Positions 1-64,000 of a DNA stretch of 64,000 nt are shown one piece after another (positions within the stretch are counted from its first letter, which is position 1; every line of letters starts with the position of its first letter). Both the position numbers and the translations under genes were made by a program. The DNA lies in NCBI GenBank assembly GCA_963723615.1, contig CAVRRV010000020.1, positions 8,884 through 72,883 of the forward strand, read 5' to 3'. Under the pieces are notes generated by a model. It had not been told where the DNA came from. It made no database searches and saw nothing but the letters and a program-made list of their open reading frames with translations. This DNA comes from an uncultured Actinomycetota bacterium. GTDB taxonomy: Bacteria; Actinomycetota; Actinomycetes; Mycobacteriales; Mycobacteriaceae.

Positions 1-2
1 AA

Positions 3-143
3 GCTGCTCGCACGCTGAGCAGGAAAGATCCCCGCATCAAAGAAGACGACAGCGTCCGCGCGCCGTTGCAGATGCTCACCAATGCGCTGAACCTCTGGGA
101 AACAAGGCGCTTCGGTGATCTTCTCGATGCGGCGCTCGCTTGA
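3..143 (+). CDS. 3' end of an unidentified CDS running in from the left edge
   Basis: Open frame from base 3 to TGA at 141-143 reads AARTLSRKDPRIKEDDSVRAPLQMLTNALNLWETRRFGDLLDAALA*, which looks protein-like; family not recognised. Confidence 0.35.
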   Translation, partial: AARTLSRKDPRIKEDDSVRAPLQMLTNALNLWETRRFGDLLDAALA

Positions 144-647
144 GCATGTCTGCTACCGGCAGAACCGGCTGGCGCTCAGCACCTCGTACCCGTCATCGCG
201 GAATGACGATCCCGGTGCATCGCCGATACCCCAAAAAGGCGTATGTCGAATTGCACAAAATCGCCTCCTTGGCAACAATTTGGCCCACTAATTTTCTTTG
301 TCGAGCCCCCCAAAACATTCACACCCGCACGCCCGCACACGGATCCGAACGACCAACTCGCCGTCACATCGCTTACGCGGCATGCAGTTCGGTGCGACCG
401 AAGGCCGAGGGCGACTTAACTGCCTTCTTATTGGACTGATGTCGATATTCTCGCGTTGGTGGCTACCCGAATTGCCGATTTGGTAGCCCGTCATATCGAA
501 CCTCGGCGTCGCGCATCGCTGGCGTATATACTTGCGCTTCGCTACTGCTGCGCCCTCACATCGATACCGGATTAGACAAAAGCTCAATACTCCCAGGCCA
601 GAGACCCGACGCGGCACGCCGAGCTACGCAGGACAACGGAGGAGAAC

Positions 648-2684
648 TTGGCGCGCAACCTGGTCACCATCGTTGCCACTCGGTTGATGGAGACGACCGC
701 CTCGACCGTTGCCGACGTGAATGAACAGGTCCTGGCCGAACTCGTCAAGCATCTCGATATCGATGTTGCCTTTTTGCGCCACAACGACCACAAGATCAGG
801 GTTTCGAGGTTGGTCGCGACATGGCCACCGCGACGCGACAGTTCAGTCCCGGACTCCATGGCCATCACCCACTTCAGCAGCGCCGACCCGATTCTGGCGT
901 TGTGCGAGCACGGAAAGAAATTGGTGGTGATTCGGCCGGAGCAGAGCGATCCGACCTACGCACGCTGGGTTGCCGCTGCCCACGACCGCTGGGGCGTCGA
1001 CGTCTCCAAGATCACGTCACCGTCGGCGGCCGCGGCTCCATTGATCTCGGGGGGAGTGACCACCGGTCAGCTCACCTGCATGAAGTTTCGTCGGAAGAAG
1101 TGGCGGACCGACGAGCTCAACACGATCCAGACCGTCGCATCCCTGCTTGCGCAACTTCAGGCCCGGATCACTGCCGAAGAGAAGCTTCGCGACCTCGCCG
1201 AGCACGACGACCTGACGGGCCTGCACAACCGCCGCGCGCTGATCGCGCACCTTTCCGAAAGACTCGCTGCGGGACGGCCCGGTCCCGTCCCGGTGCTGTA
1301 CCTGGACCTGGACCGACTGAAGTCGATCAACGATTACCTCGGCCATACCGCCGGCGACTGGTTCATCCGGACATTCGCCGAACAGCTGCGGCTGAAAGCC
1401 GGCGCTGGAAGCATGACCGCTCGGCTGGGCGGCGACGAGTTCGTCGTGGTTCCTGACCGGCCGATGTCGATCGAAACCGCGGAGAAGACTGCCGACGAGC
1501 TTTGCGTGGCACTGCGCGATCGGATGGCGCTGGGTGGCCATATGATCACCCGCACTGTCAGCGTTGGCGTCGCCGTGGGCGTGCCGGGACGCGACACCAC
1601 CAGCGATCTGCTGCATCGCGCCGATGAGGCCGTTCTGACCGCCAAGCGTGCCGGCGGCAACCACGTGGCGGTCTCCAACGATGACATGTCGCTGCAGCGT
1701 CTCTTCCGCAACGACATCGAACTCCACCTCAGCGGCGAAATCGACAGCGAAGCGCTGCTGCTGCACTATCTGCCCGAGGTCGACCTGTGGACCGGTGCGA
1801 TCGTGGCGACCGAAGCGCTCGTCCGGTGGCGGCACCCGACCTGGGGCTTGCTGTTGCCGGAGTCGTTCATCGGCGTGGCCGAATCCGCCAACCTCGGCGG
1901 GGACTTGGGCCGATGGGTGATGCGAAGCGCGATTGCGGAGTTCAGCCGGTGGCGTTCCAATGGCGTCGGGCAAAACGCCACATTGCGCATCAACGTGTCG
2001 CCCTCCCAATTGGTCACCCGAGGTTTTGTCAGCAGCGTGGCCGAAACGATCGACGAGTTCGGCATCGATGGCGGCTCGGTGTGCCTGGAGATCACCGAGC
2101 GCGCGGTGGTTCGCGACATCGACACCACCCGCAAAACACTCGAGGAGCTGAAAGAGGTCGGAGTCCAGATCGCCATCGACGACTTCGGCACGGGTTACGC
2201 CGTTCTGTCGCACCTGAAGTCGCTGCCGGTCGATACCCTCAAAATCGACACGTCTTTCGTTCGCGATCTCGGCACAAGCAGCCGTGATCTGGCGATCGTC
2301 CGGGCGATCATCGGCCTTGCCGAGGCTTTCGACCTGCAGCTGGTGGCCGAGGGTGTGGAGACCCCGGCCGCAGCGTTGACTTTGATGCGACACGGATGTC
2401 ATCGAGCGCAGGGCTACTTGTTGTCGCGCCCGCTGCCGGGCAATGCCATGGAGTCACTGCTCGTCCTCGCGCTGGATGCCCATGCCGTTCCTGGCAGACA
2501 GCCAGGCGCTCACCTCAAGCACGATCTAACACAGCAAAGATGGCTCGCAGCTTCAGGATTCGACGATGAGCGAGTTGAGCGACAAGCGCTCGGATACGAC
2601 CCGAGAGCAGATCTTGCGAGCCGCCTCACACCAGTTCGCCCAGCGCCCGTACTACGCCGTCGGCCTCGACGACATTCTGGCTGA
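648..2684 (+). CDS. GAF-like/GGDEF/EAL diguanylate cyclase-phosphodiesterase (probable true stop at 2529 after a 1-bp frameshift near 2462)
   Basis: RLGGDEF, EALVR and DDFGTG motifs; TTG start preceded by GGAGGAG; the C-terminal extension overlaps the next gene by 119 bp. Confidence 0.93.
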   Translation: MARNLVTIVATRLMETTASTVADVNEQVLAELVKHLDIDVAFLRHNDHKIRVSRLVATWPPRRDSSVPDSMAITHFSSADPILALCEHGKKLVVIRPEQSDPTYARWVAAAHDRWGVDVSKITSPSAAAAPLISGGVTTGQLTCMKFRRKKWRTDELNTIQTVASLLAQLQARITAEEKLRDLAEHDDLTGLHNRRALIAHLSERLAAGRPGPVPVLYLDLDRLKSINDYLGHTAGDWFIRTFAEQLRLKAGAGSMTARLGGDEFVVVPDRPMSIETAEKTADELCVALRDRMALGGHMITRTVSVGVAVGVPGRDTTSDLLHRADEAVLTAKRAGGNHVAVSNDDMSLQRLFRNDIELHLSGEIDSEALLLHYLPEVDLWTGAIVATEALVRWRHPTWGLLLPESFIGVAESANLGGDLGRWVMRSAIAEFSRWRSNGVGQNATLRINVSPSQLVTRGFVSSVAETIDEFGIDGGSVCLEITERAVVRDIDTTRKTLEELKEVGVQIAIDDFGTGYAVLSHLKSLPVDTLKIDTSFVRDLGTSSRDLAIVRAIIGLAEAFDLQLVAEGVETPAAALTLMRHGCHRAQGYLLSRPLPGNAMESLLVLALDAHAVPGRQPGAHLKHDLTQQRWLAASGFDDERVERQALGYDPRADLASRLTPVRPAPVLRRRPRRHSG

Positions 2685-3249
2685 AGCGCAATTGACCAAG
2701 GGCGCGATGTATTTCCATTTCCGGTCGAAGCACGCGCTGGCGTTGGCGATCGTCGACGAGCAGATCCTCAGGTCCGCCAACGCGGTCCAGGACCTGCTCG
2801 CCCGGAAGCTGTCCGCGCTGGAAACTCTCATCGACGTCTCCTACCTGGTAGCTATTGACGACAGCACCCAAGACGTCACCAGAGCAGCCTTCAACCTGCT
2901 CGAGTCGGTCGGCCGGACCGAGAAGCTCCAGGCGCGGTTGTTACACGGCTGGATCGAACTAATCGGGGAGATCGCCGAACGAGGAATCCGCGAGGGCGAC
3001 ATCGTCCAACAAGGAGACCCAGAAGACATCGGACGCCTGCTGGTATCCATTTACATGGGGTTGCGTCAGGCCAGCAATCTGGACGAACCGGTGGTGCTGC
3101 TGGGTGACTTCGAAAAGGCATGGTCGACCGTGCTACGCGGGATCGTGCAGCCCGACCGCATCGCCTACTTCACCCAATTCGTCAAGCGACGCACGGCTCT
3201 GGCGATCAAGGCCGTCTCCCCGCCCGAAGGTGCCAAACCCGGAGGCTAG
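2566..3249 (+). CDS. TetR-family regulator, ScbR/ArpA-like
   Basis: N-terminal HTH TREQILRAASHQF...LTKGAMYFHFRSKHALALAI. Confidence 0.9.
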   Translation: MSELSDKRSDTTREQILRAASHQFAQRPYYAVGLDDILAEAQLTKGAMYFHFRSKHALALAIVDEQILRSANAVQDLLARKLSALETLIDVSYLVAIDDSTQDVTRAAFNLLESVGRTEKLQARLLHGWIELIGEIAERGIREGDIVQQGDPEDIGRLLVSIYMGLRQASNLDEPVVLLGDFEKAWSTVLRGIVQPDRIAYFTQFVKRRTALAIKAVSPPEGAKPGG

Positions 3250-3686
3250 CGCTCGTCAAGCCACAGCTGCTCGGTCAAATCCTGGAACGTCGCGAGCGCA
3301 ATGTCGTCATCGGCACGGATCAGCGCCGACCTGCTCATCAGTGCGCGCACACTCGAGCCGTCCTGGTGGGCCAATTCGACGACCATGTTGGCCAAGGCCT
3401 GGACGACGGAGACCGCGGATTCTCTGGTCGGCGGGAGATGGAAGATCTCTTCGAACTTCAGCGACAGCACTTCCACGGGCGCGCGGCCGACCATTTCCGA
3501 GAAAGCTGAATTCGCGAACACCACCGCGCCGTCTTGCGCGATAGCGAGCACGGGAACCGGGATCCGCTCCAGCACGACCAGGGCGGGCAGCTGTTTCAGG
3601 GTATCCATCGGTGTTTGGCCCGTATGGCCGTTACGTCGTCGTTCCACGACCTGATTATGGTTCATGCGAACCACTGATAAGTGCAC
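3246..3686 (-). CDS. Stand-alone PAS-domain protein
   Basis: VLERIPVPVLAI...VVFANSAFSEMVG and C-terminal ATFQDLTE are PAS/PAC hallmarks; start position uncertain. Confidence 0.8.
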   Translation of the reverse strand: MHLSVVRMNHNQVVERRRNGHTGQTPMDTLKQLPALVVLERIPVPVLAIAQDGAVVFANSAFSEMVGRAPVEVLSLKFEEIFHLPPTRESAVSVVQALANMVVELAHQDGSSVRALMSRSALIRADDDIALATFQDLTEQLWLDER

Positions 3687-3998
3687 TCGTTCTTAACAGC
3701 TCCAAAATTTGAAATTTCTGTGAAAGCTTGGCGGTCGATTCCTATCGGCCATATCGGCGCCGCTTCATCGCGGCGGCTACTCAAGCCGGCTCGGAAGGAA
3801 TACGAAGTATTCATGTAAAAAATCCTCAGGCAAGAGGGTCTACGGCACCGCAGAGTGGCATCATCTGAGAGTCGTCAGCCCGGCCTAGGGTGCTCCGCGG
3901 GCGCGATAACGACCGGCGGCCTGCGGAAATTGCCACGGATGCAACCGCAGCAGCAGAGGGAGAGCGCACGGTATGGACGTGAAACGCGAGGTCTCGGC

Positions 3999-4940
3999 AT
4001 GACCACATCTGAAGCGCTGCGTCAGTCAAGGATTGCACTCACCCACGGGTCTGGTGCGATCCCCGTCGTCGGATTCGGCACCCTGATTCCGGATCTTGTC
4101 GCGACCAAGCAGGCCACGAAGACTGCGCTGGAAGTGGGTTTTCGACATCTCGATTGCGCGGAACGGTACGGCAATGAACAAGAGGTGGGTGATGCGCTGC
4201 GCGAAGCGTGCGAGGCGGGGACCGTTGCGCGGGAGGACGTGTTCGTCACCACGAAGCTGTGGAACACCAATCACCGTCCCGAGCGGGTCAGGCCCGCGTT
4301 CGATGCGAGTTGCCGCCGACTGCAAGTCGACTACGTCGATTGCTATTTGATCCATACGCCCTATGCGTTTGCGCCGGGAGACGACCAGGATCCCCGAGAC
4401 GAGCACGGTCGCGTGATCTACGACGAAGGGGTCACGTTGGCTCAGACGTGGCAGGCGCTGGAGAGCCTCGTCGACGACGGACCCTGCAGATCGATCGGTA
4501 TATCGGATATCTCGTTGGACCAGCTACGCGAGATAGTCGCGGTGGCGCGGATCAAGCCGGCGGTGGTGCAGGTCGAATCGCATCCGTACTTACCGGAATG
4601 GGAACTGCTTGACTTCTGCCAGGAGCACGGGATTGTGCTGCTGGCGTTCGCAGCGTTGGGGCACTCGATGCAACCAAACGTTTTAGAAGACCCGGTGATT
4701 ACGGCTATCGCTGAGCGCGTGCACATCTCGCCGGCTCAAGTTGTTCTCTCCTGGGCGGCGCAGCGCGGCAGTGCTTTCCTGACCACCTCGACCAAACCGC
4801 AACGCATTCAGGAAAACTATGAGATTTCGGCTCTTCCCGCAGATGCTATGCGCGACATTCGGGACCGTATCACCACGAACATCAGATTCAACGCGGTGGT
4901 GGAATCCGGCGTGCCAGGATTCATCCCCCGGCCCAAGTGA
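3999..4940 (+). CDS. Aldo/keto reductase
   Basis: Catalytic tetrad contexts LDCA, ERYGNE, TTKLWN, LIHTP; GFGT at the N-terminus; ATG at 3999 chosen over the ORF-track start at 3855. Confidence 0.92.
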   Translation: MTTSEALRQSRIALTHGSGAIPVVGFGTLIPDLVATKQATKTALEVGFRHLDCAERYGNEQEVGDALREACEAGTVAREDVFVTTKLWNTNHRPERVRPAFDASCRRLQVDYVDCYLIHTPYAFAPGDDQDPRDEHGRVIYDEGVTLAQTWQALESLVDDGPCRSIGISDISLDQLREIVAVARIKPAVVQVESHPYLPEWELLDFCQEHGIVLLAFAALGHSMQPNVLEDPVITAIAERVHISPAQVVLSWAAQRGSAFLTTSTKPQRIQENYEISALPADAMRDIRDRITTNIRFNAVVESGVPGFIPRPK

Positions 4941-4964
4941 ACTGAACTAGCGGAGGCAACGCTG

Positions 4965-5708
4965 ATGGATCGTGTTGCGGTGATTACCGGTGCCAGTCGA
5001 GGCATCGGTGCGGCGACTGCTTTAGTCCTCGCGCAGCAGGGATTTCGGGTGGTGGTCAACTACCGGTCCAGCGCCGGGGAAGCAGACGAGGTGGTCGGGG
5101 CCGCGACCGCGGCCGGTGGAGAGGCGGTGGCGATTCGGGCCGACGTCACCGAAGCCGACGATGTCGCGGCGATGTTCGAGGAAACCGAACGGCGTTGGGG
5201 CCGAGTCGATGTGCTCGTGCACAACGCGTTGATCCCCTACGATGTCACCTCGTTTGCCGATCTGAGTTGGGAGCAGCTGGGCGGCAAGCTGGACCGCGAG
5301 CTGCATGCCGCGTTCCTGGTGACCAAAGCTGTTGTGCCGGGGATGATTTCCCGCAACTTTGGCCGGCTGGTCTATATGACAACGATATTGTCGCGTCGGC
5401 CCCGCCAAGGCATGATCAACCTGGGTACGGCCAAAGCGGCAATGGACCAGTTCGTCCGCTATGTCGCTCTGGAAGTGGCCCCGCACGGCATCACCGCCAA
5501 CCTCGTTTCGCCGGCGACGGTGGGCGACACCACGGCCAACAAGCTGTTGGCGTCCGACGACCTGCGCCACCTCGGCGCCACCAACCCGATGGGGCGCCTG
5601 GTCACACCCGACGAGGTGGCCCACACGATCGCGTTTGTGGCCAGTGAGGATTCCGGTTTCATCACCGGCCATTGCGTGGAGGTCAACGGCGGCCTGGCGA
5701 TGGACTGA
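4965..5708 (+). CDS. SDR-family oxidoreductase (atypical active site)
   Basis: TGASRGIG Rossmann motif; LGTAK replaces YxxxK; C-terminal FITGHCVEVNGG. Confidence 0.88.
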   Translation: MDRVAVITGASRGIGAATALVLAQQGFRVVVNYRSSAGEADEVVGAATAAGGEAVAIRADVTEADDVAAMFEETERRWGRVDVLVHNALIPYDVTSFADLSWEQLGGKLDRELHAAFLVTKAVVPGMISRNFGRLVYMTTILSRRPRQGMINLGTAKAAMDQFVRYVALEVAPHGITANLVSPATVGDTTANKLLASDDLRHLGATNPMGRLVTPDEVAHTIAFVASEDSGFITGHCVEVNGGLAMD

Positions 5709-5751
5709 AACAGGTTCCGCCGCTAGAGAAGATCGGAAAGGAGTGTTGGCC

Positions 5752-6636
5752 GTGGAGACGATCGATCTCGCCTACGTCGGGCGGGGTATCCACGAGGAAC
5801 TGGTCGCCCACGTCGCCGACCAAGAGGGCTACTTCGAAGATGAAGGCGTCCATGTGGCCGTCCGCGACGGGGTCAGCTGGCCAGCGGAGCGGCTGCGCCG
5901 CGGCGCGGTGATCGGTCTGGGCAGGACCCTGGTGTCGCGGCTGACCGACGGGATCGAGTGGACCGCGCTCAGCTTCAGCACCGATCATCCGCTGTTCTGG
6001 TTTCTTGGCAACGCCGAAGTGAAGTCCATGGCCGATCTTCGCGGGCGGCGCCTGGCCGTCCACGGCCCCTCCAACCCTCCCGGCACTTTCGCCCGCATCG
6101 TCCTGCGCAAGCACGGCCTGGACCCCGACCGCGACCTGAAATGCGTGGTGCGTCACCCCGGTGACTACCAGATGGACATACGACACCTCCGCGACGGCTC
6201 GATCGACGCCGCCTACGTCGGCAGCACCCTTTCACCCGAACAGGTCGCCGACGAAGAAGGGTTTCACGTGCTGGCCTGGATCGGTGATCACTTCCAGATC
6301 CCCACCGTGGGCATCGTCGTGGACCCCACCCATATCCCGCTGGACAGCCCCGCCGTGGGTGCCCTGGTGCGCGCCAACGAGCGCGCTCTGCATTTCCTCA
6401 TCGAAAACCCAAGCAAGGCAGTCGATTACGTCGCGTGGTTCCTGGACCGCCTCACCCATGAGGAAGCCCAACTATACTATGACCGCTATGTCGGGCCGTA
6501 CTTCGTCCCCGGCCGCAAGGCCGACCTCAATGTGACGCAGCAAGCAATCGACGCCGTCGCCGGTGAACTCGGTGTCGCGCCGGTAGCCGCGGACACGATG
6601 TATGGGCTCGCAGGCCGGCAGGCCGAAGACAACTGA
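5752..6636 (+). CDS. NMT1/THI5/SsuA-like substrate-binding-fold protein
   Basis: GYFEDEGVHV, VKSMADLRGRRLAV, LRDGSIDAA motifs; AAGGAG RBS before GTG 5752; no signal peptide visible. Confidence 0.75.
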   Translation: METIDLAYVGRGIHEELVAHVADQEGYFEDEGVHVAVRDGVSWPAERLRRGAVIGLGRTLVSRLTDGIEWTALSFSTDHPLFWFLGNAEVKSMADLRGRRLAVHGPSNPPGTFARIVLRKHGLDPDRDLKCVVRHPGDYQMDIRHLRDGSIDAAYVGSTLSPEQVADEEGFHVLAWIGDHFQIPTVGIVVDPTHIPLDSPAVGALVRANERALHFLIENPSKAVDYVAWFLDRLTHEEAQLYYDRYVGPYFVPGRKADLNVTQQAIDAVAGELGVAPVAADTMYGLAGRQAEDN

Positions 6637-6677
6637 TAACGCAAAACCCACGGCACTAGGCGAAAGACTCTTCCATC

Positions 6678-7076
6678 ATGAGCACACCCTCGGACGGCCG
6701 CACCCGCCTCGCCTACATTCTCGGCGTACCCCTTGCCCCAGACTGCCAACGCCAATGGCCCCAAATGGGAGAGGTCGTGCGTGGCGCCGAGCTGATCGCA
6801 CAGGTCGAAGGCAACTTCCCGGAACTCACCCTAGAAGTCGGTCGACGCCTGAAACTCGATGACATCGTCGTCGCCGAGTGGACTTGCAACTATGGCGACG
6901 GACGCCTCTACCGCAACGTCAGCATCGCCGAACTCCACAACGGTCAGGCCGTCAAAGTCACCGATTATTGGGGCGAACCCACCACCACACCGCAATGGCG
7001 CCTCCCGCTGACCGATCGCCTCGACATGCCCGCCGATGGAATCTGGAAAGACACCCAACACCTCGGTCACTACTAG
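6678..7076 (+). CDS. NTF2/SnoaL-like protein
   Basis: QRQWPQMGEVVRG...VVAEWTCNYGDG...VKVTDYWGEP pattern. Confidence 0.7.
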   Translation: MSTPSDGRTRLAYILGVPLAPDCQRQWPQMGEVVRGAELIAQVEGNFPELTLEVGRRLKLDDIVVAEWTCNYGDGRLYRNVSIAELHNGQAVKVTDYWGEPTTTPQWRLPLTDRLDMPADGIWKDTQHLGHY

Positions 7077-7106
7077 CGCGCCTGGGCAGCCCAGATTCGT
7101 CTCCGA

Positions 7107-7874
7107 TCACCAGGTCTGCTCGGCGGCGCGGATGAGGATGTCGTTGACGGCGACGCGCCTATCGCGGGTGACCATGTACGTCACTGCGTCGGCGATGTCT
7201 TCGGGGCGCAACTTCACCATGCCGGAGGTCTGGCGGTCGAACGCTTCGCGGAACTCGGGTCGCAATCCGTCGCTTATCTCGGTGTCGACCGTGCCGGGCG
7301 CGACGATGCCGACCCGAACTCGCTTGCCCAGCAACTCTTGTCGCAGACCCTCGCTAAACGCGTTGACTCCGAACTTCGTCAACGAGTAGACGGCGGTGCC
7401 CGGTCGCGCCACCCGACCCGCCGTCGAACTGACCGTCACCACATCCGCGACGCCGCGCGCCGAGTCGGCGGCCGCCTCGATGAGGTGCGGCAGTGCGGCG
7501 CGCGTGGCGTATAGCACCCCAAAGACGTTGACCGACACCAGGTCGTCCCACTCCGCCAGGGGTGCCTCGGCGACCTGGCCCATGCGCATCAGCCCCGCGT
7601 TGTTGACCAGAACGTCGAGTCTGCCGAGCGTGCTGACTGCACGGCCGATCGCAGCACCGACGGATTCGGGATCGGTGACGTCCGCGGGTACCGCAAGAAC
7701 GCGACCGCCGTCGGCCTTGATTCTCGCGGCGACCTCGTCGAGGCGGTCGACTCGACGGGCGAGCAGTGCCACTGCCGCCCCGTGCCGTGCTAGGGCGACG
7801 GCGGTGGCGGCACCGATGCCGCTGCTGGCACCTGTCACCACGGCGACGGTTTCGGTGAGTGCCTCGGTGGACAA
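7107..7874 (-). CDS. SDR-family oxidoreductase
   Basis: TGASSGIG, NNAG, YSLTK catalytic motif. Confidence 0.93.
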   Translation of the reverse strand: MSTEALTETVAVVTGASSGIGAATAVALARHGAAVALLARRVDRLDEVAARIKADGGRVLAVPADVTDPESVGAAIGRAVSTLGRLDVLVNNAGLMRMGQVAEAPLAEWDDLVSVNVFGVLYATRAALPHLIEAAADSARGVADVVTVSSTAGRVARPGTAVYSLTKFGVNAFSEGLRQELLGKRVRVGIVAPGTVDTEISDGLRPEFREAFDRQTSGMVKLRPEDIADAVTYMVTRDRRVAVNDILIRAAEQTW

Positions 7875-7886
7875 TGTCCGTCCTCT

Positions 7887-10301
7887 CTAACCCGACGTGC
7901 GCTGTCTGCCGACGATGTCGCCAAACACGTACGCGTCGTGTTCGCCCAGATCGGGCGCGCCGTGCTCGATCAGGGCCTCATCGGTCGACATTTTCCAGGG
8001 TGCGCCCAACACCGGGCGTTGGCCCTCCCGGTGGTCGCTGACGAATCGGTAGCACTCGCGGGCCCAGAGGCGTTCGTCGGCGATCACGTCGGGCGCAGTG
8101 GCGCTCTTGCCGGCCGGTATCCCCGCGCACTGCAATCGGCGCACCAGGTCGTCCACATCGTGACCGGCGGTGAGCAGTGACAGCTCGGCGTCCAGCGCCT
8201 CGGCGCGAGTGAGCCGGCCGCTCGCGGTGGCGTACTCGTTAGTCAACGACGTTGCAGCGCCGAGGATCTCGCACAAGCGTCGCCATTGATCGTCGTCCAC
8301 GACGGCCAGGCTGAGCCAGCTTCCGTCGGCGCACGGATAACACCCGTATGGGGCCATGTCGGGATGATAGTTCCCGTCCGGCTGCGGGCAAACGCCCGTG
8401 AGGGCGTGCTCGAGCAGGCTGTCGCCGATCATGCTCGACAGCGTCTCCACTGCCGACACGTCGACGAACTGGCCCTCGCCGGTGGCTTCGCGGTGCAGCA
8501 ACGCGGCGAGCGCGCCGAATGCGGCGGCCGCGCCGACCGTCGAGTCGCCGTAGCGCATGTTGGCTCCGAGCGGACCACCTCCGCGGTAACCGACGAGCGC
8601 CGAGAGACCGGAGAGCGCGGCGAAGCTCGGTGCGTATCCGGTTTGGTAACCCAGCGGCCCATCGTTGCCCCACATCTTGATCGACACCGAGATGATGTCA
8701 GGTTTGATGGCCGCGAGGTCCGTGTAGCCGAGGCCTTGGCGTTCCATCGCCCCGGGCCGCAGGTTGTTGATGACGATATCGCTTTCGGCGATCAGGTCGC
8801 GCAGCCGTCCCATTCCCACAGGGGACTTGATGTCCAGGTCGACGCTGAGGATCTCGGGGTTGATCGACAGGAAGAACGGCGCGTGGTTGACGTCGGTGCC
8901 GCCGTAGACGCGCATCTCCTCGGGGCTCGCCGAACATTCGACTTTGATCACCTCGGCGCCGAGGAACGCCAACAACTTGCCCGTGTACGGGCCCGCCCAG
9001 ACCTTCGTCAGTTCGACGACCCGGACCCCTTCGAGCGGCCCGCCGCGGGCGCGGCCCGGCCGCCTGCGTTGGGGGGACACCACGGTCGGGAGGTTCGGCG
9101 ACCAGCCGGGGTGTTCGGTGTGCGCGCCGAGTGCCGGTGCGGGGCTGACGATTTCGACCGGCGACGCGCTGAGGCGGTACGGCACCGTGGGATGAACGAC
9201 GGTGCCGAGCACCGGATGGTCCACCTCCTGGAAGAAGCCGCGATGGCAGTACTGAGCCGACGCTCGCAGGTCGGCCGCATCGTTCACGGGCACCAGCGGC
9301 ACACCCAGCCGCTGGGCCTCCTCGGAGGCCGGCACCCGCGGTTGGTCGGCAATCCACTGCGCGAAGCCGCGGCGAAAAGTCGCCACCTTTTCGCGGGTCA
9401 CGGAGAATTCCAGCCAGTCGTCGTCGAACTCGTCAAGCCATCCGGGACGCCCCAGCAATTGCTTGACCGCGAGCCAATGGCTGCGATTGGTCATGTACAG
9501 ATACACGTGACCGTCGGCGCACGTGAAGAAAGAGGCGGGACCCTGCTGGTCGTAGTCCTCCCTGGTGCCCTCTGGGGCGATCTCGCCGGTGACGAACCGT
9601 CCGATCACGCAGTCGGCCCTCGATGCCATGACTGCCTGCTCGGAGATGTCGACGAACCGTCCCGGTCTGCCGTGCAGCAGGCCGTACAGGGACGCGCTGA
9701 CGCACAGGGCGGCATCCAACGCGGCCTCGTAGTCGACCAGGAACCGTCCCGGACCCTTCAACGGCGGAGTGCCGGGGTCGGCGTGGCTGGGCGTGTGATA
9801 ACCCCAGCCACTTTCGTGAAAGACGTTGATGTTCTGCGCATTCCACGTCTCCGCTGGCGCGTCGCAGCCGTACGGGGTGATCGAGCAGAACACCGTGCCG
9901 GGGTGACGCTGCTCGACCTGGCCCGGCGATATGCCCAGCCGCGCAAGCCAAGCGGGGTTGTGGTCGTCGATGACGGCGTGCGCGCCGGCGATGAGTCCGT
10001 GCAGCCGGTCGGCCCCGGCCGCGGTGTTCAGGTCACACACCGCCGACCGCTTGTTGGTGTTCAGATAGGCGAACAATCCGCTGCGCTCGGGTTCGGGGCC
10101 CGACCCGATCAAAGGATGCATCGATCGGGTCGGGCTTCCGGTGCCCGGGCGTTCGACCTTGATGACGTCGGCGCCGAAGTCGGCCAACAGTTTTCCGCAG
10201 TACTCACCGGCCGGTGATTCGGCTATTTCGACGATACGGAAGCCATGCAACGCCGACACGGTGGTCAGGGCTTGCTGCGGCCCGAGCGGCTCAGCCGCCA
10301 C
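7887..10301 (-). CDS. Tandem two-domain family III (CaiB/BaiF) CoA-transferase; likely start GTG 10259
   Basis: Two repeats of GxRV/IVE...AG.Y.GKLLAxxGAxVIKVE; N-domain YLNTNKRS and C-domain INPEILS; candidate catalytic Asp in VDYEAA and GDSTVG. Confidence 0.92.
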   Translation of the reverse strand: MAAEPLGPQQALTTVSALHGFRIVEIAESPAGEYCGKLLADFGADVIKVERPGTGSPTRSMHPLIGSGPEPERSGLFAYLNTNKRSAVCDLNTAAGADRLHGLIAGAHAVIDDHNPAWLARLGISPGQVEQRHPGTVFCSITPYGCDAPAETWNAQNINVFHESGWGYHTPSHADPGTPPLKGPGRFLVDYEAALDAALCVSASLYGLLHGRPGRFVDISEQAVMASRADCVIGRFVTGEIAPEGTREDYDQQGPASFFTCADGHVYLYMTNRSHWLAVKQLLGRPGWLDEFDDDWLEFSVTREKVATFRRGFAQWIADQPRVPASEEAQRLGVPLVPVNDAADLRASAQYCHRGFFQEVDHPVLGTVVHPTVPYRLSASPVEIVSPAPALGAHTEHPGWSPNLPTVVSPQRRRPGRARGGPLEGVRVVELTKVWAGPYTGKLLAFLGAEVIKVECSASPEEMRVYGGTDVNHAPFFLSINPEILSVDLDIKSPVGMGRLRDLIAESDIVINNLRPGAMERQGLGYTDLAAIKPDIISVSIKMWGNDGPLGYQTGYAPSFAALSGLSALVGYRGGGPLGANMRYGDSTVGAAAAFGALAALLHREATGEGQFVDVSAVETLSSMIGDSLLEHALTGVCPQPDGNYHPDMAPYGCYPCADGSWLSLAVVDDDQWRRLCEILGAATSLTNEYATASGRLTRAEALDAELSLLTAGHDVDDLVRRLQCAGIPAGKSATAPDVIADERLWARECYRFVSDHREGQRPVLGAPWKMSTDEALIEHGAPDLGEHDAYVFGDIVGRQRTSG

Positions 10302-11236
10302 TCCGGCGGGAAATTCATGTCGTTGTCCTTGACCACGTTGTTCAGCCCCTTCTCGAACGTGCCCGAGGTGAGGTCGACGTCGTTCTGCTTGTCGTTCTGG
10401 ATCAGTGGCAGCATTCCCTCCACCATTCCGGTCAACAGGCTGCCGAAATACTCACCCTTGTGCTGCTTGTAGAGTTCCAGGAACGTCTTCTGCACCGCGA
10501 CGGTGTCGGTGGGACGGGACTTCGAACAGGCCATTGCGTACTTGAGCGTCTCCGCTTCCAGGTCCTCGCGGGGCACGACGCTGTTGACGAATCCGCAGTC
10601 GTACATCTCCTTGGCACTGAACGGCCGTCCCGTGAACAGCATTTCGGAGAACTTGCGCAGACCCATGGTCTCGGCCCACCACCACAGCCGCGGGCCCCAG
10701 CCGACATACCGGAACGCCGGGTGACCGAACAGCGCATCGTCGGAGGAGATCACCATGTCGGCATCGCCGGCCTGGTAGAAGTGCCAGCCGTAGCAGTAGC
10801 CCTTCGCTTCGATGATGCTGATCTTGCGCAGTTCCTGCAGCGGTCGGTTGCCGGCGCGGGCCTTGGCATAGAAGTCGGTCACCGTTGACAGATAACGGTA
10901 CGAGCCGCCGGGCGGGTACTTGACGTCGTCGTCGTTGATCGCCAGCTCGTGGAGCAGCGGCATTCCGGGATTCTCCAGCATGGGGCGCTGTTCGGGCAGG
11001 TCACCGCCGCTGCCGAAATCCTCTCCCTCCCCGCGTATCACGACGACCTTGACGTCGTCATCGACGTTGCACTTGTGGATGATATCGGCATAGTTCTGCC
11101 GCATGCCAAGGGTGGCCGAGTTCTGCGCGTCGGGCCGATCGAAGGTGATGTAGGCGATGCGGTTCTTGACGTCCTTCTCGAACTTGATGTACTGCTCGGC
11201 TTCCTTCTTCATCTCTTCGTAGTCGAACTCAGGCAT
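10265..11236 (-). CDS. Crotonase/enoyl-CoA hydratase superfamily protein
   Basis: IAYITFDRPDAQNS, FGSGGDL, EMLFTGRPFSAKEMYDCGFVN; GAGGAG RBS before ATG 11236. Confidence 0.88.
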   Translation of the reverse strand: MPEFDYEEMKKEAEQYIKFEKDVKNRIAYITFDRPDAQNSATLGMRQNYADIIHKCNVDDDVKVVVIRGEGEDFGSGGDLPEQRPMLENPGMPLLHELAINDDDVKYPPGGSYRYLSTVTDFYAKARAGNRPLQELRKISIIEAKGYCYGWHFYQAGDADMVISSDDALFGHPAFRYVGWGPRLWWWAETMGLRKFSEMLFTGRPFSAKEMYDCGFVNSVVPREDLEAETLKYAMACSKSRPTDTVAVQKTFLELYKQHKGEYFGSLLTGMVEGMLPLIQNDKQNDVDLTSGTFEKGLNNVVKDNDMNFPPEWRLSRSGRSKP

Positions 11237-11267
11237 GTCGCTCCTCAATTGTTGGTTTGCTGATCCG

Positions 11268-11360
11268 TTAGTTAAGTAGTGCGCCCGCATCAACGGGGAG
11301 TTGTACGCCTGTGACGTAACAGGATTCGTCGGAGTCGAAGAACAGCACGCCGTCACACAT
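11268..11360 (-). pseudogene. C-terminal remnant of an SDR oxidoreductase (30-aa mini-ORF)
   Basis: Reads MCDGVLFFDSDESCYVTGVQLPVDAGALLN*, matching the SDR tail motif AVLFLxSDxxxYxTGxxLPVDAG. Confidence 0.75.
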
Positions 11361-12483
11361 GGTTTGAGCCCACCGCTGCCGGGCTCAGCACGTGTGGACC
11401 ATCATCGCCGATGTGGACGGCATCACGCCGGAATACCGCCCCGACGCCCTCCTGCCACACGTAATTCGTTACCGCCAAGATCATCCCGGAGTCCAGACGC
11501 TCCGCAGCCGCGGTGCGCGGGATGGCCGGCGACACCACCGGCGGGTCAAAGCCCAGCCCCAGGCCGTACGCGACCGGCGTCGCCGGCAGCGGCTCACCGG
11601 CCGCCTCGTAGGCGGCGAACAGATCCGCGGCCGCCGCGCCGGGCCGGCACGCAGCAATCAGGCGTTTGCCCAAGCTATCCGAGCGTCGGTACAGCGCCCG
11701 AATGGCTTGGGTATCGTCGTCGCCCACCACCACCGTCCGGCCTACCTCGCCGACGTACCCGTTAGCCAGCGCGCCGGCGGAAAGCGCAACGAGGTCGCCC
11801 AGCTGCACGCGGCCGTCGCCGTCGGCACGTTGCCAGGGATGGTGACGCGAGGTCACCCAGGCGGCATCCTGGCTGGCGGAGGTCGTTACTCCGCCCGCGG
11901 CCATTGCCTCCAGCACGGCTCCGGCCACCGTCTTCTCAGCCACTCCCGGCGCCAATGTCGCTATGCCAGCGCGCATTCCCGCTTCGGCGGTGCTCATCGC
12001 GGTGCTCATCGCAGCTAATTCCTCGGGCGTCTTGATCCGGCGCGCGGCTCGCATGGCGGGCTCGGCGTTGACGAGTTCGGCGTTGGGAAAGGCGATCGGC
12101 AGCAGCTCGGCGAAGGTCGGCGTGATCGCGTCGGATCCCACGCGCCGAACGGTGCGCGCCCCGTCGATGTCTTTCAGCACCTCGATGAGCTTCATCGGGC
12201 TCCAGGTCAGCCCGTACAGGCGTTCGCGGCCGATCTCCTCGGGGACTCCCTCGTCCCATGTGCTGTTCAAGTGAATTTCGCCGGTGGCACCGTCGAGAAC
12301 GCAGATCGGTGCGAATGGACGGGTGCCCGCCACCCATAGCTGCGGGACGCCGGTGACGTAGCGGACGTTGGCCTGACGCCCCAGCACGACCATGTCCAAG
12401 CCGTGGGCCCGCATCTGAGCCAGTGCGCGTTCGCGGCGGGCGATGCGTAGTGCCCGGTTGTCGGGCGCGGTCTCAGTAACCAT
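11353..12483 (-). CDS. M24 (Xaa-Pro peptidase/creatinase fold) protein, metal ligands degenerate
   Basis: Creatinase N-domain LGRQANVRYVTG and ARRIKTPEEL; ligand positions read S, E, Y, T, D instead of D, D, H, E, E. Confidence 0.85.
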   Translation of the reverse strand: MVTETAPDNRALRIARRERALAQMRAHGLDMVVLGRQANVRYVTGVPQLWVAGTRPFAPICVLDGATGEIHLNSTWDEGVPEEIGRERLYGLTWSPMKLIEVLKDIDGARTVRRVGSDAITPTFAELLPIAFPNAELVNAEPAMRAARRIKTPEELAAMSTAMSTAEAGMRAGIATLAPGVAEKTVAGAVLEAMAAGGVTTSASQDAAWVTSRHHPWQRADGDGRVQLGDLVALSAGALANGYVGEVGRTVVVGDDDTQAIRALYRRSDSLGKRLIAACRPGAAAADLFAAYEAAGEPLPATPVAYGLGLGFDPPVVSPAIPRTAAAERLDSGMILAVTNYVWQEGVGAVFRRDAVHIGDDGPHVLSPAAVGSNHV

Positions 12484-13705
12484 AAGGCGTGTAGGGATAG
12501 TCGGTGATGACCTGGTATCCGTCTTCGGTGATGATCACGATCTCCTCGCTGCGGTAACCGCCGGTGCCGTCCTCCCAGACCACCGGCTCCAGCACCAGCA
12601 CCATGCCGGGCGGGAAGACGAAGTTGTTGTCGAACTCCTCGCCCAGATCCGTTCCGATCATGGGTGTTTCGGCCGGGTAGGTACCGATGCCGTGGCCCAG
12701 GTAGAAATGCGGCAGCCACGGTTTGGTTCCACCATTGGCGGCTATCGCCGCTCGGGCCAGATCGCCAGACGTCGCACCGGCCCGGGTAACGCCCAGTGCG
12801 GCGTCCAGGATGGCGCGCCACTGCGCGAACTGATCCTGCTGGCGTGCTGACGGATTGGCGCCGACCAGCCAGGTCCGGCCGAAGTCCGAGCAGTACCCGC
12901 CGTAGGTAATGCTCACGTCTGTCCACAGCACGTCTCCAGCGCACAGCCGCCGATCCGTCGTCAGTAACGGCAGTGCGAGATCGCCGTGCGTGGTCCATTG
13001 GCCCTCCGCGCGAGAGCGGGGCATCACCTGCCAAATCGCATCCAGCATGTTGGCAGTTGCGCCGAGTTCGAAGGCGCGGCGCACGAAGGTTGCTGACAGG
13101 TCGAGCTGGCTGACGCCGGGCGCCAGCTGCTTCTGTACCTCTGCCATCGTCTGTTCGGTGATACGGCATGCCCGGTGGATGCACGAAATCTCATCTGGCG
13201 TTTTCACCAGCTGGGCCGCCCCGACCACTACGGCAGCTTCCAGCGGTGGCCCACCCGGGAACAGCCGGTCCGACGCGTCGCGCATCGCCCCGGTCATCTC
13301 GTCGACGGCCACGGTCGCCCCCGGCGGGACGAGCTCGGCCATCGTTGTGGCCAAATGCTCTACGCCCTCGTCGAATTCGAGGTACAGCGGGCCGTGGCGA
13401 TGATCCGCCGGCACCTGGAACTCCGCTGAGGCACCTTCGCGGAACGGCATGAACAGGTGCGGGTGCTCGTCGCCGGCCACCATGATGGCCACCGGGCGCT
13501 GCGCATGTGACAGTCCCGCGTCCAGCAGCGGCCAGCTGGCACCGGTCGCGTAGCTGACGTGGCCGTTCATCAGCAGGATCATCGCGTCGACACCGTGGTC
13601 GGCCATGGCCGACCGCAGCCTGGCGCCGACCTCGGAGTACATCCGGGCGAGGTCGGGTGAGTCGGGTATCCACGGCCCGCTCGTCGCCGTAGTGTCCAGT
13701 TTCAT
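12473..13705 (-). CDS. M24 metallopeptidase-family protein
   Basis: WTDV, CSDFGRT, LGHGIG, VLEP, RSEE give a full D-D-H-E-E ligand set. Confidence 0.9.
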   Translation of the reverse strand: MKLDTTATSGPWIPDSPDLARMYSEVGARLRSAMADHGVDAMILLMNGHVSYATGASWPLLDAGLSHAQRPVAIMVAGDEHPHLFMPFREGASAEFQVPADHRHGPLYLEFDEGVEHLATTMAELVPPGATVAVDEMTGAMRDASDRLFPGGPPLEAAVVVGAAQLVKTPDEISCIHRACRITEQTMAEVQKQLAPGVSQLDLSATFVRRAFELGATANMLDAIWQVMPRSRAEGQWTTHGDLALPLLTTDRRLCAGDVLWTDVSITYGGYCSDFGRTWLVGANPSARQQDQFAQWRAILDAALGVTRAGATSGDLARAAIAANGGTKPWLPHFYLGHGIGTYPAETPMIGTDLGEEFDNNFVFPPGMVLVLEPVVWEDGTGGYRSEEIVIITEDGYQVITDYPYTPYGY

Positions 13706-13890
13706 GACAGGCCCAGGAATCGTTTGACGTTGCCGCTGACGATCCGGGCGGCGTCCTGGGGCCCGACCGCGCCGACGACGGCCGACAGTGACTTCTCCGA
13801 GTAGCCGAAGGTGCTTCCGGCGTGGCCGCGGCGGTGCTTGGGCGCGCCGAAACCTCCTGGGGGATACAGGGTATTCGCGTGGGTGGACAT
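13702..13890 (-). pseudogene. Amidohydrolase_2-family gene collapsed in frame to 62 aa (N- and C-termini fused)
   Basis: MSTHANTLYPPGGFGAPKHRRGH joined to STFGYSEKSLSAVVGAVGPQDAARIVSGNVKRFLGLS*; both halves match, from recall, the termini of a roughly 400-aa mycobacterial amidohydrolase. Confidence 0.72.
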
Positions 13891-13902
13891 CGTCGTCCCT
13901 TT

Positions 13903-14070
13903 CTAGAGCAGGCCGGCCAGTTTCAGGTCGTCGAGGTACTTGTTGATGGGCTCTACTGTGACATGCGGTATTTCATGTCCAGAGCGGCGCACTCCGGATC
14001 GGAAGTCCTCGCCGGGCACCGGTGAGCCGGCGGTGGCGGTGGTCAGCGTCAGACCGTCATCGTGGGCCAT
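13903..14070 (-). pseudogene. C-terminal remnant of a carboxylic-acid-reductase/thioester-reductase gene (55-aa mini-ORF)
   Basis: GSPVPGEDFRSGVRRSGHEIPHVTVEPINKYLDDLKLAGLL* resembles the CAR/FadD9 tail (FRAAV...DIPHV...IxKYxxDLxLLGLL*); ATG lies 4 nt after the P450 stop. Confidence 0.65.
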
Positions 14071-14074
14071 CCCG

Positions 14075-15316
14075 CTACCAGACCACGGGCAGTTCGTGCA
14101 GCCCGTAGGCCAGCGCGTCGTGTTTGAACGGGAGTTCGTCGTGGGGAACCGCCAACCGCAGCGTCGGGATGCGACGCAGCAGCGACGGCAGCACGATCTG
14201 TAGCTCCATGCGGGCCAATTGCTGGCCCACGCACTGATGCCTGCCGTAACCGAATCCGACCTGTGGTCCGTCTTGACGCTGCAGATCCAGACGATCCGGC
14301 GCCGGGAACTGGCGCGCATCCCAGTTGGCCGGCGCCACGTCTAGGATGATCCCTTCGCCCGCGCGGATCACTTCCCCGTCCACCTCGATGTCTTCGACCG
14401 CGATGCGCCGCTGGCCCGTCTGAATGATGCTGCAGTAGCGCATCAGTTCCTCGACGGCGGTGGCGATGACTTTCGGGTCCTCGGCGTCGCGCAGGAAGGC
14501 CAATTGGTCGGGGTTCTCCAGCAGCGCCGCGACGCTGACGCTGATCTGCCCGGCGGTGGTCTCGTGCCCGGCGATGAGTACGCCGGTGGCCAGTTGCGCG
14601 GCTTCGCGGTCGGTGATCTCGCCGGCCTTGACGCGTTCGGCCAAATCCGACACCAGGTTTTCGCCTGGGTCGTCCATCTTGATGTGGATGAGTTTCTTGA
14701 TGTATCGGGCCAGCGTCCCAGCGCCTTGGGCGGCGTCTTCTGCGGTGGCGTAGCGGTTCATGCCCCGGTTGGCCTGCTCCTGGAAGAAGTCCGCGTCTTC
14801 GTATGGCACGCCCAGCATTTCGCTGATCACCAGCGAGGGAATCGCCAGGGCGAGGCCTTCGACGAGGTCGGCGGGTTGGGGGCCGGCCAGAATGGCGTCG
14901 ATGTGCTCGTCGGTGATGCGTTGCACCGCGGGCCGCAGCGCCTCGACTCGTTTGAACGTGAAAGGCCGTGAAAGCATCCGGCGATACCGAGTGTGCTCTT
15001 CCGCGTCCGAGGTGAACACCGACCGCGGCCGCTTGTGGACCGTGGACAACATGCCCTCGTTCCAGTGCGGGTAGCCCGGCAGTCGGTCGTCGACGCTGGC
15101 GCGGGCATCGCTGAACAGTGACCGGATGGCTTCGTAACCGGTGATCAGCCAAGGGGTGCTGCCGTCCCAGATGCGGACCCGGCTGAGCTGCTTGGATGCG
15201 TTGAGCTCCAACGCTTTCGGCGGCGGGGCGAAGGGGCAGCCGGCGGCCCGTGTCATCGGGAAGTCGGGGACGTCCGGTGCAGTCTCGCCGGTGCTCCCAG
15301 TGAGCAGGTTCGTCAT
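14075..15316 (-). CDS. Cytochrome P450 (CYP105/107-like)
   Basis: AGHETT I-helix, EELMR ExxR, FGYGRHQCVGQQLAR heme-binding Cys. Confidence 0.97.
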   Translation of the reverse strand: MTNLLTGSTGETAPDVPDFPMTRAAGCPFAPPPKALELNASKQLSRVRIWDGSTPWLITGYEAIRSLFSDARASVDDRLPGYPHWNEGMLSTVHKRPRSVFTSDAEEHTRYRRMLSRPFTFKRVEALRPAVQRITDEHIDAILAGPQPADLVEGLALAIPSLVISEMLGVPYEDADFFQEQANRGMNRYATAEDAAQGAGTLARYIKKLIHIKMDDPGENLVSDLAERVKAGEITDREAAQLATGVLIAGHETTAGQISVSVAALLENPDQLAFLRDAEDPKVIATAVEELMRYCSIIQTGQRRIAVEDIEVDGEVIRAGEGIILDVAPANWDARQFPAPDRLDLQRQDGPQVGFGYGRHQCVGQQLARMELQIVLPSLLRRIPTLRLAVPHDELPFKHDALAYGLHELPVVW

Positions 15317-15365
15317 CGCGCGTTCCCTCGAGTGGACATGATCAGATGTACGGATCGGGTGAAAG

Positions 15366-16040
15366 TCATTGTCGCCTCGGCTTTGGCGCGGAACTGCCCG
15401 CGCGGATTGGGGCCTGCCACACGCCTGTGATCGCGTCGATGAGCCCTTCAGCTGCCAATGGCCATGACGACCGTGCGCGAGGGCCGTGTACTGCCAGGGC
15501 GCCTTCGTGCTCGGCGCACGTATGCATGAGCAGGTTTCGGGCCATCACGATCCGCTCGAAACGGACGCGCTTGGGCAGGTCGGGCATGCACCGAATGATC
15601 CCGTCAATCGTGTGCGCCAACTGTGGAGAGGCCACCGCGTCTTTGGTCACCACGTCCCGATAGTTCGGATCGGCCATGGCCTGTGCGGCAAACCGCGCGT
15701 AGAAGCTGGGAATTCCCAATTCCGCGAGGTGGTCGGTGAGGGGACGCACCAGGGACGCGACCCAGTCGTGAAGTTCGGTGCTGCCGGCGAGCTCAGCGAG
15801 CATCCCCGCCCGCAGCGCCTCGATGGGGGTGCGGTGCTTGCTTTCGATGGCGCGCAGCAGGTCGGTCCTGGTGCCGAAGTGGTAGCACACCGCGGCGTTG
15901 TTTCTCTGTCCGGCCGCATCGCTGATCTGCCGGTTGGATACGGCGTACATGCCCCGCTCGGCGAAGAGCTGTTCAGCAGCTGCCAGCAAGACCTCGCGCG
16001 TGCCCTCGGACCTGTCGCTGCTCAGCGCTACTGCGGTCAC
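15366..16040 (-). CDS. TetR-family regulator
   Basis: TREVLLAAAEQLFAERG...AAVCYHFGTRTDLLRA HTH; GTG 16040 is the likely start. Confidence 0.9.
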   Translation of the reverse strand: MTAVALSSDRSEGTREVLLAAAEQLFAERGMYAVSNRQISDAAGQRNNAAVCYHFGTRTDLLRAIESKHRTPIEALRAGMLAELAGSTELHDWVASLVRPLTDHLAELGIPSFYARFAAQAMADPNYRDVVTKDAVASPQLAHTIDGIIRCMPDLPKRVRFERIVMARNLLMHTCAEHEGALAVHGPRARSSWPLAAEGLIDAITGVWQAPIRAGSSAPKPRRQ

Positions 16041-16066
16041 CGGCTCAGTGAAACATCCTTGAACGG

Positions 16067-16086
16067 AATAAATCAAGCAATTTATT
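16067..16086. promoter_or_regulatory. Palindromic candidate TetR operator
   Basis: AATAAAT-CAAGCA-ATTTATT, a perfect 7-bp inverted repeat just upstream of the TetR start in an AT-rich patch. Confidence 0.5.
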
Positions 16087-16162
16087 TAAGTGGTCGCCGA
16101 CGCTGCAGGAACCTTTCTTAAAGCAGACCTGCGGCTACGCCGCACCGACTGAGGCTCCGCGC

Positions 16163-16193
16163 GCAGGGACCCAGCAGGGACCGGGCAGGGACC
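16163..16193 (+). repeat. Three direct copies of GCAGGGACC at 11-bp period
   Basis: Copies start at 16163, 16174 and 16185. Confidence 0.8.
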
Positions 16194-16361
16194 GGCCACC
16201 AGGCCAGCAAACACCGATTCAGCTGCGCCGCCGCCGACGATTTGGCGATGACCGTTTCTTGGGTCGCGGTGGCGGTATTTACACTGGGAAGTCCGCCTGC
16301 TTGCGAGCTTCACCGACGACTATTTGCGCCTGCTGGCCGTCTGCCATCGCCGCCGTGCCCG

Positions 16362-17177
16362 TCAGTGGTAGCGATTGCCGTCATAGACGATTTCGCCCGT
16401 GGGGCTGACGGTGACGGCTTGCGTTAAGACCTTGACCGTTCCCCGGACCACCACCATCGCCACCGGCACCAACACCGGCTGTTCACCGTCAGCCGTCCAA
16501 TAGGCGTACAGCCGCTCCCCCTTGAACGCTGGTTCATTGATCGGCGGTGTCTCGCCGTCGAATTCGGTCTCTCCTTCACCTGCCACCAGCTCGGGGTGAG
16601 CCATGAGGTGTTCGCCCATCGCGGCCATGTTGAAGGTCTCGGAAGTGACCAGCTGACTGCCGTCGCTTCTGTAGAAGAGGATTTGGCCGTCATCCTGGGC
16701 GACCGCGTGCGCGTTGCGTTCGAGCCATTCCGGCGGGACGTTCGCGCTCACCGACAACATTGCGTCGGTGATGTCCCACGCCGTCACGCCGAGACTCGCG
16801 AGGACCTCGGTGGCGAGGTCGCCGTCGGCCTGGGTGGGCGCGATTGTCTTCATGCCGTAGCTGTTGGCCTTCGCGATTGCTGGGCCGGTGAACCCGCTCG
16901 ACGACACGAGGATCAGCAAGTTGGTCGGTAGACGCTCATGCTTGGAGTGCATCTGCTCGACCCATCCCACACCCTGTTTGCGCTTGTGGTCGCGGCACTC
17001 GATGCCGATGTTGACGGTATGTCCGGCGAAGGTCCCCTCGGCGTAGATGTCGACCTCGCGTGGCTCGCCGGACACCAGGTCGGTGAGCATCTTCGATTCT
17101 TCGACGACGGCGTTGTCGCCCAGGAGCTGAGTCAGCATCCTGATCAGCTTCTGGAAGTCGTTGGTCCGCTTCGGCAT
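16362..17177 (-). CDS. PD-(D/E)xK restriction-endonuclease-like (Mrr_cat-type) protein with uncharacterised C-terminal half
   Basis: REVDI...IECRDHKRK and LVSSSGFTGPAIAKA motifs in the N-terminal 110 aa. Confidence 0.75.
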   Translation of the reverse strand: MPKRTNDFQKLIRMLTQLLGDNAVVEESKMLTDLVSGEPREVDIYAEGTFAGHTVNIGIECRDHKRKQGVGWVEQMHSKHERLPTNLLILVSSSGFTGPAIAKANSYGMKTIAPTQADGDLATEVLASLGVTAWDITDAMLSVSANVPPEWLERNAHAVAQDDGQILFYRSDGSQLVTSETFNMAAMGEHLMAHPELVAGEGETEFDGETPPINEPAFKGERLYAYWTADGEQPVLVPVAMVVVRGTVKVLTQAVTVSPTGEIVYDGNRYH

Positions 17178-17310
17178 ACCAGGTCACGATACGTCGGTGA
17201 TCGTAGCGCGCTACGACACCGCGTCCCGCGCTCAACCGACGTCGCCGGTTGGCGGCGCGCTGGCCTTCTTCCACAGGGTCACGGCACGCACGTGCAGCAT
17301 GACCGCCAGG

Positions 17311-17358
17311 TGGAGCTAAGGGGATTCGAACCCCTGCCCTTCTCGATGCGAACGAGTC
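17311..17358 (-). repeat. Partial tRNA-Ala(CGC) 3' copy (att site 1)
   Basis: 46/48 identity to 28648-28695. Confidence 0.95.
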
Positions 17359-17454
17359 AACTTGGGCGTTTGTAGTTATTGGCAGCGTTGGCCGCAACGT
17401 AAGACTGCACGTCACAAGGTTGGCGACGTTGGCGAGAAGAGACGGTTGTCGAAG

Positions 17455-17476
17455 CTACTGCGGACGCGCTGCGGAC
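17455..17476 (+). repeat. Putative integrase arm-type site pair CTACTGCGGAC-GCG-CTGCGGAC
   Basis: Same motif recurs at 21615 and 28562; about 97 bp from the att core. Confidence 0.7.
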
Positions 17477-17568
17477 TGGAAGGCACCTCGTTCGTCTGGA
17501 GAGAGACCACGTTCTCTTGATCGAGGTCATCCGGATCCACCACGAATTCCCCTGGTGGCCCTTGAGGT

Positions 17569-17934
17569 TCAGACCCTGACGTCGGGAATATCCGAAAGGT
17601 TGTGATGGGTCGCGCGAGGTCCCCCGCCTACGCTGCTCCCAGCGGTAACGACAAGGTTGGTCCCCACCTTGTAGGGAGGTCCGGTGATCGGTTGGACAAA
17701 CGCGGAGTACACGCCTGGCGGCTCATCATAGAGGTACTGCAGGCTATATGGGCTGTCGGACCATGAAGTAGGCGCGACAGTAAGTTGGGGCGCAAACACG
17801 TTGACGCACTCCGACGTCACAGGCGTCACGAACAGGCTCACAGTGATATCTTGGTCGGTCTCGTTGGAGAGGGTGAACTCGATGCCATCGACTGTTCCGA
17901 TCGCAGCCACAAGCATCCCAGGAGGGTCGGACAT
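17569..17934 (-). CDS. Hypothetical beta-rich protein (121 aa)
   Basis: GAAGGAG RBS before ATG 17934; alternating hydrophobic/Thr/Ser pattern; no family recognised. Confidence 0.6.
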   Translation of the reverse strand: MSDPPGMLVAAIGTVDGIEFTLSNETDQDITVSLFVTPVTSECVNVFAPQLTVAPTSWSDSPYSLQYLYDEPPGVYSAFVQPITGPPYKVGTNLVVTAGSSVGGGPRATHHNLSDIPDVRV

Positions 17935-18133
17935 ATCGCTACTCCTTCGATTCGATAACTCGGTCTTGGATTTTCAACGGTCCCGTCGAATTTTGGGGGC
18001 CGCTGGTTACCGTTCAATGGTCAGCGGTAAGAGGCGCAACTGACGCGAGTAGTTGACTACTCGAGTTTTGCGACGTTCACCCGCGCGCCCGAAGGGCGCT
18101 GCGTCGCGATCGGATCGGGGTCACAATTGGACC

Positions 18134-21100
18134 GTGAGCGCACAGCCCACAATCGACGAGCTACTCGACCAGGCGGTTCGCGCTCTCAACCGGGGTGACC
18201 GCCCGACGGCAGACGCGCTAGCAGGCCAGGTGCTACAGGTGGACCGCGGCAACGCCGACGCCGAGGAGTTGCTCGCGGCTCTCACGGACAGCGGCGAGAT
18301 CAGGCGGATGACGATCATATTCGCCGACCTGGTGGATTCGACGGCGCTGTCAACCCGGCTTGAACCGGAGGTCTATCGCACTGTCGTGGGCCGCTACCGC
18401 GACGAAGTGCTGCGAATCGTCGACCGCTACGAAGGTCACGTCGCGTCAACAAAGGGCGACGGGCTATTGGCGGTGTTCGGGCACCCCAAAGCCCACGAGA
18501 ACGACGCGCGCCGCGCGGTGCTGGCGGGACTCGACATCACCCGCGAGGTCAGCACGCTCAGCGAGCGCGTGCGAACACGCTTCGGATTCGACATCAGCGT
18601 CCGAGTCGGCATCCACCGTGGACTTGTCTACCTCGATACAGTCCAAGATGACGTCTATGGATTCGCGGCCAACCTGGCCGCACGGATGTGTAGCCTGGCC
18701 GAGCCCGGAACCGTCGCCGTCTCGAAAACGATTGAACGGCTGGTCAGCAATGCATTCGAACTAGACGCCCTGCCGGCGAAAGCGGTGAAGGGCGTGGACG
18801 GTTTGATCGTCCACTATCGCGCAGTTGCCGAACGCGACATCACAAAGAGCGTGGGTGGACCGCTGGTCGGTCGCGAGCGTGAGGTCGCGTACCTCCAAAG
18901 AAGCTGGGCCGAGGCGACGGCCGGCACGCTGGCGACACGCGGAATCGCATATCGGGGCGAGGGTGGCATAGGCAAGACTCGCCTGGCCCACGCGGCGGTC
19001 GACATTGCTCAGGAGACAGGCGCTCCCGTGCTGGGGTTGTTCGGATCGCCGTTTCACACCGATGTGGGTTTGCGCCCGGTACGGCGGCTGCTGGAACGCC
19101 AGTGCGGAATCAGGCGCGACTCCGATCCGGCGGACCGCCTTCGGAGGCTGCAGGCCGAGGCCATGCAGCGCTCATTGGATCCGGCCGCCGTGGTCCCGCT
19201 GTTGGCGCCCGTCCTCGGCATCGGTCCGGAAAGCGGCTACGAACCCGTCCGCGCCGCTGGCGACAAGCTGTATGAACAGATCGCCAAGGGCATCCATGAT
19301 TACCTGCTGGCGTGTCTCGGAAGCGGACCCGGGCTGGTGCTGGTCGAAGACATGCACTGGTTCGACGAAGACACTATTGAGGTAGTCCAGGCGCTTCTGC
19401 GCGAAGACCTTGGCCGACTGCTCGTCGTCATCACCGGACGCCAGCTCCCATCGTTGGCCGGCAATACACAGGTACTCGAGTTGAAGCCCCTCTGCGACAC
19501 CGAAGCTGACGAGCTCATAATCGCCCTGCATCCTGGGATCGACCCCGAGGCACGAAGGGCGGTGCGACGGCGCTGCGATGGCATGCCCCTCTACATCGAG
19601 GAGGTCGTGGCCAAGCTCAAAGAGCAACCCTCCGATTCGGGGGAATCCGCCGAGGTGCCCGACACGCTGTATGAAATGTTGCTCGCGCGACTGCGATCGA
19701 GCACGAACGCGCTTCTCGTTGTTGAGGCGGCCGCGCTGATCGGCAGCGTCGTCGATGGACGGCTGCTGTCGTCGGTCGTCGGCTTAGACAAGCGTGACGT
19801 CGACGACGTGCTCCAACAACTCACACGCAGCCGCGTGCTCCAGCCGGTGCGTACAGATAGCTGGCGCTTCCACCATGAACTTCTGCGCGAGGTCGCCGCG
19901 GAGCTCTCGCCGCCTAGCCTTCGCCACAGGCTGCACAGCCGCATCGGAGACGCTCTCGTCGCCACGGCGGCCGACGGGACCCCTGAATGGCCGCTCGTCG
20001 CGCACCACTACGAAAAGGCTGAGCGTTTCGACGAGGCAGCTGCGGCCTATCAAAAAGCGTCAGCCAATGCCCGGCAGCGCGGGGCACTCGGCGAAGCGCG
20101 CAACCACCTCACCCGCGCCCTAAAGGACATCGAGCGACTCGCACCAAGTCCGTCGCGTGATCATCGCGAGGTGGCCGTTCGCCTGGAGCGCGGGTTCCTC
20201 GCCTCGGCGGCGACCGGCCACGCAAGCACGAAGGCCGCCGCTGAATTCGAGCGATGCCTGCAGCTCATCGGAGATGAGCCGAGTCTGGAGCTGTACGCGA
20301 CTTTCAGTGCCCTCTGGAGCTACTACGCCACACGTGGCGACCTCCGCCGAGCGACGCAGGTGATGGAGGCGCTGAGGATGAGGCTCGAGGACATGCCGGA
20401 CTGGTACCGCGCGGCTAATGATGCGGCAATCGGCTCGTTGGCAGTGTTCCGCGGCGAATTCCACGCCGCCCGGGCCACGCTGGAGGCAGCCGTGGCTGCA
20501 GTCGATGATCTCGGCTCACCCGAAATCGAAGGAGCCTGGTTCGCGCCCAATGACCCAATCGGGGGGATGTACACGTTTGTCGCGTTCGCCCGGTTCGTTC
20601 AGGGAGATCTGGCCGGCGCAGAGGCCGCCTTCGCGCAGATGGAAAGCCGGTGCGAAAAGCTGCGCTTTCCCCATGGCGCGTTCACTCTTTGTTACGGCCG
20701 AACGATAGAGGCGTTGGTGCGCACCGAAGCCGGCCAACACGACCGCGCGATCGAGCTCCTTGTTGAGGTCGCCGACCGGGGCCACCGGTATGGCTTTGAT
20801 GAATGGGTCATGGTTGCGGCCAGCGGGGAGGCCGCCGCACGTGCGGTCGCCTCGGTGGCCGCCGGCGAGACCGACTCCGCTACTCTGCAATCTCATATCC
20901 AAACCATGACTGCAGTCGTTGAGGCGTGGCGCGCAGCCGACATGAAGGCGTTCCTCGGGTGGTACGACGGTGCATTGGTGCGGGTACTCACGGCCGCCGG
21001 AATGAACGACGCGGCGCTCGAACGGGTTGAGCTCGCGAGACAGATGGCCGATGAGACGGGTTGGCGCTTCTACGACGCTGAGTTGCTGCGCTTGCGGGCT

Positions 21101-21319
21101 CACACATCTGACGACCCGGATGCCCGGCACGCGGATCTTCGGGCGGCCATCGAGCTGGCCCAAACGCAAGGTGCCCTTATCTACGAATTGCGGGCTGCTG
21201 CAGACGATTTCGAACTGATTGGAGAGCCCGCGCGGGCCGCACTGATGGACGCGCTCAGCCGATTTCCATCTGCGCAAACCTGGCCTGAGCTGGCGCGCGT
21301 GCGTGCGCTACTGGGGTGA
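18134..21319 (+). CDS. Class III nucleotide cyclase - STAND/AAA ATPase - TPR-like protein
   Basis: FADLVDST, KGDG, RVGIHRG, DVYGFAANLAARM cyclase motifs; Walker A GEGGIGKT; Walker B LVEDMHW; helical repeats at the C-terminus; GTG 18134 is the likely start. Confidence 0.92.
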   Translation: MSAQPTIDELLDQAVRALNRGDRPTADALAGQVLQVDRGNADAEELLAALTDSGEIRRMTIIFADLVDSTALSTRLEPEVYRTVVGRYRDEVLRIVDRYEGHVASTKGDGLLAVFGHPKAHENDARRAVLAGLDITREVSTLSERVRTRFGFDISVRVGIHRGLVYLDTVQDDVYGFAANLAARMCSLAEPGTVAVSKTIERLVSNAFELDALPAKAVKGVDGLIVHYRAVAERDITKSVGGPLVGREREVAYLQRSWAEATAGTLATRGIAYRGEGGIGKTRLAHAAVDIAQETGAPVLGLFGSPFHTDVGLRPVRRLLERQCGIRRDSDPADRLRRLQAEAMQRSLDPAAVVPLLAPVLGIGPESGYEPVRAAGDKLYEQIAKGIHDYLLACLGSGPGLVLVEDMHWFDEDTIEVVQALLREDLGRLLVVITGRQLPSLAGNTQVLELKPLCDTEADELIIALHPGIDPEARRAVRRRCDGMPLYIEEVVAKLKEQPSDSGESAEVPDTLYEMLLARLRSSTNALLVVEAAALIGSVVDGRLLSSVVGLDKRDVDDVLQQLTRSRVLQPVRTDSWRFHHELLREVAAELSPPSLRHRLHSRIGDALVATAADGTPEWPLVAHHYEKAERFDEAAAAYQKASANARQRGALGEARNHLTRALKDIERLAPSPSRDHREVAVRLERGFLASAATGHASTKAAAEFERCLQLIGDEPSLELYATFSALWSYYATRGDLRRATQVMEALRMRLEDMPDWYRAANDAAIGSLAVFRGEFHAARATLEAAVAAVDDLGSPEIEGAWFAPNDPIGGMYTFVAFARFVQGDLAGAEAAFAQMESRCEKLRFPHGAFTLCYGRTIEALVRTEAGQHDRAIELLVEVADRGHRYGFDEWVMVAASGEAAARAVASVAAGETDSATLQSHIQTMTAVVEAWRAADMKAFLGWYDGALVRVLTAAGMNDAALERVELARQMADETGWRFYDAELLRLRAHTSDDPDARHADLRAAIELAQTQGALIYELRAAADDFELIGEPARAALMDALSRFPSAQTWPELARVRALLG

Positions 21320-21470
21320 GGCGGTTGCGCGGAAGGGTGGCCAACCTCGATGGCGTGTTCGCCGGCGCTGGCGTTTCGATGAGGTGGGGTGGTCTGATTT
21401 TTTTGACGGGGGGACTGGAGGTGCCTCGTCAATCCCTAGAGGGAAACTCCCATCGCGGGCTTTTCACCGG

Positions 21471-21518
21471 TGGAGCTAAGGGGATTCGAACCCCTGACCT
21501 ACTCGATGCGAACGAGAC
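21471..21518 (-). repeat. Partial tRNA-Ala(CGC) 3' copy (att site 2)
   Basis: 47/48 identity to 28648-28695. Confidence 0.95.
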
Positions 21519-21614
21519 AGCATGGGCGTTTGGGCCGGCGGACTGCGTTGGCAGCGTCGGAAAAGCACGGGTCACAGCGTTGAAGCGGTTGGGTGGTTAA
21601 GCCCGTCGTCGAAA

Positions 21615-21636
21615 CTACTGCGGATTGACTGCGGAC
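21615..21636 (+). repeat. Putative integrase arm-type site pair CTACTGCGGAT-TGA-CTGCGGAC
   Basis: About 97 bp right of att copy 2, the same spacing as at att copy 1. Confidence 0.7.
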
Positions 21637-21705
21637 GGGACTCGAAGCTGATCGGGAGGCCATGGGTCCCAGCGCGGCGAGGTTTCGGACAGCCGATCCA
21701 CGCTG

Positions 21706-22353
21706 CTAAGACCGCCCCGCCTGTCCGGGGAGTGCGGTGGAAATGTCGGCAACGGCCAACAGCAGCCCAGCGACAATGTCAGCGAGGTGCTCACGGGTAG
21801 TGTCGAAGTCGCCACGCAGCCAGCCAGCGATAACCTCCATAGCACCGCTGACCAGGGCAAACGCAGCGAGGTCGGTGTCGAGCTGGCTGGCTGCGGCAGG
21901 ACCGAGTGGATCCCTGATCATCGCGGCCATGGCGTTGGATATCGCGCGTGTGCTGTCCACGCGGGCGTGCTGTAAAACCTCGGAGGTGTGGGAGCGCAGG
22001 AGCAACTGGCCACGACGCGGGTCAGCGGTGAGGAATTCAAGTGCGGCATCGGCGGTGGCGCGGACTTGCGCGCGTATGTCGGGCACTGCGCTACTCGTCG
22101 CAGCCTTAACCGCCTGCAACCCCTCGGCGGTAAGGTCACGCACGATCGCTTCGATCAATGCATCCGAATCGGTGAAATGCTCGTAAAAGTAGCGGTCATT
22201 GAGCCGGGCCCGCGCGCACACCGCGCGTTTCGACACTGCTCGTGCGCCGTCCTCTGCGAATAGATCGAGAGCTGCATCGATCAGCGCGACTCGGCGGGTG
22301 GCGCGACGTTCGTCGGCCGTCACGCCACCGTAAGAGCGCGTCGCGATTGCCAT
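21706..22353 (-). CDS. TetR-family regulator
   Basis: RSYGGVTADERRATRRVALIDAALDLF...LNDRYFYEHF; likely ATG at 22353. Confidence 0.9.
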   Translation of the reverse strand: MAIATRSYGGVTADERRATRRVALIDAALDLFAEDGARAVSKRAVCARARLNDRYFYEHFTDSDALIEAIVRDLTAEGLQAVKAATSSAVPDIRAQVRATADAALEFLTADPRRGQLLLRSHTSEVLQHARVDSTRAISNAMAAMIRDPLGPAAASQLDTDLAAFALVSGAMEVIAGWLRGDFDTTREHLADIVAGLLLAVADISTALPGQAGRS

Positions 22354-22393
22354 CAACGGCATTGTGCCTGACACCCCCTTGACCATTCGAGAT

Positions 22394-22445
22394 TTCTGGT
22401 GCAGTCTGACACCACAATAGCTTCTGGTGCAGCCATGCACCAGAA
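22394..22445. promoter_or_regulatory. Two tandem 24-bp palindromic operators between the divergent TetR and oxygenase genes
   Basis: TTCTGGTG-N8-CACCACAA (22394-22417) and TTCTGGTGCA-GCCA-TGCACCAGAA (22422-22445, perfect 10-bp arms). Confidence 0.7.
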
Positions 22446-22466
22446 TTATCTGACAGAAGGATCACC

Positions 22467-23432
22467 ATGTCGGTCCAATCCCTGGACAGGTCGATCGACC
22501 CTCCGCACACGCCGACCGAATCCATATGCACTTCAGTCGAATTTGTCGCAGACCGATTCGAGCGCGTGATGGGATCGCGGTTCCTCGTTCTGTTCGCGCC
22601 TGCCCTCTTCGACGAGATGATGCTGCCAGCGGTGTCGGCGGCACTGGTTGATACGGGCCGGATAAAGAACGACCCCCTCGGGCGCGCGCGACGCACGGCT
22701 GCATCCGATCAACTCACGTTTATGGCCAAGCACGAGGACCGCCGCGAGGAGATGCAGCGGCTGGTGCGGCTGCACCGCGACATCAAAGGCGTTGGACCCG
22801 ACGGGGTTCGCTATAGCGCACTAACCCCCGAGCCTTGGAACTGGAACTTGATCAGTATCTTCTTCATGCATCGTGGTGCTTTCATCGCTCTCAGCGGCGA
22901 AGACCTCAGCGTCGCGGGCAACCAGGCGATCTGGGACCGCTTTCGTGCGCTGACTAAAGACTTGCAGATGCCCGGCCGCGCACGACAACTCCCGGATAGC
23001 TACGAGGAGCTGTGCGCGTACTACGAGAAGATGGCGGTCGAGAAACTCAAACACACCGCGAGCCTTGACACCGTCATGGACGCCACGCTCCGGCCGCGAC
23101 GGCCTGAGTACATGCCTGTTGTCACGGCGCCGCTGTGGAGGCTGCTGGGACCGATCGGCGGACACATTGTGGCGGTCTTGGGTTTCGGCATCATGCACCC
23201 CCGTGTGCGGTCGTTGGTCCCGATGCGCTGGACGCGCCGACATGCCTTGGAGTTCGCCGTGATGACCAGGCTGCTTCGTATTGCTTACCGTTGGTTACCC
23301 CATCGACTCACCGACACGCCCTTGGCGCGCAATGGGTGCGAGTACGAGCGAATCGTCGCCCACTACAAAGGAAGCGGACTGACATCGTTCGCGCCTGGTG
23401 CCACTCAAACGTGTGCTGAGGCCGATGCGTGA
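22467..23432 (+). CDS. Oxygenase MpaB/DUF2236 (Lcp-like) family protein
   Basis: DPLGRARRT, LVRLHRDIKG...RYSALTPE motifs typical of DUF2236. Confidence 0.8.
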   Translation: MSVQSLDRSIDPPHTPTESICTSVEFVADRFERVMGSRFLVLFAPALFDEMMLPAVSAALVDTGRIKNDPLGRARRTAASDQLTFMAKHEDRREEMQRLVRLHRDIKGVGPDGVRYSALTPEPWNWNLISIFFMHRGAFIALSGEDLSVAGNQAIWDRFRALTKDLQMPGRARQLPDSYEELCAYYEKMAVEKLKHTASLDTVMDATLRPRRPEYMPVVTAPLWRLLGPIGGHIVAVLGFGIMHPRVRSLVPMRWTRRHALEFAVMTRLLRIAYRWLPHRLTDTPLARNGCEYERIVAHYKGSGLTSFAPGATQTCAEADA

Positions 23433-23506
23433 TCATGAGCGACCGCACCCGTCCCTACTACCTCCAGGTCGCCGACGAGGAACGAATCATTTGTCAGGAG
23501 TGATCA

Positions 23507-24643
23507 GTGACCACTGAACAAACCACAGCGGCGACCAGACGCGCGGACACGGCGCCGAACCGCTCATCAGCAGGCACGATATGGGCTTGGCTTTTCGCTG
23601 TCCTCGGTATCAGCGCCGTCGTCGCTATCGCATGGAATGCACGCGACTACCCCGACGCGCGGATCGGAAATCCGAACGTGACCGGGGCGCCGCGTCCGGT
23701 CGAGCCACTTTTCGGTTACACCCACTGGCTCGGGACGCTGCAAGTCTTTACGATCATCGCGGTCATCGGCCTCATCGCGGCTTTCGTGTGGGGTTGGCGT
23801 CGTTATGGCCCCCACCCTTACCTGCTCATGGGTCTGGTGACCACCATCATCGTCTGGCAGGACCCGATCATGAATTGGGCGCCATACGCCGTGTACAACC
23901 CCCGGCTGTGGCACTGGCCGGAGTCCTGGCCGCTGGTGTCGCTCTCGCCCACGATCGAACCGTTTGTCGTCATCGGCTATGTGATGTTCCAGTTCGGCCC
24001 GTACTTTCCGGCAGCCTGGGTCCTGCGAAAAATCCAGGCTCGTCGGCCCGTTGATGCGTTCGTGTGGCGCCATCCGCTGAGCAGTCTTGGCGTACTGATA
24101 TTGGTCTTCGGATTCATCATCGACATGATTCTTGAGGTCACGCTGGTGCGCACTGGTATGTACATCTACGCGCAGGTGATCCCGTTCGGATCAATCTTCG
24201 TCGGCACACCGCACCAGTTTCCGTTGCTGTGGGAATCCGTATTGGTCACAGTGGTGATGATTCCGGCGGGGATTCTGGTCTATCGCGACGACACAGGCCG
24301 CACGGTTTCTGAGAAATTGGCCCAACGCGCCCGCATCTTGCGCAGCCGGCCGGCACTGGGCTCGTTTCTGGTCATGCTCGCCATCATTAACGTGGCGTAC
24401 TTGATGTACGGCGCCGCGTTCACGGCCATCAAGTGGTCGAAGGCAGCAACGTCAGTTGCTTGCCCCTGGCCGTATCCGGACGCCAAGGTCTTTGATCCTC
24501 AGGGCTTTTACGAGAAGAACGGCCAAAAGGGCCCGTATTCCGTCGGAATCATGTCCACCTGGATGAGCGGCCAGCCCAACGGGCGTCCGACTGTGCAACT
24601 CGGATCCGTGAGCCAACGTTGCGCGCCGGGCAGCAATGGGTGA
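23507..24643 (+). CDS. AveC-like (spirocyclase family) polytopic membrane protein
   Basis: WQDPIMNWAPYAVYNPRLWHWP, YIYAQVIP, HQFPLLWES motifs; multiple transmembrane segments. Confidence 0.75.
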   Translation: MTTEQTTAATRRADTAPNRSSAGTIWAWLFAVLGISAVVAIAWNARDYPDARIGNPNVTGAPRPVEPLFGYTHWLGTLQVFTIIAVIGLIAAFVWGWRRYGPHPYLLMGLVTTIIVWQDPIMNWAPYAVYNPRLWHWPESWPLVSLSPTIEPFVVIGYVMFQFGPYFPAAWVLRKIQARRPVDAFVWRHPLSSLGVLILVFGFIIDMILEVTLVRTGMYIYAQVIPFGSIFVGTPHQFPLLWESVLVTVVMIPAGILVYRDDTGRTVSEKLAQRARILRSRPALGSFLVMLAIINVAYLMYGAAFTAIKWSKAATSVACPWPYPDAKVFDPQGFYEKNGQKGPYSVGIMSTWMSGQPNGRPTVQLGSVSQRCAPGSNG

Positions 24644-24762
24644 GCCGCGCGGATACGAACCCACATCCAAATTTTCGGGCCTTCGAGCGGCACCTGGAAT
24701 GGAAGTCCGAGCAACTGGTAACCAATTTCATTCACATCCGATGGACTAACGGAGGTTCCTTG

Positions 24763-25179
24763 ATGCCTGACCCTGTCGAAGTTGTTCGCCAGTTCTGCGC
24801 ACTGATGGAGAAGCGCGATCCCGAGGCGTTGCGTCCGTTCCTCGCTAGCGGCGCGGTCTACCAGAACGTCGGGATGCCGGCGTTTACAGGTGTTGAGGCG
24901 ATCTTGGAGAACATGGGGGCGCAGTTTTCGATGTTTCCGGATGCCTACGCGTTTGAGATCTTGAACATCGCCAGCGAAGGCTCTGTGGTTCTGACCGAAC
25001 GGCTTGACTACATCCAAGCCCCTGACGGCACGAAGCCCGCCGTTCCCGTCATGGGGACTTTTGTGCTCGATGAGAGCGGGAAGATCACTCGCTGGACTGA
25101 CTATTTCGACGTGTCTTTGACGGTCAAGCTTCTGCAAGGCGAGGACATTAGCGCATTGGTGCCCGCGGCCTCGACCTAG
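24763..25179 (+). CDS. Limonene-1,2-epoxide hydrolase family protein
   Basis: VYQNVG (Tyr/Asn), TERLDY (Arg/Asp) and WTDYFD (Asp) catalytic positions; GGAGG RBS. Confidence 0.85.
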   Translation: MPDPVEVVRQFCALMEKRDPEALRPFLASGAVYQNVGMPAFTGVEAILENMGAQFSMFPDAYAFEILNIASEGSVVLTERLDYIQAPDGTKPAVPVMGTFVLDESGKITRWTDYFDVSLTVKLLQGEDISALVPAAST

Positions 25180-25307
25180 GCTGCGGTGCCCTCCAGTTGG
25201 GTGGCGCCGTGGCGATTTCAGGTAAGCAGTCTGCGGCCATCTGCTGATTCACGCCCGAACCCCCTAATTATCACGACTGGCACCGCAAGCTGACGTGCTT
25301 TCAGGCG

Positions 25308-25421
25308 TTAGGTGAGCGGCTCAAGTACCCGATAGACGGTTGCCCGGCTGACGCCAAGGGTGGTCGCTATAGTGCTGGCCGACTCGCCGCTGGCGTGCAT
25401 CCGCTGCGCCAGAGCGGCTTT
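25308..25421 (-). pseudogene. C-terminal HTH remnant of a serine resolvase/invertase
   Basis: KAALAQRMHASGESASTIATTLGVSRATVYRVLEPLT*; classic LGVSRATVYR resolvase HTH; 5' part missing. Confidence 0.8.
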
Positions 25422-25430
25422 CGCCGTGTA

Positions 25431-25460
25431 AACCACTGACCTACTCGATGCGAACGAGTC
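25431..25460 (-). repeat. Truncated partial tRNA-Ala copy (att site 3)
   Basis: 29/30 identity to 28666-28695; followed by CACTTGGGCGTTT like copies 1 and 2. Confidence 0.9.
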
Positions 25461-25498
25461 CACTTGGGCGTTTAAAGCATGAGACGGCGTTGTCCGCG

Positions 25499-26104
25499 TC
25501 AGGTGTTTGGTTTGAGCGCCGGCGCGATCCAGCGGCGCAGGTAGGCGCGCAGTTGGGTGCCGGTGCGGGGCGGTTCGGGCGGGGCGATGATCATGGATTG
25601 GATGTTGCGGAGTAGGAATTCGACGAGTTCGTCGATGGCTGCGTCGTCGTAACCCAAAGCGGCCCAGTCGATGCGCGTGTGGCGCAGGATCTTTCGGGCG
25701 CGCGCGATCTGGGGGGGCTGCAGCATCTGGCGGCTGAACAGTGTCATGTGGTCGCTGGCCAGTAGCAGCGTCAGCAGTGGTTCGTTGGGCAGCTCTTCGA
25801 TGATGTGGGCCACCAATTCGACCAGCAGGTCCGTGACGTCGAGCGCGCCCGAGGTGATGGCTTCGATCCGCGGGATCCAGCTGTCCAGCGCGACCTCGGC
25901 GACCGCGGTGAACAGTTCTTCGGTGGTGGCGAAGTAGCGGTAGACGGTTCGACGTGTGATGCCGAGGTCAACGGCGACGTCGGACAGGGTCGTGTGCGCT
26001 GGTCCACGCCGTTCGATGCACACCAGCGCGGCGTCGATAATTTTCTTGCGGGCTTCGGTGTCGTCGGCGGGCGGCGAGCCGTCCCACCCGCGGCGTTTTC
26101 CCAT
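25499..26104 (-). CDS. TetR-family regulator
   Basis: WDGSPPADDTEARKKIIDAA...LGITRRTVYRYF. Confidence 0.92.
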   Translation of the reverse strand: MGKRRGWDGSPPADDTEARKKIIDAALVCIERRGPAHTTLSDVAVDLGITRRTVYRYFATTEELFTAVAEVALDSWIPRIEAITSGALDVTDLLVELVAHIIEELPNEPLLTLLLASDHMTLFSRQMLQPPQIARARKILRHTRIDWAALGYDDAAIDELVEFLLRNIQSMIIAPPEPPRTGTQLRAYLRRWIAPALKPNT

Positions 26105-26205
26105 GATCTCTTGACCTCCGCAGCCGGATGGATTATCTCTTTAGTAAAGATACATGAATCGACAACGTGTATATTGACTGTGGAGTGAGGGGCGGCCAGG
26201 TGACG

Positions 26206-27168
26206 ATGTTGCAGGTGCGACGGGTGCGGTTCGATTTCGAGGACGACGTGCCGTTCGTGTGGAATCCGCAGAACCCGGCGTTCTCGGTGTACATGAACGC
26301 GACATCGATCATCGCGATCGCCTTCGAGAAGTTCATCGTGGCGGCGGTACGCGAGGCGATGCCGAAGATCACCGATACGGAGGCGGCAGCCGAGGCCCAG
26401 GCCTTCCTCCGCCAGGAAGCTCAACACGCGAGTGCTCATCGTCAGCATCTGCGCGCCTTGATCAAGCGCTACCCCGGTTTACAGCAGACACTCGATGACG
26501 CCATCGCGCTCTACGACGAACTCGGCGAGAGCAAGCCCCTGCCGTTCCGGTTGGCCTACATCGCCGATCTGGAGGCCACGTTCACGCCGTTTTTCAAGAT
26601 GATGCTCGACAACGAGGCGATGTTTTTCCGCCCGGGTGATGACCGGATCGCGTCGCTGTTCTTGTGGCATTTCGTCGAAGAAGTCGAGCACCGCAGTTCG
26701 GCGCTTATCGTCTACAACGCGGTTGTCGGCAGCAACGCTTACCGGGTGCGGGCCCTACCTGGGGTCATCAAGCACCTCGTGGGGGTATGGAAGGTCATCG
26801 CCGACGGCTTCGACGCGCATGTGCCGCGCGCGGATCGCCAGATCGACGCACGCCTGCTGCGACCGGTAGCCGGCGCGCGCGAGGCACTGCGCCGCAAATT
26901 GCCGTTCGCCGGTGCCAGCGGGGACCAGTTGCTGCCGATGGCGTTCAATGGTGTTCCAATGCGGCAACGGCTCGCCACCTTCAGGCGGGTCATCTTGAGC
27001 CAGGCGCCGCATCACGATCCTGGCGACCAGCCGCTACCGGAGTTCGCCGCGCGGTGGTTCGCTCGCTACGAGCACGGCGACGACATTTGCCACTGGTATT
27101 GGAGCAGCCGCACCGACTCAGTGCCCGAGGCGCCAAACTCGCCGGCTGCCAACGGTTCCCATGGCTAG
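26206..27168 (+). CDS. Predicted metal-dependent hydrolase (ferritin-like, ExxH pairs)
   Basis: VRRVRFDF, FEKFI, QEAQHASAH, LEATF, EEVEHRS motifs. Confidence 0.82.
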   Translation: MLQVRRVRFDFEDDVPFVWNPQNPAFSVYMNATSIIAIAFEKFIVAAVREAMPKITDTEAAAEAQAFLRQEAQHASAHRQHLRALIKRYPGLQQTLDDAIALYDELGESKPLPFRLAYIADLEATFTPFFKMMLDNEAMFFRPGDDRIASLFLWHFVEEVEHRSSALIVYNAVVGSNAYRVRALPGVIKHLVGVWKVIADGFDAHVPRADRQIDARLLRPVAGAREALRRKLPFAGASGDQLLPMAFNGVPMRQRLATFRRVILSQAPHHDPGDQPLPEFAARWFARYEHGDDICHWYWSSRTDSVPEAPNSPAANGSHG

Positions 27169-28315
27169 CCAGTGCACCCCGACATTCGACACGCTTGCCC
27201 AATCCCTGGGCGGCTTCTCCTGCCGTAACGCGCCGGCGGTAGTGCACTTCCGCAACCCGTTCGACTTGTCGAACTGGACGCTGCCGATTCTGGAAGTCAC
27301 GATGATCGTCGGCGCCGTACTCGCCCTGCTACACGGCATCCGCCGGCTGCGCCGCTACGGGGATCCCACCGTTGTCGTGCTGTGGTTCGCCTCGGTGGTC
27401 TACCTGTTGGTCGCCGAGATACCGCTGTACTTCCCTGACTCATTCGGCATGACCAATCACGTCGGGTTCGTCTTCGCGCACAACGTGTTCACCGTGGAAT
27501 TCCTCTACGACCGGCTGCCGCTCTACATCGTCGCGCTGTATCCCGCGCTGGCCACCCTGGCATTCGAAATCGTGCGCGTGATAGGTGTGTTCCGGCGCCA
27601 GGGCATCCTCGTGGGCGCCGTATGTGTCGGATTCGTGCATCACTGCTTTTATGAGGTCTTCGACCACTTGGGCCCCCAGCTGCGGTGGTGGGCGTGGAAC
27701 AACGACAGCGCGTTCAATCACCCGATGATGGCGTCGGTGCCGATGACCAGCATCGTCTTGTTCGCCGCGATTGGACCGGTCGCGCTGGTGTTTCTTGTTG
27801 AACTGTTCGTCGGCCGCCGCGCCGACCGGGGTGAGCGGCTCAGCAGGGGGGCACTGCTGGTGCGCACCCTGGCCGCGGGGGCGCTCGTGCCGCTCGCGTT
27901 GGGGATCGCGGGCCTTCCGCTGTTGTTGTTCGGCGGCGAGCATCCGAAGGTCACCGCGCAGGCCGTCATCCTGTCGGCCATGCTGGGGGTTGTCGCGATT
28001 GTCGCGGTGCCGACACTCGTGTCGCAATGGCTGCGGGCGCGTCGCGGCGATACCGACCCAGATGTCGCGCCGAGTAATTTCGTCGCAGTCTTCGGCACCC
28101 TGTATCTGGTGGCTCTCGGCGTCCTGTGGGTGACGGCGTTGCCCCGGTACGTAAGCGCCGTTCACGGGATCACCAGCGACGGCACTCCCATCGGAAACGT
28201 GTTCTATGCGGGGGTGTGTTTTGTGGCGGCGGCATTATGCGTCGTGGGGGCGCTCACGGTGGCGGCTCGTCGAAACCACGGACTGTCCGCTGTGCCGGTC
28301 GGCGTTGAGCTTTGA
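27161..28315 (+). CDS. Polytopic membrane protein of unknown function
   Basis: About 9-10 hydrophobic segments with conserved-looking polar motifs (EIPLY, DRLPLY, YEVFDHLGPQLRWW); start overlaps the upstream stop. Confidence 0.8.
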   Translation: MASQCTPTFDTLAQSLGGFSCRNAPAVVHFRNPFDLSNWTLPILEVTMIVGAVLALLHGIRRLRRYGDPTVVVLWFASVVYLLVAEIPLYFPDSFGMTNHVGFVFAHNVFTVEFLYDRLPLYIVALYPALATLAFEIVRVIGVFRRQGILVGAVCVGFVHHCFYEVFDHLGPQLRWWAWNNDSAFNHPMMASVPMTSIVLFAAIGPVALVFLVELFVGRRADRGERLSRGALLVRTLAAGALVPLALGIAGLPLLLFGGEHPKVTAQAVILSAMLGVVAIVAVPTLVSQWLRARRGDTDPDVAPSNFVAVFGTLYLVALGVLWVTALPRYVSAVHGITSDGTPIGNVFYAGVCFVAAALCVVGALTVAARRNHGLSAVPVGVEL

Positions 28316-28402
28316 CGCTTGCACCGACTCGCGCCGGGTCTTTGCAACCACCAACCGGCCACTAGTCACCCGCGCCGCAAGTTCCGTCAGAAGCTCGGAC
28401 AC

Positions 28403-28450
28403 CTAAGCATCCGGCAGGTCGCTCAACGCCCGATAGACGGTAGCGCGGCT
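28403..28450 (-). pseudogene. Last 15 codons of a serine resolvase HTH
   Basis: SRATVYRALSDLPDA*. Confidence 0.65.
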
Positions 28451-28452
28451 TC

Positions 28453-28620
28453 CAGCGGATGCTTGGCCACGCCAAGGCCTCAATGACCTTGGACGTCTAC
28501 GCGGACCTTTTTGATGAGGATCTGGACGGTGTTGCTGACCGCCTGGACACCGCAATCCGGACTACTGCGGACCAACTGCGGACTGGCAACTCCGAGATGA
28601 TGCAGTCAGCTAACAACTAA
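28453..28620 (+). pseudogene. C-terminal remnant of a tyrosine integrase
   Basis: QRMLGHAKASMTLDVYADLFDEDLDGVADRLD...*; Box II LGH...Y motif; ends 27 bp from the tRNA 3' end. Confidence 0.88.
28562..28583 (+). repeat. Putative integrase arm-type site pair CTACTGCGGAC-CAA-CTGCGGAC
   Basis: About 65 bp left of the tRNA/att core, within the integrase tail. Confidence 0.7.
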
Positions 28621-28647
28621 AACTGCACTTAGCTGGTTCAAACTCTG

Positions 28648-28720
28648 TGGAGCTAAGGGGATTCGAACCCCTGACCTACTCGATGCGAACGAGTCGCGCT
28701 ACCAACTGCGCCATAGCCCC
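28648..28720 (-). tRNA. alaV: tRNA-Ala(CGC)
   Basis: GGGGCTA...TAGCTCC acceptor stem with G3:U70, D-arm GCGC/GCGC, anticodon loop TTCGCAT, T-loop TTCGAAT; 73 nt; syntenic next to the Rv0996 homologue. Confidence 0.98.
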
Positions 28721-28764
28721 TGATCGCTAGCAGGCTACCAGTCGTGGTCGAGGTCGCCGAACCG

Positions 28765-29793
28765 TTACTGCCCGGCGGCTCGCGGCAAGTCCCTGTGCCA
28801 GCCGTAATCCCGTGCGTACGGCGCGTAGTCGAGATGCTCGAAGATCGGATCCTCGTCGTCGATCTCCAGGACCACCGCCCCGGGGCGCCGCAGGCGCGAC
28901 GGGACCACCTCGAACTCGCGGTCGTAGGTGTTCTCCACACCCAGTTGCGACCGCGCCATCCGTTGCATCCGGCGGCGCCGCACTCGCTCCTCAATGCGGG
29001 TCTGCCGGCGCAGATACCCCAGGTAGAGCACGGTCACCACCGAGGTGCTGCCGCAGAACCACCACGCCGAAGAGGTCAGCAGGAACGCCGTCGACGCTGA
29101 TCCCACCAATGCCAGCGCCATGATCATCAGCACCCGCTTGCGAAACGCGTATTTGCGGGCACTGACCGCCTCGGCGTTGTCCGAGTCATACCGATTCCGC
29201 CGCGAGAACGCCGCAGTGGCGGTCGTCGGCGGTTCCTCGGCGACCGGTATCCCCGAGGTGTCGTCGATGTACTCGTATTGATCGGCGTCGTCGTCATCCA
29301 AGGTGTCCTCATCGTCGACGTCGTCGACGGCAAGCGTTGCCTCGGTGTCCTCGTCATCGCCGGTCTCGTCGTCGGCTGAGAGGGCTGGGTCCGCCACCCC
29401 AGCGGTGTCGCCCGCGGGCAGTGCCCCGGAATTCGGGTCGATCACGTCGACGTCCAGATAGTCGGGACCAGTCTCCTCGACCGAAACCGCGGCCGCGACC
29501 GTGACGACGACGCGCGATGTCGGGGCCTCATCGACGTCGTCCGAGTCGAGGTCGTCCAGGTCGTCGTGTTCGTCGTCCTCGGGCTGCCAGTCGGGGTCAT
29601 TGCGATGGCCTGCCGCCGGTCCCCCGCGCTTGAGCAGCCGAGCGGCCGCGCCGCTGTTGAGCACGCGGGTCGCCAATGCCACATCGCTGGTGCGCCGCAC
29701 CGCGTCGCGCTTGCTGACCAACATCGGAACCAGAACGAACAGCCAGAGCACCACGAGCGATATCCACAACAATGATTGCGGGATGCTTGGCAT
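28765..29793 (-). CDS. glpR: Rv0996 homologue, membrane protein GlpR/SepX
   Basis: MPSIPQSLLWISLVVLWLFVLVPML N-terminus, acidic middle region, RLRRPGAVVLEIDDEDPIFEHLD tail; synteny. Confidence 0.85.
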   Translation of the reverse strand: MPSIPQSLLWISLVVLWLFVLVPMLVSKRDAVRRTSDVALATRVLNSGAAARLLKRGGPAAGHRNDPDWQPEDDEHDDLDDLDSDDVDEAPTSRVVVTVAAAVSVEETGPDYLDVDVIDPNSGALPAGDTAGVADPALSADDETGDDEDTEATLAVDDVDDEDTLDDDDADQYEYIDDTSGIPVAEEPPTTATAAFSRRNRYDSDNAEAVSARKYAFRKRVLMIMALALVGSASTAFLLTSSAWWFCGSTSVVTVLYLGYLRRQTRIEERVRRRRMQRMARSQLGVENTYDREFEVVPSRLRRPGAVVLEIDDEDPIFEHLDYAPYARDYGWHRDLPRAAGQ

Positions 29794-29951
29794 GGTGACC
29801 TGCTCCTTTCCCCGCCAGGCTAGGCCGGTAGCCGGCGCATCCGGTCGAGGCGCGCCCAGGACAATTACACACCTGTAATTTTCCTATGACAAGCACCATC
29901 AGTCACAAGTGTCACGTTTGTAACACGACACGCCGTGCGCCGTCGCACAAG

Positions 29952-30605
29952 TTAGGCCCAGCCGGCATGCCCGTCGCGCACCAGAGCCGACGTCACCGAC
30001 CCGTAGACCTCCTCGGCTGTCAGACCCACCAACAGGTGATCCCGCCAGCCCCCGTCAACTTGGAGATAGCGGCGCAGCAACCCCTCTTCGCGAAACCCGA
30101 CCTTTGCCAGCACTGCGCGGCTCGCGGCATTCTCCGGTCGCACGGTGGCTTCCACGCGGTGCAACATGACGGGGCCGAAGCAGTGATCGAGGCCCAGCGC
30201 CAACGCTCCGGTTGCGACCCCGCCGCCGGTGACCGAGCTGGACACCCAATAGCCGATCCACGCCGACCGCAATGCCCCGTGCGTGACGTTGCCGATCGTC
30301 AGCTGTCCACAGAATGCGCCGTCCAGTTCGATCGCGTACGGCAGCATGCGGCCTTTGCGAGCCTCTGACCGCAAGCTCGAACACACCACCGGCCACGACG
30401 AAATCGTATGCCGGGCAGTCCAATCAGCTTCAATGCTCGGCTCCCACCGCTCAAGATGGGCCCGGTCGGCCAGCCGGATGCGGCTCCATTGAGAGGCATC
30501 GCGCAGGCGCACCGGGCGCAGCCGGATCACCCCGGCCGACACCCGCAGCGGTCCCACGGCAATCGGCCAGCCGGGGTGCTGGGAGCTGGAGCGCCACAAG
30601 GTCAC
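29952..30605 (-). CDS. rimJ: RimJ-family GNAT N-acetyltransferase (Rv0995)
   Basis: GQLTIGNVTHGALRSAWIGYW, LHRVEATVRPENAASRAVL; synteny. Confidence 0.93.
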   Translation of the reverse strand: MTLWRSSSQHPGWPIAVGPLRVSAGVIRLRPVRLRDASQWSRIRLADRAHLERWEPSIEADWTARHTISSWPVVCSSLRSEARKGRMLPYAIELDGAFCGQLTIGNVTHGALRSAWIGYWVSSSVTGGGVATGALALGLDHCFGPVMLHRVEATVRPENAASRAVLAKVGFREEGLLRRYLQVDGGWRDHLLVGLTAEEVYGSVTSALVRDGHAGWA

Positions 30606-30626
30606 GAGCAGCAGCCACCGGGTCGC

Positions 30627-31985
30627 TCAGCCACGCTGAGCCAGAAACGCGACGTCGACGACCTCGCCGATGCGGATCTGCTCTGCCTCACGCGAAATCA
30701 CGACCAGACAGTTTGCCTCAGCCAACGTCGCCAGCAAGTGCGACGAGGCGCCGGGGGCGCCGCCCAGCGCCTGCACCAGGTATTCGCCGGTGTCCTGATC
30801 GCGCATCAGCTGTCCCCGGAGAAAGCCTTTGCGGCCCGCCACCGAGGTGATCGGCGACAGCGTGCGGGCCTGCACCATCCGACGCATCGGCTGCCGCTTC
30901 CCCAGCGATAACCGGATCAGCGGTCGGACCATCACCTCGAAGACCACCAGCGCGCTGACCGGATTCGCCGGCAACAGAAACGTCGGCACACCGTCACGGC
31001 CCAACTGCCCGAAACCCTGGACGGAGCCTGGGTGCATCGCGACCCGGGTGACTTCCATTTCGCCGAGCTCCGAGAGCACCGAGCGCACAGCCTCGGCCGC
31101 TGCACCACCGACCGCACCGGCGATCACCACGATCTCGGCGCGGTTGAGCTGGCCCTCGACGACTTCGCCGAGCTCTTTGGGATCGTTGCTGACGATGCCG
31201 ACCCGGTTCACCTCGGCGCCCGCGTCCCGGCCCGCGGCCGCCAAAGCGTAGGAGTTGACGTCGTAGACCTGGCCGTTGCCGGGAGTGCGCGAGATATCGA
31301 CCAGCTCGCCGCCCACCGCCAGCACCGACAACCGCGGAGGTGGATGAACCAGCACCCGCTCGCGGCCCACCGCGGCCAGCAGTCCGACCTGGGCAGCGCC
31401 GATGATCGTTCCGGCGCGCACCGCGACATCACCGGGCTGTACGTCATCACCGGTCCGCCGCACGTAGGCACCCGATCGCACGCCGCGCAGCACCCGCACC
31501 CTCGACTGCCCGCCGTCGGTCCAACGCAACGGCAACACCGCGTCGGCCAGAGTCGGCAGCGGCGCACCGGTTTGCACTCGCACGGCCTGCCCCGGCTGCA
31601 GCCTGCTTGGCGTCCGCGTGCCGGCTTCGATGCTGCCCATCACCGGGAGGGTCACTCCGCCGCCAGCTGGGGGGACGCCCCCAGAGGGAGGTGCCCCCAC
31701 CCGCTCGCGGGGGGATTCCCCCGCCTCGTCCTGGACCGCGCTCAGAGGGCGTAAGTCTTCGTCGGCTTGATCGTCGGACGAGTCGGACTCACCCACACCG
31801 AGTACGTCGACACTGCGAACCGCGTAGCCGTCGATCGCGGCCTGGTCGAAACCGGGCAACGGGCGTTCCGTCACGACCTCTTCGGCACACATCAGCCCCT
31901 GCGCCTCGGCAATGGCGACCCGCACCGGCCTCGGCGCCACCGCGGCGGCCGATACCCGGGCTTGTTGCTCTTCCACCGAACGCAC
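30627..31985 (-). CDS. moeA: Molybdopterin molybdotransferase MoeA (Rv0994)
   Basis: LPGFDQAAIDGYAVR, VRVQTGAPLP, LPANPVSA; GAAAGG RBS before GTG 31985. Confidence 0.95.
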   Translation of the reverse strand: MRSVEEQQARVSAAAVAPRPVRVAIAEAQGLMCAEEVVTERPLPGFDQAAIDGYAVRSVDVLGVGESDSSDDQADEDLRPLSAVQDEAGESPRERVGAPPSGGVPPAGGGVTLPVMGSIEAGTRTPSRLQPGQAVRVQTGAPLPTLADAVLPLRWTDGGQSRVRVLRGVRSGAYVRRTGDDVQPGDVAVRAGTIIGAAQVGLLAAVGRERVLVHPPPRLSVLAVGGELVDISRTPGNGQVYDVNSYALAAAGRDAGAEVNRVGIVSNDPKELGEVVEGQLNRAEIVVIAGAVGGAAAEAVRSVLSELGEMEVTRVAMHPGSVQGFGQLGRDGVPTFLLPANPVSALVVFEVMVRPLIRLSLGKRQPMRRMVQARTLSPITSVAGRKGFLRGQLMRDQDTGEYLVQALGGAPGASSHLLATLAEANCLVVISREAEQIRIGEVVDVAFLAQRG

Positions 31986-32069
31986 AGCGCGCCTTTCTGC
32001 CGTCAACCCGTATCGGCACAACCCAGGCCGCGACCGGGGCTGCCCGGGCCGGACGGTGAGGACCGGCCG

Positions 32070-32978
32070 CTAGTCTTCGGCCAGACCCAATCGGGTCACC
32101 AGCCATCGCCGTAATTCTGGTCCGTAGTCGTCACGGTCCAAGGCAAAGTCAACCGCAGCCTTGAGGTAGCCGCCGGGATTTCCCAAGTCGTGTCGGGAGC
32201 CGTGGTGCACGACAACGTGCACCGGCTGCCCTTCTTTGATCAGCAACGCGATCGCATCGGTGAGCTGCATTTCACCGCCTGCGCCCCGATCGATGCGGCG
32301 CAACGCGTCGAAGATCTTGCGATCGAGGACATAACGTCCGGCTGCCGCATACAACGACGGAGCGTCTTCCGGCCTCGGCTTTTCCACCATGCCGTTGACC
32401 TTCAGGACGTCCTTGTCGGCCCCGGGCACCGGCTCGACGTCGAAAACCCCGTAGGCGCTTATCTCCTCGGGCGAAACCTCGATCGCGCACAACACCGTGC
32501 CGCCGTACTCGGCGCGCACCTTCGACATAATCTCCAGCACGCCGGTCGGCAGCACCAAGTCGTCGGGCAGCAACACCGCGACCGCGTCCTCGTCCGCCCA
32601 CAGCACCGGCTCCACGCAGCTGATCGCGTGTCCCAGGCCGAGCGGCTCGGCCTGCACGACGGACTCGACTTTGATCAGCCCCGGTGCCCGACGAACCTTG
32701 GCCAGTATGGCCTTCTTGCCTCGCGCTTCCAGCGTGCCTTCCAACACCAAGTCTTCGACAAAATGCGCGACGACGCCGTCCTTGCCCTCGGAGGTGATGA
32801 TCACCAGCCGTTCGGCGCCGGCCGCGGCGGCCTCGGCCGCCACCAACTCGATGCCGGGCGTGTCGACGACGGGTAGCAGTTCCTTGGGCACCGTCTTGGT
32901 CGCGGGCAGGAAACGGGTGCCCAAACCGGCCGCGGGCACGATCGCGGTGCGCGGAACCGAAACCTGTGAGCTTGACAT
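32070..32978 (-). CDS. galU: UTP-glucose-1-phosphate uridylyltransferase
   Basis: PAAGLGTRFLPATKTVPKELLP, EPLGLGHA, MVEKP; the ORF-track extension to 33728 is spurious. Confidence 0.97.
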   Translation of the reverse strand: MSSSQVSVPRTAIVPAAGLGTRFLPATKTVPKELLPVVDTPGIELVAAEAAAAGAERLVIITSEGKDGVVAHFVEDLVLEGTLEARGKKAILAKVRRAPGLIKVESVVQAEPLGLGHAISCVEPVLWADEDAVAVLLPDDLVLPTGVLEIMSKVRAEYGGTVLCAIEVSPEEISAYGVFDVEPVPGADKDVLKVNGMVEKPRPEDAPSLYAAAGRYVLDRKIFDALRRIDRGAGGEMQLTDAIALLIKEGQPVHVVVHHGSRHDLGNPGGYLKAAVDFALDRDDYGPELRRWLVTRLGLAED

Positions 32979-33002
32979 CGTTGTCACCATATCGTTGACC
33001 CT

Positions 33003-33602
33003 GTGGCGACCGCGGGCAAGGCCGCATTGCGACAACGGCTGCTGGCAGCCCGGCGGTCGGTTTCGGACGAGGCCAGGGCCGACGAGGCCCGGTCGTTGGC
33101 AGACCACGTCAACGCGGTGCTGGACAGCGGCGGCACGGTGTGCGCCTACGTGCCGGTGGGCGCCGAACCAGGATCCATTGAGATGCTTGATGTATTGCTG
33201 CAGCGCGCAAACCGGGTTCTGCTGCCGGTCGCGCGTACCACCGCCGACAACTCTCCGGTGGCACTGGAATGGGGTGAATACCGGCCCGGCCAACTGGTGG
33301 CCGCGCGATTCGGACTGCTCGAACCGGCCGGGCCGTGGCTGCCGGCGACGGCGCTGGCCGAGGCGAGCGTCGTGCTTGTTCCCGCGCTGGCCGTCGACCG
33401 CACCGGCGTGCGGCTGGGCCGAGGCCGCGGTTTCTACGACCGCACGCTGGTGAGCCGGAATCCGCACGCGCGCTTGGTCGCCGTGATTCGCGACGAGGAG
33501 CTGCTCGACGAGTTGCCCCACGAGCCGCACGACGTTCCGATGACGCATGCGCTGACCCCGGGCCGCGGCCTGGTCGAGCTGGGCACGGCACAGCCCGGTT
33601 AG
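33003..33602 (+). CDS. 5-formyltetrahydrofolate cyclo-ligase (Rv0992c)
   Basis: VLVPALAVDRTGVRLGRGRGFYDRTL, PHDVPM. Confidence 0.93.
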   Translation: MATAGKAALRQRLLAARRSVSDEARADEARSLADHVNAVLDSGGTVCAYVPVGAEPGSIEMLDVLLQRANRVLLPVARTTADNSPVALEWGEYRPGQLVAARFGLLEPAGPWLPATALAEASVVLVPALAVDRTGVRLGRGRGFYDRTLVSRNPHARLVAVIRDEELLDELPHEPHDVPMTHALTPGRGLVELGTAQPG

Positions 33603-34318
33603 CAGTCCCGCAGCACCCTCCGCATCGCGTCTTTCTCCCTGCCTGACACCCACAGCCGGTAGTCCGTCTTCACCTCGACAAGACGTCCGACAAACGCACA
33701 CCGGAACGCCACGTTCGGCGGCAACCATGAAGCGGCGTCGCGAAATGCCTTGTCGAAGTTAGCCTGACCGGCGACGGCCAGCAGATTGCGCGGATCGTTG
33801 GCGAAGTCGCGGCGGCGCTGGTCGTCCCAGGTGCGTGCGCCCTTGTACCACGCGTCGGACAGCGACACCACATGGTCGATCTGCACGGCGGGAGAGGTGT
33901 CTGGGCCGCGAACGAAGACGATGGTCGCTCCGGTGTAGGGATCGTGCAGGATGCCGCGCTGCGCGAAGCAGGTCCGGGGCCGCACCTGCAGGTCGACCAG
34001 ATCGCGGCGCAGGATGTCGTCGCGGGTGTTGCAACCGTTGTGGCCGAACTCCACGTTGACGTCGTCACTCCACGGCTCGCCGAACCGGGCGCGATTGAAG
34101 TCCTGGACGCGGTCCCAGCCCTTGACGGGCAGTTCCTCCAGCTCACGCCGGACCGCGTCGTAGGTCGGTGTGGACACCGACGACGGCCCGGCCTCGGGCT
34201 GCCGGCTTGCGACGTCGCGGAAGTACAGCCAACCGACGCCCGCGGCGATCGCCAGCACGATCACCAGGGCCAACCCATCCCGCCACCGGCTACGCCGGGC
34301 GGGAATGACACGCGCCAC
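33599..34318 (-). CDS. Membrane-anchored HNH/DUF1524 nuclease-family protein
   Basis: N-terminal transmembrane helix; GCNTRDDIL, QIDHVV, FANDPRNLLAV motifs. Confidence 0.82.
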   Translation of the reverse strand: MARVIPARRSRWRDGLALVIVLAIAAGVGWLYFRDVASRQPEAGPSSVSTPTYDAVRRELEELPVKGWDRVQDFNRARFGEPWSDDVNVEFGHNGCNTRDDILRRDLVDLQVRPRTCFAQRGILHDPYTGATIVFVRGPDTSPAVQIDHVVSLSDAWYKGARTWDDQRRRDFANDPRNLLAVAGQANFDKAFRDAASWLPPNVAFRCAFVGRLVEVKTDYRLWVSGREKDAMRRVLRDC

Positions 34319-34327
34319 ATAGCGGTT

Positions 34328-34354
34328 CTAGCACTTGAGACGGTAGAGTGCTAA
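34328..34354. promoter_or_regulatory. CIRCE element (HrcA operator)
   Basis: CTAGCACTT-N9-GAGTGCTAA versus consensus TTAGCACTC-N9-GAGTGCTAA, 26 bp upstream of the Rv0991c homologue. Confidence 0.88.
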
Positions 34355-34380
34355 ACGTTTAGACCATCACGGAGGTTTGT

Positions 34381-34720
34381 GTGCCCACTTACAGCTATGC
34401 CTGCACCGAGTGCGGCAACCGCTTCGATGTGGTCCAGGCCTTCACCGACGATGCCCTGACCACTTGCGAGCAGTGCTCCGGTCGGCTGCGCAAACTGTTC
34501 AACTCCGTCGGAGTGGTGTTCAAGGGCAGCGGTTTCTACCGCACCGACAGCCGCGAGTCGGCGAAGAGCGAAACCAACGGCTCCGCCAAGACGAGCTCGT
34601 CTTCGGGAACCGACGGGTCGAGTTCCAGTGACAAATCCGGCTCGCTCGGAGAAGTCGACCTCCTCGAGCGACAAGTCGGACTCGACGGCGTCGAAGTCGG
34701 CAGCGACCACCGCCAGCTAG
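34381..34720 (+). CDS. FmdB-family zinc-ribbon protein, Rv0991c homologue; apparent 1-bp frameshift near 34645
   Basis: MPTYSYACTEC...CEQC...VVFKGSGFYRTDSR; the shifted frame continues the Ser/Lys/Thr tail SEKSTSSSDKSDSTASKSAATTAS* ending at 34720. Confidence 0.88.
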
Positions 34721-34785
34721 CCGGTTATCCACAAGCGGCTTCGCTACGGCCGCACTCATTCCCCGGCCACGCCTACGGTTGCGGC

Positions 34786-35448
34786 GTGGGGGATTCCCTG
34801 AAATCACTGAATCCGTCGCTGCCGACTCGGATCTCGCAGTGGTTGCGCCCCAACTGGTCGCGAACCGTGCTGGCCCGGCGAGTTGCCGCGGGCGGGCTCG
34901 TGGTGCTGGCCGGTGTTGCGGCGTTGCGACCCAATCCCGACGGCGACCGTGCGCAAGTGGTGGTCGCGGCACGCGACCTCAGTCCGGGCGCGGAGTTGAC
35001 CGCTGACGATCTTCGGCTCGAAAAGCGTTTGGCCCCAACAATTCCCGACGGATCGCAATCCGACATCGGCACGGTTGTCGGCTCGACACTGGCCGGGCCG
35101 ACACGGCGCGGTGAAGTGCTCACCGACGTCCGGTTGCTGGGCCGCCGACTGGCCGAGTCGGCCGCCGGGCCAGACGCCCGGATAGTGCCGGTGCATCCGG
35201 CGGACAGCGCGCTGACCGACCTGGTGCGACCGGGTGATGTCGTCGACGTGGTGGCGGCGTCAGACGCCGATTCCCACGCCAACCCGAGGGTCGTTGCCAC
35301 CGGTGCCATAGTGGTCCTGGTCTCTGCGAAGCAGAAGGCTCAGGCCGCCTCCAACGATCGAGTGGTGTTGGTTGCGCTGCCGGCCGCCTCTGCCATTGCG
35401 GTCGCCGGCGCCGCGTTGGTGCAAACCGTCACCCTCACGCTGCACTGA
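34786..35448 (+). CDS. SAF-domain protein (Rv0990c homologue)
   Basis: SLNPSL...transmembrane helix, VVVAARDLSPG, GEVLTDVRLLG, LVRPGDVVDV. Confidence 0.85.
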   Translation: MGDSLKSLNPSLPTRISQWLRPNWSRTVLARRVAAGGLVVLAGVAALRPNPDGDRAQVVVAARDLSPGAELTADDLRLEKRLAPTIPDGSQSDIGTVVGSTLAGPTRRGEVLTDVRLLGRRLAESAAGPDARIVPVHPADSALTDLVRPGDVVDVVAASDADSHANPRVVATGAIVVLVSAKQKAQAASNDRVVLVALPAASAIAVAGAALVQTVTLTLH

Positions 35449-35465
35449 CTGCTGCGAAAGCTGTC

Positions 35466-35900
35466 TCAGGCGGCCGCCGGCTGGTCGCTGGCACAGTACT
35501 TGCACTTGTGCGCGGACTCGGGGATGTCCGACATGCACTCGCCACACGCCTTGGTCGCGGGCTCATCACCGAACACCGTTACCCCACGGCGCTTCTGGAT
35601 GTGCTTGTAGGGCAACACGATCACGACGTAGATGGTGGTCATGAAGACGATGAAGTAGACAATCGCGGAGATGAACGATCCAATGTCGACGAAAGTCTCC
35701 TTGTTGCCTGCATTGCCGAGCTGCCAGCCCAACCCCAAACCGACCCCAGGCTGGGCCGCCGCCACCAGCGGATTGATCACACTGTCGGTGAAAGCCTTGA
35801 CCAAGTTGGAAAAGGCCAAGGCCACAACCAACCCGACAGCGACGGTGATCACGTCGCCCCGCATCACAAAATCTCTGAACCCTTTGAACACGCGAGCCAT
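35466..35900 (-). CDS. mscL: Large-conductance mechanosensitive channel with C-terminal CxxC..CxxC
   Basis: FKGFRDFVMRGDVITVAVGLVVALAF TM1 signature; syntenic with Rv0985c. Confidence 0.88.
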   Translation of the reverse strand: MARVFKGFRDFVMRGDVITVAVGLVVALAFSNLVKAFTDSVINPLVAAAQPGVGLGLGWQLGNAGNKETFVDIGSFISAIVYFIVFMTTIYVVIVLPYKHIQKRRGVTVFGDEPATKACGECMSDIPESAHKCKYCASDQPAAA

Positions 35901-36067
35901 CCTCCCGTCAGCAGGACTTACTCGGGCGATGTGACACCGCCCGCGAAAAACGTTATGTCGCTAAGTCCGCATATGGGGGCTTTGCGGCGAATTAGTCATG
36001 CAGGATTGATCGGGCCGTGACATCGGCGGCCAGAATTCGTCACACGAGTTATCCGGCGGACTGCTGC

Positions 36068-36223
36068 TCAAATGTGGTGTGGGGGTACGTTCTCCCTCAG
36101 CCACTGCTCGCGATCATCGGCGTCCCGACTCGCGTGCGGATCACGCTCATCTGTTGACTCTTGCGGCAACTCTGTCCCGAATACCCGGTGAATCGTGTCT
36201 CGATCACTGGCTCGCCTGGTCAT
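36068..36223 (-). CDS. Small conserved actinobacterial hypothetical protein
   Basis: RVFGTELPQESTDERD...WLRENVPPHH* pattern. Confidence 0.7.
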   Translation of the reverse strand: MTRRASDRDTIHRVFGTELPQESTDERDPHASRDADDREQWLRENVPPHHI

Positions 36224-36257
36224 GCCAGGCCCCGCGCGAACATTGTGGAGCTCAGGG

Positions 36258-36803
36258 TCAAATCTCCAAGCTCGAGAGTTCACCGATTATCTGGGTCGCT
36301 AATGGATTCAGGGTCGCCATGCCGTCGCGCACCGCATATCGCGAACCGGCGAGGTTGACCACCAATGTGCTACCCGAGATTCCCGCTAAACCGCGCGACA
36401 ATCCGGCGTCGATGATGCCGGAGGACAAGGCGGAGGCCCGGATGGCTTCGGCTATACCGAGCAATTCGCGGTCGAGAATTTCCCGCGTCGCTTCCGGGGT
36501 GACGTCGCGGGGGGTCACACCGGTGCCGCCGACCGATACCACCAAGTCCACTCCCCCGATCACGGCGGTGTTCAGCGCATTGCGGATCTCCACCTCGTCG
36601 GCGGCGACGGCAACCACGCCGTCGACAACGAACCCCGCTTCGGTGAGCAGCTCGGTGACCAACGGCCCGCTGTGGTCCTCGTCGCCGTGCGCGGTCCGAT
36701 CGTCAACAACCACGACAAGTGCCCTGCCGACCAACTCCGCCCGCTGTTCCATGGTTGCAACCGTATATCTGGGGTCCGACCACGACGCGGCGACTCTCAT
36801 CAC
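36258..36803 (-). CDS. moaB2: MoaB/Mog-family molybdopterin biosynthesis protein (Rv0984)
   Basis: GGVDLVVSVGGTGVTPRDVTPEAT, VVNLAGS. Confidence 0.94.
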   Translation of the reverse strand: MMRVAASWSDPRYTVATMEQRAELVGRALVVVVDDRTAHGDEDHSGPLVTELLTEAGFVVDGVVAVAADEVEIRNALNTAVIGGVDLVVSVGGTGVTPRDVTPEATREILDRELLGIAEAIRASALSSGIIDAGLSRGLAGISGSTLVVNLAGSRYAVRDGMATLNPLATQIIGELSSLEI

Positions 36804-38215
36804 TGCTGGGCCTTGCCCAAGGTGACCTGGACCTTCCGGCTGTCCCCGGACGGATCCTTGTACGTCAGCGTCACTTTGTCGCCAGGTGCCTTGGATCGCA
36901 CCGCGGCGACCAAGGCGTCGGCGCTGTTGACCGGACGGTCGTCGACCTTGGTGACCACGACTCCGCCGGGCAGGCCGGCGGAGGCCGCTGCACCATTCGG
37001 TATCACCTCGACGACTTTGGCGCCGGGTGTGTCCTTGTCGTTGGTGACCTGAACGCCCAGTGAGGCATGCGACGCGGTGCCGGTGCTGATCAGCTCGTCG
37101 GCGATGCGCTTGGCCTGATCGACCGGAATCGCAAAGCCAAGTCCGATCGAACCGCTCTGCGCATCCGGCGAATCACCGCCCAGTGTGGCAATCGCAGAGT
37201 TGACGCCAACCAACTGTCCGGCCATGTTGACCAACGCGCCCCCGGAGTTACCGGGGTTGATCGCGGCGTCGGTCTGGATGGCGTCGAGCACGGTGTTCTG
37301 GTTGCCCGACTCACCGGTCGTCGACACCGGCCGGTTGAGCGCGCTGACAATGCCGGTGGTCACCGTGCCCTCCAGGCCCAGCGGTGAGCCGACCGCCATC
37401 ACGGGCTGGCCGACTCGCAAGTTCGCCGACGACCCGAGGCTGATCGGTGTCAGCCCGGAAACGCCTTGCACACGCACCACTGCGATGTCAGTGGTGGGAT
37501 CTGCCCCAACAACGCTGAACTCCGCGGTGCGCCCGTCGGAGAACGTCACTGTGGTCTTCGGTGGCCCGCCGGCGGGATTGCTGTCGGGCTCCCGGCCGCC
37601 GCCTCCGTCGTCGGACCCCCGATGGGGGGCAGGAGGAGCATGACCGGGGTTGGCCGCGGTGGCGACAACGTGGTTGTTGGTCAGGATCAAACCGTCCGAA
37701 GACAGGACGATGCCTGAACCCTCCTCGGATTGACGACCCAGGTCGGTCTCGAGCATCACCACGCTGGGCACCACCTTGGCAGCGATCTGCTCGACGTTGC
37801 CTACCGGCGCGTTACCAGCGGGCACGCTGGGAGCCGCCCCGCCCGATAACACTCCGTCGGCGGTGGCTGCCAGCTGCCCGTTGTGCTCGATCACCGACGC
37901 GGCCGCACCGCCGATGCCGGCCGATACCACCGCGATCGCCAATGCGCCGACGGCCAATGCACCTGCGCGGGAACGCTTTCGGGGTACGCGCAACTGAGGC
38001 GGCGGCGGGCTGCCTGCGGGCGGCCCGGCCTGACCCGCACCGAATGCACCGTACTGCTGCCGGTACGACGGCTGCTGGCCATAGCGCCAGTCGTACCCCT
38101 GGGGATACGTTTGCTGCTGCCCATGGCCGGAATAGCCTGTGGCCCCACGCTGATCGGACACTGGACGGTATCCGTGCTGTTGCGGCGGTGGCGAATACCT
38201 CGGGTGATTCGTCAT
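36800..38215 (-). CDS. pepD: HtrA-like serine protease PepD (Rv0983)
   Basis: LTNNHV, DIAVV, AAINPGNSGG catalytic triad; C-terminal PDZ domain; transmembrane helix. Confidence 0.96.
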   Translation of the reverse strand: MTNHPRYSPPPQQHGYRPVSDQRGATGYSGHGQQQTYPQGYDWRYGQQPSYRQQYGAFGAGQAGPPAGSPPPPQLRVPRKRSRAGALAVGALAIAVVSAGIGGAAASVIEHNGQLAATADGVLSGGAAPSVPAGNAPVGNVEQIAAKVVPSVVMLETDLGRQSEEGSGIVLSSDGLILTNNHVVATAANPGHAPPAPHRGSDDGGGGREPDSNPAGGPPKTTVTFSDGRTAEFSVVGADPTTDIAVVRVQGVSGLTPISLGSSANLRVGQPVMAVGSPLGLEGTVTTGIVSALNRPVSTTGESGNQNTVLDAIQTDAAINPGNSGGALVNMAGQLVGVNSAIATLGGDSPDAQSGSIGLGFAIPVDQAKRIADELISTGTASHASLGVQVTNDKDTPGAKVVEVIPNGAAASAGLPGGVVVTKVDDRPVNSADALVAAVRSKAPGDKVTLTYKDPSGDSRKVQVTLGKAQQ

Positions 38216-38280
38216 GTCGCTAGGTCGCTCTTTCCTTGTTCCTTGTGGAGTCGGTTCAGACTCAAACAGTAACTTGACAA

Positions 38281-39807
38281 CTACCTTGCCTGCGTGGTCT
38301 GAGAATCGACTGAGATAACGTTGGCTGGACCTGGAGAGTTCCCCGGAGTTGACGAGTCATTAACATCCGGCACATCTTCGTCGTCTGTCGGGTAGTCCGA
38401 GGCAGGCATCGGCCGTCCCGGCAGCAAGACATAGATCGACGCCCCCGGGGGCTGGCCGCCCGGAACGGTGTCTTCGACACGAAGCGCTCCGCCGTGTTTG
38501 AGCACCACCTGTTTGACGATCGCCAGCCCCAGACCCGAACCGGGCATTGCCCGCGCCGTCGTCGAGCGGAAGAACCGCTCGAACACCAGTGCGCGCTCAT
38601 GCACCGGGATCCCCGGTCCGTGGTCGGACACCACCAACTCGGCGTGCGTGGCGTTCAGCTGCCTGAGCCTGACACCGACGTGCTCCCCAGACGGGCTCCA
38701 CTTGGCCGCGTTGTCCATCAGGTTCAGCAGGGCGCGCGACAGGCCCGCGGTGTCGCCGTAGACCTGCCAGGGAGTCACCTCGACGTCGAACTCAATGTCG
38801 TTGCGGCGCCGCCGTACTCGCTCCAGGCAACGGTCGATGACCTCGCCCAAGTCGACCGGCTCGTGCACTACTTCGCCGGCTTCGTCCCGGGTAAGGTCCA
38901 CCAAATCGCCTACCAGCGTCGATAATTCCTCGATCTGCCCGATCACATCGACACGTAGGTCGACCATCTCCTGTTCGGGTAGCGGCGGCGCACCCGGTTG
39001 CATTGCGGCTATGAGCAGTTCGACGTTGGTGCGCAGCGACGTCAGCGGGGTGCGCAGCTCGTGACCGGCATCGGCGACCAGGCGTGTCTGGCGTTCCCGA
39101 GATTCGGCCAAGGCCCGCAGCATCATGTTGAACGCCTCGGTCAGCCGGGCCAATTCGTCGCTTCCGAAAACCGGGATGGGCCGCAAGTCGTCAGTACGCG
39201 CGACCCGCTCGGCGGCCCTGGTCAGCCGGCCCACCGGACGCAGCCCGGCCTGGGTGACCATCCCACCGGCGACCGCGGCCACGGCCATGCCCACCCCGCC
39301 GACGATGAGCAGCACCCAGCGCAGCTTCGTCATCACCGCATCGGTCGGTGCCAGGCTCTTGGAGATCAGCAGCGAGCTGCCGTTCGGCAGATGGACTGCC
39401 AGGACTCGCTGATCGGCAGCGGTGCGCCGGGACATGAACAAGTCGCCGCGGATGACCGCTTTCTCGGGCGGGCCGACCGGCAGCGTCTGGCCCTCCTGGT
39501 TGGCGGTGAAGATCGAGCGGCCAGGGTTCACCAGCATCGCGTTGACGTCCGAATACGCGGTGCCCTCGATGGCTTTTGCCGGGTCGGCCGCCAACGATCC
39601 GCTTGCGATCAAGAGCTGAGCCCTGCTCTGCAGCTGATTGTCGATGTCCTTGTACAGCGCCGCGGAGATCACCGCATACACGGCGACGGCCATCAGGACG
39701 ACCACCATCGCGACCATCGACATCGCCAGCAGCATCACCCGCCACCGCAGCGACAACGAGGTGCTGGCTCGCAGCGGAGCTCGGCTTCGCCGGCGGAACA
39801 AAGGCAT
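38281..39807 (-). CDS. mprB: Sensor histidine kinase MprB
   Basis: DAGHELRTPL H-box, NLMDNAAKW, DHGPGI, GSGLGLAIV; HAMP domain. Confidence 0.97.
   Translation of the reverse strand: MPLFRRRSRAPLRASTSLSLRWRVMLLAMSMVAMVVVLMAVAVYAVISAALYKDIDNQLQSRAQLLIASGSLAADPAKAIEGTAYSDVNAMLVNPGRSIFTANQEGQTLPVGPPEKAVIRGDLFMSRRTAADQRVLAVHLPNGSSLLISKSLAPTDAVMTKLRWVLLIVGGVGMAVAAVAGGMVTQAGLRPVGRLTRAAERVARTDDLRPIPVFGSDELARLTEAFNMMLRALAESRERQTRLVADAGHELRTPLTSLRTNVELLIAAMQPGAPPLPEQEMVDLRVDVIGQIEELSTLVGDLVDLTRDEAGEVVHEPVDLGEVIDRCLERVRRRRNDIEFDVEVTPWQVYGDTAGLSRALLNLMDNAAKWSPSGEHVGVRLRQLNATHAELVVSDHGPGIPVHERALVFERFFRSTTARAMPGSGLGLAIVKQVVLKHGGALRVEDTVPGGQPPGASIYVLLPGRPMPASDYPTDDEDVPDVNDSSTPGNSPGPANVISVDSQTTQAR
38299..38315 (-). 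promoter_or_regulatory. MprA box upstream of pepD (inside the mprB 3' end)
   Basis: TCTCAG-N5-TCTCAG on the minus strand. Confidence 0.75.
38317..38342 (-). promoter_or_regulatory. Candidate SigE-type promoter for pepD
   Basis: GGAACT-N16-CGTT on the minus strand. Confidence 0.5.
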
Positions 39808-40499
39808 TAGGGGGGTGTTTCGCGAAGCACGTAACCCACTCCCCGGACGGTGTGGATCAGTCGCGGCTCGCTATTGGCTTCGGTCTTGCGACGCAGGTAT
39901 CCCACATACACTTCCAGCGCATTACCCGAGGTGGGAAAGTCGAAGCCCCACACCTCCTCGAGAATCCGGCTGCGGGTCAATACCCGTCGCGGATTGGCGA
40001 TCAACATCTCCAGCAAAGCGAATTCGGTGCGGGTAAGGCTGATCTGGCGTTGCCCGCGGGTGACTTCACGAGTCACCGAATCGAGGGTAAGGTCTGCGAA
40101 CGTCATGGCCACCGATTCGCTGGAATCTTCGATTCTTGTGCGGCGCAGCAGAGCCCGCATGCGAGCCAGCAGCTCTTCAAGCGCGAATGGCTTGGGCAGA
40201 TAGTCGTCGGCGCCGGCATCGAGGCCGGCGACCCGCTCGGAAACCGTATCGCGGGCGGTCAGCACCAGGATCGGCAGATCGTCCCCGGTGCTGCGCAGTT
40301 GACGGCATACCTCAAGACCGTCCAGCCGCGGCATCATGACGTCGAGGACGAGCCCGTCGGGCCGGTCGGCGGCGATCATCTCGAGGGCCTCGACGCCGTC
40401 CTCCGCCAACGAGACCGAGTAGCCGTTGAAGGAAAGCGACCTGCGCAGTGACTCGCGTACCGCGCGGTCGTCGTCAACGACAAGAATTCGCACGGCCAC
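39807..40499 (-). CDS. mprA: Response regulator MprA
   Basis: [29 protein letters not shown], OmpR w[11 protein letters not shown]. Confidence 0.97.
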
Positions 40500-40516
40500 C
40501 AGTTTTATCCAATCGC

Positions 40517-40533
40517 CTGAGAACGGCCTGAGA
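40517..40533 (-). promoter_or_regulatory. MprA box upstream of mprA
   Basis: TCTCAG-GCCGT-TCTCAG on the minus strand. Confidence 0.8.
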
Positions 40534-40600
40534 GGTCAGCAAACTGATCACTGCAAATTGCTCGCGTTGTCGCCGGGAGACAGGGCTCACGGCAAAGAAA

Positions 40601-40774
40601 TTAGCGGCGATCGAGGTCAATCAGACCGAGGCGCGCCGCCTTGAGCAGCCGGCGCGGCACCTTGTGGTGCTGGCCGGCCACCGTCACGCTGACCAGCTCC
40701 GGCTTGTCAGCCTTCCAGTGCGCGCGCCGACTCCGGGTGTTCGCGCGCGACATCCTGCGCTTTGGCACAGCCAT
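40601..40774 (-). CDS. rpmF: 50S ribosomal protein L32 (absent from the ORF track, 57 aa)
   Basis: [57 protein letters not shown]. Confidence 0.97.
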
Positions 40775-40945
40775 AATCAGGCCTTACTCCTGGTGGGGGT
40801 CGCCGCACAAACAGCCTCGGCAGCGACAGTTGCCACCAATAGTAATCGGTGACCTGCTGCGCAGAAAAATCGGCTCCTGAACGCGACGAGCCAAAGGGGG
40901 CATCCTTGACGTGACACCGGCGGTACCCGCTAACCTACCGGTTGG

Positions 40946-42715
40946 TTGGTGCGTCCGGCTGGAGGGAGGACACGCGTGGCTTCTTCTTCTGGTATTTCGA
41001 GTTCTTCTGGTGCCTCGGCTTCCCCGGCCCCGGTTCGCATCGGGAACTGCTCGGGGTTCTACGGCGACCGGCTTTCCGCGATGCGCGAGATGCTCACCGG
41101 CGGCGAGCTGGACTACCTGACCGGTGATTACCTGGCCGAGCTGACCATGCTGATTCTCGGCCGCGACCGGATGAAGCATCCCGATCGCGGCTACGCCAAG
41201 ACCTTCCTGACTCAACTCGAGGAGTGCCTGGGGCTGGCTCAGGACCGCGGCGTCCGCATCGTCACCAACGCCGGCGGCCTCAACCCTGCCGGCCTCGCGG
41301 ACGCGGTGCGCGCGCTGGCGCAGCGCCTCGGTGTGCCGGTTCGGGTCGCCCACGTCGGCGGTGACGACCTGGCCCCCCGAGCCGAGGAACTCGGGCTGGG
41401 CAAGCCGCTGACGGCCAACGCCTACCTGGGTGCCTGGGGCATCGTCGACTGCCTCGACAGCGGCGCCGACGTCGTCGTCACCGGACGAGTGACCGACGCG
41501 TCGGTGACGGTCGGGCCCGCGGCCGCGCATTTCGGCTGGAGCCGGGCTGACTACCACCAACTGGCCGGCGCCGTGGTCGCCGGCCACGTGATCGAATGCG
41601 GCATCCAGGCCACCGGCGGCAACTTCTCGTTTTTCACCGAGGTCCCTGATTTGACCTACGCCGGTTTCCCCCTGGCCGAGATCCACGCCGACGGCTCGTC
41701 GGTGGTCACCAAGCACCCCGGCACCGGCGGCCTGGTCAGCGTCGACACCGTCACCGCGCAACTGCTCTACGAGATCACCGGCGCCCGATACGCCAACCCG
41801 GACGTCACGGCCCGGATGGACACCATTGCGTTGTCCGATGACGGGCCCGACCGGGTGCGGATCAGCGGCGTGGCCGGCGAGCCACCGCCGCCCACGTTGA
41901 AGGTGTCGCTGAACAGCATTGGGGGGTTCCGCAACTCGATGACGTTCGTGCTGACCGGCTTGGACATCGAAGCGAAGGCGGAGTTGGTGCGACGCCAGTT
42001 GGAGGCCGCGCTCACCGTCAAGCCCGCCGAGTTGGAGTGGACCCTGGCCCGCACCGACCACGACGACGCCGACACCGAGGAGGCGGCCAGCGCCCTGCTG
42101 CGCTGCGTGCTCCGCGACCCCGACCCGGCAAACGTCGGTCGCCAGTTTTCCTCGGCCGCAGTGGAATTGGCGCTCGCGAGCTATCCGGGCTTTACCGTCA
42201 CCGCCCCGCCTGGCGACGGTCAGGTGTACGGGGTGTTCACCCCCGGCTACGTCGATGCCGCCAAGGTGCCGCACATCGCTGTCCGCGCCGACGGCGCCCG
42301 CGTCGAGATCCCCTGTGCCACAGACACTCTTGAGCTGACGCCGGCTGACCCGCCGCCGTTGCCGGAGTCGTTGCCTGCGGGGCCGACGCGGCGGGTGCCC
42401 CTCGGTCGGATCGCCGCAGCGCGCAGCGGCGACAAAGGCGGTTCGGCCAACGTCGGGGTATGGGTGCGCACCGAGGAGCAGTGGCGCTGGCTGGCCAACA
42501 CCCTCACCGTCGAGCTGCTCAAGCAGCTCCTGCCCGAGACGGCCGACCTGCCGGTCACCCGGCATCTGCTGCCCAACCTGCGGGCGGTGAATTTCGTCAT
42601 CGACGGCATCCTCGGTCAGGGCGTCGCCTACCAGGCGCGATTCGATCCGCAGGCCAAGGGGCTGGGTGAATGGCTGCGCAGCCGCCATGTCGACATTCCA
42701 GAAAGGCTGTTGTGA
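40946..42715 (+). CDS. AtuA-like acyclic terpene utilisation protein (Rv0976c)
   Basis: IGNCSGFYGDR, DYLAELTM, ARSGDKGG. Confidence 0.92.
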   Translation: MVRPAGGRTRVASSSGISSSSGASASPAPVRIGNCSGFYGDRLSAMREMLTGGELDYLTGDYLAELTMLILGRDRMKHPDRGYAKTFLTQLEECLGLAQDRGVRIVTNAGGLNPAGLADAVRALAQRLGVPVRVAHVGGDDLAPRAEELGLGKPLTANAYLGAWGIVDCLDSGADVVVTGRVTDASVTVGPAAAHFGWSRADYHQLAGAVVAGHVIECGIQATGGNFSFFTEVPDLTYAGFPLAEIHADGSSVVTKHPGTGGLVSVDTVTAQLLYEITGARYANPDVTARMDTIALSDDGPDRVRISGVAGEPPPPTLKVSLNSIGGFRNSMTFVLTGLDIEAKAELVRRQLEAALTVKPAELEWTLARTDHDDADTEEAASALLRCVLRDPDPANVGRQFSSAAVELALASYPGFTVTAPPGDGQVYGVFTPGYVDAAKVPHIAVRADGARVEIPCATDTLELTPADPPPLPESLPAGPTRRVPLGRIAAARSGDKGGSANVGVWVRTEEQWRWLANTLTVELLKQLLPETADLPVTRHLLPNLRAVNFVIDGILGQGVAYQARFDPQAKGLGEWLRSRHVDIPERLL

Positions 42716-43860
42716 ACATCTGGACTACACCCGAGCGCGAGCAGCTGCGCAAGACGGTGCGCTCGTTCGCCGAGCGCGAGATCCTGCCGCATATCGATGA
42801 GTGGGAGCGCAGCGGCGACCTGCCCCGCGACTTGCACCGCCGCGCCGGTGCTGCCGGCCTGCTGGGGGCGGGCTTGCCCGAAGCCGTCGGCGGTGGCGGC
42901 GGCGACGGCGTCGACTCGGTGATCATCTGCGAGGAGATCCATCAGGCAGGCGCGCCGGGCGGCGTCTTCGCGTCGCTGTTCACCTGTGGGATCGCGGTGC
43001 CGCACATGATCGCCTCCGGCGATGAACGGCTGATCGACACCTTCGTGCGACCGACGCTGGCCGGCGAGAAGATCGGCGCACTGGCCATCACCGAACCCGG
43101 CGGCGGCTCGGACGTCGGGCACCTGCGCACCAGTGCGGTGCGAGATGGCGACCACTACATCGTCAACGGCGCCAAGACCTACATCACCTCAGGAGTGCGC
43201 GCCGACTTCGTCGTCAGCGCGGTGCGCACGGGTGGGCCTGGCGCAGCAGGGGTTTCGCTGTTGGTGGTCGAGAAGGGCACCCCAGGCTTTGAGGTCAGCC
43301 GCAAGCTGGACAAGATGGGCTGGCGGTCCTCAGACACCGCCGAGCTGTCCTACACCGACGCGCGGGTGCCCACGGCCAACCTCGTCGGCGCCGAGAACAG
43401 CGGATTCGCCCAGATCGCCCAGGCTTTCGTCTCTGAACGCATCGCCCTCGCCGCGCAGGCCTATTCGAGCGCGCAGCGGTGCCTGGACATCACCGCGCAG
43501 TGGTGCCGCGACCGGGAGACGTTCGGCCGCCCGCTGATCTCGCGGCAGTCGGTACAGAACACGCTCGCTGAGATGGCCCGACGCATCGACGTCGCCCGCG
43601 TCTATTCGCGCAACGTGGTGGAGCGCCAGCTCGCCGGAGACGCCAACCTCATCGCCCAGGTGTGCTTCGCCAAGAACACCGCCGTCGAGGCCGGGGAATG
43701 GGTTGCCAACCAAGCGGTCCAGCTGTTCGGCGGCATGGGTTACATGGCCGAATCCGAAGTCGAACGCCAGTACCGGGACATGAGGATCCTGGGCATCGGC
43801 GGCGGGACCACCGAAATCCTCACTGCGCTGGCCGCCAAACTCCTGGGGTACCAATCGTGA
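42712..43860 (+). CDS. fadE13: Acyl-CoA dehydrogenase (Rv0975c)
   Basis: ALAITEPGGGSD, NGAKTYIT, QLFGGMGY, IGGGTTEI. Confidence 0.92.
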   Translation: MNIWTTPEREQLRKTVRSFAEREILPHIDEWERSGDLPRDLHRRAGAAGLLGAGLPEAVGGGGGDGVDSVIICEEIHQAGAPGGVFASLFTCGIAVPHMIASGDERLIDTFVRPTLAGEKIGALAITEPGGGSDVGHLRTSAVRDGDHYIVNGAKTYITSGVRADFVVSAVRTGGPGAAGVSLLVVEKGTPGFEVSRKLDKMGWRSSDTAELSYTDARVPTANLVGAENSGFAQIAQAFVSERIALAAQAYSSAQRCLDITAQWCRDRETFGRPLISRQSVQNTLAEMARRIDVARVYSRNVVERQLAGDANLIAQVCFAKNTAVEAGEWVANQAVQLFGGMGYMAESEVERQYRDMRILGIGGGTTEILTALAAKLLGYQS

Positions 43861-45452
43861 CCGTGCTGCAGTCCACTCTCGACCCGAAGGCCGACGCCTA
43901 CACCGACGCAGCGTCGGCGGCGAGCGCAAAGCTCGACGAGATCGGCGCTGAACTGGCCAAAGCGCTGGAGGGCGGCGGCCCAAAGTATGTAGAGCGTCAC
44001 CACGCGCGCGGCAAACTCACGGCGCGTGAGCGCATCGAACTGCTCGTCGACCCGGATTCACCGTTCCTCGAACTAAGCCCACTCGCGGCCTGGGGCAGCG
44101 CATTCAAGGTCGGCGCAAGCACCGTCGTCGGCATCGGCGCGGTCTGCGGAGTGGAATGCTTGATCGTCGCCAACGACCCAACCGTCAAAGGCGGCACAAG
44201 CAATCCGTGGACCTTGCGAAAGATCCTGCGGGCCAATCAGATCGCCTTCCAGAACCGGCTCCCCGTTATCTCGCTGGTGGAATCCGGCGGCGCCGACCTG
44301 CCCACCCAAAAGGAAATCTTCGTCCCCGGCGGGCAGATGTTCCGGGACCTCACCCGGCTGTCCGCGGCGGGCATCCCGACCATCGCCCTGGTGTTCGGCA
44401 ACTCCACCGCGGGCGGCGCCTACATCCCCGGCATGTCCGATCACGTGGTGATGATCAAGGAACGCTCGAAGGTCTTCCTCGCCGGCCCCCCGCTGGTGAA
44501 GATGGCCACCGGCGAGGAGTCCGACGACGAATCGCTGGGTGGAGCCGAAATGCACGCGCGCATTTCGGGTTTGGCCGACTACTTCGCGGTCGACGAGCTC
44601 GACGCGATCCGCATCGGGCGCCGCATCGTCGCGCGGCTGAACTGGCAGAAGCTGGGACCCAAACCGAAGCCCGTGACGCCGCCGCTGTTCGACCAGAACG
44701 AGCTGATCGGCATCGTGCCCGCCGACCTCCGCATCCCGTTCGACCCCCGCGAGGTGATCGCACGCATCGTCGACGGCTCCGAATTCGACGAATTCAAGGC
44801 CATGTACGGCTCGTCGCTGGTGACCGGCTGGGCTCAGTTGCACGGCTATCCGCTGGGCATCCTGGCCAATGCCCGCGGCGTGCTGTTCAGCGAGGAGTCG
44901 CAGAAAGCCACCCAGTTCATTCAGCTGGCCAACCGGTCCGACACTCCGCTGTTGTTCCTGCACAACACGACTGGCTATATGGTCGGCAAGGACTATGAAG
45001 AAGGGGGCATGATCAAGCACGGCTCGATGATGATCAACGCCGTGTCCAACTCCACCGTCCCGCACATCTCCTTGCTGATCGGGGCGTCCTACGGAGCCGG
45101 GCACTACGGCATGTGCGGCCGGGCTTACGACCCTCGATTCCTGTTCGCCTGGCCCAGCGCCAAGGCCGCGGTGATGGGCGGCGCCCAGCTGTCCGGCGTG
45201 CTGTCGATTGTCAGCCGGGCCGCCGCCGAGGCCCGCGGACAGCAGATCGACGACGAGGCCGACGCCGCAATGCGGGCCGCCGTCGAGGGCCAGATCGAAG
45301 CCGAGTCGCTGCCGATGGTGTTATCCGGGATGCTCTACGACGACGGCGTGATCGACCCGCGCGACACTCGCACCGTGTTGGGAATGTGTTTGTCCGCCAT
45401 CGCCAATGGCCCGATCAAAGGGACGTCGAACTTCGGCGTCTTCCGGATGTGA
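43857..45452 (+). CDS. accD2: Acyl-CoA carboxylase carboxyltransferase subunit (Rv0974c)
   Basis: ANDPTVKGG, ESGGADLP, GNSTAGGAY, VMGGAQ. Confidence 0.93.
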   Translation: MTVLQSTLDPKADAYTDAASAASAKLDEIGAELAKALEGGGPKYVERHHARGKLTARERIELLVDPDSPFLELSPLAAWGSAFKVGASTVVGIGAVCGVECLIVANDPTVKGGTSNPWTLRKILRANQIAFQNRLPVISLVESGGADLPTQKEIFVPGGQMFRDLTRLSAAGIPTIALVFGNSTAGGAYIPGMSDHVVMIKERSKVFLAGPPLVKMATGEESDDESLGGAEMHARISGLADYFAVDELDAIRIGRRIVARLNWQKLGPKPKPVTPPLFDQNELIGIVPADLRIPFDPREVIARIVDGSEFDEFKAMYGSSLVTGWAQLHGYPLGILANARGVLFSEESQKATQFIQLANRSDTPLLFLHNTTGYMVGKDYEEGGMIKHGSMMINAVSNSTVPHISLLIGASYGAGHYGMCGRAYDPRFLFAWPSAKAAVMGGAQLSGVLSIVSRAAAEARGQQIDDEADAAMRAAVEGQIEAESLPMVLSGMLYDDGVIDPRDTRTVLGMCLSAIANGPIKGTSNFGVFRM

Positions 45453-45457
45453 TGGGC

Positions 45458-47452
45458 ATGGGAATCACTCGAGTACTGGTGGCCAATCGCGGGGAGATCG
45501 CCCGGCGGGTATTCGCCACCTGCCGGCGCCTGGGCCTGAGCACCGTCGCCGTCTACACCGACCCCGACGCCGCGGCACCTCATGTCTCCGAAGCCGACGC
45601 GCGAGTGCGGCTGCCGCAGACCAACGACTATCTCAACGCCGAGGCGCTGATCGCCGCGGCCCGCGCTGCCGGTGCTGACGCGGTGCACCCTGGCTACGGA
45701 TTCCTCTCGGAGAATGCCGACTTCGCAGCGGCGGTACAAGACGCCGGCCTGACGTGGATCGGCCCGCCGGTGGATGCGGTGCGTGCGATGGGCTCAAAGA
45801 TCGAGTCCAAAAAGCTGATGGCCGCCGCCGGAGTCCCGGTGCTCGACGAGCTCGACCCGGAAACCGTCACCGCGAAGCAGCTGCCGGTACTGGTCAAGGC
45901 ATCCTCCGGCGGTGGCGGGCGTGGGATGCGGGTGGTCCACGAATTAGACGCACTGCCAAGCGAAGTCGCTGCCGCTCGGCGCGAGGCCCAGTCGGCGTTC
46001 GGTGACCCCACCGTGTTCTGCGAGCGCTACCTGCCCACCGGACACCACGTCGAGGTGCAAATTCTCGCCGACACCCACGGCACCGTCTGGGCGGTCGGGG
46101 AGCGGGAATGCTCGATTCAACGTCGCCACCAGAAGATCATCGAAGAAGCGCCGTCACCGTTGGTCGAGCGCACACCCGGCATGCGGGCCAAACTGTTCGA
46201 CGCCGCCAGGCTGGCTGCCGCCGCGATCGGCTACGCGGGGGCGGGGACGGTGGAGTTCCTCGCCGATGATGACGGCGAGTTCTACTTCCTGGAGATGAAC
46301 ACCAGGCTGCAGGTCGAGCATCCGGTCACCGAGGAGACCACCGGGCTTGACCTGGTCGAACTGCAGCTCGCGGTCGCCGACGGCGCCCGACTCGACTCCG
46401 AACCACCCGTTGCGCAAGGGTTTTCCATCGAAGCACGCCTGTACGCCGAGGATCCGGCGCGAGACTGGCAACCACAGGCCGGCCCGGTGCACCGGATTGA
46501 CGTGCCGGTGGCGCGGACCGAATTCGCTACGCTCGGGGCGCGCACCGGGGTCCGGCTGGATTCCGGAATCGTCGACGGGTCGGTGGTCTCTATCCACTAC
46601 GACCCGATGCTGGCCAAGATCATCTCCTATGCTCCGACCCGCCGCCAGTCGGCGATGGTGCTGGCCGACGCTTTGACGCGCAGCCGATTGCACGGTGTAC
46701 GCACCAACCGCGATCTGCTGGTCAACGTGTTGCGGCATCCCGCGTTTCTCGACGGCGCCACCGACACCGCGTTCTTCGACACCCACGGCCTTGCCGCCCT
46801 GGCCGCCCCGCTGGCCGACGCCGAAGGCATCCGATCGTCTGCGATCGCGGCGGCGCTTGCCGACGCCGCACGTAACCGCTCCACGGCCACCGTATTCGGC
46901 TCGATTCCCAGCGGTTGGCGCAACCTGGCTTCGGGGTACCAGGTCAAGACCTACCTCGACGATGGCGGCACCGAACATCGCATCGAATACCGTTTCACTC
47001 GAACCGGATTGCTGCTGCCGTCTGACGAGTCGATACAGCTGGTCTCGGCCTCAGCCGACGAGGTGGTGCTGGCCGACGGCAACGGGGTGGCATCCAGCTT
47101 CGCGGTAGCACGCCACGGCCAGGACATCTATGTCGATTCGGCGCGCGGGCCGGTTCACCTGGTAGCACTGCCACGCTTCCCCGAGCCGGGATCAGCCGTC
47201 GAAAAGGGTTCGCTGGTGGCGCCCATGCCCGGCAACGTCATCCGGCTGGGTGCCGCGGTCGGCGACACCGTAACGACCGGTCAGCCACTGATCTGGCTGG
47301 AGGCGATGAAGATGGAGCACACCATCACCGCACCGGCCGACGGCGTGCTCGCGGAGCTCAATGTCGATACCGGTCAGCAAGTCGAAGTCGGCGCCGTCTT
47401 GGCACGAGTCGAAGCGCCCCAAGATCCGGAAGCAAAAGGAGATGCAGGATGA
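45458..47452 (+). CDS. accA2: Biotin carboxylase/biotin carrier subunit (Rv0973c)
   Basis: ANRGEIA, HPGYGFLSEN, LEMNTRLQVEH, EAMKM biotinylation site. Confidence 0.94.
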   Translation: MGITRVLVANRGEIARRVFATCRRLGLSTVAVYTDPDAAAPHVSEADARVRLPQTNDYLNAEALIAAARAAGADAVHPGYGFLSENADFAAAVQDAGLTWIGPPVDAVRAMGSKIESKKLMAAAGVPVLDELDPETVTAKQLPVLVKASSGGGGRGMRVVHELDALPSEVAAARREAQSAFGDPTVFCERYLPTGHHVEVQILADTHGTVWAVGERECSIQRRHQKIIEEAPSPLVERTPGMRAKLFDAARLAAAAIGYAGAGTVEFLADDDGEFYFLEMNTRLQVEHPVTEETTGLDLVELQLAVADGARLDSEPPVAQGFSIEARLYAEDPARDWQPQAGPVHRIDVPVARTEFATLGARTGVRLDSGIVDGSVVSIHYDPMLAKIISYAPTRRQSAMVLADALTRSRLHGVRTNRDLLVNVLRHPAFLDGATDTAFFDTHGLAALAAPLADAEGIRSSAIAAALADAARNRSTATVFGSIPSGWRNLASGYQVKTYLDDGGTEHRIEYRFTRTGLLLPSDESIQLVSASADEVVLADGNGVASSFAVARHGQDIYVDSARGPVHLVALPRFPEPGSAVEKGSLVAPMPGNVIRLGAAVGDTVTTGQPLIWLEAMKMEHTITAPADGVLAELNVDTGQQVEVGAVLARVEAPQDPEAKGDAG

Positions 47453-48615
47453 CGGACAGCAGCTTCATCGAGAACGAAGATCGCAAGGCGCTGCGCAAGG
47501 CGGTGGCCGAATGGGCGTCCAACTATGGCAGCGAGTACTACCTGAAGAAGGCGCGCGCACACGAGCACACCGACGAATTATGGAACGAGGCAGGAAAACT
47601 CGGGTTCCTCGGAGTGAATCTTCCCGAGGAGTACGGCGGCGGTGGCGCCGGGATGTACGAGCTGTCACTGGTGATGGAGGAAATGGCGACCGCAGGCAGC
47701 GCGCTGCTGCTGATGGTGGTTTCGCCGGCCATCAACGGGACCATCATCAGCAAGTTCGGAACCGAGGAACAGAAGAAGCGCTGGATCCCCGGCATCGCCG
47801 ACGGCTCGCTGACGATGGCGTTCGCGATCACCGAGCCCGACGCCGGATCCAATTCGCACAACATCACCACCACCGCCCGTCGTGACGGCAGTGACTGGAT
47901 CCTGAAGGGGCAGAAGGTCTACATCTCCGGCATCGATCAGGCCCAGGCGGTGTTGGTGGTCGCACGCTCCGAGGAAGCCAAAACCGGCAAGCTGCGACCT
48001 GCGCTGTTCGTCGTGCCCACCGATGCGCCCGGCTTCAGCTACACCCCGATCGAGATGGAGCTGGTCAGCCCCGAGCGGCAGTTCCAGGTGTTCCTCGATG
48101 ACGTTCGGCTGCCCAGCGACGCGCTCGTCGGCGCCGAAGACGCAGCGATCGCACAGCTTTTCGCGGGCCTGAACCCGGAGCGCATCATGGGTGCGGCCAG
48201 CTCCGTCGGCATGGGACGATTCGCACTCGAGCGGGCCGCCGACTACGTCAAGACCCGACAGGTGTGGGGGACGCCGATCGGCGCGCACCAGGGCCTGTCA
48301 CATCCGTTGGCGCAGTGCCACATTGAGGTTGAACTGGCCAAGCTGATGATGCAGAAGGCGGCGACGCTCTACGACAGCGGCGACGACATGGCTGCGGCCG
48401 AGGCGGCCAACATGGCGAAATACGCTGCGGCCGAGGCCGCGACGCGCTCAGTCGATCAGGCCGTGCAGTCCATGGGCGGTAACGGGCTGACCAAGGAGTA
48501 CGGCGTCGCCGCCATGCTGGCCTCGGCCCGGCTCGGTCGTATCGCGCCGGTCAGCAGGGAGATGGTGCTCAACTTCGTCGCGCAAACGTCGCTCGGCCTG
48601 CCCCGCTCCTACTGA
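47449..48615 (+). CDS. fadE12: Acyl-CoA dehydrogenase (Rv0972c)
   Basis: FAITEPDAGSNS, GQKVYISG, MGGNGLTKEY. Confidence 0.92.
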   Translation: MTDSSFIENEDRKALRKAVAEWASNYGSEYYLKKARAHEHTDELWNEAGKLGFLGVNLPEEYGGGGAGMYELSLVMEEMATAGSALLLMVVSPAINGTIISKFGTEEQKKRWIPGIADGSLTMAFAITEPDAGSNSHNITTTARRDGSDWILKGQKVYISGIDQAQAVLVVARSEEAKTGKLRPALFVVPTDAPGFSYTPIEMELVSPERQFQVFLDDVRLPSDALVGAEDAAIAQLFAGLNPERIMGAASSVGMGRFALERAADYVKTRQVWGTPIGAHQGLSHPLAQCHIEVELAKLMMQKAATLYDSGDDMAAAEAANMAKYAAAEAATRSVDQAVQSMGGNGLTKEYGVAAMLASARLGRIAPVSREMVLNFVAQTSLGLPRSY

Positions 48616-49424
48616 TGGACAGGCTGGTCGAATACGCAGTAGACAGGCACGTCGCGCGCCTGACACTGAACTCGCCGCACAACCGCAACGCGCTGTCGAC
48701 CACGCTGGTCAACCAGCTACACCAGGGCCTGCGCGATGCGGCGGCCGACCCCGCGGTGCGGGCCGTGGTGCTCGACCACACCGGTAACACCTTCTGCGCG
48801 GGAGCCGACCTATCGGAAGGCTCGGCAGCAACGGATGCGGATCCGTTCGAGATGGCCGCCGAGCGTGCCCGGGACACGGCCGCGTTGTTGCGAGCGATCG
48901 TCGAGTTGCCGGTGCCGGTGATCGTCGCGATCGACGGCCATGTGCGCGCCGGCGGCATGGGCCTGGTCGGCGCGGGCGATATCGTCGTCGCGGGTCCGCG
49001 CAGCACCTTCGCGCTGACCGAGGCCCGCATCGGAGTCGCGCCGGCGATTATCTCGCTGACATTGCTGCCGAAAATGTCTGCCCGCGCCGCTGCCCGCTAC
49101 TACCTGACCGGCGAGACATTCGACGCCGCCACCGCCGCCGAGATCGGGCTGATCACGATGGCCGCCGACGACGTCGACACGGCGGTGGCATCGCTGGTCA
49201 CCAACATCAGACGCGCTTCACCGCAGGGGCTGGCCACGTCCAAGGCGCTGACCACCGCCGCCGTCATCGCCGGCTTCGACCGCGACGCCGAGCGACTCAG
49301 CACCGAGTCGGCCCGGCTGTTCGTCTCCGACGAAGCTCGGGAGGGCATGCTCGCTTTCCTGCAGAAACGGCCGCCACGGTGGCTCCCCGGTGACGATGCG
49401 GGCCCGGGTGGCGCAACAGTTTAG
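48615..49424 (+). CDS. echA7: Enoyl-CoA hydratase (Rv0971c)
   Basis: LNSPHNRNAL, FCAGADL, FALTEARIG. Confidence 0.92.
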   Translation: MDRLVEYAVDRHVARLTLNSPHNRNALSTTLVNQLHQGLRDAAADPAVRAVVLDHTGNTFCAGADLSEGSAATDADPFEMAAERARDTAALLRAIVELPVPVIVAIDGHVRAGGMGLVGAGDIVVAGPRSTFALTEARIGVAPAIISLTLLPKMSARAAARYYLTGETFDAATAAEIGLITMAADDVDTAVASLVTNIRRASPQGLATSKALTTAAVIAGFDRDAERLSTESARLFVSDEAREGMLAFLQKRPPRWLPGDDAGPGGATV

Positions 49425-49469
49425 CCAAGATCCTTGCAGCAAAATTTGTTCGTCGTAGGCTCGTAGCTG

Positions 49470-50072
49470 ATGAGAAATCCAGCGCAGCGAGGCGCGCAGG
49501 ACCAGCGGAACGCGGCGACGCGTGCCGCCGATACCGACCGCATCCAGGTAGCGCAGTTGCTCACGGACGCCGCCGCTCAGGGGCATCTGCAGATGAGCGA
49601 CTACGAAGACCGACTCACCAGGGCATATGCGGCGAAGACCTACGAGGAATTGGATCGCCTGCGGTCCGACCTGCTGGGGTCGTCGGTGAGTCCGCGACGT
49701 GGCGGCGCCCCCAAACCCGCGCCGTCGATGCTGCTGCTGGCCATCATGAGCGCGTTCGAGCGGCGCGGCCGGTGGAACGTGCCGAAGAAGCTGACGACGT
49801 TCGCGTTGTGGGGCGGCGGCGTGATCGACCTGCGCTACGCCGACTTCACCTCCACCGAGGTCGACATCCACGCATGCTCGATCATGGGCGGACAGACAAT
49901 CTTGCTGCCGCCCGAAGTCAACGTTGAGATCAAAGGCCACGGTGTGATGGGCGGGTTCGACCATCACGTTTCGGGCGAAGGCACGCCCGGCGCGCCGACC
50001 GTGCGGATTCACGGCTTCTCGTTATGGGGCGGTGTCGGCGTCCGGCGGAAGGATCGCAAGACACAGCGATAG
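49470..50072 (+). CDS. DUF1707-domain protein (Rv0966c homologue)
   Basis: RAADTDR...EDRLTRAYAA N-domain; GGGVIDLRYA. Confidence 0.85.
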   Translation: MRNPAQRGAQDQRNAATRAADTDRIQVAQLLTDAAAQGHLQMSDYEDRLTRAYAAKTYEELDRLRSDLLGSSVSPRRGGAPKPAPSMLLLAIMSAFERRGRWNVPKKLTTFALWGGGVIDLRYADFTSTEVDIHACSIMGGQTILLPPEVNVEIKGHGVMGGFDHHVSGEGTPGAPTVRIHGFSLWGGVGVRRKDRKTQR

Positions 50073-50081
50073 GTCGCTGCG

Positions 50082-52073
50082 CTACCGCCGACGGCGGGAT
50101 CGCAGGTAGTCGCCCACCACGGCCGCGCCCAGCCCGTCGAGATCGGGAACCACGACACGACCCTCGACGCGGCGCGCTACCTGATCGATGAACCGGGCCA
50201 GTCCGGGGTCGTTGCCCAACCGGAAGATGGTCACCTGCGCGCCCAGCCGCGCCATCTCGTCAAAGCCGCGCACGGTGTTAGCGATCGTCCGCGGATGCGG
50301 CGGGTAATCAAAAAACACCGCAGAACTTCCGCTGCCATCGACGTCTTCCAGATGTGCCGTCGGCTCGCCGTCGGTGACCACTAGCAAAACGGGCTGCGCG
50401 TTGGGGTGCCGATGCAGGTGCCGGCCGGCCAGCGCCAGCGCGTGATGCAGGTTGGTGCCCTGCTCGTACACGCCTTCCAGGCCCATCAGTTCCGCGCTGG
50501 ACATTGTTCGCGCGTAACGCCCAAACGCGATGATCTGCAACGCATCTGAACGAAATCGGGTGCGCACCAGGTGGTCGAGCGCCAGCGCGGTTCGTTTCAT
50601 CGGCAGCCAGCGGTTCTCCATCACCATCGAGAACGAGGTGTCCACCAACAGCGCGACAGCGGCCTGGGTGCGGGTTTCGGTCTCGGAGACCTCGACGTCG
50701 TCGACGCTGATGTGGATGGCCGAGCTCGGGCCGTCCGCCAAAGTTCCGGCCTGCCGGAGCACTGCGTTGGTCAGCGTCCGGGTGACGTTCCACGGCTCGG
50801 TGTCGCCGAACTGCCAGGGCCGGGTGGCGCCGGTCAGTTCACCCGCGGCCCCGGCACGCCGGAGATCACGCTCGCCGTGACGGCCGGAAAGCTGCTGTGC
50901 CACATCGCGTAACGCGGTTTCGCCGAGCCGACGCATCGCCTTCGGTGACAACCGCCACTGGCCGTCCGAGCCGCGATCCAGGAAGCCCTGATTGACCAGC
51001 GCGCGCTCGAGCTCGGCGAGTGTTTGGGCGTCGATGGAGGCCTGGTCGCCGAGCTGGCGTGCCAGCGCGTCGAGGTCGACGTCGTCCATGGTCGCGCCCG
51101 GATAACTCTGCGACAGCTGCTCGGCGAGTTGCTCCAGCTCGCCGATATCGGCCAGCGCCTGGGCGCCCTCGCCCATGCCCAGCGGGTTGTCGCCGGAGAA
51201 CTGCGCCGACCCGTCCCAGTCCTCGCCGGGCCGGGCTGCCTGTAAGTGGGCATCGAGTCGACCCAACGCTTGCATCAACGACGGCGACCCGAATGCCTGC
51301 TGCGCCAACGCATCCAACTCGGCACGCTGGTCCGGGCTCAAGCTGTTGCGGAACCGCTGCGCGGCCGCCGCCCGCTTAGCCAGCGAATCCAGCAACTCCT
51401 CGACATTCTGCGGGTTCTCCGGAAAGAACTCGCCGTGCTTGTCCATGAAGTCGTCAAAGTCTTGCTGGGTATCCTCGCCGCGGGCGTGCTTGTCCAGCAG
51501 CCCGTTGAGGTCGTCCAGCATCTCGGCGACACGCTGGCGGTCCTCGTCGGTGGCACCTTCCAGTGCCTGTTTCATGCCGGCGAAGCGCTGGTCGAGCATC
51601 TCCCGGCCGAGCAGATCCTTGATCTGCTCGTACTTTTCCCGCGCCTCGTTACTGCGCCAGTTGTAGTCGGAAAGCTCCTGCACGGCTTTGGCCGGCGACG
51701 GCGAGAGCGCTTCCAATTGCAACTCGCCGAAGCGCGCGTCGTCGTCCAGAGCGCGGGCCAGTTCTTTGCGCTCGGCCAGCACCGCTTCGTCAAGGAGCTT
51801 TTTGATCTCTTGCAGAGTGCCGTCTAAGTTGTTGTTGCGCAGTAGTTCTCGTCGCCTGCGGTTGGCCTCGGCGGCTAGCCGGTCGGCTCCTGTCAGGTTC
51901 TTGGTGCCGCGGCGCAACAGCTCGGATAGCGCCCGGCGCGGCGATGTGCCCGCCATGACGTCCTGCCCGATCTGCTCGAGAGCCTCGCGCAGATCCACCG
52001 GCGGAGCAAGCGGATCAGGCCCACCGCTGTACGCCGAGTACCGCGATGAATGCCCCTTAACCGGTTTAGCCAT
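50082..52073 (-). CDS. vWA-domain protein (Rv0959 homologue)
   Basis: LLVDTSFSM MIDAS, GTNLHHAL, VTDGEPTAH; ATG 52073 overlaps the upstream stop. Confidence 0.9.
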   Translation of the reverse strand: MAKPVKGHSSRYSAYSGGPDPLAPPVDLREALEQIGQDVMAGTSPRRALSELLRRGTKNLTGADRLAAEANRRRRELLRNNNLDGTLQEIKKLLDEAVLAERKELARALDDDARFGELQLEALSPSPAKAVQELSDYNWRSNEAREKYEQIKDLLGREMLDQRFAGMKQALEGATDEDRQRVAEMLDDLNGLLDKHARGEDTQQDFDDFMDKHGEFFPENPQNVEELLDSLAKRAAAAQRFRNSLSPDQRAELDALAQQAFGSPSLMQALGRLDAHLQAARPGEDWDGSAQFSGDNPLGMGEGAQALADIGELEQLAEQLSQSYPGATMDDVDLDALARQLGDQASIDAQTLAELERALVNQGFLDRGSDGQWRLSPKAMRRLGETALRDVAQQLSGRHGERDLRRAGAAGELTGATRPWQFGDTEPWNVTRTLTNAVLRQAGTLADGPSSAIHISVDDVEVSETETRTQAAVALLVDTSFSMVMENRWLPMKRTALALDHLVRTRFRSDALQIIAFGRYARTMSSAELMGLEGVYEQGTNLHHALALAGRHLHRHPNAQPVLLVVTDGEPTAHLEDVDGSGSSAVFFDYPPHPRTIANTVRGFDEMARLGAQVTIFRLGNDPGLARFIDQVARRVEGRVVVPDLDGLGAAVVGDYLRSRRRR

Positions 52074-53451
52074 AGACGGTTTCGCCTTCCCCGGACACCT
52101 TGTCGACGCGCTTGGCCAAATACAGGGCCTCCAAAGCCAATTCCAGCGCGGCGGCGCGCTCACCCTCGGATTCCGCGCCCAGCCGCTTGGCGACCGCCTC
52201 GACAACCGGCAAATCGGGCAGCGCCGCCAGCACGTCCTTCGCCGAAACCCGCTCACCGGTCGTCACCGCGGAACCGCCCTCGACCGCGGCCACCAGCGGA
52301 CCGACGTCGAGGCCACCGAGCGCTCTGGATGCGGTGTCAGCCGTGGCGCGGCGCAACAGGTGTTCGAGCACGGCCTGCTCGCGTCCTTCCTCGCCGGACT
52401 CGAACTCCAGCTTGCCGCGCAGCACGTCGATCACGGTTCCCAAGTCGACCACCCGGGCCACCGGATCGGTCTCGCCCAGCACGGCACCGCGGTGACGCGC
52501 GGCGGCGGCAACCGTCTCGGCGGCCGCGATCGCAAACCGCGCCGACACCCCGGATCGTTGATCCACCGAGTTGGATTCCCGCAAGTAGCGAGCGAACCGA
52601 GCGATCACCTGGGTCAGATGCTCGGGCACTTGGGCGCTCAGGTGCGCCTCCTGGAGGATCACTCCGACCTCGGCGTCGAGATCCAGCGGATAGTGCGTGC
52701 GGATCTCGGCGCCGAACCGGTCTTTGAGCGGGGTGATGATGCGGCCACGGTTGGTGTAGTCCTCGGGGTTGGCGCTGGCGACGACGAGCACGTCCAGCGG
52801 TAGCCGCAGGGTATAACCGCGGACCTGGATGTCGCGCTCCTCCATCACGTTGAGCATCGAAACCTGGATCCGCTCGGCCAGGTCGGGCAGCTCGTTGACG
52901 GCGACGATGCCGCGGTGCGCCCGCGGGATCAAGCCGTAGGCGATGGTCTCGGGGTCACCCAGGCTGCGGCCCTCGGCGACCTTGATCGGGTCGATGTCGC
53001 CGACCAGGTCGGCAACGCTGGTGTCGGGGGTGGCCAGCTTCTCGGTGTAGCGCTCGCTGCGGTGTCGCCACTCCACCGGCAGATCGTCGCCGAGCGTGGC
53101 CACCTTCCGGATCGACTCCGGCGTGATCGGACTGTACGGATGCTCGCCGAGCTCGGCGCCGCCGATCACCGGTGTCCACTCGTCCAGCAGGCCGGTGAGT
53201 GCCCGCAGGAGGCGCGTCTTGCCCTGGCCGCGTTCACCGAGCAGCACGAAGTCGTGGCCCGCGATCAGCGCCCGCTCCAGCTGCGGCAACACCGTGTCGT
53301 CGAAGCCCAGGATTCCCGGCCAGATCTCGTCACCCTCGGCTAGCGCGGTCAGCAGGTTTTCCCGGATTTCTTGCTTGACGCCCCGTTCACGGTGCCCGGC
53401 GGCACGCAGTTCGCCGACGGTGCGGGGCAGATTATTCGCAGCGGTCACCAC
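52066..53451 (-). CDS. Mg-chelatase-like AAA+ ATPase (Rv0958 homologue)
   Basis: GERGQGKT, VNELPDL, SANPEDYTNRG. Confidence 0.92.
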   Translation of the reverse strand: MVTAANNLPRTVGELRAAGHRERGVKQEIRENLLTALAEGDEIWPGILGFDDTVLPQLERALIAGHDFVLLGERGQGKTRLLRALTGLLDEWTPVIGGAELGEHPYSPITPESIRKVATLGDDLPVEWRHRSERYTEKLATPDTSVADLVGDIDPIKVAEGRSLGDPETIAYGLIPRAHRGIVAVNELPDLAERIQVSMLNVMEERDIQVRGYTLRLPLDVLVVASANPEDYTNRGRIITPLKDRFGAEIRTHYPLDLDAEVGVILQEAHLSAQVPEHLTQVIARFARYLRESNSVDQRSGVSARFAIAAAETVAAAARHRGAVLGETDPVARVVDLGTVIDVLRGKLEFESGEEGREQAVLEHLLRRATADTASRALGGLDVGPLVAAVEGGSAVTTGERVSAKDVLAALPDLPVVEAVAKRLGAESEGERAAALELALEALYLAKRVDKVSGEGETVYG

Positions 53452-53510
53452 ACCACGCTACGACGGCGCAGCGAATACGGCACCGCTCCCGGTCGCCCTG
53501 GAACCAGGAA

Positions 53511-53541
53511 AGGCCGGGCAATCGGATGGATTGCCCGGCCT
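53511..53541 (-). terminator. Intrinsic-terminator-like hairpin after the LGFP lipoprotein gene
   Basis: Perfect 13-bp stem AGGCCGGGCAATC / GATTGCCCGGCCT with a 5-nt loop. Confidence 0.7.
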
Positions 53542-53568
53542 TCCGAGGTGAACGCGAGGATCGACCGA

Positions 53569-54132
53569 CTAGCTCACGGTGACAGTTGCGTCCGCATCGC
53601 CTGTCTTCCAGGTGATCGTGCCGTGCTCGAACGTCGACTTAAGGGTGCCGTCGGGTTCGGTTTGCTCGTCAGCGGTCGGATATCCCAGCTTGCCCTGCGA
53701 AGCCTGGTTCGCATTCCACGCGTCGCGGATCTTGCCCCATACGAAGAAGACCGGGCTCCCAGTCCTGTAAATGAGAACGCCGCCGTCGAACTGCTGGTAG
53801 ACACCGCTGTTGTCCAAGGTCTTTTTCTCGTTGTCGTACGGTGCGCCCAGGTCCTTCTTTTGAGCGTCGGTAAGGGTCTCCCACTTTGCCAGGATGGGCC
53901 CCTCGACCGTGTACGGCGTGCCGTTGGCACCGTTGATCTGCGTCGAGCTCGGTGCCGGCATCGCCATTGAAGTCGACATGGCAGCCGACGACGAGGATGA
54001 CTCAGCTGATGATGATGAGGCAGAACTCGTGGTTTGACCGGACTTGTTGGCCTGATGGCAACCGGCGCCGATCAGCGCGAACACCGCAATTGCGACTGAG
54101 AACGACGCTGTTCTTTTTGTTACCGCGCGCAT
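53569..54132 (-). CDS. LGFP-repeat lipoprotein
   Basis: Signal peptide with lipobox GAGC, Ser-rich linker, LGAP...YQQFDGG and LGYPTADE...STFEHG repeats. Confidence 0.85.
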   Translation of the reverse strand: MRAVTKRTASFSVAIAVFALIGAGCHQANKSGQTTSSASSSSAESSSSSAAMSTSMAMPAPSSTQINGANGTPYTVEGPILAKWETLTDAQKKDLGAPYDNEKKTLDNSGVYQQFDGGVLIYRTGSPVFFVWGKIRDAWNANQASQGKLGYPTADEQTEPDGTLKSTFEHGTITWKTGDADATVTVS

Positions 54133-54234
54133 TTCTTCCTCTCGAATACTTTTCGAATTGCAAGGACTCGCCGCTGTCGACGTGCCCTAATTTCGATGCT
54201 ATGCCGATCCGATCTTGTTCGGCGCAAAATCGCG

Positions 54235-55392
54235 ATGACCCGCGTCAGCAAATGGCAACGCTTTGCGCAACGGTCGGCCGACGTTCAAGTGCGTGCCACC
54301 GAGTGGCCCACGCAACTATCGCCGCGCGTCGCCGCGAAGCTCACAGTGGGCGACGCCCAATTACCCGATACCCTCAGCACCGTGAAGTCATCCGACTGGC
54401 GTGATCGACCCGAGACGTCGCACTTCGGGCCGGCGTCGTGGCAGTCCAGCCTGCTCGCCCTGCTGACCGCGATCTTCGTGCGGCCGGTGCTGGCCACCTT
54501 GACCGTCATCGGCATCGTGATCAATCGCTTGAGCCCTGACACGCTGCAACGGGCCCGGCTGGACGTAATCGACAGGCCGCTTCGGCTGATTCCGCCGCTG
54601 CCGGACACCGACGTCACGCGCGTCGCCCTGCCGCACTGCCCGGCCGAATGGGTGGTCGCCCCGCAGGCTCGCGGATCCCAGTCGCTCGTCCTCTATTTTC
54701 ACGGTTCGGCGCTGGTGACCCTCGGGCTCAATTCGCACCGGCGGTTCGTCAGCAGACTGTCCGCCGCGACCGGCGCGCAAGTGTTCAACGTCGGCTATCG
54801 GCTGGCGCCGCAGGCCAGCATCGAAGAAGCCGTTGCCGACGGGTTGGACGCTTACCGCTATGTGCTGTCGCGGGGATTCGCCCCCGAGCGCATCGTGCTG
54901 GCCGGTGATTCGGCGGGTGGCCTGCTGGCCGCCGACGTTGCGCTCGCAGCGCGGGACGCCGGGCTGCCGGTGCCGGCCGGGCAGGCCCTGATGTCACCGC
55001 TGACGTCAGCGGACATGAGTCTGAAATACCGGGCGCTTAAAGATCACCGCGACGTGATGTTTCCGTTCATGACCGTGAAATTCATCTACGACGTGTTCGC
55101 CACCGTCAACGGCACCCGCCCGCCGCCGCTGATGCCGCCAGAGGCCGACCTGCGTGGCCTCGGGCCGTTCCTGCTGCAGGTCGGCACCCACGAGATGCTG
55201 CTCAACGACACGTTCGCGCTTGCCGAGCGGCTGCGTGCGCACAACATCCCGGTCTGGGTGCAGGAGTGGCACAAAGCCATGCACATGTTCCAGCTCGGCT
55301 TCGACATCAACCCCGATGCCCGCCGCGCGGTCGATGAAGTCGCCGCGTTCATCCGCTACGCGACGGCGGTGCAGGACGAAGTCAGCGCCTAG
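54235..55392 (+). CDS. HSL-family alpha/beta hydrolase (Lip family)
   Basis: YFHGSA, YRLAP, GDSAGG nucleophile motif, HMFQ; start uncertain. Confidence 0.88.
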   Translation: MTRVSKWQRFAQRSADVQVRATEWPTQLSPRVAAKLTVGDAQLPDTLSTVKSSDWRDRPETSHFGPASWQSSLLALLTAIFVRPVLATLTVIGIVINRLSPDTLQRARLDVIDRPLRLIPPLPDTDVTRVALPHCPAEWVVAPQARGSQSLVLYFHGSALVTLGLNSHRRFVSRLSAATGAQVFNVGYRLAPQASIEEAVADGLDAYRYVLSRGFAPERIVLAGDSAGGLLAADVALAARDAGLPVPAGQALMSPLTSADMSLKYRALKDHRDVMFPFMTVKFIYDVFATVNGTRPPPLMPPEADLRGLGPFLLQVGTHEMLLNDTFALAERLRAHNIPVWVQEWHKAMHMFQLGFDINPDARRAVDEVAAFIRYATAVQDEVSA

Positions 55393-55404
55393 CCTGCCCG
55401 GGTT

Positions 55405-56988
55405 TCAGTGGGCGAAGTGCCGCGCGCCGGTCAGGTAAAGCGTCACGCCGGCGTTCGCCGCCGCGGCGGTGACCTCGTCGTCGCGTACCGACCCGCCCGG
55501 ATGCACGATCGCCGTGACGCCCGCGGCGGCCAGCGTCTCCAGGCCGTCCGGGAACGGGAAGAACGCATCAGAGGCCGCGACCGCCCCCTGGACCCGATCA
55601 CCGCCACGCTCGACCGCCAGCCGTGCCGCGTCGACGCGGTTGACCTGGCCCATACCGATGCCGATGGTGGCGCCACCGCCGGCGATGACGATCGCGTTGG
55701 ATTTGACCGCACGGCAGGTGCGCCACGCGAAGGCCAGATCCGCCAGTGTGGCAGGGTCAGCCGCGGAACCGGCGGCCAGCGTCCAGTTCGCCGGGTTGTC
55801 GCCCTGCGCGTCGATACGATCGCGTTCCTGCATCAACAGCCCGCCGCTGATCTGACGTCGCTCGGTGCCCTCACCCATCGGCTCGGATGCCACCAGCACG
55901 CGGATGTTCTTCTTGCGTGCCAACAAGTCGACCGCGCCCGGCGCGTAGGCGGGCGCCACGATCACCTCGGTGAAAATCGTGCTCACGTACTCGGCCATCT
56001 CCACGCTGACCTCGGTGTTGGCCGCGATCACTCCACCGAACGCACTGAGCGGATCGCATTCGTGGGCCTTGCGGTGCGCGCCGGCAACCGAAGCCGACGA
56101 GATCGCGATCCCACACGGGTTGGCGTGCTTGATGATCGCCACGCAGGTCTGCTCGTGGTCGAAGGCAGCCCGCCAGGCCGCGTCGGCGTCGGTGAAGTTG
56201 TTGTACGACATCTCTTTTCCGTGCAGCTGCTCGGCCTGCGCCAGGCCGGGCCACGCGCCGTCATCGACGTAGAGCGCCGCCTGTTGATGCGGATTCTCCC
56301 CGTAGCGCAGCAGGGCCGAGCGTCGCCACGTCCCGGCGAACCACTCCGGGAGCGCCTGCGCCGGCTGCTCGGGTGCCAACGTCGACTCCATCCAGCCGGC
56401 AACCGCGACGTCGTACTCGGCAGTGTGCCGAAACGCCAACGACGCCAACTTCTTTCGCTCGGTGAGGGTAAATCCGCCGCTGCGCACCGCGGCCAGCACA
56501 CCGTCATAGCCGAGCGGGTCGGTCACCACCGCCACGCTCGGATGGTTCTTGGCCGCCGCACGGACCATCGATGGCCCGCCGATGTCGATCTGCTCGATGC
56601 ACTCGTCGACGCTCGCACCGGAGTCCACCGTCTCGCTGAACGGGTACAAGTTGACCACCACCAGCTCGAACGCCGCGATCCCGAGTTGCTCGAGCGCCGC
56701 GGCATGCTCCGGTTTCCGCAAGTCGGCCAGCAGGCCGGCGTGCACGCTGGGATGCAGGGTCTTGACCCGGCCGTCGAGCACCTCAGGAAAACCAGTGACC
56801 TGTTCCACCGAGGTCACCGGAATTCCTTTATCGGCAATGGTTTTCGCGGTCGATCCGGTCGATACGATGTCGACACCGGCGGCGTGCAGGCCGGCGGCGA
56901 GTTCGACGAGCCGGGTCTTGTCGTACACGCTGATCAATGCGCGGCGGATCGGCCTTCTCCCTGATTCCTGCCGGTCGTCGCTGCTCAT
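55405..56988 (-). CDS. purH: Bifunctional AICAR transformylase/IMP cyclohydrolase
   Basis: [34 protein letters not shown]. Confidence 0.98.
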
Positions 56989-57614
56989 CCGATAGTCGCC
57001 TTTCGTCCGATCCAGGTCACGCCGCCGGTCGCCACCGCGGCTATCACATCCACCAACAACCGTCGTTCGGTGACCTTGATGCGCTCATGCAGGGTCTCCT
57101 CGTCGTCATCGTCGAGCACCGGAATGGGTTGTTGGGCCAGTATCGGGCCGGTGTCGGTGCCGGCGTCCACCAGGTGCACCGTGCAGCCGGTGACCTTCAC
57201 ACCGTGGGCCAGCGCATCGGCTACCCCGTGCGCGCCGGGAAATGCCGGCAGCAGTGTCGGATGCGTGTTGAGGATACGTCCCTGGAACTTCGAAAGAAAC
57301 TGTTTTCCAAGGATTTTCATGAATCCAGCCGAGACCACGAGGTCGGGCGAATGTGCTGCGGCAGCCTCGGTGAGCGCGGCGTCCCAGGCATCGCGGTCGG
57401 GGTGGTCGGCCAGCCGAACTCTGAAGGTCGGCAAGGTCGCCGCGGCCGCGATTTCGGCGGCCGGGCAGTCGCGGTCCACGCCAACGGCGATCACCCGCGC
57501 CGGATAGTCACCGACGGCGGCGTCCAGCAAGGACGCCAGCAGCGAACCGGTACCCGACGCCAGCACCACCAATCGTGCCGGTGCGCTGGGAGGCACGCGG
57601 AACGGTTGCTGCAC
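56985..57614 (-). CDS. purN: Phosphoribosylglycinamide formyltransferase
   Basis: [29 protein letters not shown]. Confidence 0.97.
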
Positions 57615-57630
57615 AGGGCGAGCCTAACTG

Positions 57631-59028
57631 TCAGTCCGGCGACGGTGCGGGCCGGTCGCCGGCCCGAGGTGGGGGCACCTCCCGCGTGCGGGGGCGAGGC
57701 GGACCATCAGACCCGTCCGAGTCCGTCGGCGACGCCTCGACGACGATGTCAGGGTCGTCGCCATCCGACTCGACTAAGTCGGGGTCGTCGTCCTCGGGCT
57801 CAGTGACCGGCTCGTCGACCGGAACGTTCGGTTCAACGACCGGCTCTGCGACAGGCTGCGCGGCCCGTACCGGCCTCGGCTTCATCGGCCGGTATCGGAT
57901 CCCGCCGGCCATCGCGACGGTGACGGCGCCGACGATGGCGAACCACAGAAACACCGCGAACCCGAAAGTGCCCTGGTCGATTCCGACGCCTCCGAAGTTG
58001 CCCAACTGGCCGCTGCCGGCGTAACCGAGCAGTGCCATGGTCAGCGCCGCCGCCAAGGCCGCAACCCCCAACTTCGCCATCGCCGCATGGATCGGCAACG
58101 GCCGGCGCGCACATTGCTGTCCCACCGCGACCCCCGACGATGCGCCGACGATGAGCAGCGCAACCCAGGCCGGCCCCAGCGGCGGATTGGGGGCCGCGGC
58201 CAGCACCGGCAGCGCCGGGATGTCTCCGCCGAAGACGGTGAACGAGCTGAACGTCGCAAAACCCAGATGAGCGCTGGATCCCACTGCCATCGCCGCGGTC
58301 CCGACGATCACGTTGGGCACGTACAGCATCGACAGCAGGGTCAGGCTGAACTGGCCGAAAATCGAATCGGTGATCGTGTACAGCTCGTGCATCGTCCCCC
58401 AATGCACGATCAGCGAGCCGGCCGTGAGCACACCCGACAGCCCGAGCAGGGCCAGCACGCCTGCCGTCGCGGCCCGCAGCGAATCGGGCAGCCAGTCCGG
58501 CAGCGACGACGCCCCGAGGGCCCGGCGGCCAACCCGAGAGCCGACACCGATGGACGCGCCGATGGCATGGACTATCAGCACGCTCATGAAGGCACGCAAC
58601 GCGCTCGGTGTCTGCAGTTCGGTGATCACCGATGCCGCGTCGTGGATGACCGCCAGCGAGATGGCGGCGATCAACAGCGGTCCGCCCAATGCCGACGCGA
58701 CGATCCACCGGATGACGAACCAGGACGCCGTCACCGGGGTGGCGTGCGCGGTGGTGCGTGCAGTGCCCCACACCATCAGCAGTACCGGCAACAGCGGCAT
58801 CACACCCAGTTCGCGGCCGCCGATCGAGATCGGCACCTGATGCACGCCGAGCCACATGCTGGCGATCGCACCCGACGCGCCGGTCATGTCGCTGTTGGCG
58901 ATCACCAGCTGCAGCAGCGTCACTGCCGCGATGACAACCAATGCCACCAGTGCGGGGCCGAACGCGACCCGCAGTAGGTCGCGGGCCTGGCGGGCGCCCG
59001 CCGTTCGACTGTCCTGCACCCGCGTCAC
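57631..59028 (-). CDS. perM: Cell-division membrane protein PerM (Rv0955)
   Basis: About 10 transmembrane segments, [18 protein letters not shown]; synteny upstream of purN. Confidence 0.88.
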
Positions 59029-59085
59029 GCTTCGCGCACGCTGACTACCAGGTCGCCTGAGCCCGCCGCGCCCGAGAGCGCACCG

Positions 59086-59925
59086 TTAGGACTGTGACGG
59101 GCCCGACGGGGAGGACGGCGCCGGTGGCTGCTGACCCTGGCCGTACGAGTGCTGGCCGTGGCCGGAACCGCCATGGTCCGCGGAGTCTCCCTGACCCGGG
59201 GCGCCGGAACCGGACGACGGCGGCGGGCTGAAGCTGGGGAAACCCGTTGGCGGGGTGGGTGATCCTTGTTGTTGCCCTTGCGGCGAGTTGTGCTGCGGTC
59301 CGGGCTGCGCGCTGAAGCCGCCGGTCGAGGGCCCCGATGGATAGCCGCCGTACTGGGTCCCGAATCCGGACTGCTGGTAAGGAGGCTGCTGCTGGCCGTA
59401 GTAGCCGTACTGTCCGTAATGCCCGTACTGCTCGTACTTGGGCCGCGGCGCCGGCGGAGTGATAACGCCGGCATCCAGCAAGAGCGCGCTGACCGCGAGT
59501 GTGGCCTGAACCACGCCCGAGCCCACTGCGATCCACAGCGCCCAGCCTCGGCCGGACGCGCCGATGGTGTCCTCGATCAGCAGTAACCCGCCGAGTACGG
59601 CGACCGCGGCCACTACCGCGGAAAAGTTCTTGGCCTTAGGCAACAAACTCACCCCGGCCAGCAGCCCCGCCAGCAATGCCAGGTCAACCGGCAAGGTGCT
59701 GCCGCTTTCGACAAGCTCGTCACCGTTAGGAAGGATGCGGGTGATCATCGGGCCGTAGCTCACCAGGTAGATCGCCAAGCCGAGAGCCAGCACCCCAATG
59801 GCCAGATAAGCCTTCAGATTGCTCTCACCGTCACCGGATTTCGTGAACGACGGTGTGGCGGTGGCCCCGTAGGAGGCGGGCGACTGCGCGGGCGGATATC
59901 CGGGATTGCCGGGCGGGTAGGTCAT
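59086..59925 (-). CDS. Rv0954 homologue (DUF5336 membrane protein)
   Basis: MTYPPGNPGYP start, four transmembrane helices, Gln/Gly/Pro-rich tail; synteny. Confidence 0.85.
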   Translation of the reverse strand: MTYPPGNPGYPPAQSPASYGATATPSFTKSGDGESNLKAYLAIGVLALGLAIYLVSYGPMITRILPNGDELVESGSTLPVDLALLAGLLAGVSLLPKAKNFSAVVAAVAVLGGLLLIEDTIGASGRGWALWIAVGSGVVQATLAVSALLLDAGVITPPAPRPKYEQYGHYGQYGYYGQQQPPYQQSGFGTQYGGYPSGPSTGGFSAQPGPQHNSPQGQQQGSPTPPTGFPSFSPPPSSGSGAPGQGDSADHGGSGHGQHSYGQGQQPPAPSSPSGPSQS

Positions 59926-60183
59926 GGCTTCTCCTGTGCCTTCCAGTGCTGTTGCGGCGCCACTGTCATGCGGCGCTGGTATTCCCGCGCGCCGCTCCTC
60001 GCGAGGCTACCTCGCACCACTCGGTGAACGCCGTGGCGGCGGCTAGCGCGGGCTTTACGACGCGAGCCGATCATCCACGCTAGCGCACCTCGGGCGGTAG
60101 GCGGCGCGGACCTCGAAGTGATGTCGGCGCTTGTAGCGACCCCGGCGCTTGCCCGCAAGATTGGAACACGTTCTAATTCATCC

Positions 60184-61032
60184 ATGGACTACGGGCTTGT
60201 GCTGTTCACCAGCGATCGCGGTATCACCCCGGCGGCGGCTGCCACGCTTGCCGACAACCACGGGTTTCGGACTTTCTACGTACCCGAACATACCCACATC
60301 CCGGTCAAGCGTCAGGCTGCCCACCCGACGACGGGTGACGCGTCGCTGCCCGACGACCGCTACATGCGCACGCTGGACCCGTGGGTCAGCCTCGGGGCGG
60401 CGTGCGCGGTCACCTCGCGGGTGCGGCTGTCCACCGCAGTAGCGCTGCCGGTCGAGCACGATCCGATCACGCTGGCGAAATCTATCGCGACCCTCGACCA
60501 CCTATCCGGCGGGCGAGTCAGCCTGGGCGTCGGGTTCGGCTGGAACACCGACGAACTCGCGGACCACGGCGTGCCGGCCGGGCGGCGCCGCACCATGCTG
60601 CGTGAATACATCGAGGCGATGCGGCAGTTGTGGACCCAGGAAGAAGCGTCCTACGAAGGCGAATTCGTCAACTTCGGCCGCAGCTGGGCCTGGCCCAAGC
60701 CGATGCAGGCGCATATCCCGGTGCTGGTGGGGGCCGCAGGCACCGAGAAGAACTTCACGTGGATAGCGCGCAGTGCCGACGGCTGGATCACCACTCCTCG
60801 CGACTTCGACATCGACGAGCCGGTGAAGTTGCTGCAGGACACCTGGGCGGCCGCCGGTCGGGAAGGCGCGCCGCAGATCGTGGCTCTGGACTTCAAGCCG
60901 GTGCCCGAGAAGTTGGCGCACTGGGCCGAACTCGGGGTGACCGAGGTGTTATTCGGATTGCCCGACCGGTCGGAAGATGAGGTCGCCGCATATGTGGAGC
61001 GATTGGCCGGCAAACTCGCCGCGGCGGTCTAG
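60184..61032 (+). CDS. LLM-class F420-dependent oxidoreductase (Rv0953c)
   Basis: MDYGLVLFTSDR, PEHTHIP, LDHLSGGR, GFGWN. Confidence 0.92.
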   Translation: MDYGLVLFTSDRGITPAAAATLADNHGFRTFYVPEHTHIPVKRQAAHPTTGDASLPDDRYMRTLDPWVSLGAACAVTSRVRLSTAVALPVEHDPITLAKSIATLDHLSGGRVSLGVGFGWNTDELADHGVPAGRRRTMLREYIEAMRQLWTQEEASYEGEFVNFGRSWAWPKPMQAHIPVLVGAAGTEKNFTWIARSADGWITTPRDFDIDEPVKLLQDTWAAAGREGAPQIVALDFKPVPEKLAHWAELGVTEVLFGLPDRSEDEVAAYVERLAGKLAAAV

Positions 61033-61058
61033 CCGCTGAAACCGATCGGAGCCGCATC

Positions 61059-61460
61059 GTGACAGCCCGAAACGAGCAAGGCCGGCACTTTCCCTATCGC
61101 TACGAGCCCCGTCTGGCCCCGATCTGGCTGCCGTTTCGGGCGTGGCCCGGCACCCAGGGCGTCACCGTGACCGACGACGGCCGTCTGGTCGCCCGTTACG
61201 GACCATTTCATGTCGACGCGCCGCTATCGCAGGTTCAGGATGCGCATATCAGCGGCCCTTATCGATGGTGGACCGCCGCGGGCGCCCGGCTGTCAATGGT
61301 CGACGACGGACTCACGTTCGGCACCAACGCGACCGAAGGGGTGTGCATCCACTTCGAGCCGCGCATTCACCGCGTGCTGGGTCTGCGCGACCATTCGGCG
61401 CTCACCGTGACGGTCGCGGACACCCAAGGCTTGGTCGCCGCGATCAAGGACGCCGTCTAG
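61059..61460 (+). CDS. Conserved actinobacterial hypothetical protein
   Basis: GPYRWWTAAGARLS...DDGLTFGTN pattern; fills the gap between genes. Confidence 0.7.
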   Translation: MTARNEQGRHFPYRYEPRLAPIWLPFRAWPGTQGVTVTDDGRLVARYGPFHVDAPLSQVQDAHISGPYRWWTAAGARLSMVDDGLTFGTNATEGVCIHFEPRIHRVLGLRDHSALTVTVADTQGLVAAIKDAV

Positions 61461-62990
61461 TCAGCCGAGCGAGCACCGGTTGCCGTAGTCGAACGCGCGC
61501 ACGACGACGGAATGTCCCAGTGGCTCGCCGTCGGTGAGCAGCGCGATCAAATCGTCGTCCTCGGTGGTCGCCAAGAACCGGCTGTCGTCGGCGTCGAGCC
61601 GGCCGATGATGATCCCGGTCGGCCGACCGCCGTCGCGCCGGACCGTGTAAGTCTCGACGGTGCCTGGCCCCTCGGCGTGTTCGGTCACCGGCTGGGCGGG
61701 CGCCTGGGCCACCTGGGCTTGCAGTTCCGCACTGCGGTCCGGTTTCCATTCCGCCGGAGTCGCCGAGTAAATCCCGACCGAGTACTTGCTCAGGATGCCG
61801 CCGTTGGCGCCCACCAGACCGAATTGCCCTGGCGCGCTTCGGCATTTGGCGATCGTCTCGGCGACGCCGTGCATCGAGTAGTTGTTGCCTGCGCCGCCGA
61901 AGAACGGCAGGCCGCCGGTCAGGGTCAGCCCGCGCGGGTCGTTCATCGCAAGTCCCACGCCGTCGCAGATGTTGAAGACCGGCACCGGGAAGCAGCTGTA
62001 CAGATCGAAAGTGGCGACGTCGTCGATGCCGATGCCGGCGACCGCCAGCGCTTCGCGCACCGCGGTCACCGCCGAGGGGGCGTGCCCGAGATCTGGCCGA
62101 TCCAGCAGACTCTGCTCTTCCATATCGGCGTGCCCGTGCAGGAACACCCAGTTATCTTCAGCCACACCGAGTTTGCGCGCGGCCTCAACCGACATCAACA
62201 GCGCGGCCGCGCCCTGGTTCACCTGATCGCGGGCGACCAGCAGCCGCGGGTACGGCTCGGATATCATCCGGTTGCGCTCGGTGACGGTGATCAGTTCGTC
62301 GACGCTGCGTTCGACCGGCGCAGCGGCAAAGGGGTTTTCGGCGGCCACCTTGGTGAACGGCGCGAACAGCTCGCCCATTCGCCGCAGGTAATCGGCGGGC
62401 CCGAGGCCGGTCCCGGCCCGCCGGGCATTCTCCAGCAGCCCGTATTGGGTGGGCGCGTCGACTAAGCCGTGAATGACCGTGTAGCGGCTGATAAGCCCGT
62501 CCAGGCCGTGGCCGCGGTCTTCCAGTGAACCGTCGACGGTTTCGGTGAAGTCCGGCCGGTTGTCCGACCCGGTGAAGTAGCGGTTGGTCGAGGTGGCGTC
62601 CGAACCGAAGACCAACGCGACCTCCGAGCGGCCAGCAGCGATCTCACCGGCCAGTTCGGTGATCAGGTGCTGCGGGCCCTGGCCGCCGACGACCTCCAGG
62701 ATGGCGCGGGCGGGGTCTGCGGCGATCCGGCTAGTCACCGACCGCGGGTAGTTGTTCGACTTACCCAACACCGCCTTGGCCGGCCCCGAGATCTCGAATT
62801 GCCTTATGCCGGCGACGGTGTCGATCGACGCGGCTACCTTGGCGGCATCGGCGCCACAATCTTCGAGAGCCGCGCGGGCACCGGCTGCCGCCAGTTCGAC
62901 GGCCGACATTCCCCGGTAATACGCGTCGTCAATACGTTCTGCGGCCTGCCCAACGCCGACGACGACCGGCGTGCGCGCGTCGACACCCAT
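61461..62990 (-). CDS. Acetyl-CoA acetyltransferase-like (thiolase fold) protein
   Basis: TPVVVGVGQ, DLYSCFP, TGGLPFFGGAGNNYSMH. Confidence 0.88.
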   Translation of the reverse strand: MGVDARTPVVVGVGQAAERIDDAYYRGMSAVELAAAGARAALEDCGADAAKVAASIDTVAGIRQFEISGPAKAVLGKSNNYPRSVTSRIAADPARAILEVVGGQGPQHLITELAGEIAAGRSEVALVFGSDATSTNRYFTGSDNRPDFTETVDGSLEDRGHGLDGLISRYTVIHGLVDAPTQYGLLENARRAGTGLGPADYLRRMGELFAPFTKVAAENPFAAAPVERSVDELITVTERNRMISEPYPRLLVARDQVNQGAAALLMSVEAARKLGVAEDNWVFLHGHADMEEQSLLDRPDLGHAPSAVTAVREALAVAGIGIDDVATFDLYSCFPVPVFNICDGVGLAMNDPRGLTLTGGLPFFGGAGNNYSMHGVAETIAKCRSAPGQFGLVGANGGILSKYSVGIYSATPAEWKPDRSAELQAQVAQAPAQPVTEHAEGPGTVETYTVRRDGGRPTGIIIGRLDADDSRFLATTEDDDLIALLTDGEPLGHSVVVRAFDYGNRCSLG

Positions 62991-62995
62991 CCGGC

Positions 62996-63898
62996 TTACA
63001 GGCTCTCCAGGATGTGCCGGGCGAGCGCGGCGGTTTCCGAGGGTGTCTTGCCGACCTTGACGCCGGCCGCTTCCAAGGCCTCCTTCTTGGCGGCGGCGGT
63101 GCCCGACGAGCCGGACACAATTGCGCCTGCGTGGCCCATCGTCTTGCCCTCCGGCGCAGTGAATCCGGCGACATAGCCGACGACCGGCTTGGACACGTTC
63201 GCCTTGATGTAGTCGGCCGCACGCTCCTCGGCGTCACCGCCGATCTCACCGATCATCACGATGACCTTGGTGTCGGGATCCTTCTCGAATGCCTCGATCG
63301 CGTCGATGTGGGTGGTGCCGATCACTGGGTCGCCACCGATGCCGATCGACGTCGAGAACCCGAAATCGCGCAGCTCGTACATCATTTGGTAGGTCAGCGT
63401 GCCGGACTTGGACACCAGCCCGACGGGTCCCGCGCCGGTGATGTTGGCAGGCGTGATGCCCACCAGCGCCTGACCCGGGGTGATGATGCCGGGACAGTTC
63501 GGGCCGATAATGCGGGTCTTGCCACCCTTGGAGAGGTTGTAGGCCCAGGCATATGCGCTGTCCTGCACCGGGATTCCCTCGGTGATGACCACCAGCAGCC
63601 GGATCTCGGCGTCGATGGCCTCGATGATGGCGTCTTTGGCGAACTTCGGCGGCACGAAGATGATCGACACGTCGGCGCCAGTCTCCTCCATCGCTTCCGC
63701 GACGCTGCCGAACACCGGCAGCTCGACGCCTTGGCCGTCTTTGTTCGTATGCGTGACTACAGTGCCCGCCTTGCGCGCGTTCACGCCGCCGACGATTTGA
63801 GTGCCCGCCTTGAGCATTCGGGCGGTGTGGATGGTGGCCTCGCCACCGGTGATGCCCTGAACGATGACCTTGTTGTCTTTGGTGAGAAAGATTGCCAT
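62996..63898 (-). CDS. sucD: Succinyl-CoA synthetase alpha subunit
   Basis: [23 protein letters not shown] phospho-His loop. Confidence 0.98.
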
Positions 63899-63912
63899 GT
63901 CGTGCAGTCCTT

Positions 63913-64000
63913 TCAGGCGCTCGCCAGCGCGGCGGCTTTGTCGGCGGCCTCGTCCATCGTCGGCACCACCGTTACCAGCGGATGGTTGGCCTCGGCCAGG
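63913..64000 (-). CDS. sucC: 3' end of succinyl-CoA synthetase beta subunit (partial)
   Basis: [28 protein letters not shown] directly upstream of sucD. Confidence 0.9.

Follow-up and report, generated by a model that had tools for sequence, protein, structure and literature searches.

Reductive genome evolution in Mycobacterium leprae and M. ulcerans leaves pseudogene remnants, and typical gene decay yields frameshifted, stop-ridden fragments. Non-polar in-frame deletions can also be engineered; the Keio collection design reportedly retains, for each deleted gene, the start codon together with the final few codons. Mycobacterial interspersed repetitive units (MIRUs) in operons carry ORFs (Supply et al. 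1997, described in the review PMC12548453) with -4-nt coupling between their stop and the next start, and downstream expression is thought, according to that review, to be almost unchanged. Termination-reinitiation coupling was treated by Huber et al. (2019 and 2023, as cited in PMC12548453), and Rho-dependent polarity is reviewed in the same place. In M. tuberculosis, NUGA stop-start overlaps are common, often occur without a Shine-Dalgarno sequence and go with less Rho-dependent termination (bioRxiv 10.1101/2022.06.01.494293).

In the locus presented here, a TetR-linked catabolic operon from a soil Mycobacterium, gene loss has been stepwise. The operon lies in a window (WIN) of 64,000 nt, the whole stretch of DNA analyzed, and was compared with about 170 related loci (labeled L001 and so on). 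The minus-strand order is TetR, P450, 55-aa ORF, 62-aa ORF, M24a, M24b, 30-aa ORF, ECH, CoA-transferase and SDR (Table 1); the coordinates of every ORF, all on the minus strand, agree with those of the earlier note. In almost all related loci the TetR gene adjoins the P450 gene, which in the window is preceded by a Shine-Dalgarno-like site (-7.2 kcal/mol). No terminator-like site was found on the coding strand from the P450 gene to the last SDR gene, and a single metatranscriptome contig, possibly from contaminating DNA, runs across the end of the P450 gene and the 55-aa ORF.

Table 1. Features of the operon in the window, in minus-strand order
Feature	Coordinates	Strand	Basis
TetR-family regulator, cluster head	15366..16076	-	Pfam TetR_N + TetR_C_30
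Cytochrome P450, the operon's first enzyme gene	14075..15316	-	Pfam p450
55-aa ORF, SDRx/CAR in-frame fusion	13903..14070	-	comparison with relatives
Retained amidohydrolase ribosome-binding region, AAAGGGACGACG	13891..13902	-	anti-Shine-Dalgarno duplex -9.3 kcal/mol
62-aa ORF, collapsed amidohydrolase (AH; Amidohydro_2)	13702..13890	-	comparison with full-length L081 allele
M24a, creatinase/prolidase-like	12473..13705	-	Pfam Peptidase_M24 + Creatinase_N
M24b, second M24 protein	11353..12483	-	ORF call + Pfam
30-aa ORF, end of mycofactocin-type SDR	11268..11360	-	match to L015 SDR
ECH, crotonase-family enoyl-CoA hydratase	10265..11236	-	Pfam ECH_1
Family III CoA-transferase, two-domain	7887..10301	-	Pfam CoA_transf_3, two matched stretches
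Short-chain dehydrogenase (SDR), last gene of the relocated block	7107..7874	-	Pfam adh_short

The earlier note had read the three short ORFs as remnants of longer enzyme genes, each left by a deletion. That they are remnants is borne out by full-length parents in relatives (L015, L081); relatives do not simply carry the same short ORFs without longer counterparts. The count of three deletions needs correction: two deletions removed three genes from the P450-M24a interval, and one rearrangement changed the orientation of the ECH block.

The 62-aa ORF is an amidohydrolase (AH) gene with an in-frame internal deletion of 984 nt (junction 13816|13815), codons 1-25 being fused to the last 37. Its alignment with the full 390-aa allele of L081, a locus whose flanking genes are about 3.6% different from those of the window, consists of a 75-nt prefix and a 114-nt suffix; the junction, where the earlier note had proposed mapping microhomology, is blunt (0 nt). 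No repeats flanking the deletions, and no repeat element at the compared deletion junctions, were seen. AH alleles elsewhere in the population include the full-length 390-aa gene and a distinct 73-aa stub, and comparison of near-identical soil contigs indicates that the deletion is recent and polymorphic. The retained ribosome-binding site and ATGA overlap described in the earlier note are both present: the sequence AAAGGGACGACG precedes the ATG, as it does in the full-length L091 allele and in L001, and the TGA stop, read from the sequence, overlaps the M24a ATG as ATGA.

The 55-aa ORF had been taken for the tail of a carboxylic acid reductase (CAR). It does end in the CAR 3' end (the last ~45 codons), but the description was incomplete and missed the beginning of another lost gene, an SDR gene (SDRx), whose first ~10 codons are joined to CAR in frame. 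A single deletion of about 4.3 kb, with its junction near 14041/14040, removed both genes. The ATG lies 4 nt past the P450 TAG stop, and the N-terminus MAHDDGLTLT aligns, in position and in DNA, with the beginning of SDRx in L001 (MARDDVLTLTIPDL), L015, L116 and L117. At the other end, the C-terminal part corresponds to the final ~45 residues of CAR in L091; the last 36 residues of the 53/55-aa alleles of L083/L085 are identical to the intact CAR end in L091, from which the window allele differs at 5 of 36. Parent genes in L015 encode a 316-aa SDR, a 1166-aa CAR (1658 bits against NCBIfam carboxyl_red, cut-off 1300) and a 390-aa amidohydrolase.

The 30-aa ORF retains the final ~26-30 codons of a mycofactocin-type SDR gene, which lies ahead of ECH in relatives. 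It shares 73% identity with residues 249-278 of the SDR encoded upstream of ECH in L015 (278 aa; 417 bits against TIGR03971, cut-off 300), and its Pfam match is weak (adh_short_C2 positions 213-234 of 236, E 0.014). Each remnant was said to pair an ATG near the upstream stop with its own native stop; the stops are indeed native, as are the starts in both P450-M24a events, but the ATG of the 30-aa ORF lies within the last M24b codons (CATGTGTGA) and was created at the junction. Its TAA stop is 31 nt ahead of the ECH ATG. The M24b 3' end is itself a rearrangement junction: homology to L001 is lost some 25 nt short of the stop, relatives vary in the C-terminal tail that follows ...VLS/T, and ECH-block DNA homology ends (blastn) at 11348-11353 on one side and at 7104-7109, the SDR stop codon, on the other. 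The M24b-SDR-tail-ECH junction is common to the window, L081-L088, L091 and L161; the ECH-CoA-transferase-SDR block, co-directional with the M24 genes in the window, faces them in all other relatives, and ECH is 92-95% identical to its counterparts in relatives with the block on the opposite strand. No SDR "head" was found at the site predicted by simple inversion. The 30-aa ORF sits at an older rearrangement junction and does not mark a simple deletion.

The order of events can be read from which relatives share each feature. In the oldest step the ECH-CoA-transferase-SDR block turned co-directional and was joined to the M24b 3' end, cutting the mycofactocin-type SDR to its last ~30 codons. 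The in-frame ~4.3-kb deletion followed, joining SDR codon ~10 to CAR codon ~1122 to give the 55-aa ORF, and the blunt in-frame 984-nt deletion, still polymorphic, was the recent step that left a 62-codon amidohydrolase. In L091 (94% identity) the M24b-SDR-tail-ECH junction is present alongside an intact CAR 3' end and an intact AH, and L081 combines a 53-aa fusion stub with a full AH.

Stepwise loss in which the AH stub serves as a relay to M24a is probably the best explanation of this arrangement. The M24a start would normally be fed by ribosomes that finish the AH ORF at the ATGA overlap (termination-reinitiation). Shine-Dalgarno sequences are lacking at the M24 genes, with anti-Shine-Dalgarno duplexes of -2.6 (M24a) and -0.2 (M24b) against -9.3 kcal/mol at the AH stub start; of 81 loci with intact AH, 51 have the AH stop at -4 nt from the M24a start and 77 have it between -4 and +1 nt; and M24b overlaps M24a by 11 nt. 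Because the stub keeps the AH ribosome-binding site, ATG, open frame and stop, it would still pass ribosomes to M24a and would leave little untranslated RNA open to Rho. The deletions that persist would be those preserving such a relay, with the stub acting as a relay ORF and not as a protein. Other loci come to the same result differently: in L067, L133/L138 and L165 M24a is joined in frame to the start of a lost gene, and in L008 the P450 ORF is joined to the last two AH codons. A few loci apparently keep M24a with no such relay (L012 and L107; in the latter, the preceding ORF ends 36 nt early).

It is possible, though less likely, that neutral decay accounts for all three mini-ORFs, as pseudogene remnants en route to erosion whose frame is kept by chance (1/3 per event) and whose native starts and stops survive only through overlap or adjacency with codons of needed neighbors. 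Both ends are shielded in this manner in many loci, where the start codon shares bases with the P450 stop (ATGGTGA) and the stop with the M24a ATG; many relatives have no P450-M24a remnant, or only ORFs of 3-15 codons, which fits continuing erosion; and the stub peptides evolve neutrally. The frame of the remnants, the lack of a Shine-Dalgarno sequence at M24a and the stop-start spacing kept in 77 of 81 loci argue the other way. AH remnants adjoining M24a are in frame, finishing exactly on the native stop, in 7-8 of 11-12 independent events (binomial against 1/3, p=0.019-0.039), independence itself being uncertain as the 62-aa and 73-aa left breakpoints are 2 nt apart and possibly nested; p≈0.003-0.008 applies to fully collapsed stubs only, a subset picked post hoc. 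Stub lengths across lineages range from 24 to 109 aa and junctions differ. In-frame collapses comprise the 62-aa ORF of the window, the 73-aa allele, L001/L092 (29 aa), L010/L098 (40 aa), L049 (24 aa), L062 (28 aa; a chain of three ORFs linked by overlaps of -4, -4 and -1 nt) and L122 (26 aa), while the L076 remnant (34 aa) is open throughout and regains the native stop by two compensating frame changes. Four remnants at M24a are out of frame (L026, L106, L107, L068), as decay would allow; some out-of-frame cases stem from metagenome-assembled genomes, where indel errors are possible. Where a remnant instead precedes the AH gene, which is served by a ribosome-binding site of its own, the frame is kept in 4 of 10 events, the level of chance; the contrast with M24a-adjacent remnants is not significant alone (Fisher p=0.39).

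Across the ~170 loci, these sequence comparisons lend modest statistical support to persistence of the M24a-adjacent stub through ribosome hand-over. Selection for non-polar deletions, proposed in the earlier note for all three remnants, is best divided: it is plausible for the AH stub, given M24a without a Shine-Dalgarno sequence, the conserved spacing and the frame bias (p≈0.02-0.04), and it is unsupported for the 55-aa and 30-aa ORFs, with their downstream Shine-Dalgarno sequences, chance-level frame for comparable remnants elsewhere and neutral peptides. These two are most likely incidental; in both cases the next gene downstream has its own ribosome-binding site (for ECH, GAGGAG, duplex -7.8 kcal/mol).

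Patterns of substitution bear on whether any of the mini-ORFs is a functional small protein, for example a regulatory peptide derived from an enzyme terminus. The P450, M24a, M24b and ECH genes are under purifying selection: pN/pS within the population is 0.05-0.18 for P450 and 0.11-0.25 for M24a, overall 0.05-0.37 for P450, M24a and M24b, and 0 for ECH, with one M24b pair at 0.91 on only 7 differences. Stub peptides, in contrast, show neutral sequence evolution, with 0.8-1.6 for the 30-aa ORF and, for the 55-aa ORF, 0.73 between equal-length alleles (WIN-L083) and 2.1 in the other usable pair, which has only 7 differences; misaligned pairs of 53- and 55-codon alleles were left out. The ORFs are open in every population variant seen, and the 53/55-aa, 62-aa and 73-aa ORFs are predicted by gene callers in metagenomes, but stub length and content vary freely between lineages, so no common peptide is conserved, and neither the 55-aa nor the 62-aa ORF has a Pfam domain match. 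A small-protein function is very unlikely on this evidence.

Assembly or consensus collapse of gene bodies that are truly present, which the earlier note had named as a way for its reading to fail, is scarcely credible: the window looks metagenome-derived, different-length alleles occur together in single samples and loose ends at 13818 and 13850 in run X26 lead to a longer AH allele, but the identical 62-aa and 55-aa structure was independently assembled in at least four other soil samples (L086, L087/L090, L089), contigs from runs X1 and X2 cross the stubs gap-free, the 62-aa protein falls in a cluster of 43 sequences (P0002), and no assembler-misleading repeats lie beside the deletions.

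Like the remnants in M. leprae and M. ulcerans, the locus records accessory catabolic gene loss with recognizable fragments; here, however, most fragments beside the coupled gene are clean collapses that stay in frame, and the neighbors are under purifying selection. Engineered non-polar scars are alike in keeping the ribosome-binding site and start, removing the body in frame and retaining the native stop or overlap, with downstream translation undisturbed, whereas scars of the window type are natural, repeated in wild populations, blunt at their junctions and 24-109 codons long, with a benefit that is presumed. MIRUs likewise place a short non-functional ORF between two mycobacterial operon genes with its stop coupled to the downstream start, but a MIRU is an inserted repeat with its own ORF and the AH stub is what deletion left of a resident gene. 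The NUGA upstream ORFs of M. tuberculosis share the ATGA overlap, a downstream ORF without a canonical Shine-Dalgarno sequence, and a proposed effect on translation start and Rho protection. Those ORFs belong to 5' leaders and often have regulatory roles, whereas the AH stub is operon-internal and enzyme-derived, and seems just to maintain a pre-existing coupling.

The three short ORFs between genes of the minus-strand operon are remnants of longer genes, as the earlier note proposed, and full-length parents occupy the same positions in relatives. An M24a-anchored scan gathered 80 mycobacterial genome loci and 80 metagenome loci (L numbers below). In these the interval between the P450 and M24a contains an SDR (SDRx), a carboxylic acid reductase (CAR) and an amidohydrolase (AH), or SDRx and AH, AH only, SDRx only, or nothing. 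L015 (Mycolicibacterium moriokaense) is among the fullest versions, with TetR, P450, SDRx (316 aa), CAR (1166 aa), AH (Amidohydro_2, 390 aa) and M24a; its CAR scores 1658 bits against NCBIfam carboxyl_red (NF041592), for which the cut-off is 1300 bits. The complete SDRx-CAR-AH interval is also found in L004, L014, L030, L033-35, L052, L054, L055 and L095-97, and M24b comes after M24a in most other full versions. The ORF list first read from the window agrees exactly with the coordinates tabulated here, and Pfam bears out the families of the operon genes. No terminator-like site was found on the coding strand from the P450 to the last SDR, and a plasmid search returned a single distant match to the crotonase (ECH), with no sign of a plasmid-borne cluster.

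Features of the minus-strand operon in the window, with pN/pS within its population
Feature	Position	Strand	Family support	Detail	pN/pS
TetR	15366-16076	-			
P450	14075-15316	-	Pfam		0.05-0.18
55-aa ORF	13903-14070	-		start 4 nt past P450 stop	0.73-2.1 (usable pairs only)
62-aa ORF	13702-13890	-		AAAGGGACGACG precedes ATG; TGA overlaps M24a ATG (ATGA)	
M24a	12473-13705	-	Pfam		0.11-0.25
M24b	11353-12483	-	Pfam		0.22-0.37; one pair with 7 differences, 0.91
30-aa ORF	11268-11360	-		ATG within last M24b codons (CATGTGTGA)	0.8-1.6
Crotonase (ECH)	10265-11236	-	Pfam	GAGGAG Shine-Dalgarno	0
Two-domain family III CoA-transferase	7887-10301	-	Pfam		
SDR	7107-7874	-	Pfam	last gene	

The 55-aa ORF had been described as a CAR-like tail; a CAR C-terminus is present, but the ORF also begins with the N-terminus of SDRx, unseen in that first reading. 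Its first ten codons (MAHDDGLTLT) align by position and DNA with the SDRx starts of L001 (MARDDVLTLTIPDL) and L116 (MVSGSDLTLTVPDL), and a CAR-internal source of the ‘HDDG’ was dropped for the SDRx start, since position and DNA identity fit L001. The remainder matches the CAR C-terminus over its final ~45 residues, as read from L091, a relative at 94% identity in which that end is intact; across the last 36 residues the L083 and L085 alleles are identical to that end and the window allele differs at 5. A single in-frame deletion of ~4.3 kb thus took out the bulk of SDRx, the spacer and almost the whole of CAR, leaving the frame open from native ATG to native stop. The ORF gave no Pfam hit and is a remnant of a CAR and not a CAR itself, lacking the adenylation, carrier and reductase domains. 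Alleles of 53 and 55 aa are set apart by tandem slippage of a 6-nt ACCGCC unit (window 14029-14040). Expression evidence consists of a single rhizosphere metatranscriptome contig, 97.7% identical over 13927-14189, which covers the P450 end and most of the 55-aa ORF, including the fusion junction.

The 62-aa ORF matches AH at both ends, its residues 1-25 and 26-62 corresponding to AH residues 1-25 and about 354-390, and here too the deletion, of 984 nt, leaves an open frame from native ATG to native stop. A Pfam search of the ORF gave no hit; it lacks the Amidohydrolase_2 (PF04909) TIM-barrel metal-dependent hydrolase domain present in the full-length L081 allele. Look-up of the window ECH protein yielded soil-metagenome contigs sharing the downstream gene order as far as they reach, and an exact look-up of the M24b protein found nothing on record. 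AH is kept in full in L091 and in the near-identical L081 (390 aa), is a 73-aa stub (...GHAGE/MWSSDYPHNESTF...) in L082-L085 and L088, and is the 62-aa stub of the window in L086, L087, L089 and L090; measured against L081, 951 nt are missing from the 73-aa allele and 984 nt from the 62-aa allele. The two junctions are blunt, with 0 nt of microhomology, which leaves repeat-mediated slippage unsupported as a deletion route. The left breakpoints lie 2 nt apart (window 13815-13818; L082 5189-5410), a proximity that could stem from a fragile site or from one deletion nested within another. The 62-aa allele also occurs, with the same junction, on a different sequence background (protein cluster P0002).

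For M24a, M24b and ECH combined, the window clade lies 3.5-3.9% from the others and L081 lies 0.9-1.0% from the main 73-aa group; full-length and collapsed AH alleles thus coexist in one species complex, and the AH deletion is recent and polymorphic. The parts of AH common to all alleles look constrained (pN/pS about 0.11), which fits very recent loss. The next relative, L001/L092 at 86-90% identity, has stubs of its own, with SDRx collapsed to 63 aa and AH to 29 aa (MSTQANTLYPPGGFGAPKH/GNVKRFLGLS in the latter). Assembly collapse, the alternative envisaged at the outset, is excluded on contig evidence: contigs from two DNA runs span the window stubs gap-free, and the same 62-aa stub appears in other contigs. 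In a third run, loose contig ends at the AH junction lead into a longer allele.

The earlier note counted three deletions, and that count fails at the 30-aa ORF, which marks a rearrangement junction and did not arise by simple deletion. The Pfam match of the ORF is weak and confined to the final 22 positions of an SDR model, and the ORF corresponds to the C-terminus of its parent only; its ATG was created at the junction, its frame does not run from native start to native stop, and its TAA lies 31 nt ahead of the ECH ATG. The lost SDR, a 278-aa gene upstream of ECH in L015, is of mycofactocin type (TIGR03971, 417 bits). In every relative outside the window lineage with an ECH >87% identical, the series SDR (278 aa)-ECH-CoA-transferase-SDR is opposite in strand to the M24 genes and faces them from 60 nt to 8 kb away. 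Alignment by blastn shows window 7107-11353 inverted with respect to the M24 block; homology runs out at the stop of the last SDR and, at the opposite end, at the stop of M24b. The junction, its ATG and the TGA are common to L081-L088, L091 and L161. L091 has this junction yet retains an intact AH and the end of CAR, which places the rearrangement first, the SDRx-CAR deletion next and the AH deletions last.

A simple in-place inversion of the ECH block was rejected as the route: the SDR ‘head’ that it predicts beside the last SDR gene is absent, and none of the first 80 related loci has the left-flank genes of the window (4965-7076). An ACG(G/C)CGT microhomology is at most possible at the M24b/SDR junction, the comparison there being with a relative of 84% identity. 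In a separate, paralogous cluster type of other mycobacteria (L011, L017, L019 and about 30 other loci), TetR-P450-AH-M24a-M24b is followed by ECH on the same strand, and the rearranged order of the window reproduces this layout. The ECH directly after M24b in that type is 54-60% identical to the window ECH, and its CoA-transferase, in the genome loci examined, about 28%. At window 18-119 (+) lies the 3' end of a gene cut off by the edge of the window; it shares 62% identity with the C-terminal part of a 411-aa protein, which in L015 comes right after the ECH block's last SDR. Between the window and L001, its closest relative outside its own lineage, synteny extends only across the TetR-to-M24b module and both flanks differ, which suggests that this module moves from one genomic context to another. 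Upstream, a 254-aa α/β-hydrolase gene between a 271-aa gene and TetR in L081, L082 and L085 is missing in the window clade, its place (16116-16360) being taken by 244 nt of unrelated sequence; a fourth stub from this gene was rejected, as no remnant is left.

The pN/pS values derive from equal-length pairs only, the misaligned 53- versus 55-codon pairs being unused. They are low for M24a, M24b and ECH, so the genes downstream of the deletions are probably still functional, and the 55-aa and 30-aa peptides, the two old enough to measure, evolve neutrally. As stub peptides are not conserved, any function of a stub would lie in being translated rather than in making a protein.

For the AH stub, the likeliest reason for its survival is a role as relay ORF, handing ribosomes by termination-reinitiation to M24a, itself without a Shine-Dalgarno. 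The stub was correctly said to keep its ribosome-binding site and its stop-start overlap (13702-13705). Predicted anti-Shine-Dalgarno duplexes reach -9.3 kcal/mol at the AH (stub) start, -7.8 at ECH and -12.5 at the last SDR; M24a (-2.6) and M24b (-0.2) lack a Shine-Dalgarno. Where AH is intact (n=81 loci), the distance from its stop to the M24a start is -4 to +1 nt in 77/81, with 51 loci at -4, 17 at +1, 7 at 0 and 2 at -1. This combination of spacing and Shine-Dalgarno pattern is what would be expected of termination-reinitiation coupling. NUGA overlaps in M. tuberculosis are frequent, often lack a Shine-Dalgarno and are accompanied by less Rho-dependent termination (bioRxiv 10.1101/2022.06.01.494293); polarity has been reviewed (PMC12548453). 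On a wider and somewhat doubtful reading, when the next gene is stop-start coupled and without a ribosome-binding site, the only deletions to persist would be those that leave a scar ORF open between the start and the stop of the lost gene, or those that fuse that start directly to the next gene.

The frame of remnants across loci bears on this reading, with a chance in-frame expectation of 1/3. Among AH-derived remnants adjoining M24a, seven are in frame from native start to native stop (window 62 aa, the 73-aa allele, L001/L092, L010/L098, which is an SDRx-AH fusion, L049, L062 and L122), one (L076) stays open over its whole length owing to a pair of compensating frame changes, and four are out of frame (L026, L106, L107, L068), giving p=0.039 (7/11) or p=0.019 (8/12). 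This excess is one across loci, the window's own population having too few substitutions to judge ORF upkeep. Fully collapsed AH stubs give p=0.003-0.008, a subset picked after the data were seen. A protein search with the 62-aa stub produced more in-frame alleles (clusters P0004, P0005), which the statistics do not include, since a search of this kind is able to find in-frame remnants only. Where a remnant instead precedes the AH gene or its stub, whose start does have a Shine-Dalgarno, the in-frame fraction is at chance level (p=0.44): four are in frame (window 55-aa ORF, L001, L068, L116) and six are out of frame or decayed (L007, L024, L117, L122, L165, L142/L143). The contrast between the two classes is non-significant by itself (Fisher p=0.39), and statistical support for the relay reading is modest. 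Selection for non-polar deletions, as first suggested for all three stubs, is plausible for the AH stub, with its coupling features and in-frame excess, but unsupported for the 55-aa ORF, whose class sits at chance, and for the 30-aa ORF, whose ATG the junction made; the in-frame or ATG-bearing state of these two is probably explained by chance and breakpoint position.

Other loci have reached the same end by alternative routes after the same gene loss. In L067, L133/L138 and L165, M24a is joined in frame to the opening 3-16 codons of the lost gene, and in L008 the P450 ORF is joined to the last two AH codons with the ATGA kept. L062 (9868-10001) connects P450, a 5-aa ORF, a 28-aa AH remnant and M24a through ATGGTGA, ATGA and TGATG overlaps, and its chain of three ORFs has overlaps of -4, -4 and -1 nt. 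In the 34-aa SDRx-AH remnant of L076 (9879-10001), the AH tail is out of frame, returns after a 1-nt deletion and ends at the native ATGA. Elsewhere in the window, a 22-codon TTG-initiated ORF (38212-38280, -) begins right behind the stop of one predicted gene and shares 4 nt with the start of the following one, which may make it a further relay-type mini-ORF or may be due to chance.

If the relay reading is wrong, what is left is ordinary, well-documented recent pseudogene erosion. If it is right, the locus amounts to a natural replicate experiment, in which the same accessory gene was lost often and variously from one operon, with translational coupling and Rho polarity restricting which deletions survive. 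It would also account for one class of puzzling short ORFs in mycobacterial annotations and supply an annotation rule, by which any short ORF that matches the orthologue of a neighbour at its two ends counts as a scar and not a new gene. The natural alleles (full-length, 73, 62 and 29 codons) would then suit a simple termination-reinitiation reporter test in mycobacteria. The wider proposition, that selection steers gene loss inside mycobacterial operons and that vestigial relay ORFs form a general short-ORF class in GC-rich actinobacteria, is tentative and somewhat doubtful.

A literature search for natural non-polar deletions returned nothing relevant. Among the closest parallels to the natural stubs are the non-polar deletion scars made in the laboratory, the MIRU ORFs of mycobacterial operons and NUGA-coupled upstream ORFs; what is new here is that natural gene loss made such scars repeatedly at one locus.

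Follow-up and report, generated by a model that had tools for sequence, protein, structure and literature searches.

The window (the whole stretch of DNA that was analyzed, 64 kb) contained a tRNA-Ala(CGC) gene, the single tRNA found by ARAGORN. The 3′ end of this gene reads CTCCAC-AGAGTTTGA, a flank of the element type, and the CCA is not encoded. Beside the gene lie three islets bounded by direct repeats of its 3′ part, every copy being in the orientation of the tRNA. The features of the locus are as follows:

17310-17480, plus strand: copy 1, read as the attR end of islet 1; the core (17310-17358) is followed by a P arm that has TGGGCGTTT, GTTGGC repeats and an 8-mer pair (17458-17476)
17359-21469, no strand: islet 1; 121-aa ORF 17569-17934 (minus), adenylate/guanylate cyclase and AAA_16 protein 18053/18230-21319 (plus)
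21470-21640, plus strand: copy 2, read as the attR end of composite 2+3; the core (21470-21516/8) is full and is followed by a P arm that has TGGGCGTTT, GTTGGC repeats and an 8-mer pair (21618-21636)
21706-25179, no strand: islet 2 cargo; TetR 21706-22362/22440 (minus), MpaB/Lcp-type oxygenase 22467-23432 (plus), AveC-like 23507-24643 (plus), SnoaL/LEH-like 24763-25179 (plus)
25308-25430, minus strand: tail of a small serine recombinase (resolvase), about 41 last codons, HTH_7; abuts the cut core of copy 3
25431-25498, plus strand: copy 3; cut core 25431-25460 and a short P arm (TGGGCGTTT, GGCGTTG) without a P-arm 8-mer pair
25491-28345, no strand: islet 3 cargo; TetR 25499-26104 (minus), metal-dependent hydrolase 26167/26206-27168 (plus), DUF7802 protein 27161-28315 (plus)
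28403-28450, minus strand: tail of a small serine recombinase, about 16 last codons (ending in SRATVYRALSDLPDA and the stop), joined to the integrase tail through a deletion
about 28444-28620, plus strand: C-terminal tail of a tyrosine integrase (containing LGHAKASMTLDVYADLF), residues about 383-428 of a 433-aa integrase; convergent with the tRNA; contains the P′ arm
28565-28583, plus strand: P′ arm 8-mer pair CTGCGGAC-CAA-CTGCGGAC, candidate arm-type integrase binding sites inside the integrase tail
28647-28720, minus strand: tRNA-Ala(CGC); its 3′ 49 nt (28647-28695) are read as the attL core

Repeats, cargo and recombinase remnants

Self-BLAST of the region aligned the core of copy 1 (17310-17358) to tRNA positions 28647-28695 at 47/49 identity, that of copy 2 (21470-21516) to 28647-28693 at 47/47, and that of copy 3 (25431-25460) to 28666-28695 at 29/30, close to the 46/48, 47/48 and 29/30 given in an earlier note made from the sequence alone. 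Start-to-start spacing from copy to copy and on to the tRNA was 4160, 3942 and 3235 nt. In all three partial copies six variable bases were followed by TGGGCGTTT. The 64 kb window contained exactly four occurrences of the 15-mer CTCGATGCGAACGAG, always on the plus strand, against a chance expectation of 0.36; this number was reached in 0 of 100 shuffles. The three tRNA-derived copies and their common flank are thus real, on the strength of the self-BLAST, the 15-mer count and the TGGGCGTTT at each copy. A search to the left of 17310 found no more degenerate cores.

The cargo of the three units was mutually unrelated, and Pfam annotated cargo genes and recombinase tails on the islets and nothing else. 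Islets 2 and 3 each consist of a TetR gene plus an operon, as expected of the self-regulated cassettes proposed earlier; that description does not extend to islet 1, which carries the cyclase/AAA_16 protein (1029-1088 aa). A longer cluster on a chromosome elsewhere includes a part that matches the islet 3 block at about 92% identity. Islet 2 cargo was found in at least five other contexts with differing borders (21675-25362, 22822-25421, 21705-25194 and others), and therefore further processes shuffle these genes too. Exact-protein look-ups of the 342-aa flank protein and the cyclase gave no match, probably due to differences in start codon or in a single residue.

The integrase tail adjoining the tRNA comprises 46-56 aa. 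The earlier note had recognized this tail as what remained of the mobility genes; it is not the sole remnant, and two resolvase-type HTH tails lie in the array as well. An intact integrase, excisionase or transfer gene was absent from the 64 kb window, as was any integrase homologue besides the tail. Elsewhere, intact related integrases adjoin the same tRNA in two loci, one with a neighboring capsid gene (L075) and the other with a neighboring Prim-Pol gene (L008), and many truncated ones were found. L075 also has an HTH_17 Xis. This integrase family was 37-40% identical to known actinophage integrases. The nearest relatives of the tail in the window were all tails themselves.

Intact resolvase genes with a res-like site were present in L044, L061, L099, L138, L183 and others; in L099 the intact gene occupies the place of the 25308-25430 tail. 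In the window the res site and both resolvase catalytic domains are gone and the two C-terminal HTH tails are left. No transposase or terminal inverted repeats were seen with the resolvase module.

Two other classes of element were considered and rejected. An integron was ruled out by the absence of an integron integrase gene and by sites that are tRNA-derived with arms of about 140 nt. A prophage remnant was ruled out by the absence of phage structural and replication genes in 17310-28646 and by the att signature, which had 0 matches in IMG/VR.

Architecture of the attachment sites

The att sites consist of the tRNA-derived cores with their long arms. In the P arms the 8-mers form a CTGCGGAC-N3-CTGCGGAC pair at a fixed distance, and the arm-site search accordingly used a 3-nt spacer. 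This layout was also present in numerous further genomes of mycobacteria and in soil contigs, and the GTTGGC motifs, with TGGGCGTTT 6 nt from the core, were present at second tRNA copies in L001, L004, L007 and L030. Across the window and 12 other loci the position of the 8-mer pair was constant in attR copies (-120, counted from the anticodon stem) and ranged from +96 to +110 past the tRNA on the P′ side; in soil contigs the pair lay at +113 to +119 in 67 of 88 unique P arms. Within L004 a variant 8-mer, GTACGCAG, was common to both arms of one islet. P arms in the window were only about 74% identical to one another, and their architecture was common with the sites of other species. The CTGCGGAC pairs by copies 1 and 2 can also be read as further integrase-tail remnants (..TADxLRTG..); this reading was rejected because just the two 8-mers are conserved, with a variable spacer and a core distance that is fixed across species.

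Judged by sequence, each of the three tRNA copies belongs, as an attR-type site, to a family of tyrosine-integrase elements. The proposal that they are integrase-type att sites and not a plain duplication holds, the conserved island-side arm architecture matching attR in other species. The islets were also said to have intact att ends, and no single islet has both arms. Both islet 1 and islet 2 retain the site pair of the P arm and have lost the P′ arm, and the tRNA-proximal end of islet 1 (21320-21469) contained no integrase or resolvase remnant and no recognizable P′ arm. In islet 3 the P′ pair persists, the core is cut, and the P arm is cut about 40-50 nt from the core and has no P pair. 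Both arms and cores are complete only in the composites running from the tRNA to copy 2 and from the tRNA to copy 1.

The exchange point was bounded to 21496-21518, i.e., from the variable loop to the anticodon stem-loop, and 68 independent junctions elsewhere placed a fixed end at the variable-loop/T-stem border. A crossover near the anticodon loop, as suggested earlier, is not specifically indicated by these bounds. The fixed core end, together with integrase relatives that are all tails, hints at a broad non-autonomous element family.

Copy 3 may have arisen otherwise than by decay of a full attR. Element 3 could have integrated at a secondary site lying inside element 2, within its resolvase gene. 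Alternatively, the integrase could have recombined the attR core with a pseudo-site there and deleted its own gene in one step; one more deletion would then give the present structure. We hold this to be a possible course of events, short of the probable one. In soil contigs, unrelated DNA started 6-11 nt left of the anticodon stem in 68 of 79 unique P-arm/core flanks, with a CCCY bias just outside the fixed end, and at least 11 of the flanks were 5′-cut resolvase tails, some of them cut where the RGQSIG codons natively read TGACC, a sequence similar to that of the tRNA at the border. The same fixed end was seen on the islet 2 arm in L101 and L105. However, copy 3 in the window seems to retain a few extra T-arm bases (AAACCACTGACC vs GAACCCCTGACC), so that the break is not exactly at the common point, and the resolvase break points spread over about 60 codons. 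Such an origin predicts reciprocal attL-type junctions in which non-tRNA DNA is joined to the T arm and P′ (GGGGTTCGAATCCCCTTAGCTCCACAGAGTTTGA).

Distribution of the array among relatives

All comparison sequences were metagenome assemblies. The 7.2 kb composite of islets 2 and 3 was found at 98-100% identity in at least three species with backbones only about 80-92% identical, and its borders coincided exactly with the att cores. In L086 the backbone on both sides was 97-98% identical to L003 and 80-92% identical to the window, with islets 2+3 at 98-100%; identity between L086 and the window broke exactly at 21469 and inside the tRNA. The outer half of the attR in L086 was 100% identical to the T arm of the L003 tRNA and the working tRNA had the T stem of the element, a combination also present in L081. 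L003, of the same species as L086, had a different islet of 5.1 kb at the site. L087 provided a third backbone with the same composite, and L081 and L092 additional outer flanks of copy 2. In total, copy 2 had four different outer flanks, which differ between genomes. The integrase truncation was identical in all copies of the composite, and divergence along it was uneven, at about 2% in 21.7-23.7 kb and <0.1% beyond. The tRNA and about 23 nt upstream were identical between species.

Islet 1 was seen in the species of the window only and was absent beside the composite in other species. Neither islet 2 alone nor islet 3 alone was seen at the tRNA as an att-bounded unit. Independent variation of the islets among relatives, anticipated in the earlier note, thus applies to islet 1. 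Islets 2 and 3 were joined as one composite in every relative found, and therefore the three successive integrations that had been proposed for this genome lack demonstration.

Logan contigs of four soil runs over the region revealed many alternative flanks at the core edges and no joint spanning islets. No excised circle or empty site from the same population was seen in the public runs, which are at contig level. Synteny with 80 loci was judged through clustering of downstream ORFs; a tblastx comparison between these loci and the left part of the window was discarded as high-GC noise showing no synteny.

Origin and movement of the array

Positions 17310-28720 are most probably a tandem array in which decayed integrative elements of the CIME type adjoin the 3′ end of the tRNA-Ala(CGC) gene of an environmental Mycobacterium from soil, with composite 2+3 having moved recently between species, likely via a related helper integrase, and with islet 1 a separate unit. 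The att architecture, the remnants, the exact borders and the differences among relatives are observed; how the events followed one another, which helper integrase acted and by what route the DNA passed between cells are inferred. In the parent elements, a tyrosine integrase gene would have stood by the tRNA and a small number of cargo genes by the P arm, and the elements would also have had a small resolvase with its res site. With every integration a fresh 3′ part of the tRNA would have arrived and the previous one would have been displaced outward, where it stayed as an attR copy; later deletions would have taken the integrase, together with the res site and the bulk of the resolvase, so that cargo between att sites is what was left. 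The remnants and att architecture agree with the integration and subsequent loss of mobility genes proposed earlier; the integrase is not the only remnant. The ends of composite 2+3 are an attL formed by the tRNA core and the P′ 8-mer pair in the integrase tail, and an attR formed by copy 2 and its full P arm. Mobilization of this integrase-less composite between species is suggested by its distribution (at least three diverged backbones, 98-100% identity, exact att borders). The transfer most likely occurred by site-specific recombination with a related integrase from another element, which may have acted in trans, or whose element may have integrated alongside (accretion) before joint excision; the own arms of such a helper integrase would carry GTCCGCAG pairs.

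Mycobacteria swap chromosomal segments, and the 2+3 block could in principle have spread by homologous recombination of transferred chromosomal DNA (e.g., distributive conjugal transfer or transformation), with the identical tRNA and upstream bases as homology; the uneven divergence of the block is also consistent with this. Yet both borders fall within the 49-nt core, the outer side shares only about 23 nt, and copy 2 has its four different outer flanks. Moreover, the recipient-type outer half of attR and the element-type T stem of the tRNA form the reciprocal pattern expected of integration, and spread by homologous recombination is unlikely. Movement of the units as cassettes driven by the resolvase (composed of res, resolvase, cargo and a tRNA-like end), with tyrosine-integrase features that are incidental, appears more doubtful still. 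Such cassettes would account for the order of cargo then resolvase gene to the right of the P arm in most longer contigs, for the conserved res-like site of about 190 nt (GTCTCA/TGAGAC inverted repeats) upstream of the resolvase gene, at whose first subsite homology between loci begins, and for the many sites away from any tRNA. Resolvases of this type, however, resolve or invert and do not normally integrate, and those found here were only 58-60% identical to ordinary small-plasmid recombinases. The composite spread although the window lacks res and both catalytic domains, and the fixed end lies in the tRNA-like core beside arm-type repeats characteristic of tyrosine integrases. Were the tRNA end simply duplicated as a local segment, with no integrase involved, direct repeats of one orientation at roughly similar spacing would result, as observed. 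This origin is hardly credible given unrelated cargo, divergent arms of an architecture common to other species, and outer flanks that vary between genomes, and it is already contradicted by the second copies in other loci and by the 8-mer pairs.

Tyrosine integrase genes by attP and paired arm-type sites on both arms are features of tRNA-integrating actinobacterial elements and temperate actinophages such as mycobacteriophage L5 (tRNA-Gly) and pSAM2 (tRNA-Pro). The family described here is alike in that the attP copy of the tRNA runs from the anticodon stem to the 3′ end and restores the tRNA on integration, in that the integrase gene adjoins attP, and in the pairing of arm-type sites; it differs in the distance of its integrase from actinophage ones, in an att signature absent from IMG/VR, and in a window without phage or transfer genes. 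Integrons likewise array small promoter-adjacent or self-regulated cassettes between recombination sites on one chromosomal platform, but intI, attI and attC are lacking here, the cores are tRNA-derived with long arms, and the cassettes keep their own recombinase remnants. The ssrA-specific islands of Dehalococcoides form tandem arrays, contain repeated ssrA 3′ ends and rely on serine recombinase integrases. These islands, like the present array, hold metabolic cargo integrated at a single small-RNA gene, the target there being the tmRNA gene (PMC3146451).

The array is a tandem of cis-mobilizable-type elements, a kind already known. CIMEs and their tandem accretion were described first from ICESt1/ICESt3-related islands of Streptococcus thermophilus and later from Streptomyces pathogenicity islands, with precedents for the CIME definition, for accretion and for the transfer of CIME-ICE tandems (PMC5704250). 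As in CIMEs, integration and transfer genes are lost with attL and attR kept (here in composites only), a conserved gene is the target, with units stacked at its 3′ end through site-specific integration, and composites can move as a unit. Unlike in CIMEs, the host is an environmental Mycobacterium with tRNA-Ala(CGC) as target, each single islet lacks one arm so that composites alone are complete, the parent includes a res/resolvase module, and mobilization is deduced from distribution. No description of CIME-type behavior in mycobacteria was found in the literature examined.

The locus shows, with exact borders, how small metabolic and regulatory blocks are built and exchanged at one tRNA gene in environmental mycobacteria, and that blocks without any recombinase of their own have crossed species boundaries. 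Integrative vectors are a main genetic tool in mycobacteria, and the 49-nt core, the P arm of about 140 nt and the paired 8-mers offer concrete sites for the study of trans- and cis-mobilization in these organisms. For annotation, short “integrase” ORFs adjoining this tRNA should be read as conserved remnants of an att arm instead of genes. Much more tentatively, and with the greater doubt, soil mycobacteria may harbor a large family of non-autonomous integrative cassettes that consist of two att arms only and are moved by the integrases of other elements, the integrase tail being retained because the P′ sites lie inside it. Pseudo-sites may likewise serve the integrase as partners of the core, and the products would be insertions, or deletions that are one-ended, whose fixed end lies at the variable-loop/T-stem border. 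If true, elements would through such recombination lose their own recombinase genes and cargo would reach many sites outside tRNA genes, and the cassette family would amount to an integron-like exchange platform on a tRNA-type att site.

The tRNA-Ala(CGC) array and its recombinase remnants

The single tRNA gene of the window was accompanied by three partial copies of its 3' part, whose coordinates and identities had been given essentially correctly in the earlier note. The 15-mer CTCGATGCGAACGAG, the anticodon stem-loop, occurred four times in the window (0.36 expected; four reached in 0/100 shuffles), and TGGGCGTTT followed all three partial copies after six variable bases. Window G+C was ~64%, and genes were picked by third-position G+C.

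Features of the array and its surroundings
14075-15316: P450 gene; left of copy 1, with two M24 peptidases and an 804-aa ORF
15366-16076: TetR gene, left of copy 1
16362-17177: Mrr_cat-like protein, left of copy 1
17310-17358, tRNA orientation: copy 1 of tRNA 3' part (47/49, self-BLAST)
17359-21469: islet 1; 121-aa ORF and one adenylate/guanylate cyclase + AAA_16 protein of 1029-1088 aa
17458-17476, 21618-21636, 28565-28583: 8-mer pairs
21470-21516, tRNA orientation: copy 2 (47/47, self-BLAST)
Copy 2 to copy 3: islet 2; TetR gene divergent from MpaB/Lcp-like oxygenase, AveC-like protein, SnoaL/LEH-like protein
25308-25430, minus strand: small serine recombinase tail, last ~41 codons (Pfam HTH_7, 1.4e-09), abutting cut copy 3
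25431-25460, tRNA orientation: copy 3 (29/30, self-BLAST)
Copy 3 to tRNA: islet 3; TetR gene divergent from metal-dependent hydrolase, DUF7802 protein
28403-28450, minus strand: second serine recombinase tail, last ~16 codons, fused to integrase tail
28444-28620, plus strand: tyrosine integrase tail, last 46-56 residues (..LGHAKASMTLDVYADLFDEDLD..), adjoining tRNA
28647-28720, minus strand: tRNA-Ala(cgc)
33599-34318, minus strand: GmrSD_C (DUF1524-type nuclease) gene

The integrase tail was borne out but was not the sole mobility remnant, as the earlier note had held: two serine recombinase tails had been missed. The 25308-25430 tail aligned at 88% identity with an intact 202-aa resolvase (residues 161-194). 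Across the 64 kb window no further integrase or resolvase homologues were found.

Between the TetR and MpaB-like genes of islet 2 (22394-22446) lay two 25-nt repeats; the second, an almost perfect palindrome (TTCTGGTGCA-GCCA-TGCACCAGAA), is a candidate TetR operator of the cassette. Large cyclase + AAA_16/NB-ARC (STAND-like) proteins resembling that of islet 1 were repeatedly cargo adjoining such att arms or resolvases in other soil mycobacteria (L099 12546-15722, L155 4801-7797, L228 3863-7036).

Att arms and completeness of the units

The 342-aa protein adjoining the tRNA, used as query, retrieved 80 loci from Mycobacterium genomes and MAGs. The order MoeA, GNAT, 342-aa protein, tRNA-Ala(CGC) was kept in 80/80; beyond the tRNA the DNA differed almost everywhere, and the window's cargo was found in 0/80. 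Four loci (L001, L004, L007, L030) contained a second copy of the core (the tRNA 3' part) 1.4-5 kb downstream. Their island sides were arranged like the window's three copies, where CAAACGCCCA was separated from the core by 5-6 nt (tRNA orientation) and GCCAAC motifs lay deeper inside. The P arm, on the outer (attR) copies, held an 8-mer pair, GTCCGCAG-N3-GTCCGCAG (tRNA orientation), at a fixed -120 from the anticodon stem, and the P' arm, on the tRNA side (attL), held a matching pair at +96 to +110 beyond the tRNA. This placement held in the window and 12 other loci; one islet of L004 had the same 8-mer variant, GTACGCAG, on both arms. In soil metagenomes, the pair fell between +113 and +119 in 67/88 unique P arms. 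Arm-type sites of tyrosine integrases (e.g., phage L5) are paired direct repeats on both arms at a fixed distance. The 8-mer pairs are candidate arm-type sites that the integrase would bind, and the three copies belong to a single element family as its attR sites.

The P' pair sits within the integrase tail, which is why the tail survives. Its best 120 homologues in a 5.8-billion-protein collection were all fragments of 44-98 aa, beginning at projected residues 310-390 of a 433-aa integrase. Intact relatives adjoined this tRNA in L008, together with a cI-type repressor and Prim-Pol, and in L075, where the neighbours were an HTH_17 excisionase-type protein and a capsid gene; truncated relatives were present at many other loci. 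Identity of the integrase to actinophage integrases was 37-40%, and the att signature had no match in IMG/VR.

Among the species of L001-L080, the tRNA 3' end read CTCCAC-AGAGTTTGA (element-type flank, no encoded CCA) in 27/73 and CTCCACCA in others; about a third of the species thus have a tRNA 3' end supplied by an element.

Islets 1 and 2 kept the full P arm; toward the tRNA they ended without a P' arm. Islet 3 kept P', its attR core lacked the outer 19 nt, and its P arm ended ~40-50 nt from the core, at the start of the TetR gene. The idea that single islets have intact att ends therefore fails, each being short of an arm or core part; core and both arms occurred only in the composites that reach from the tRNA as far as copy 2 (7.2 kb; composite 2+3) or copy 1 (11.4 kb).

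Variation among relatives and spread of the composite

Islets in other assemblies were traced by exact-protein look-ups. Two (L082, L091) matched the window at 99.96%. The backbone of L086 was that of another species, L003 (98% identity across 7.3 kb on the flank beside the tRNA and 97.4% across 1.3 kb on the opposite flank), and just 80-92% identical to the window, while islets 2+3 were 98-100% identical; the match broke off precisely where copy 2 ends on its outer side, at 21469. With its T arm TGGGGTTCGATTCCCCA and its CACCA end, the outer attR half of L086 and L081 matched the L003 working tRNA at 100%. L086 itself has a working tRNA with the T stem of the element (AGGGG/CCCCT), flanked by AGAGTTTGA. 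This reciprocal pattern bounds the exchange to 21496-21518 and is the signature of site-specific integration. L003 contained a different islet (5.1 kb) at the same place. A third backbone (L087; 85% to L003, about 78-92% to the window) carried the same composite, and L092 contained islet 2 with another outer flank (P450, Kup, MgtE). Islet 1 was absent from L086, L081, L003, L087 and L092; independent variation in presence among relatives thus held for islet 1 versus islets 2+3. The integrase truncation was identical in all copies of the composite, which therefore spread in integrase-less form. Chimerism is unlikely, because L003-type backbone flanked L086 on both sides; judging from contig names, the relatives' assemblies would be long-read.

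Of 50 differences between L081 and the window, 40 lay in a 2-kb stretch of islet 2 around TetR/MpaB (21737-23737), as against 4 across the other 4.9 kb of the composite, a distribution that suggests recombination inside it. In several long-read assemblies (e.g., L086 6322-7343, L087, L227) gene calling broke the 342-aa flank protein (GlpR, PF28211, in precomputed Pfam annotation) into two or more parts, probably through frameshift errors rather than as real pseudogenes.

Left of copy 1, ~3700-17309 was likewise non-syntenic with relatives. In L009, L016 and L081 backbone genes matching 648-3686 lay only a few kb from the tRNA, with the ECH gene (window 10265-11356) on their far side, so the variable region may span ~25 kb and include older islets that have lost their att copies. 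On the conserved side, the window-L086 alignment was interrupted at 33602-34283, where L086 has a YkuD-type gene; this swap with GmrSD_C is another small replacement. One Logan contig (runs X2/X3) spanned 16500-21500, taking in islet 1 plus the T-arm portion of copy 2, and ran on into CTGCAATGCCATTGCAG.., an anticodon arm of tRNA-Ala(GGC) type; others diverged at 21419 and 21456. The joint is either an assembly artefact at the 31-nt shared T arm or a sign that islet 1 also lies at another tRNA-Ala gene.

The array combines tandem att sites of one family with recombinase remnants and is complete only as composites; successive integration and deletion would have built it. Plain duplication of the tRNA end, which would make the copies independent of any integrase, is excluded by the unrelated cargo of the units and by an arm architecture common across species, and the integrase origin proposed in the earlier note stands. 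Movement driven by a resolvase, of which two tails remain, is unlikely because the window has neither res nor either catalytic domain. Had the composite spread by homologous recombination, outer-side crossovers would have to fall in the 23-49 nt core, and the reciprocal T-arm pattern is no prediction of that process. Islet 1 varies independently of islets 2+3, the att borders are exact, and a recipient-type attR half occurs in another species. The composite may have been mobilised by the integrase of another element, in trans or via accretion and joint excision, with the helper then precisely lost, and would have passed between cells by some route. Accretion, joint excision and precise helper loss have been described for cis-mobilizable elements (CIMEs; PMC5704250).

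The defining features of an integron, a prophage remnant or a transposon are each lacking from the array. Functionally and structurally the locus is of a known kind, a CIME-type tandem array at a tRNA gene; the searchable literature yielded no account of one at mycobacterial tRNA-Ala(CGC). The fixed-end junctions and the all-tails integrase family could be new.

Proposed parent element and fixed-end junctions

Islet 3 cargo (25491-28345) matched, at ~92% identity, a portion of a longer chromosomal gene cluster in L095/L096 (TetR, hydrolase, DUF7802, 343-aa protein, FAD monooxygenase, DUF3556) with no tRNA nearby. Islet 2 cargo, with an identical SnoaL-like protein, occurred in at least five further contexts with differing borders; in L099 it was followed by an intact resolvase where the window has the 25308-25430 tail. 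In longer soil contigs the P arm was followed on its right by cargo of 1.5-8 kb, next to which stood a resolvase gene directed toward it, and upstream of this gene was a conserved ~190-nt res-like region with GTCTCA/TGAGAC inverted repeats. From this order, the parent looks like a small element of tRNA core, P', integrase, res, resolvase, cargo and P arm. Recombinases of small mycobacterial plasmids shared 58-60% identity with the resolvase.

A metagenome scan with CTCGATGCGAACGAG-N6-TGGGCGTTT returned 120 sites with 79 unique outer flanks. Eleven of the 79 had the full tRNA 3' part, mostly with a P'-type flank next, and are therefore joints of tandem elements. In the other 68, unrelated DNA started 6-11 nt outside the anticodon stem (between ..CCCY and GACCTA); at least 11 of these were 5'-cut resolvase tails, some with the cut at a TGACC native to the RGQSIG codons and similar to the tRNA sequence of that border. 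The islet 2 arm had the same fixed end in L101 and L105, and the window's copy 3 seems to have its break displaced outward by a few bases. The constant end, joined to varying partners, suggests cutting by the integrase at this point and occasional recombination with pseudo-sites. If so, the outcome would be insertion at non-tRNA sites, or one-ended deletion in which the integrase itself is lost.
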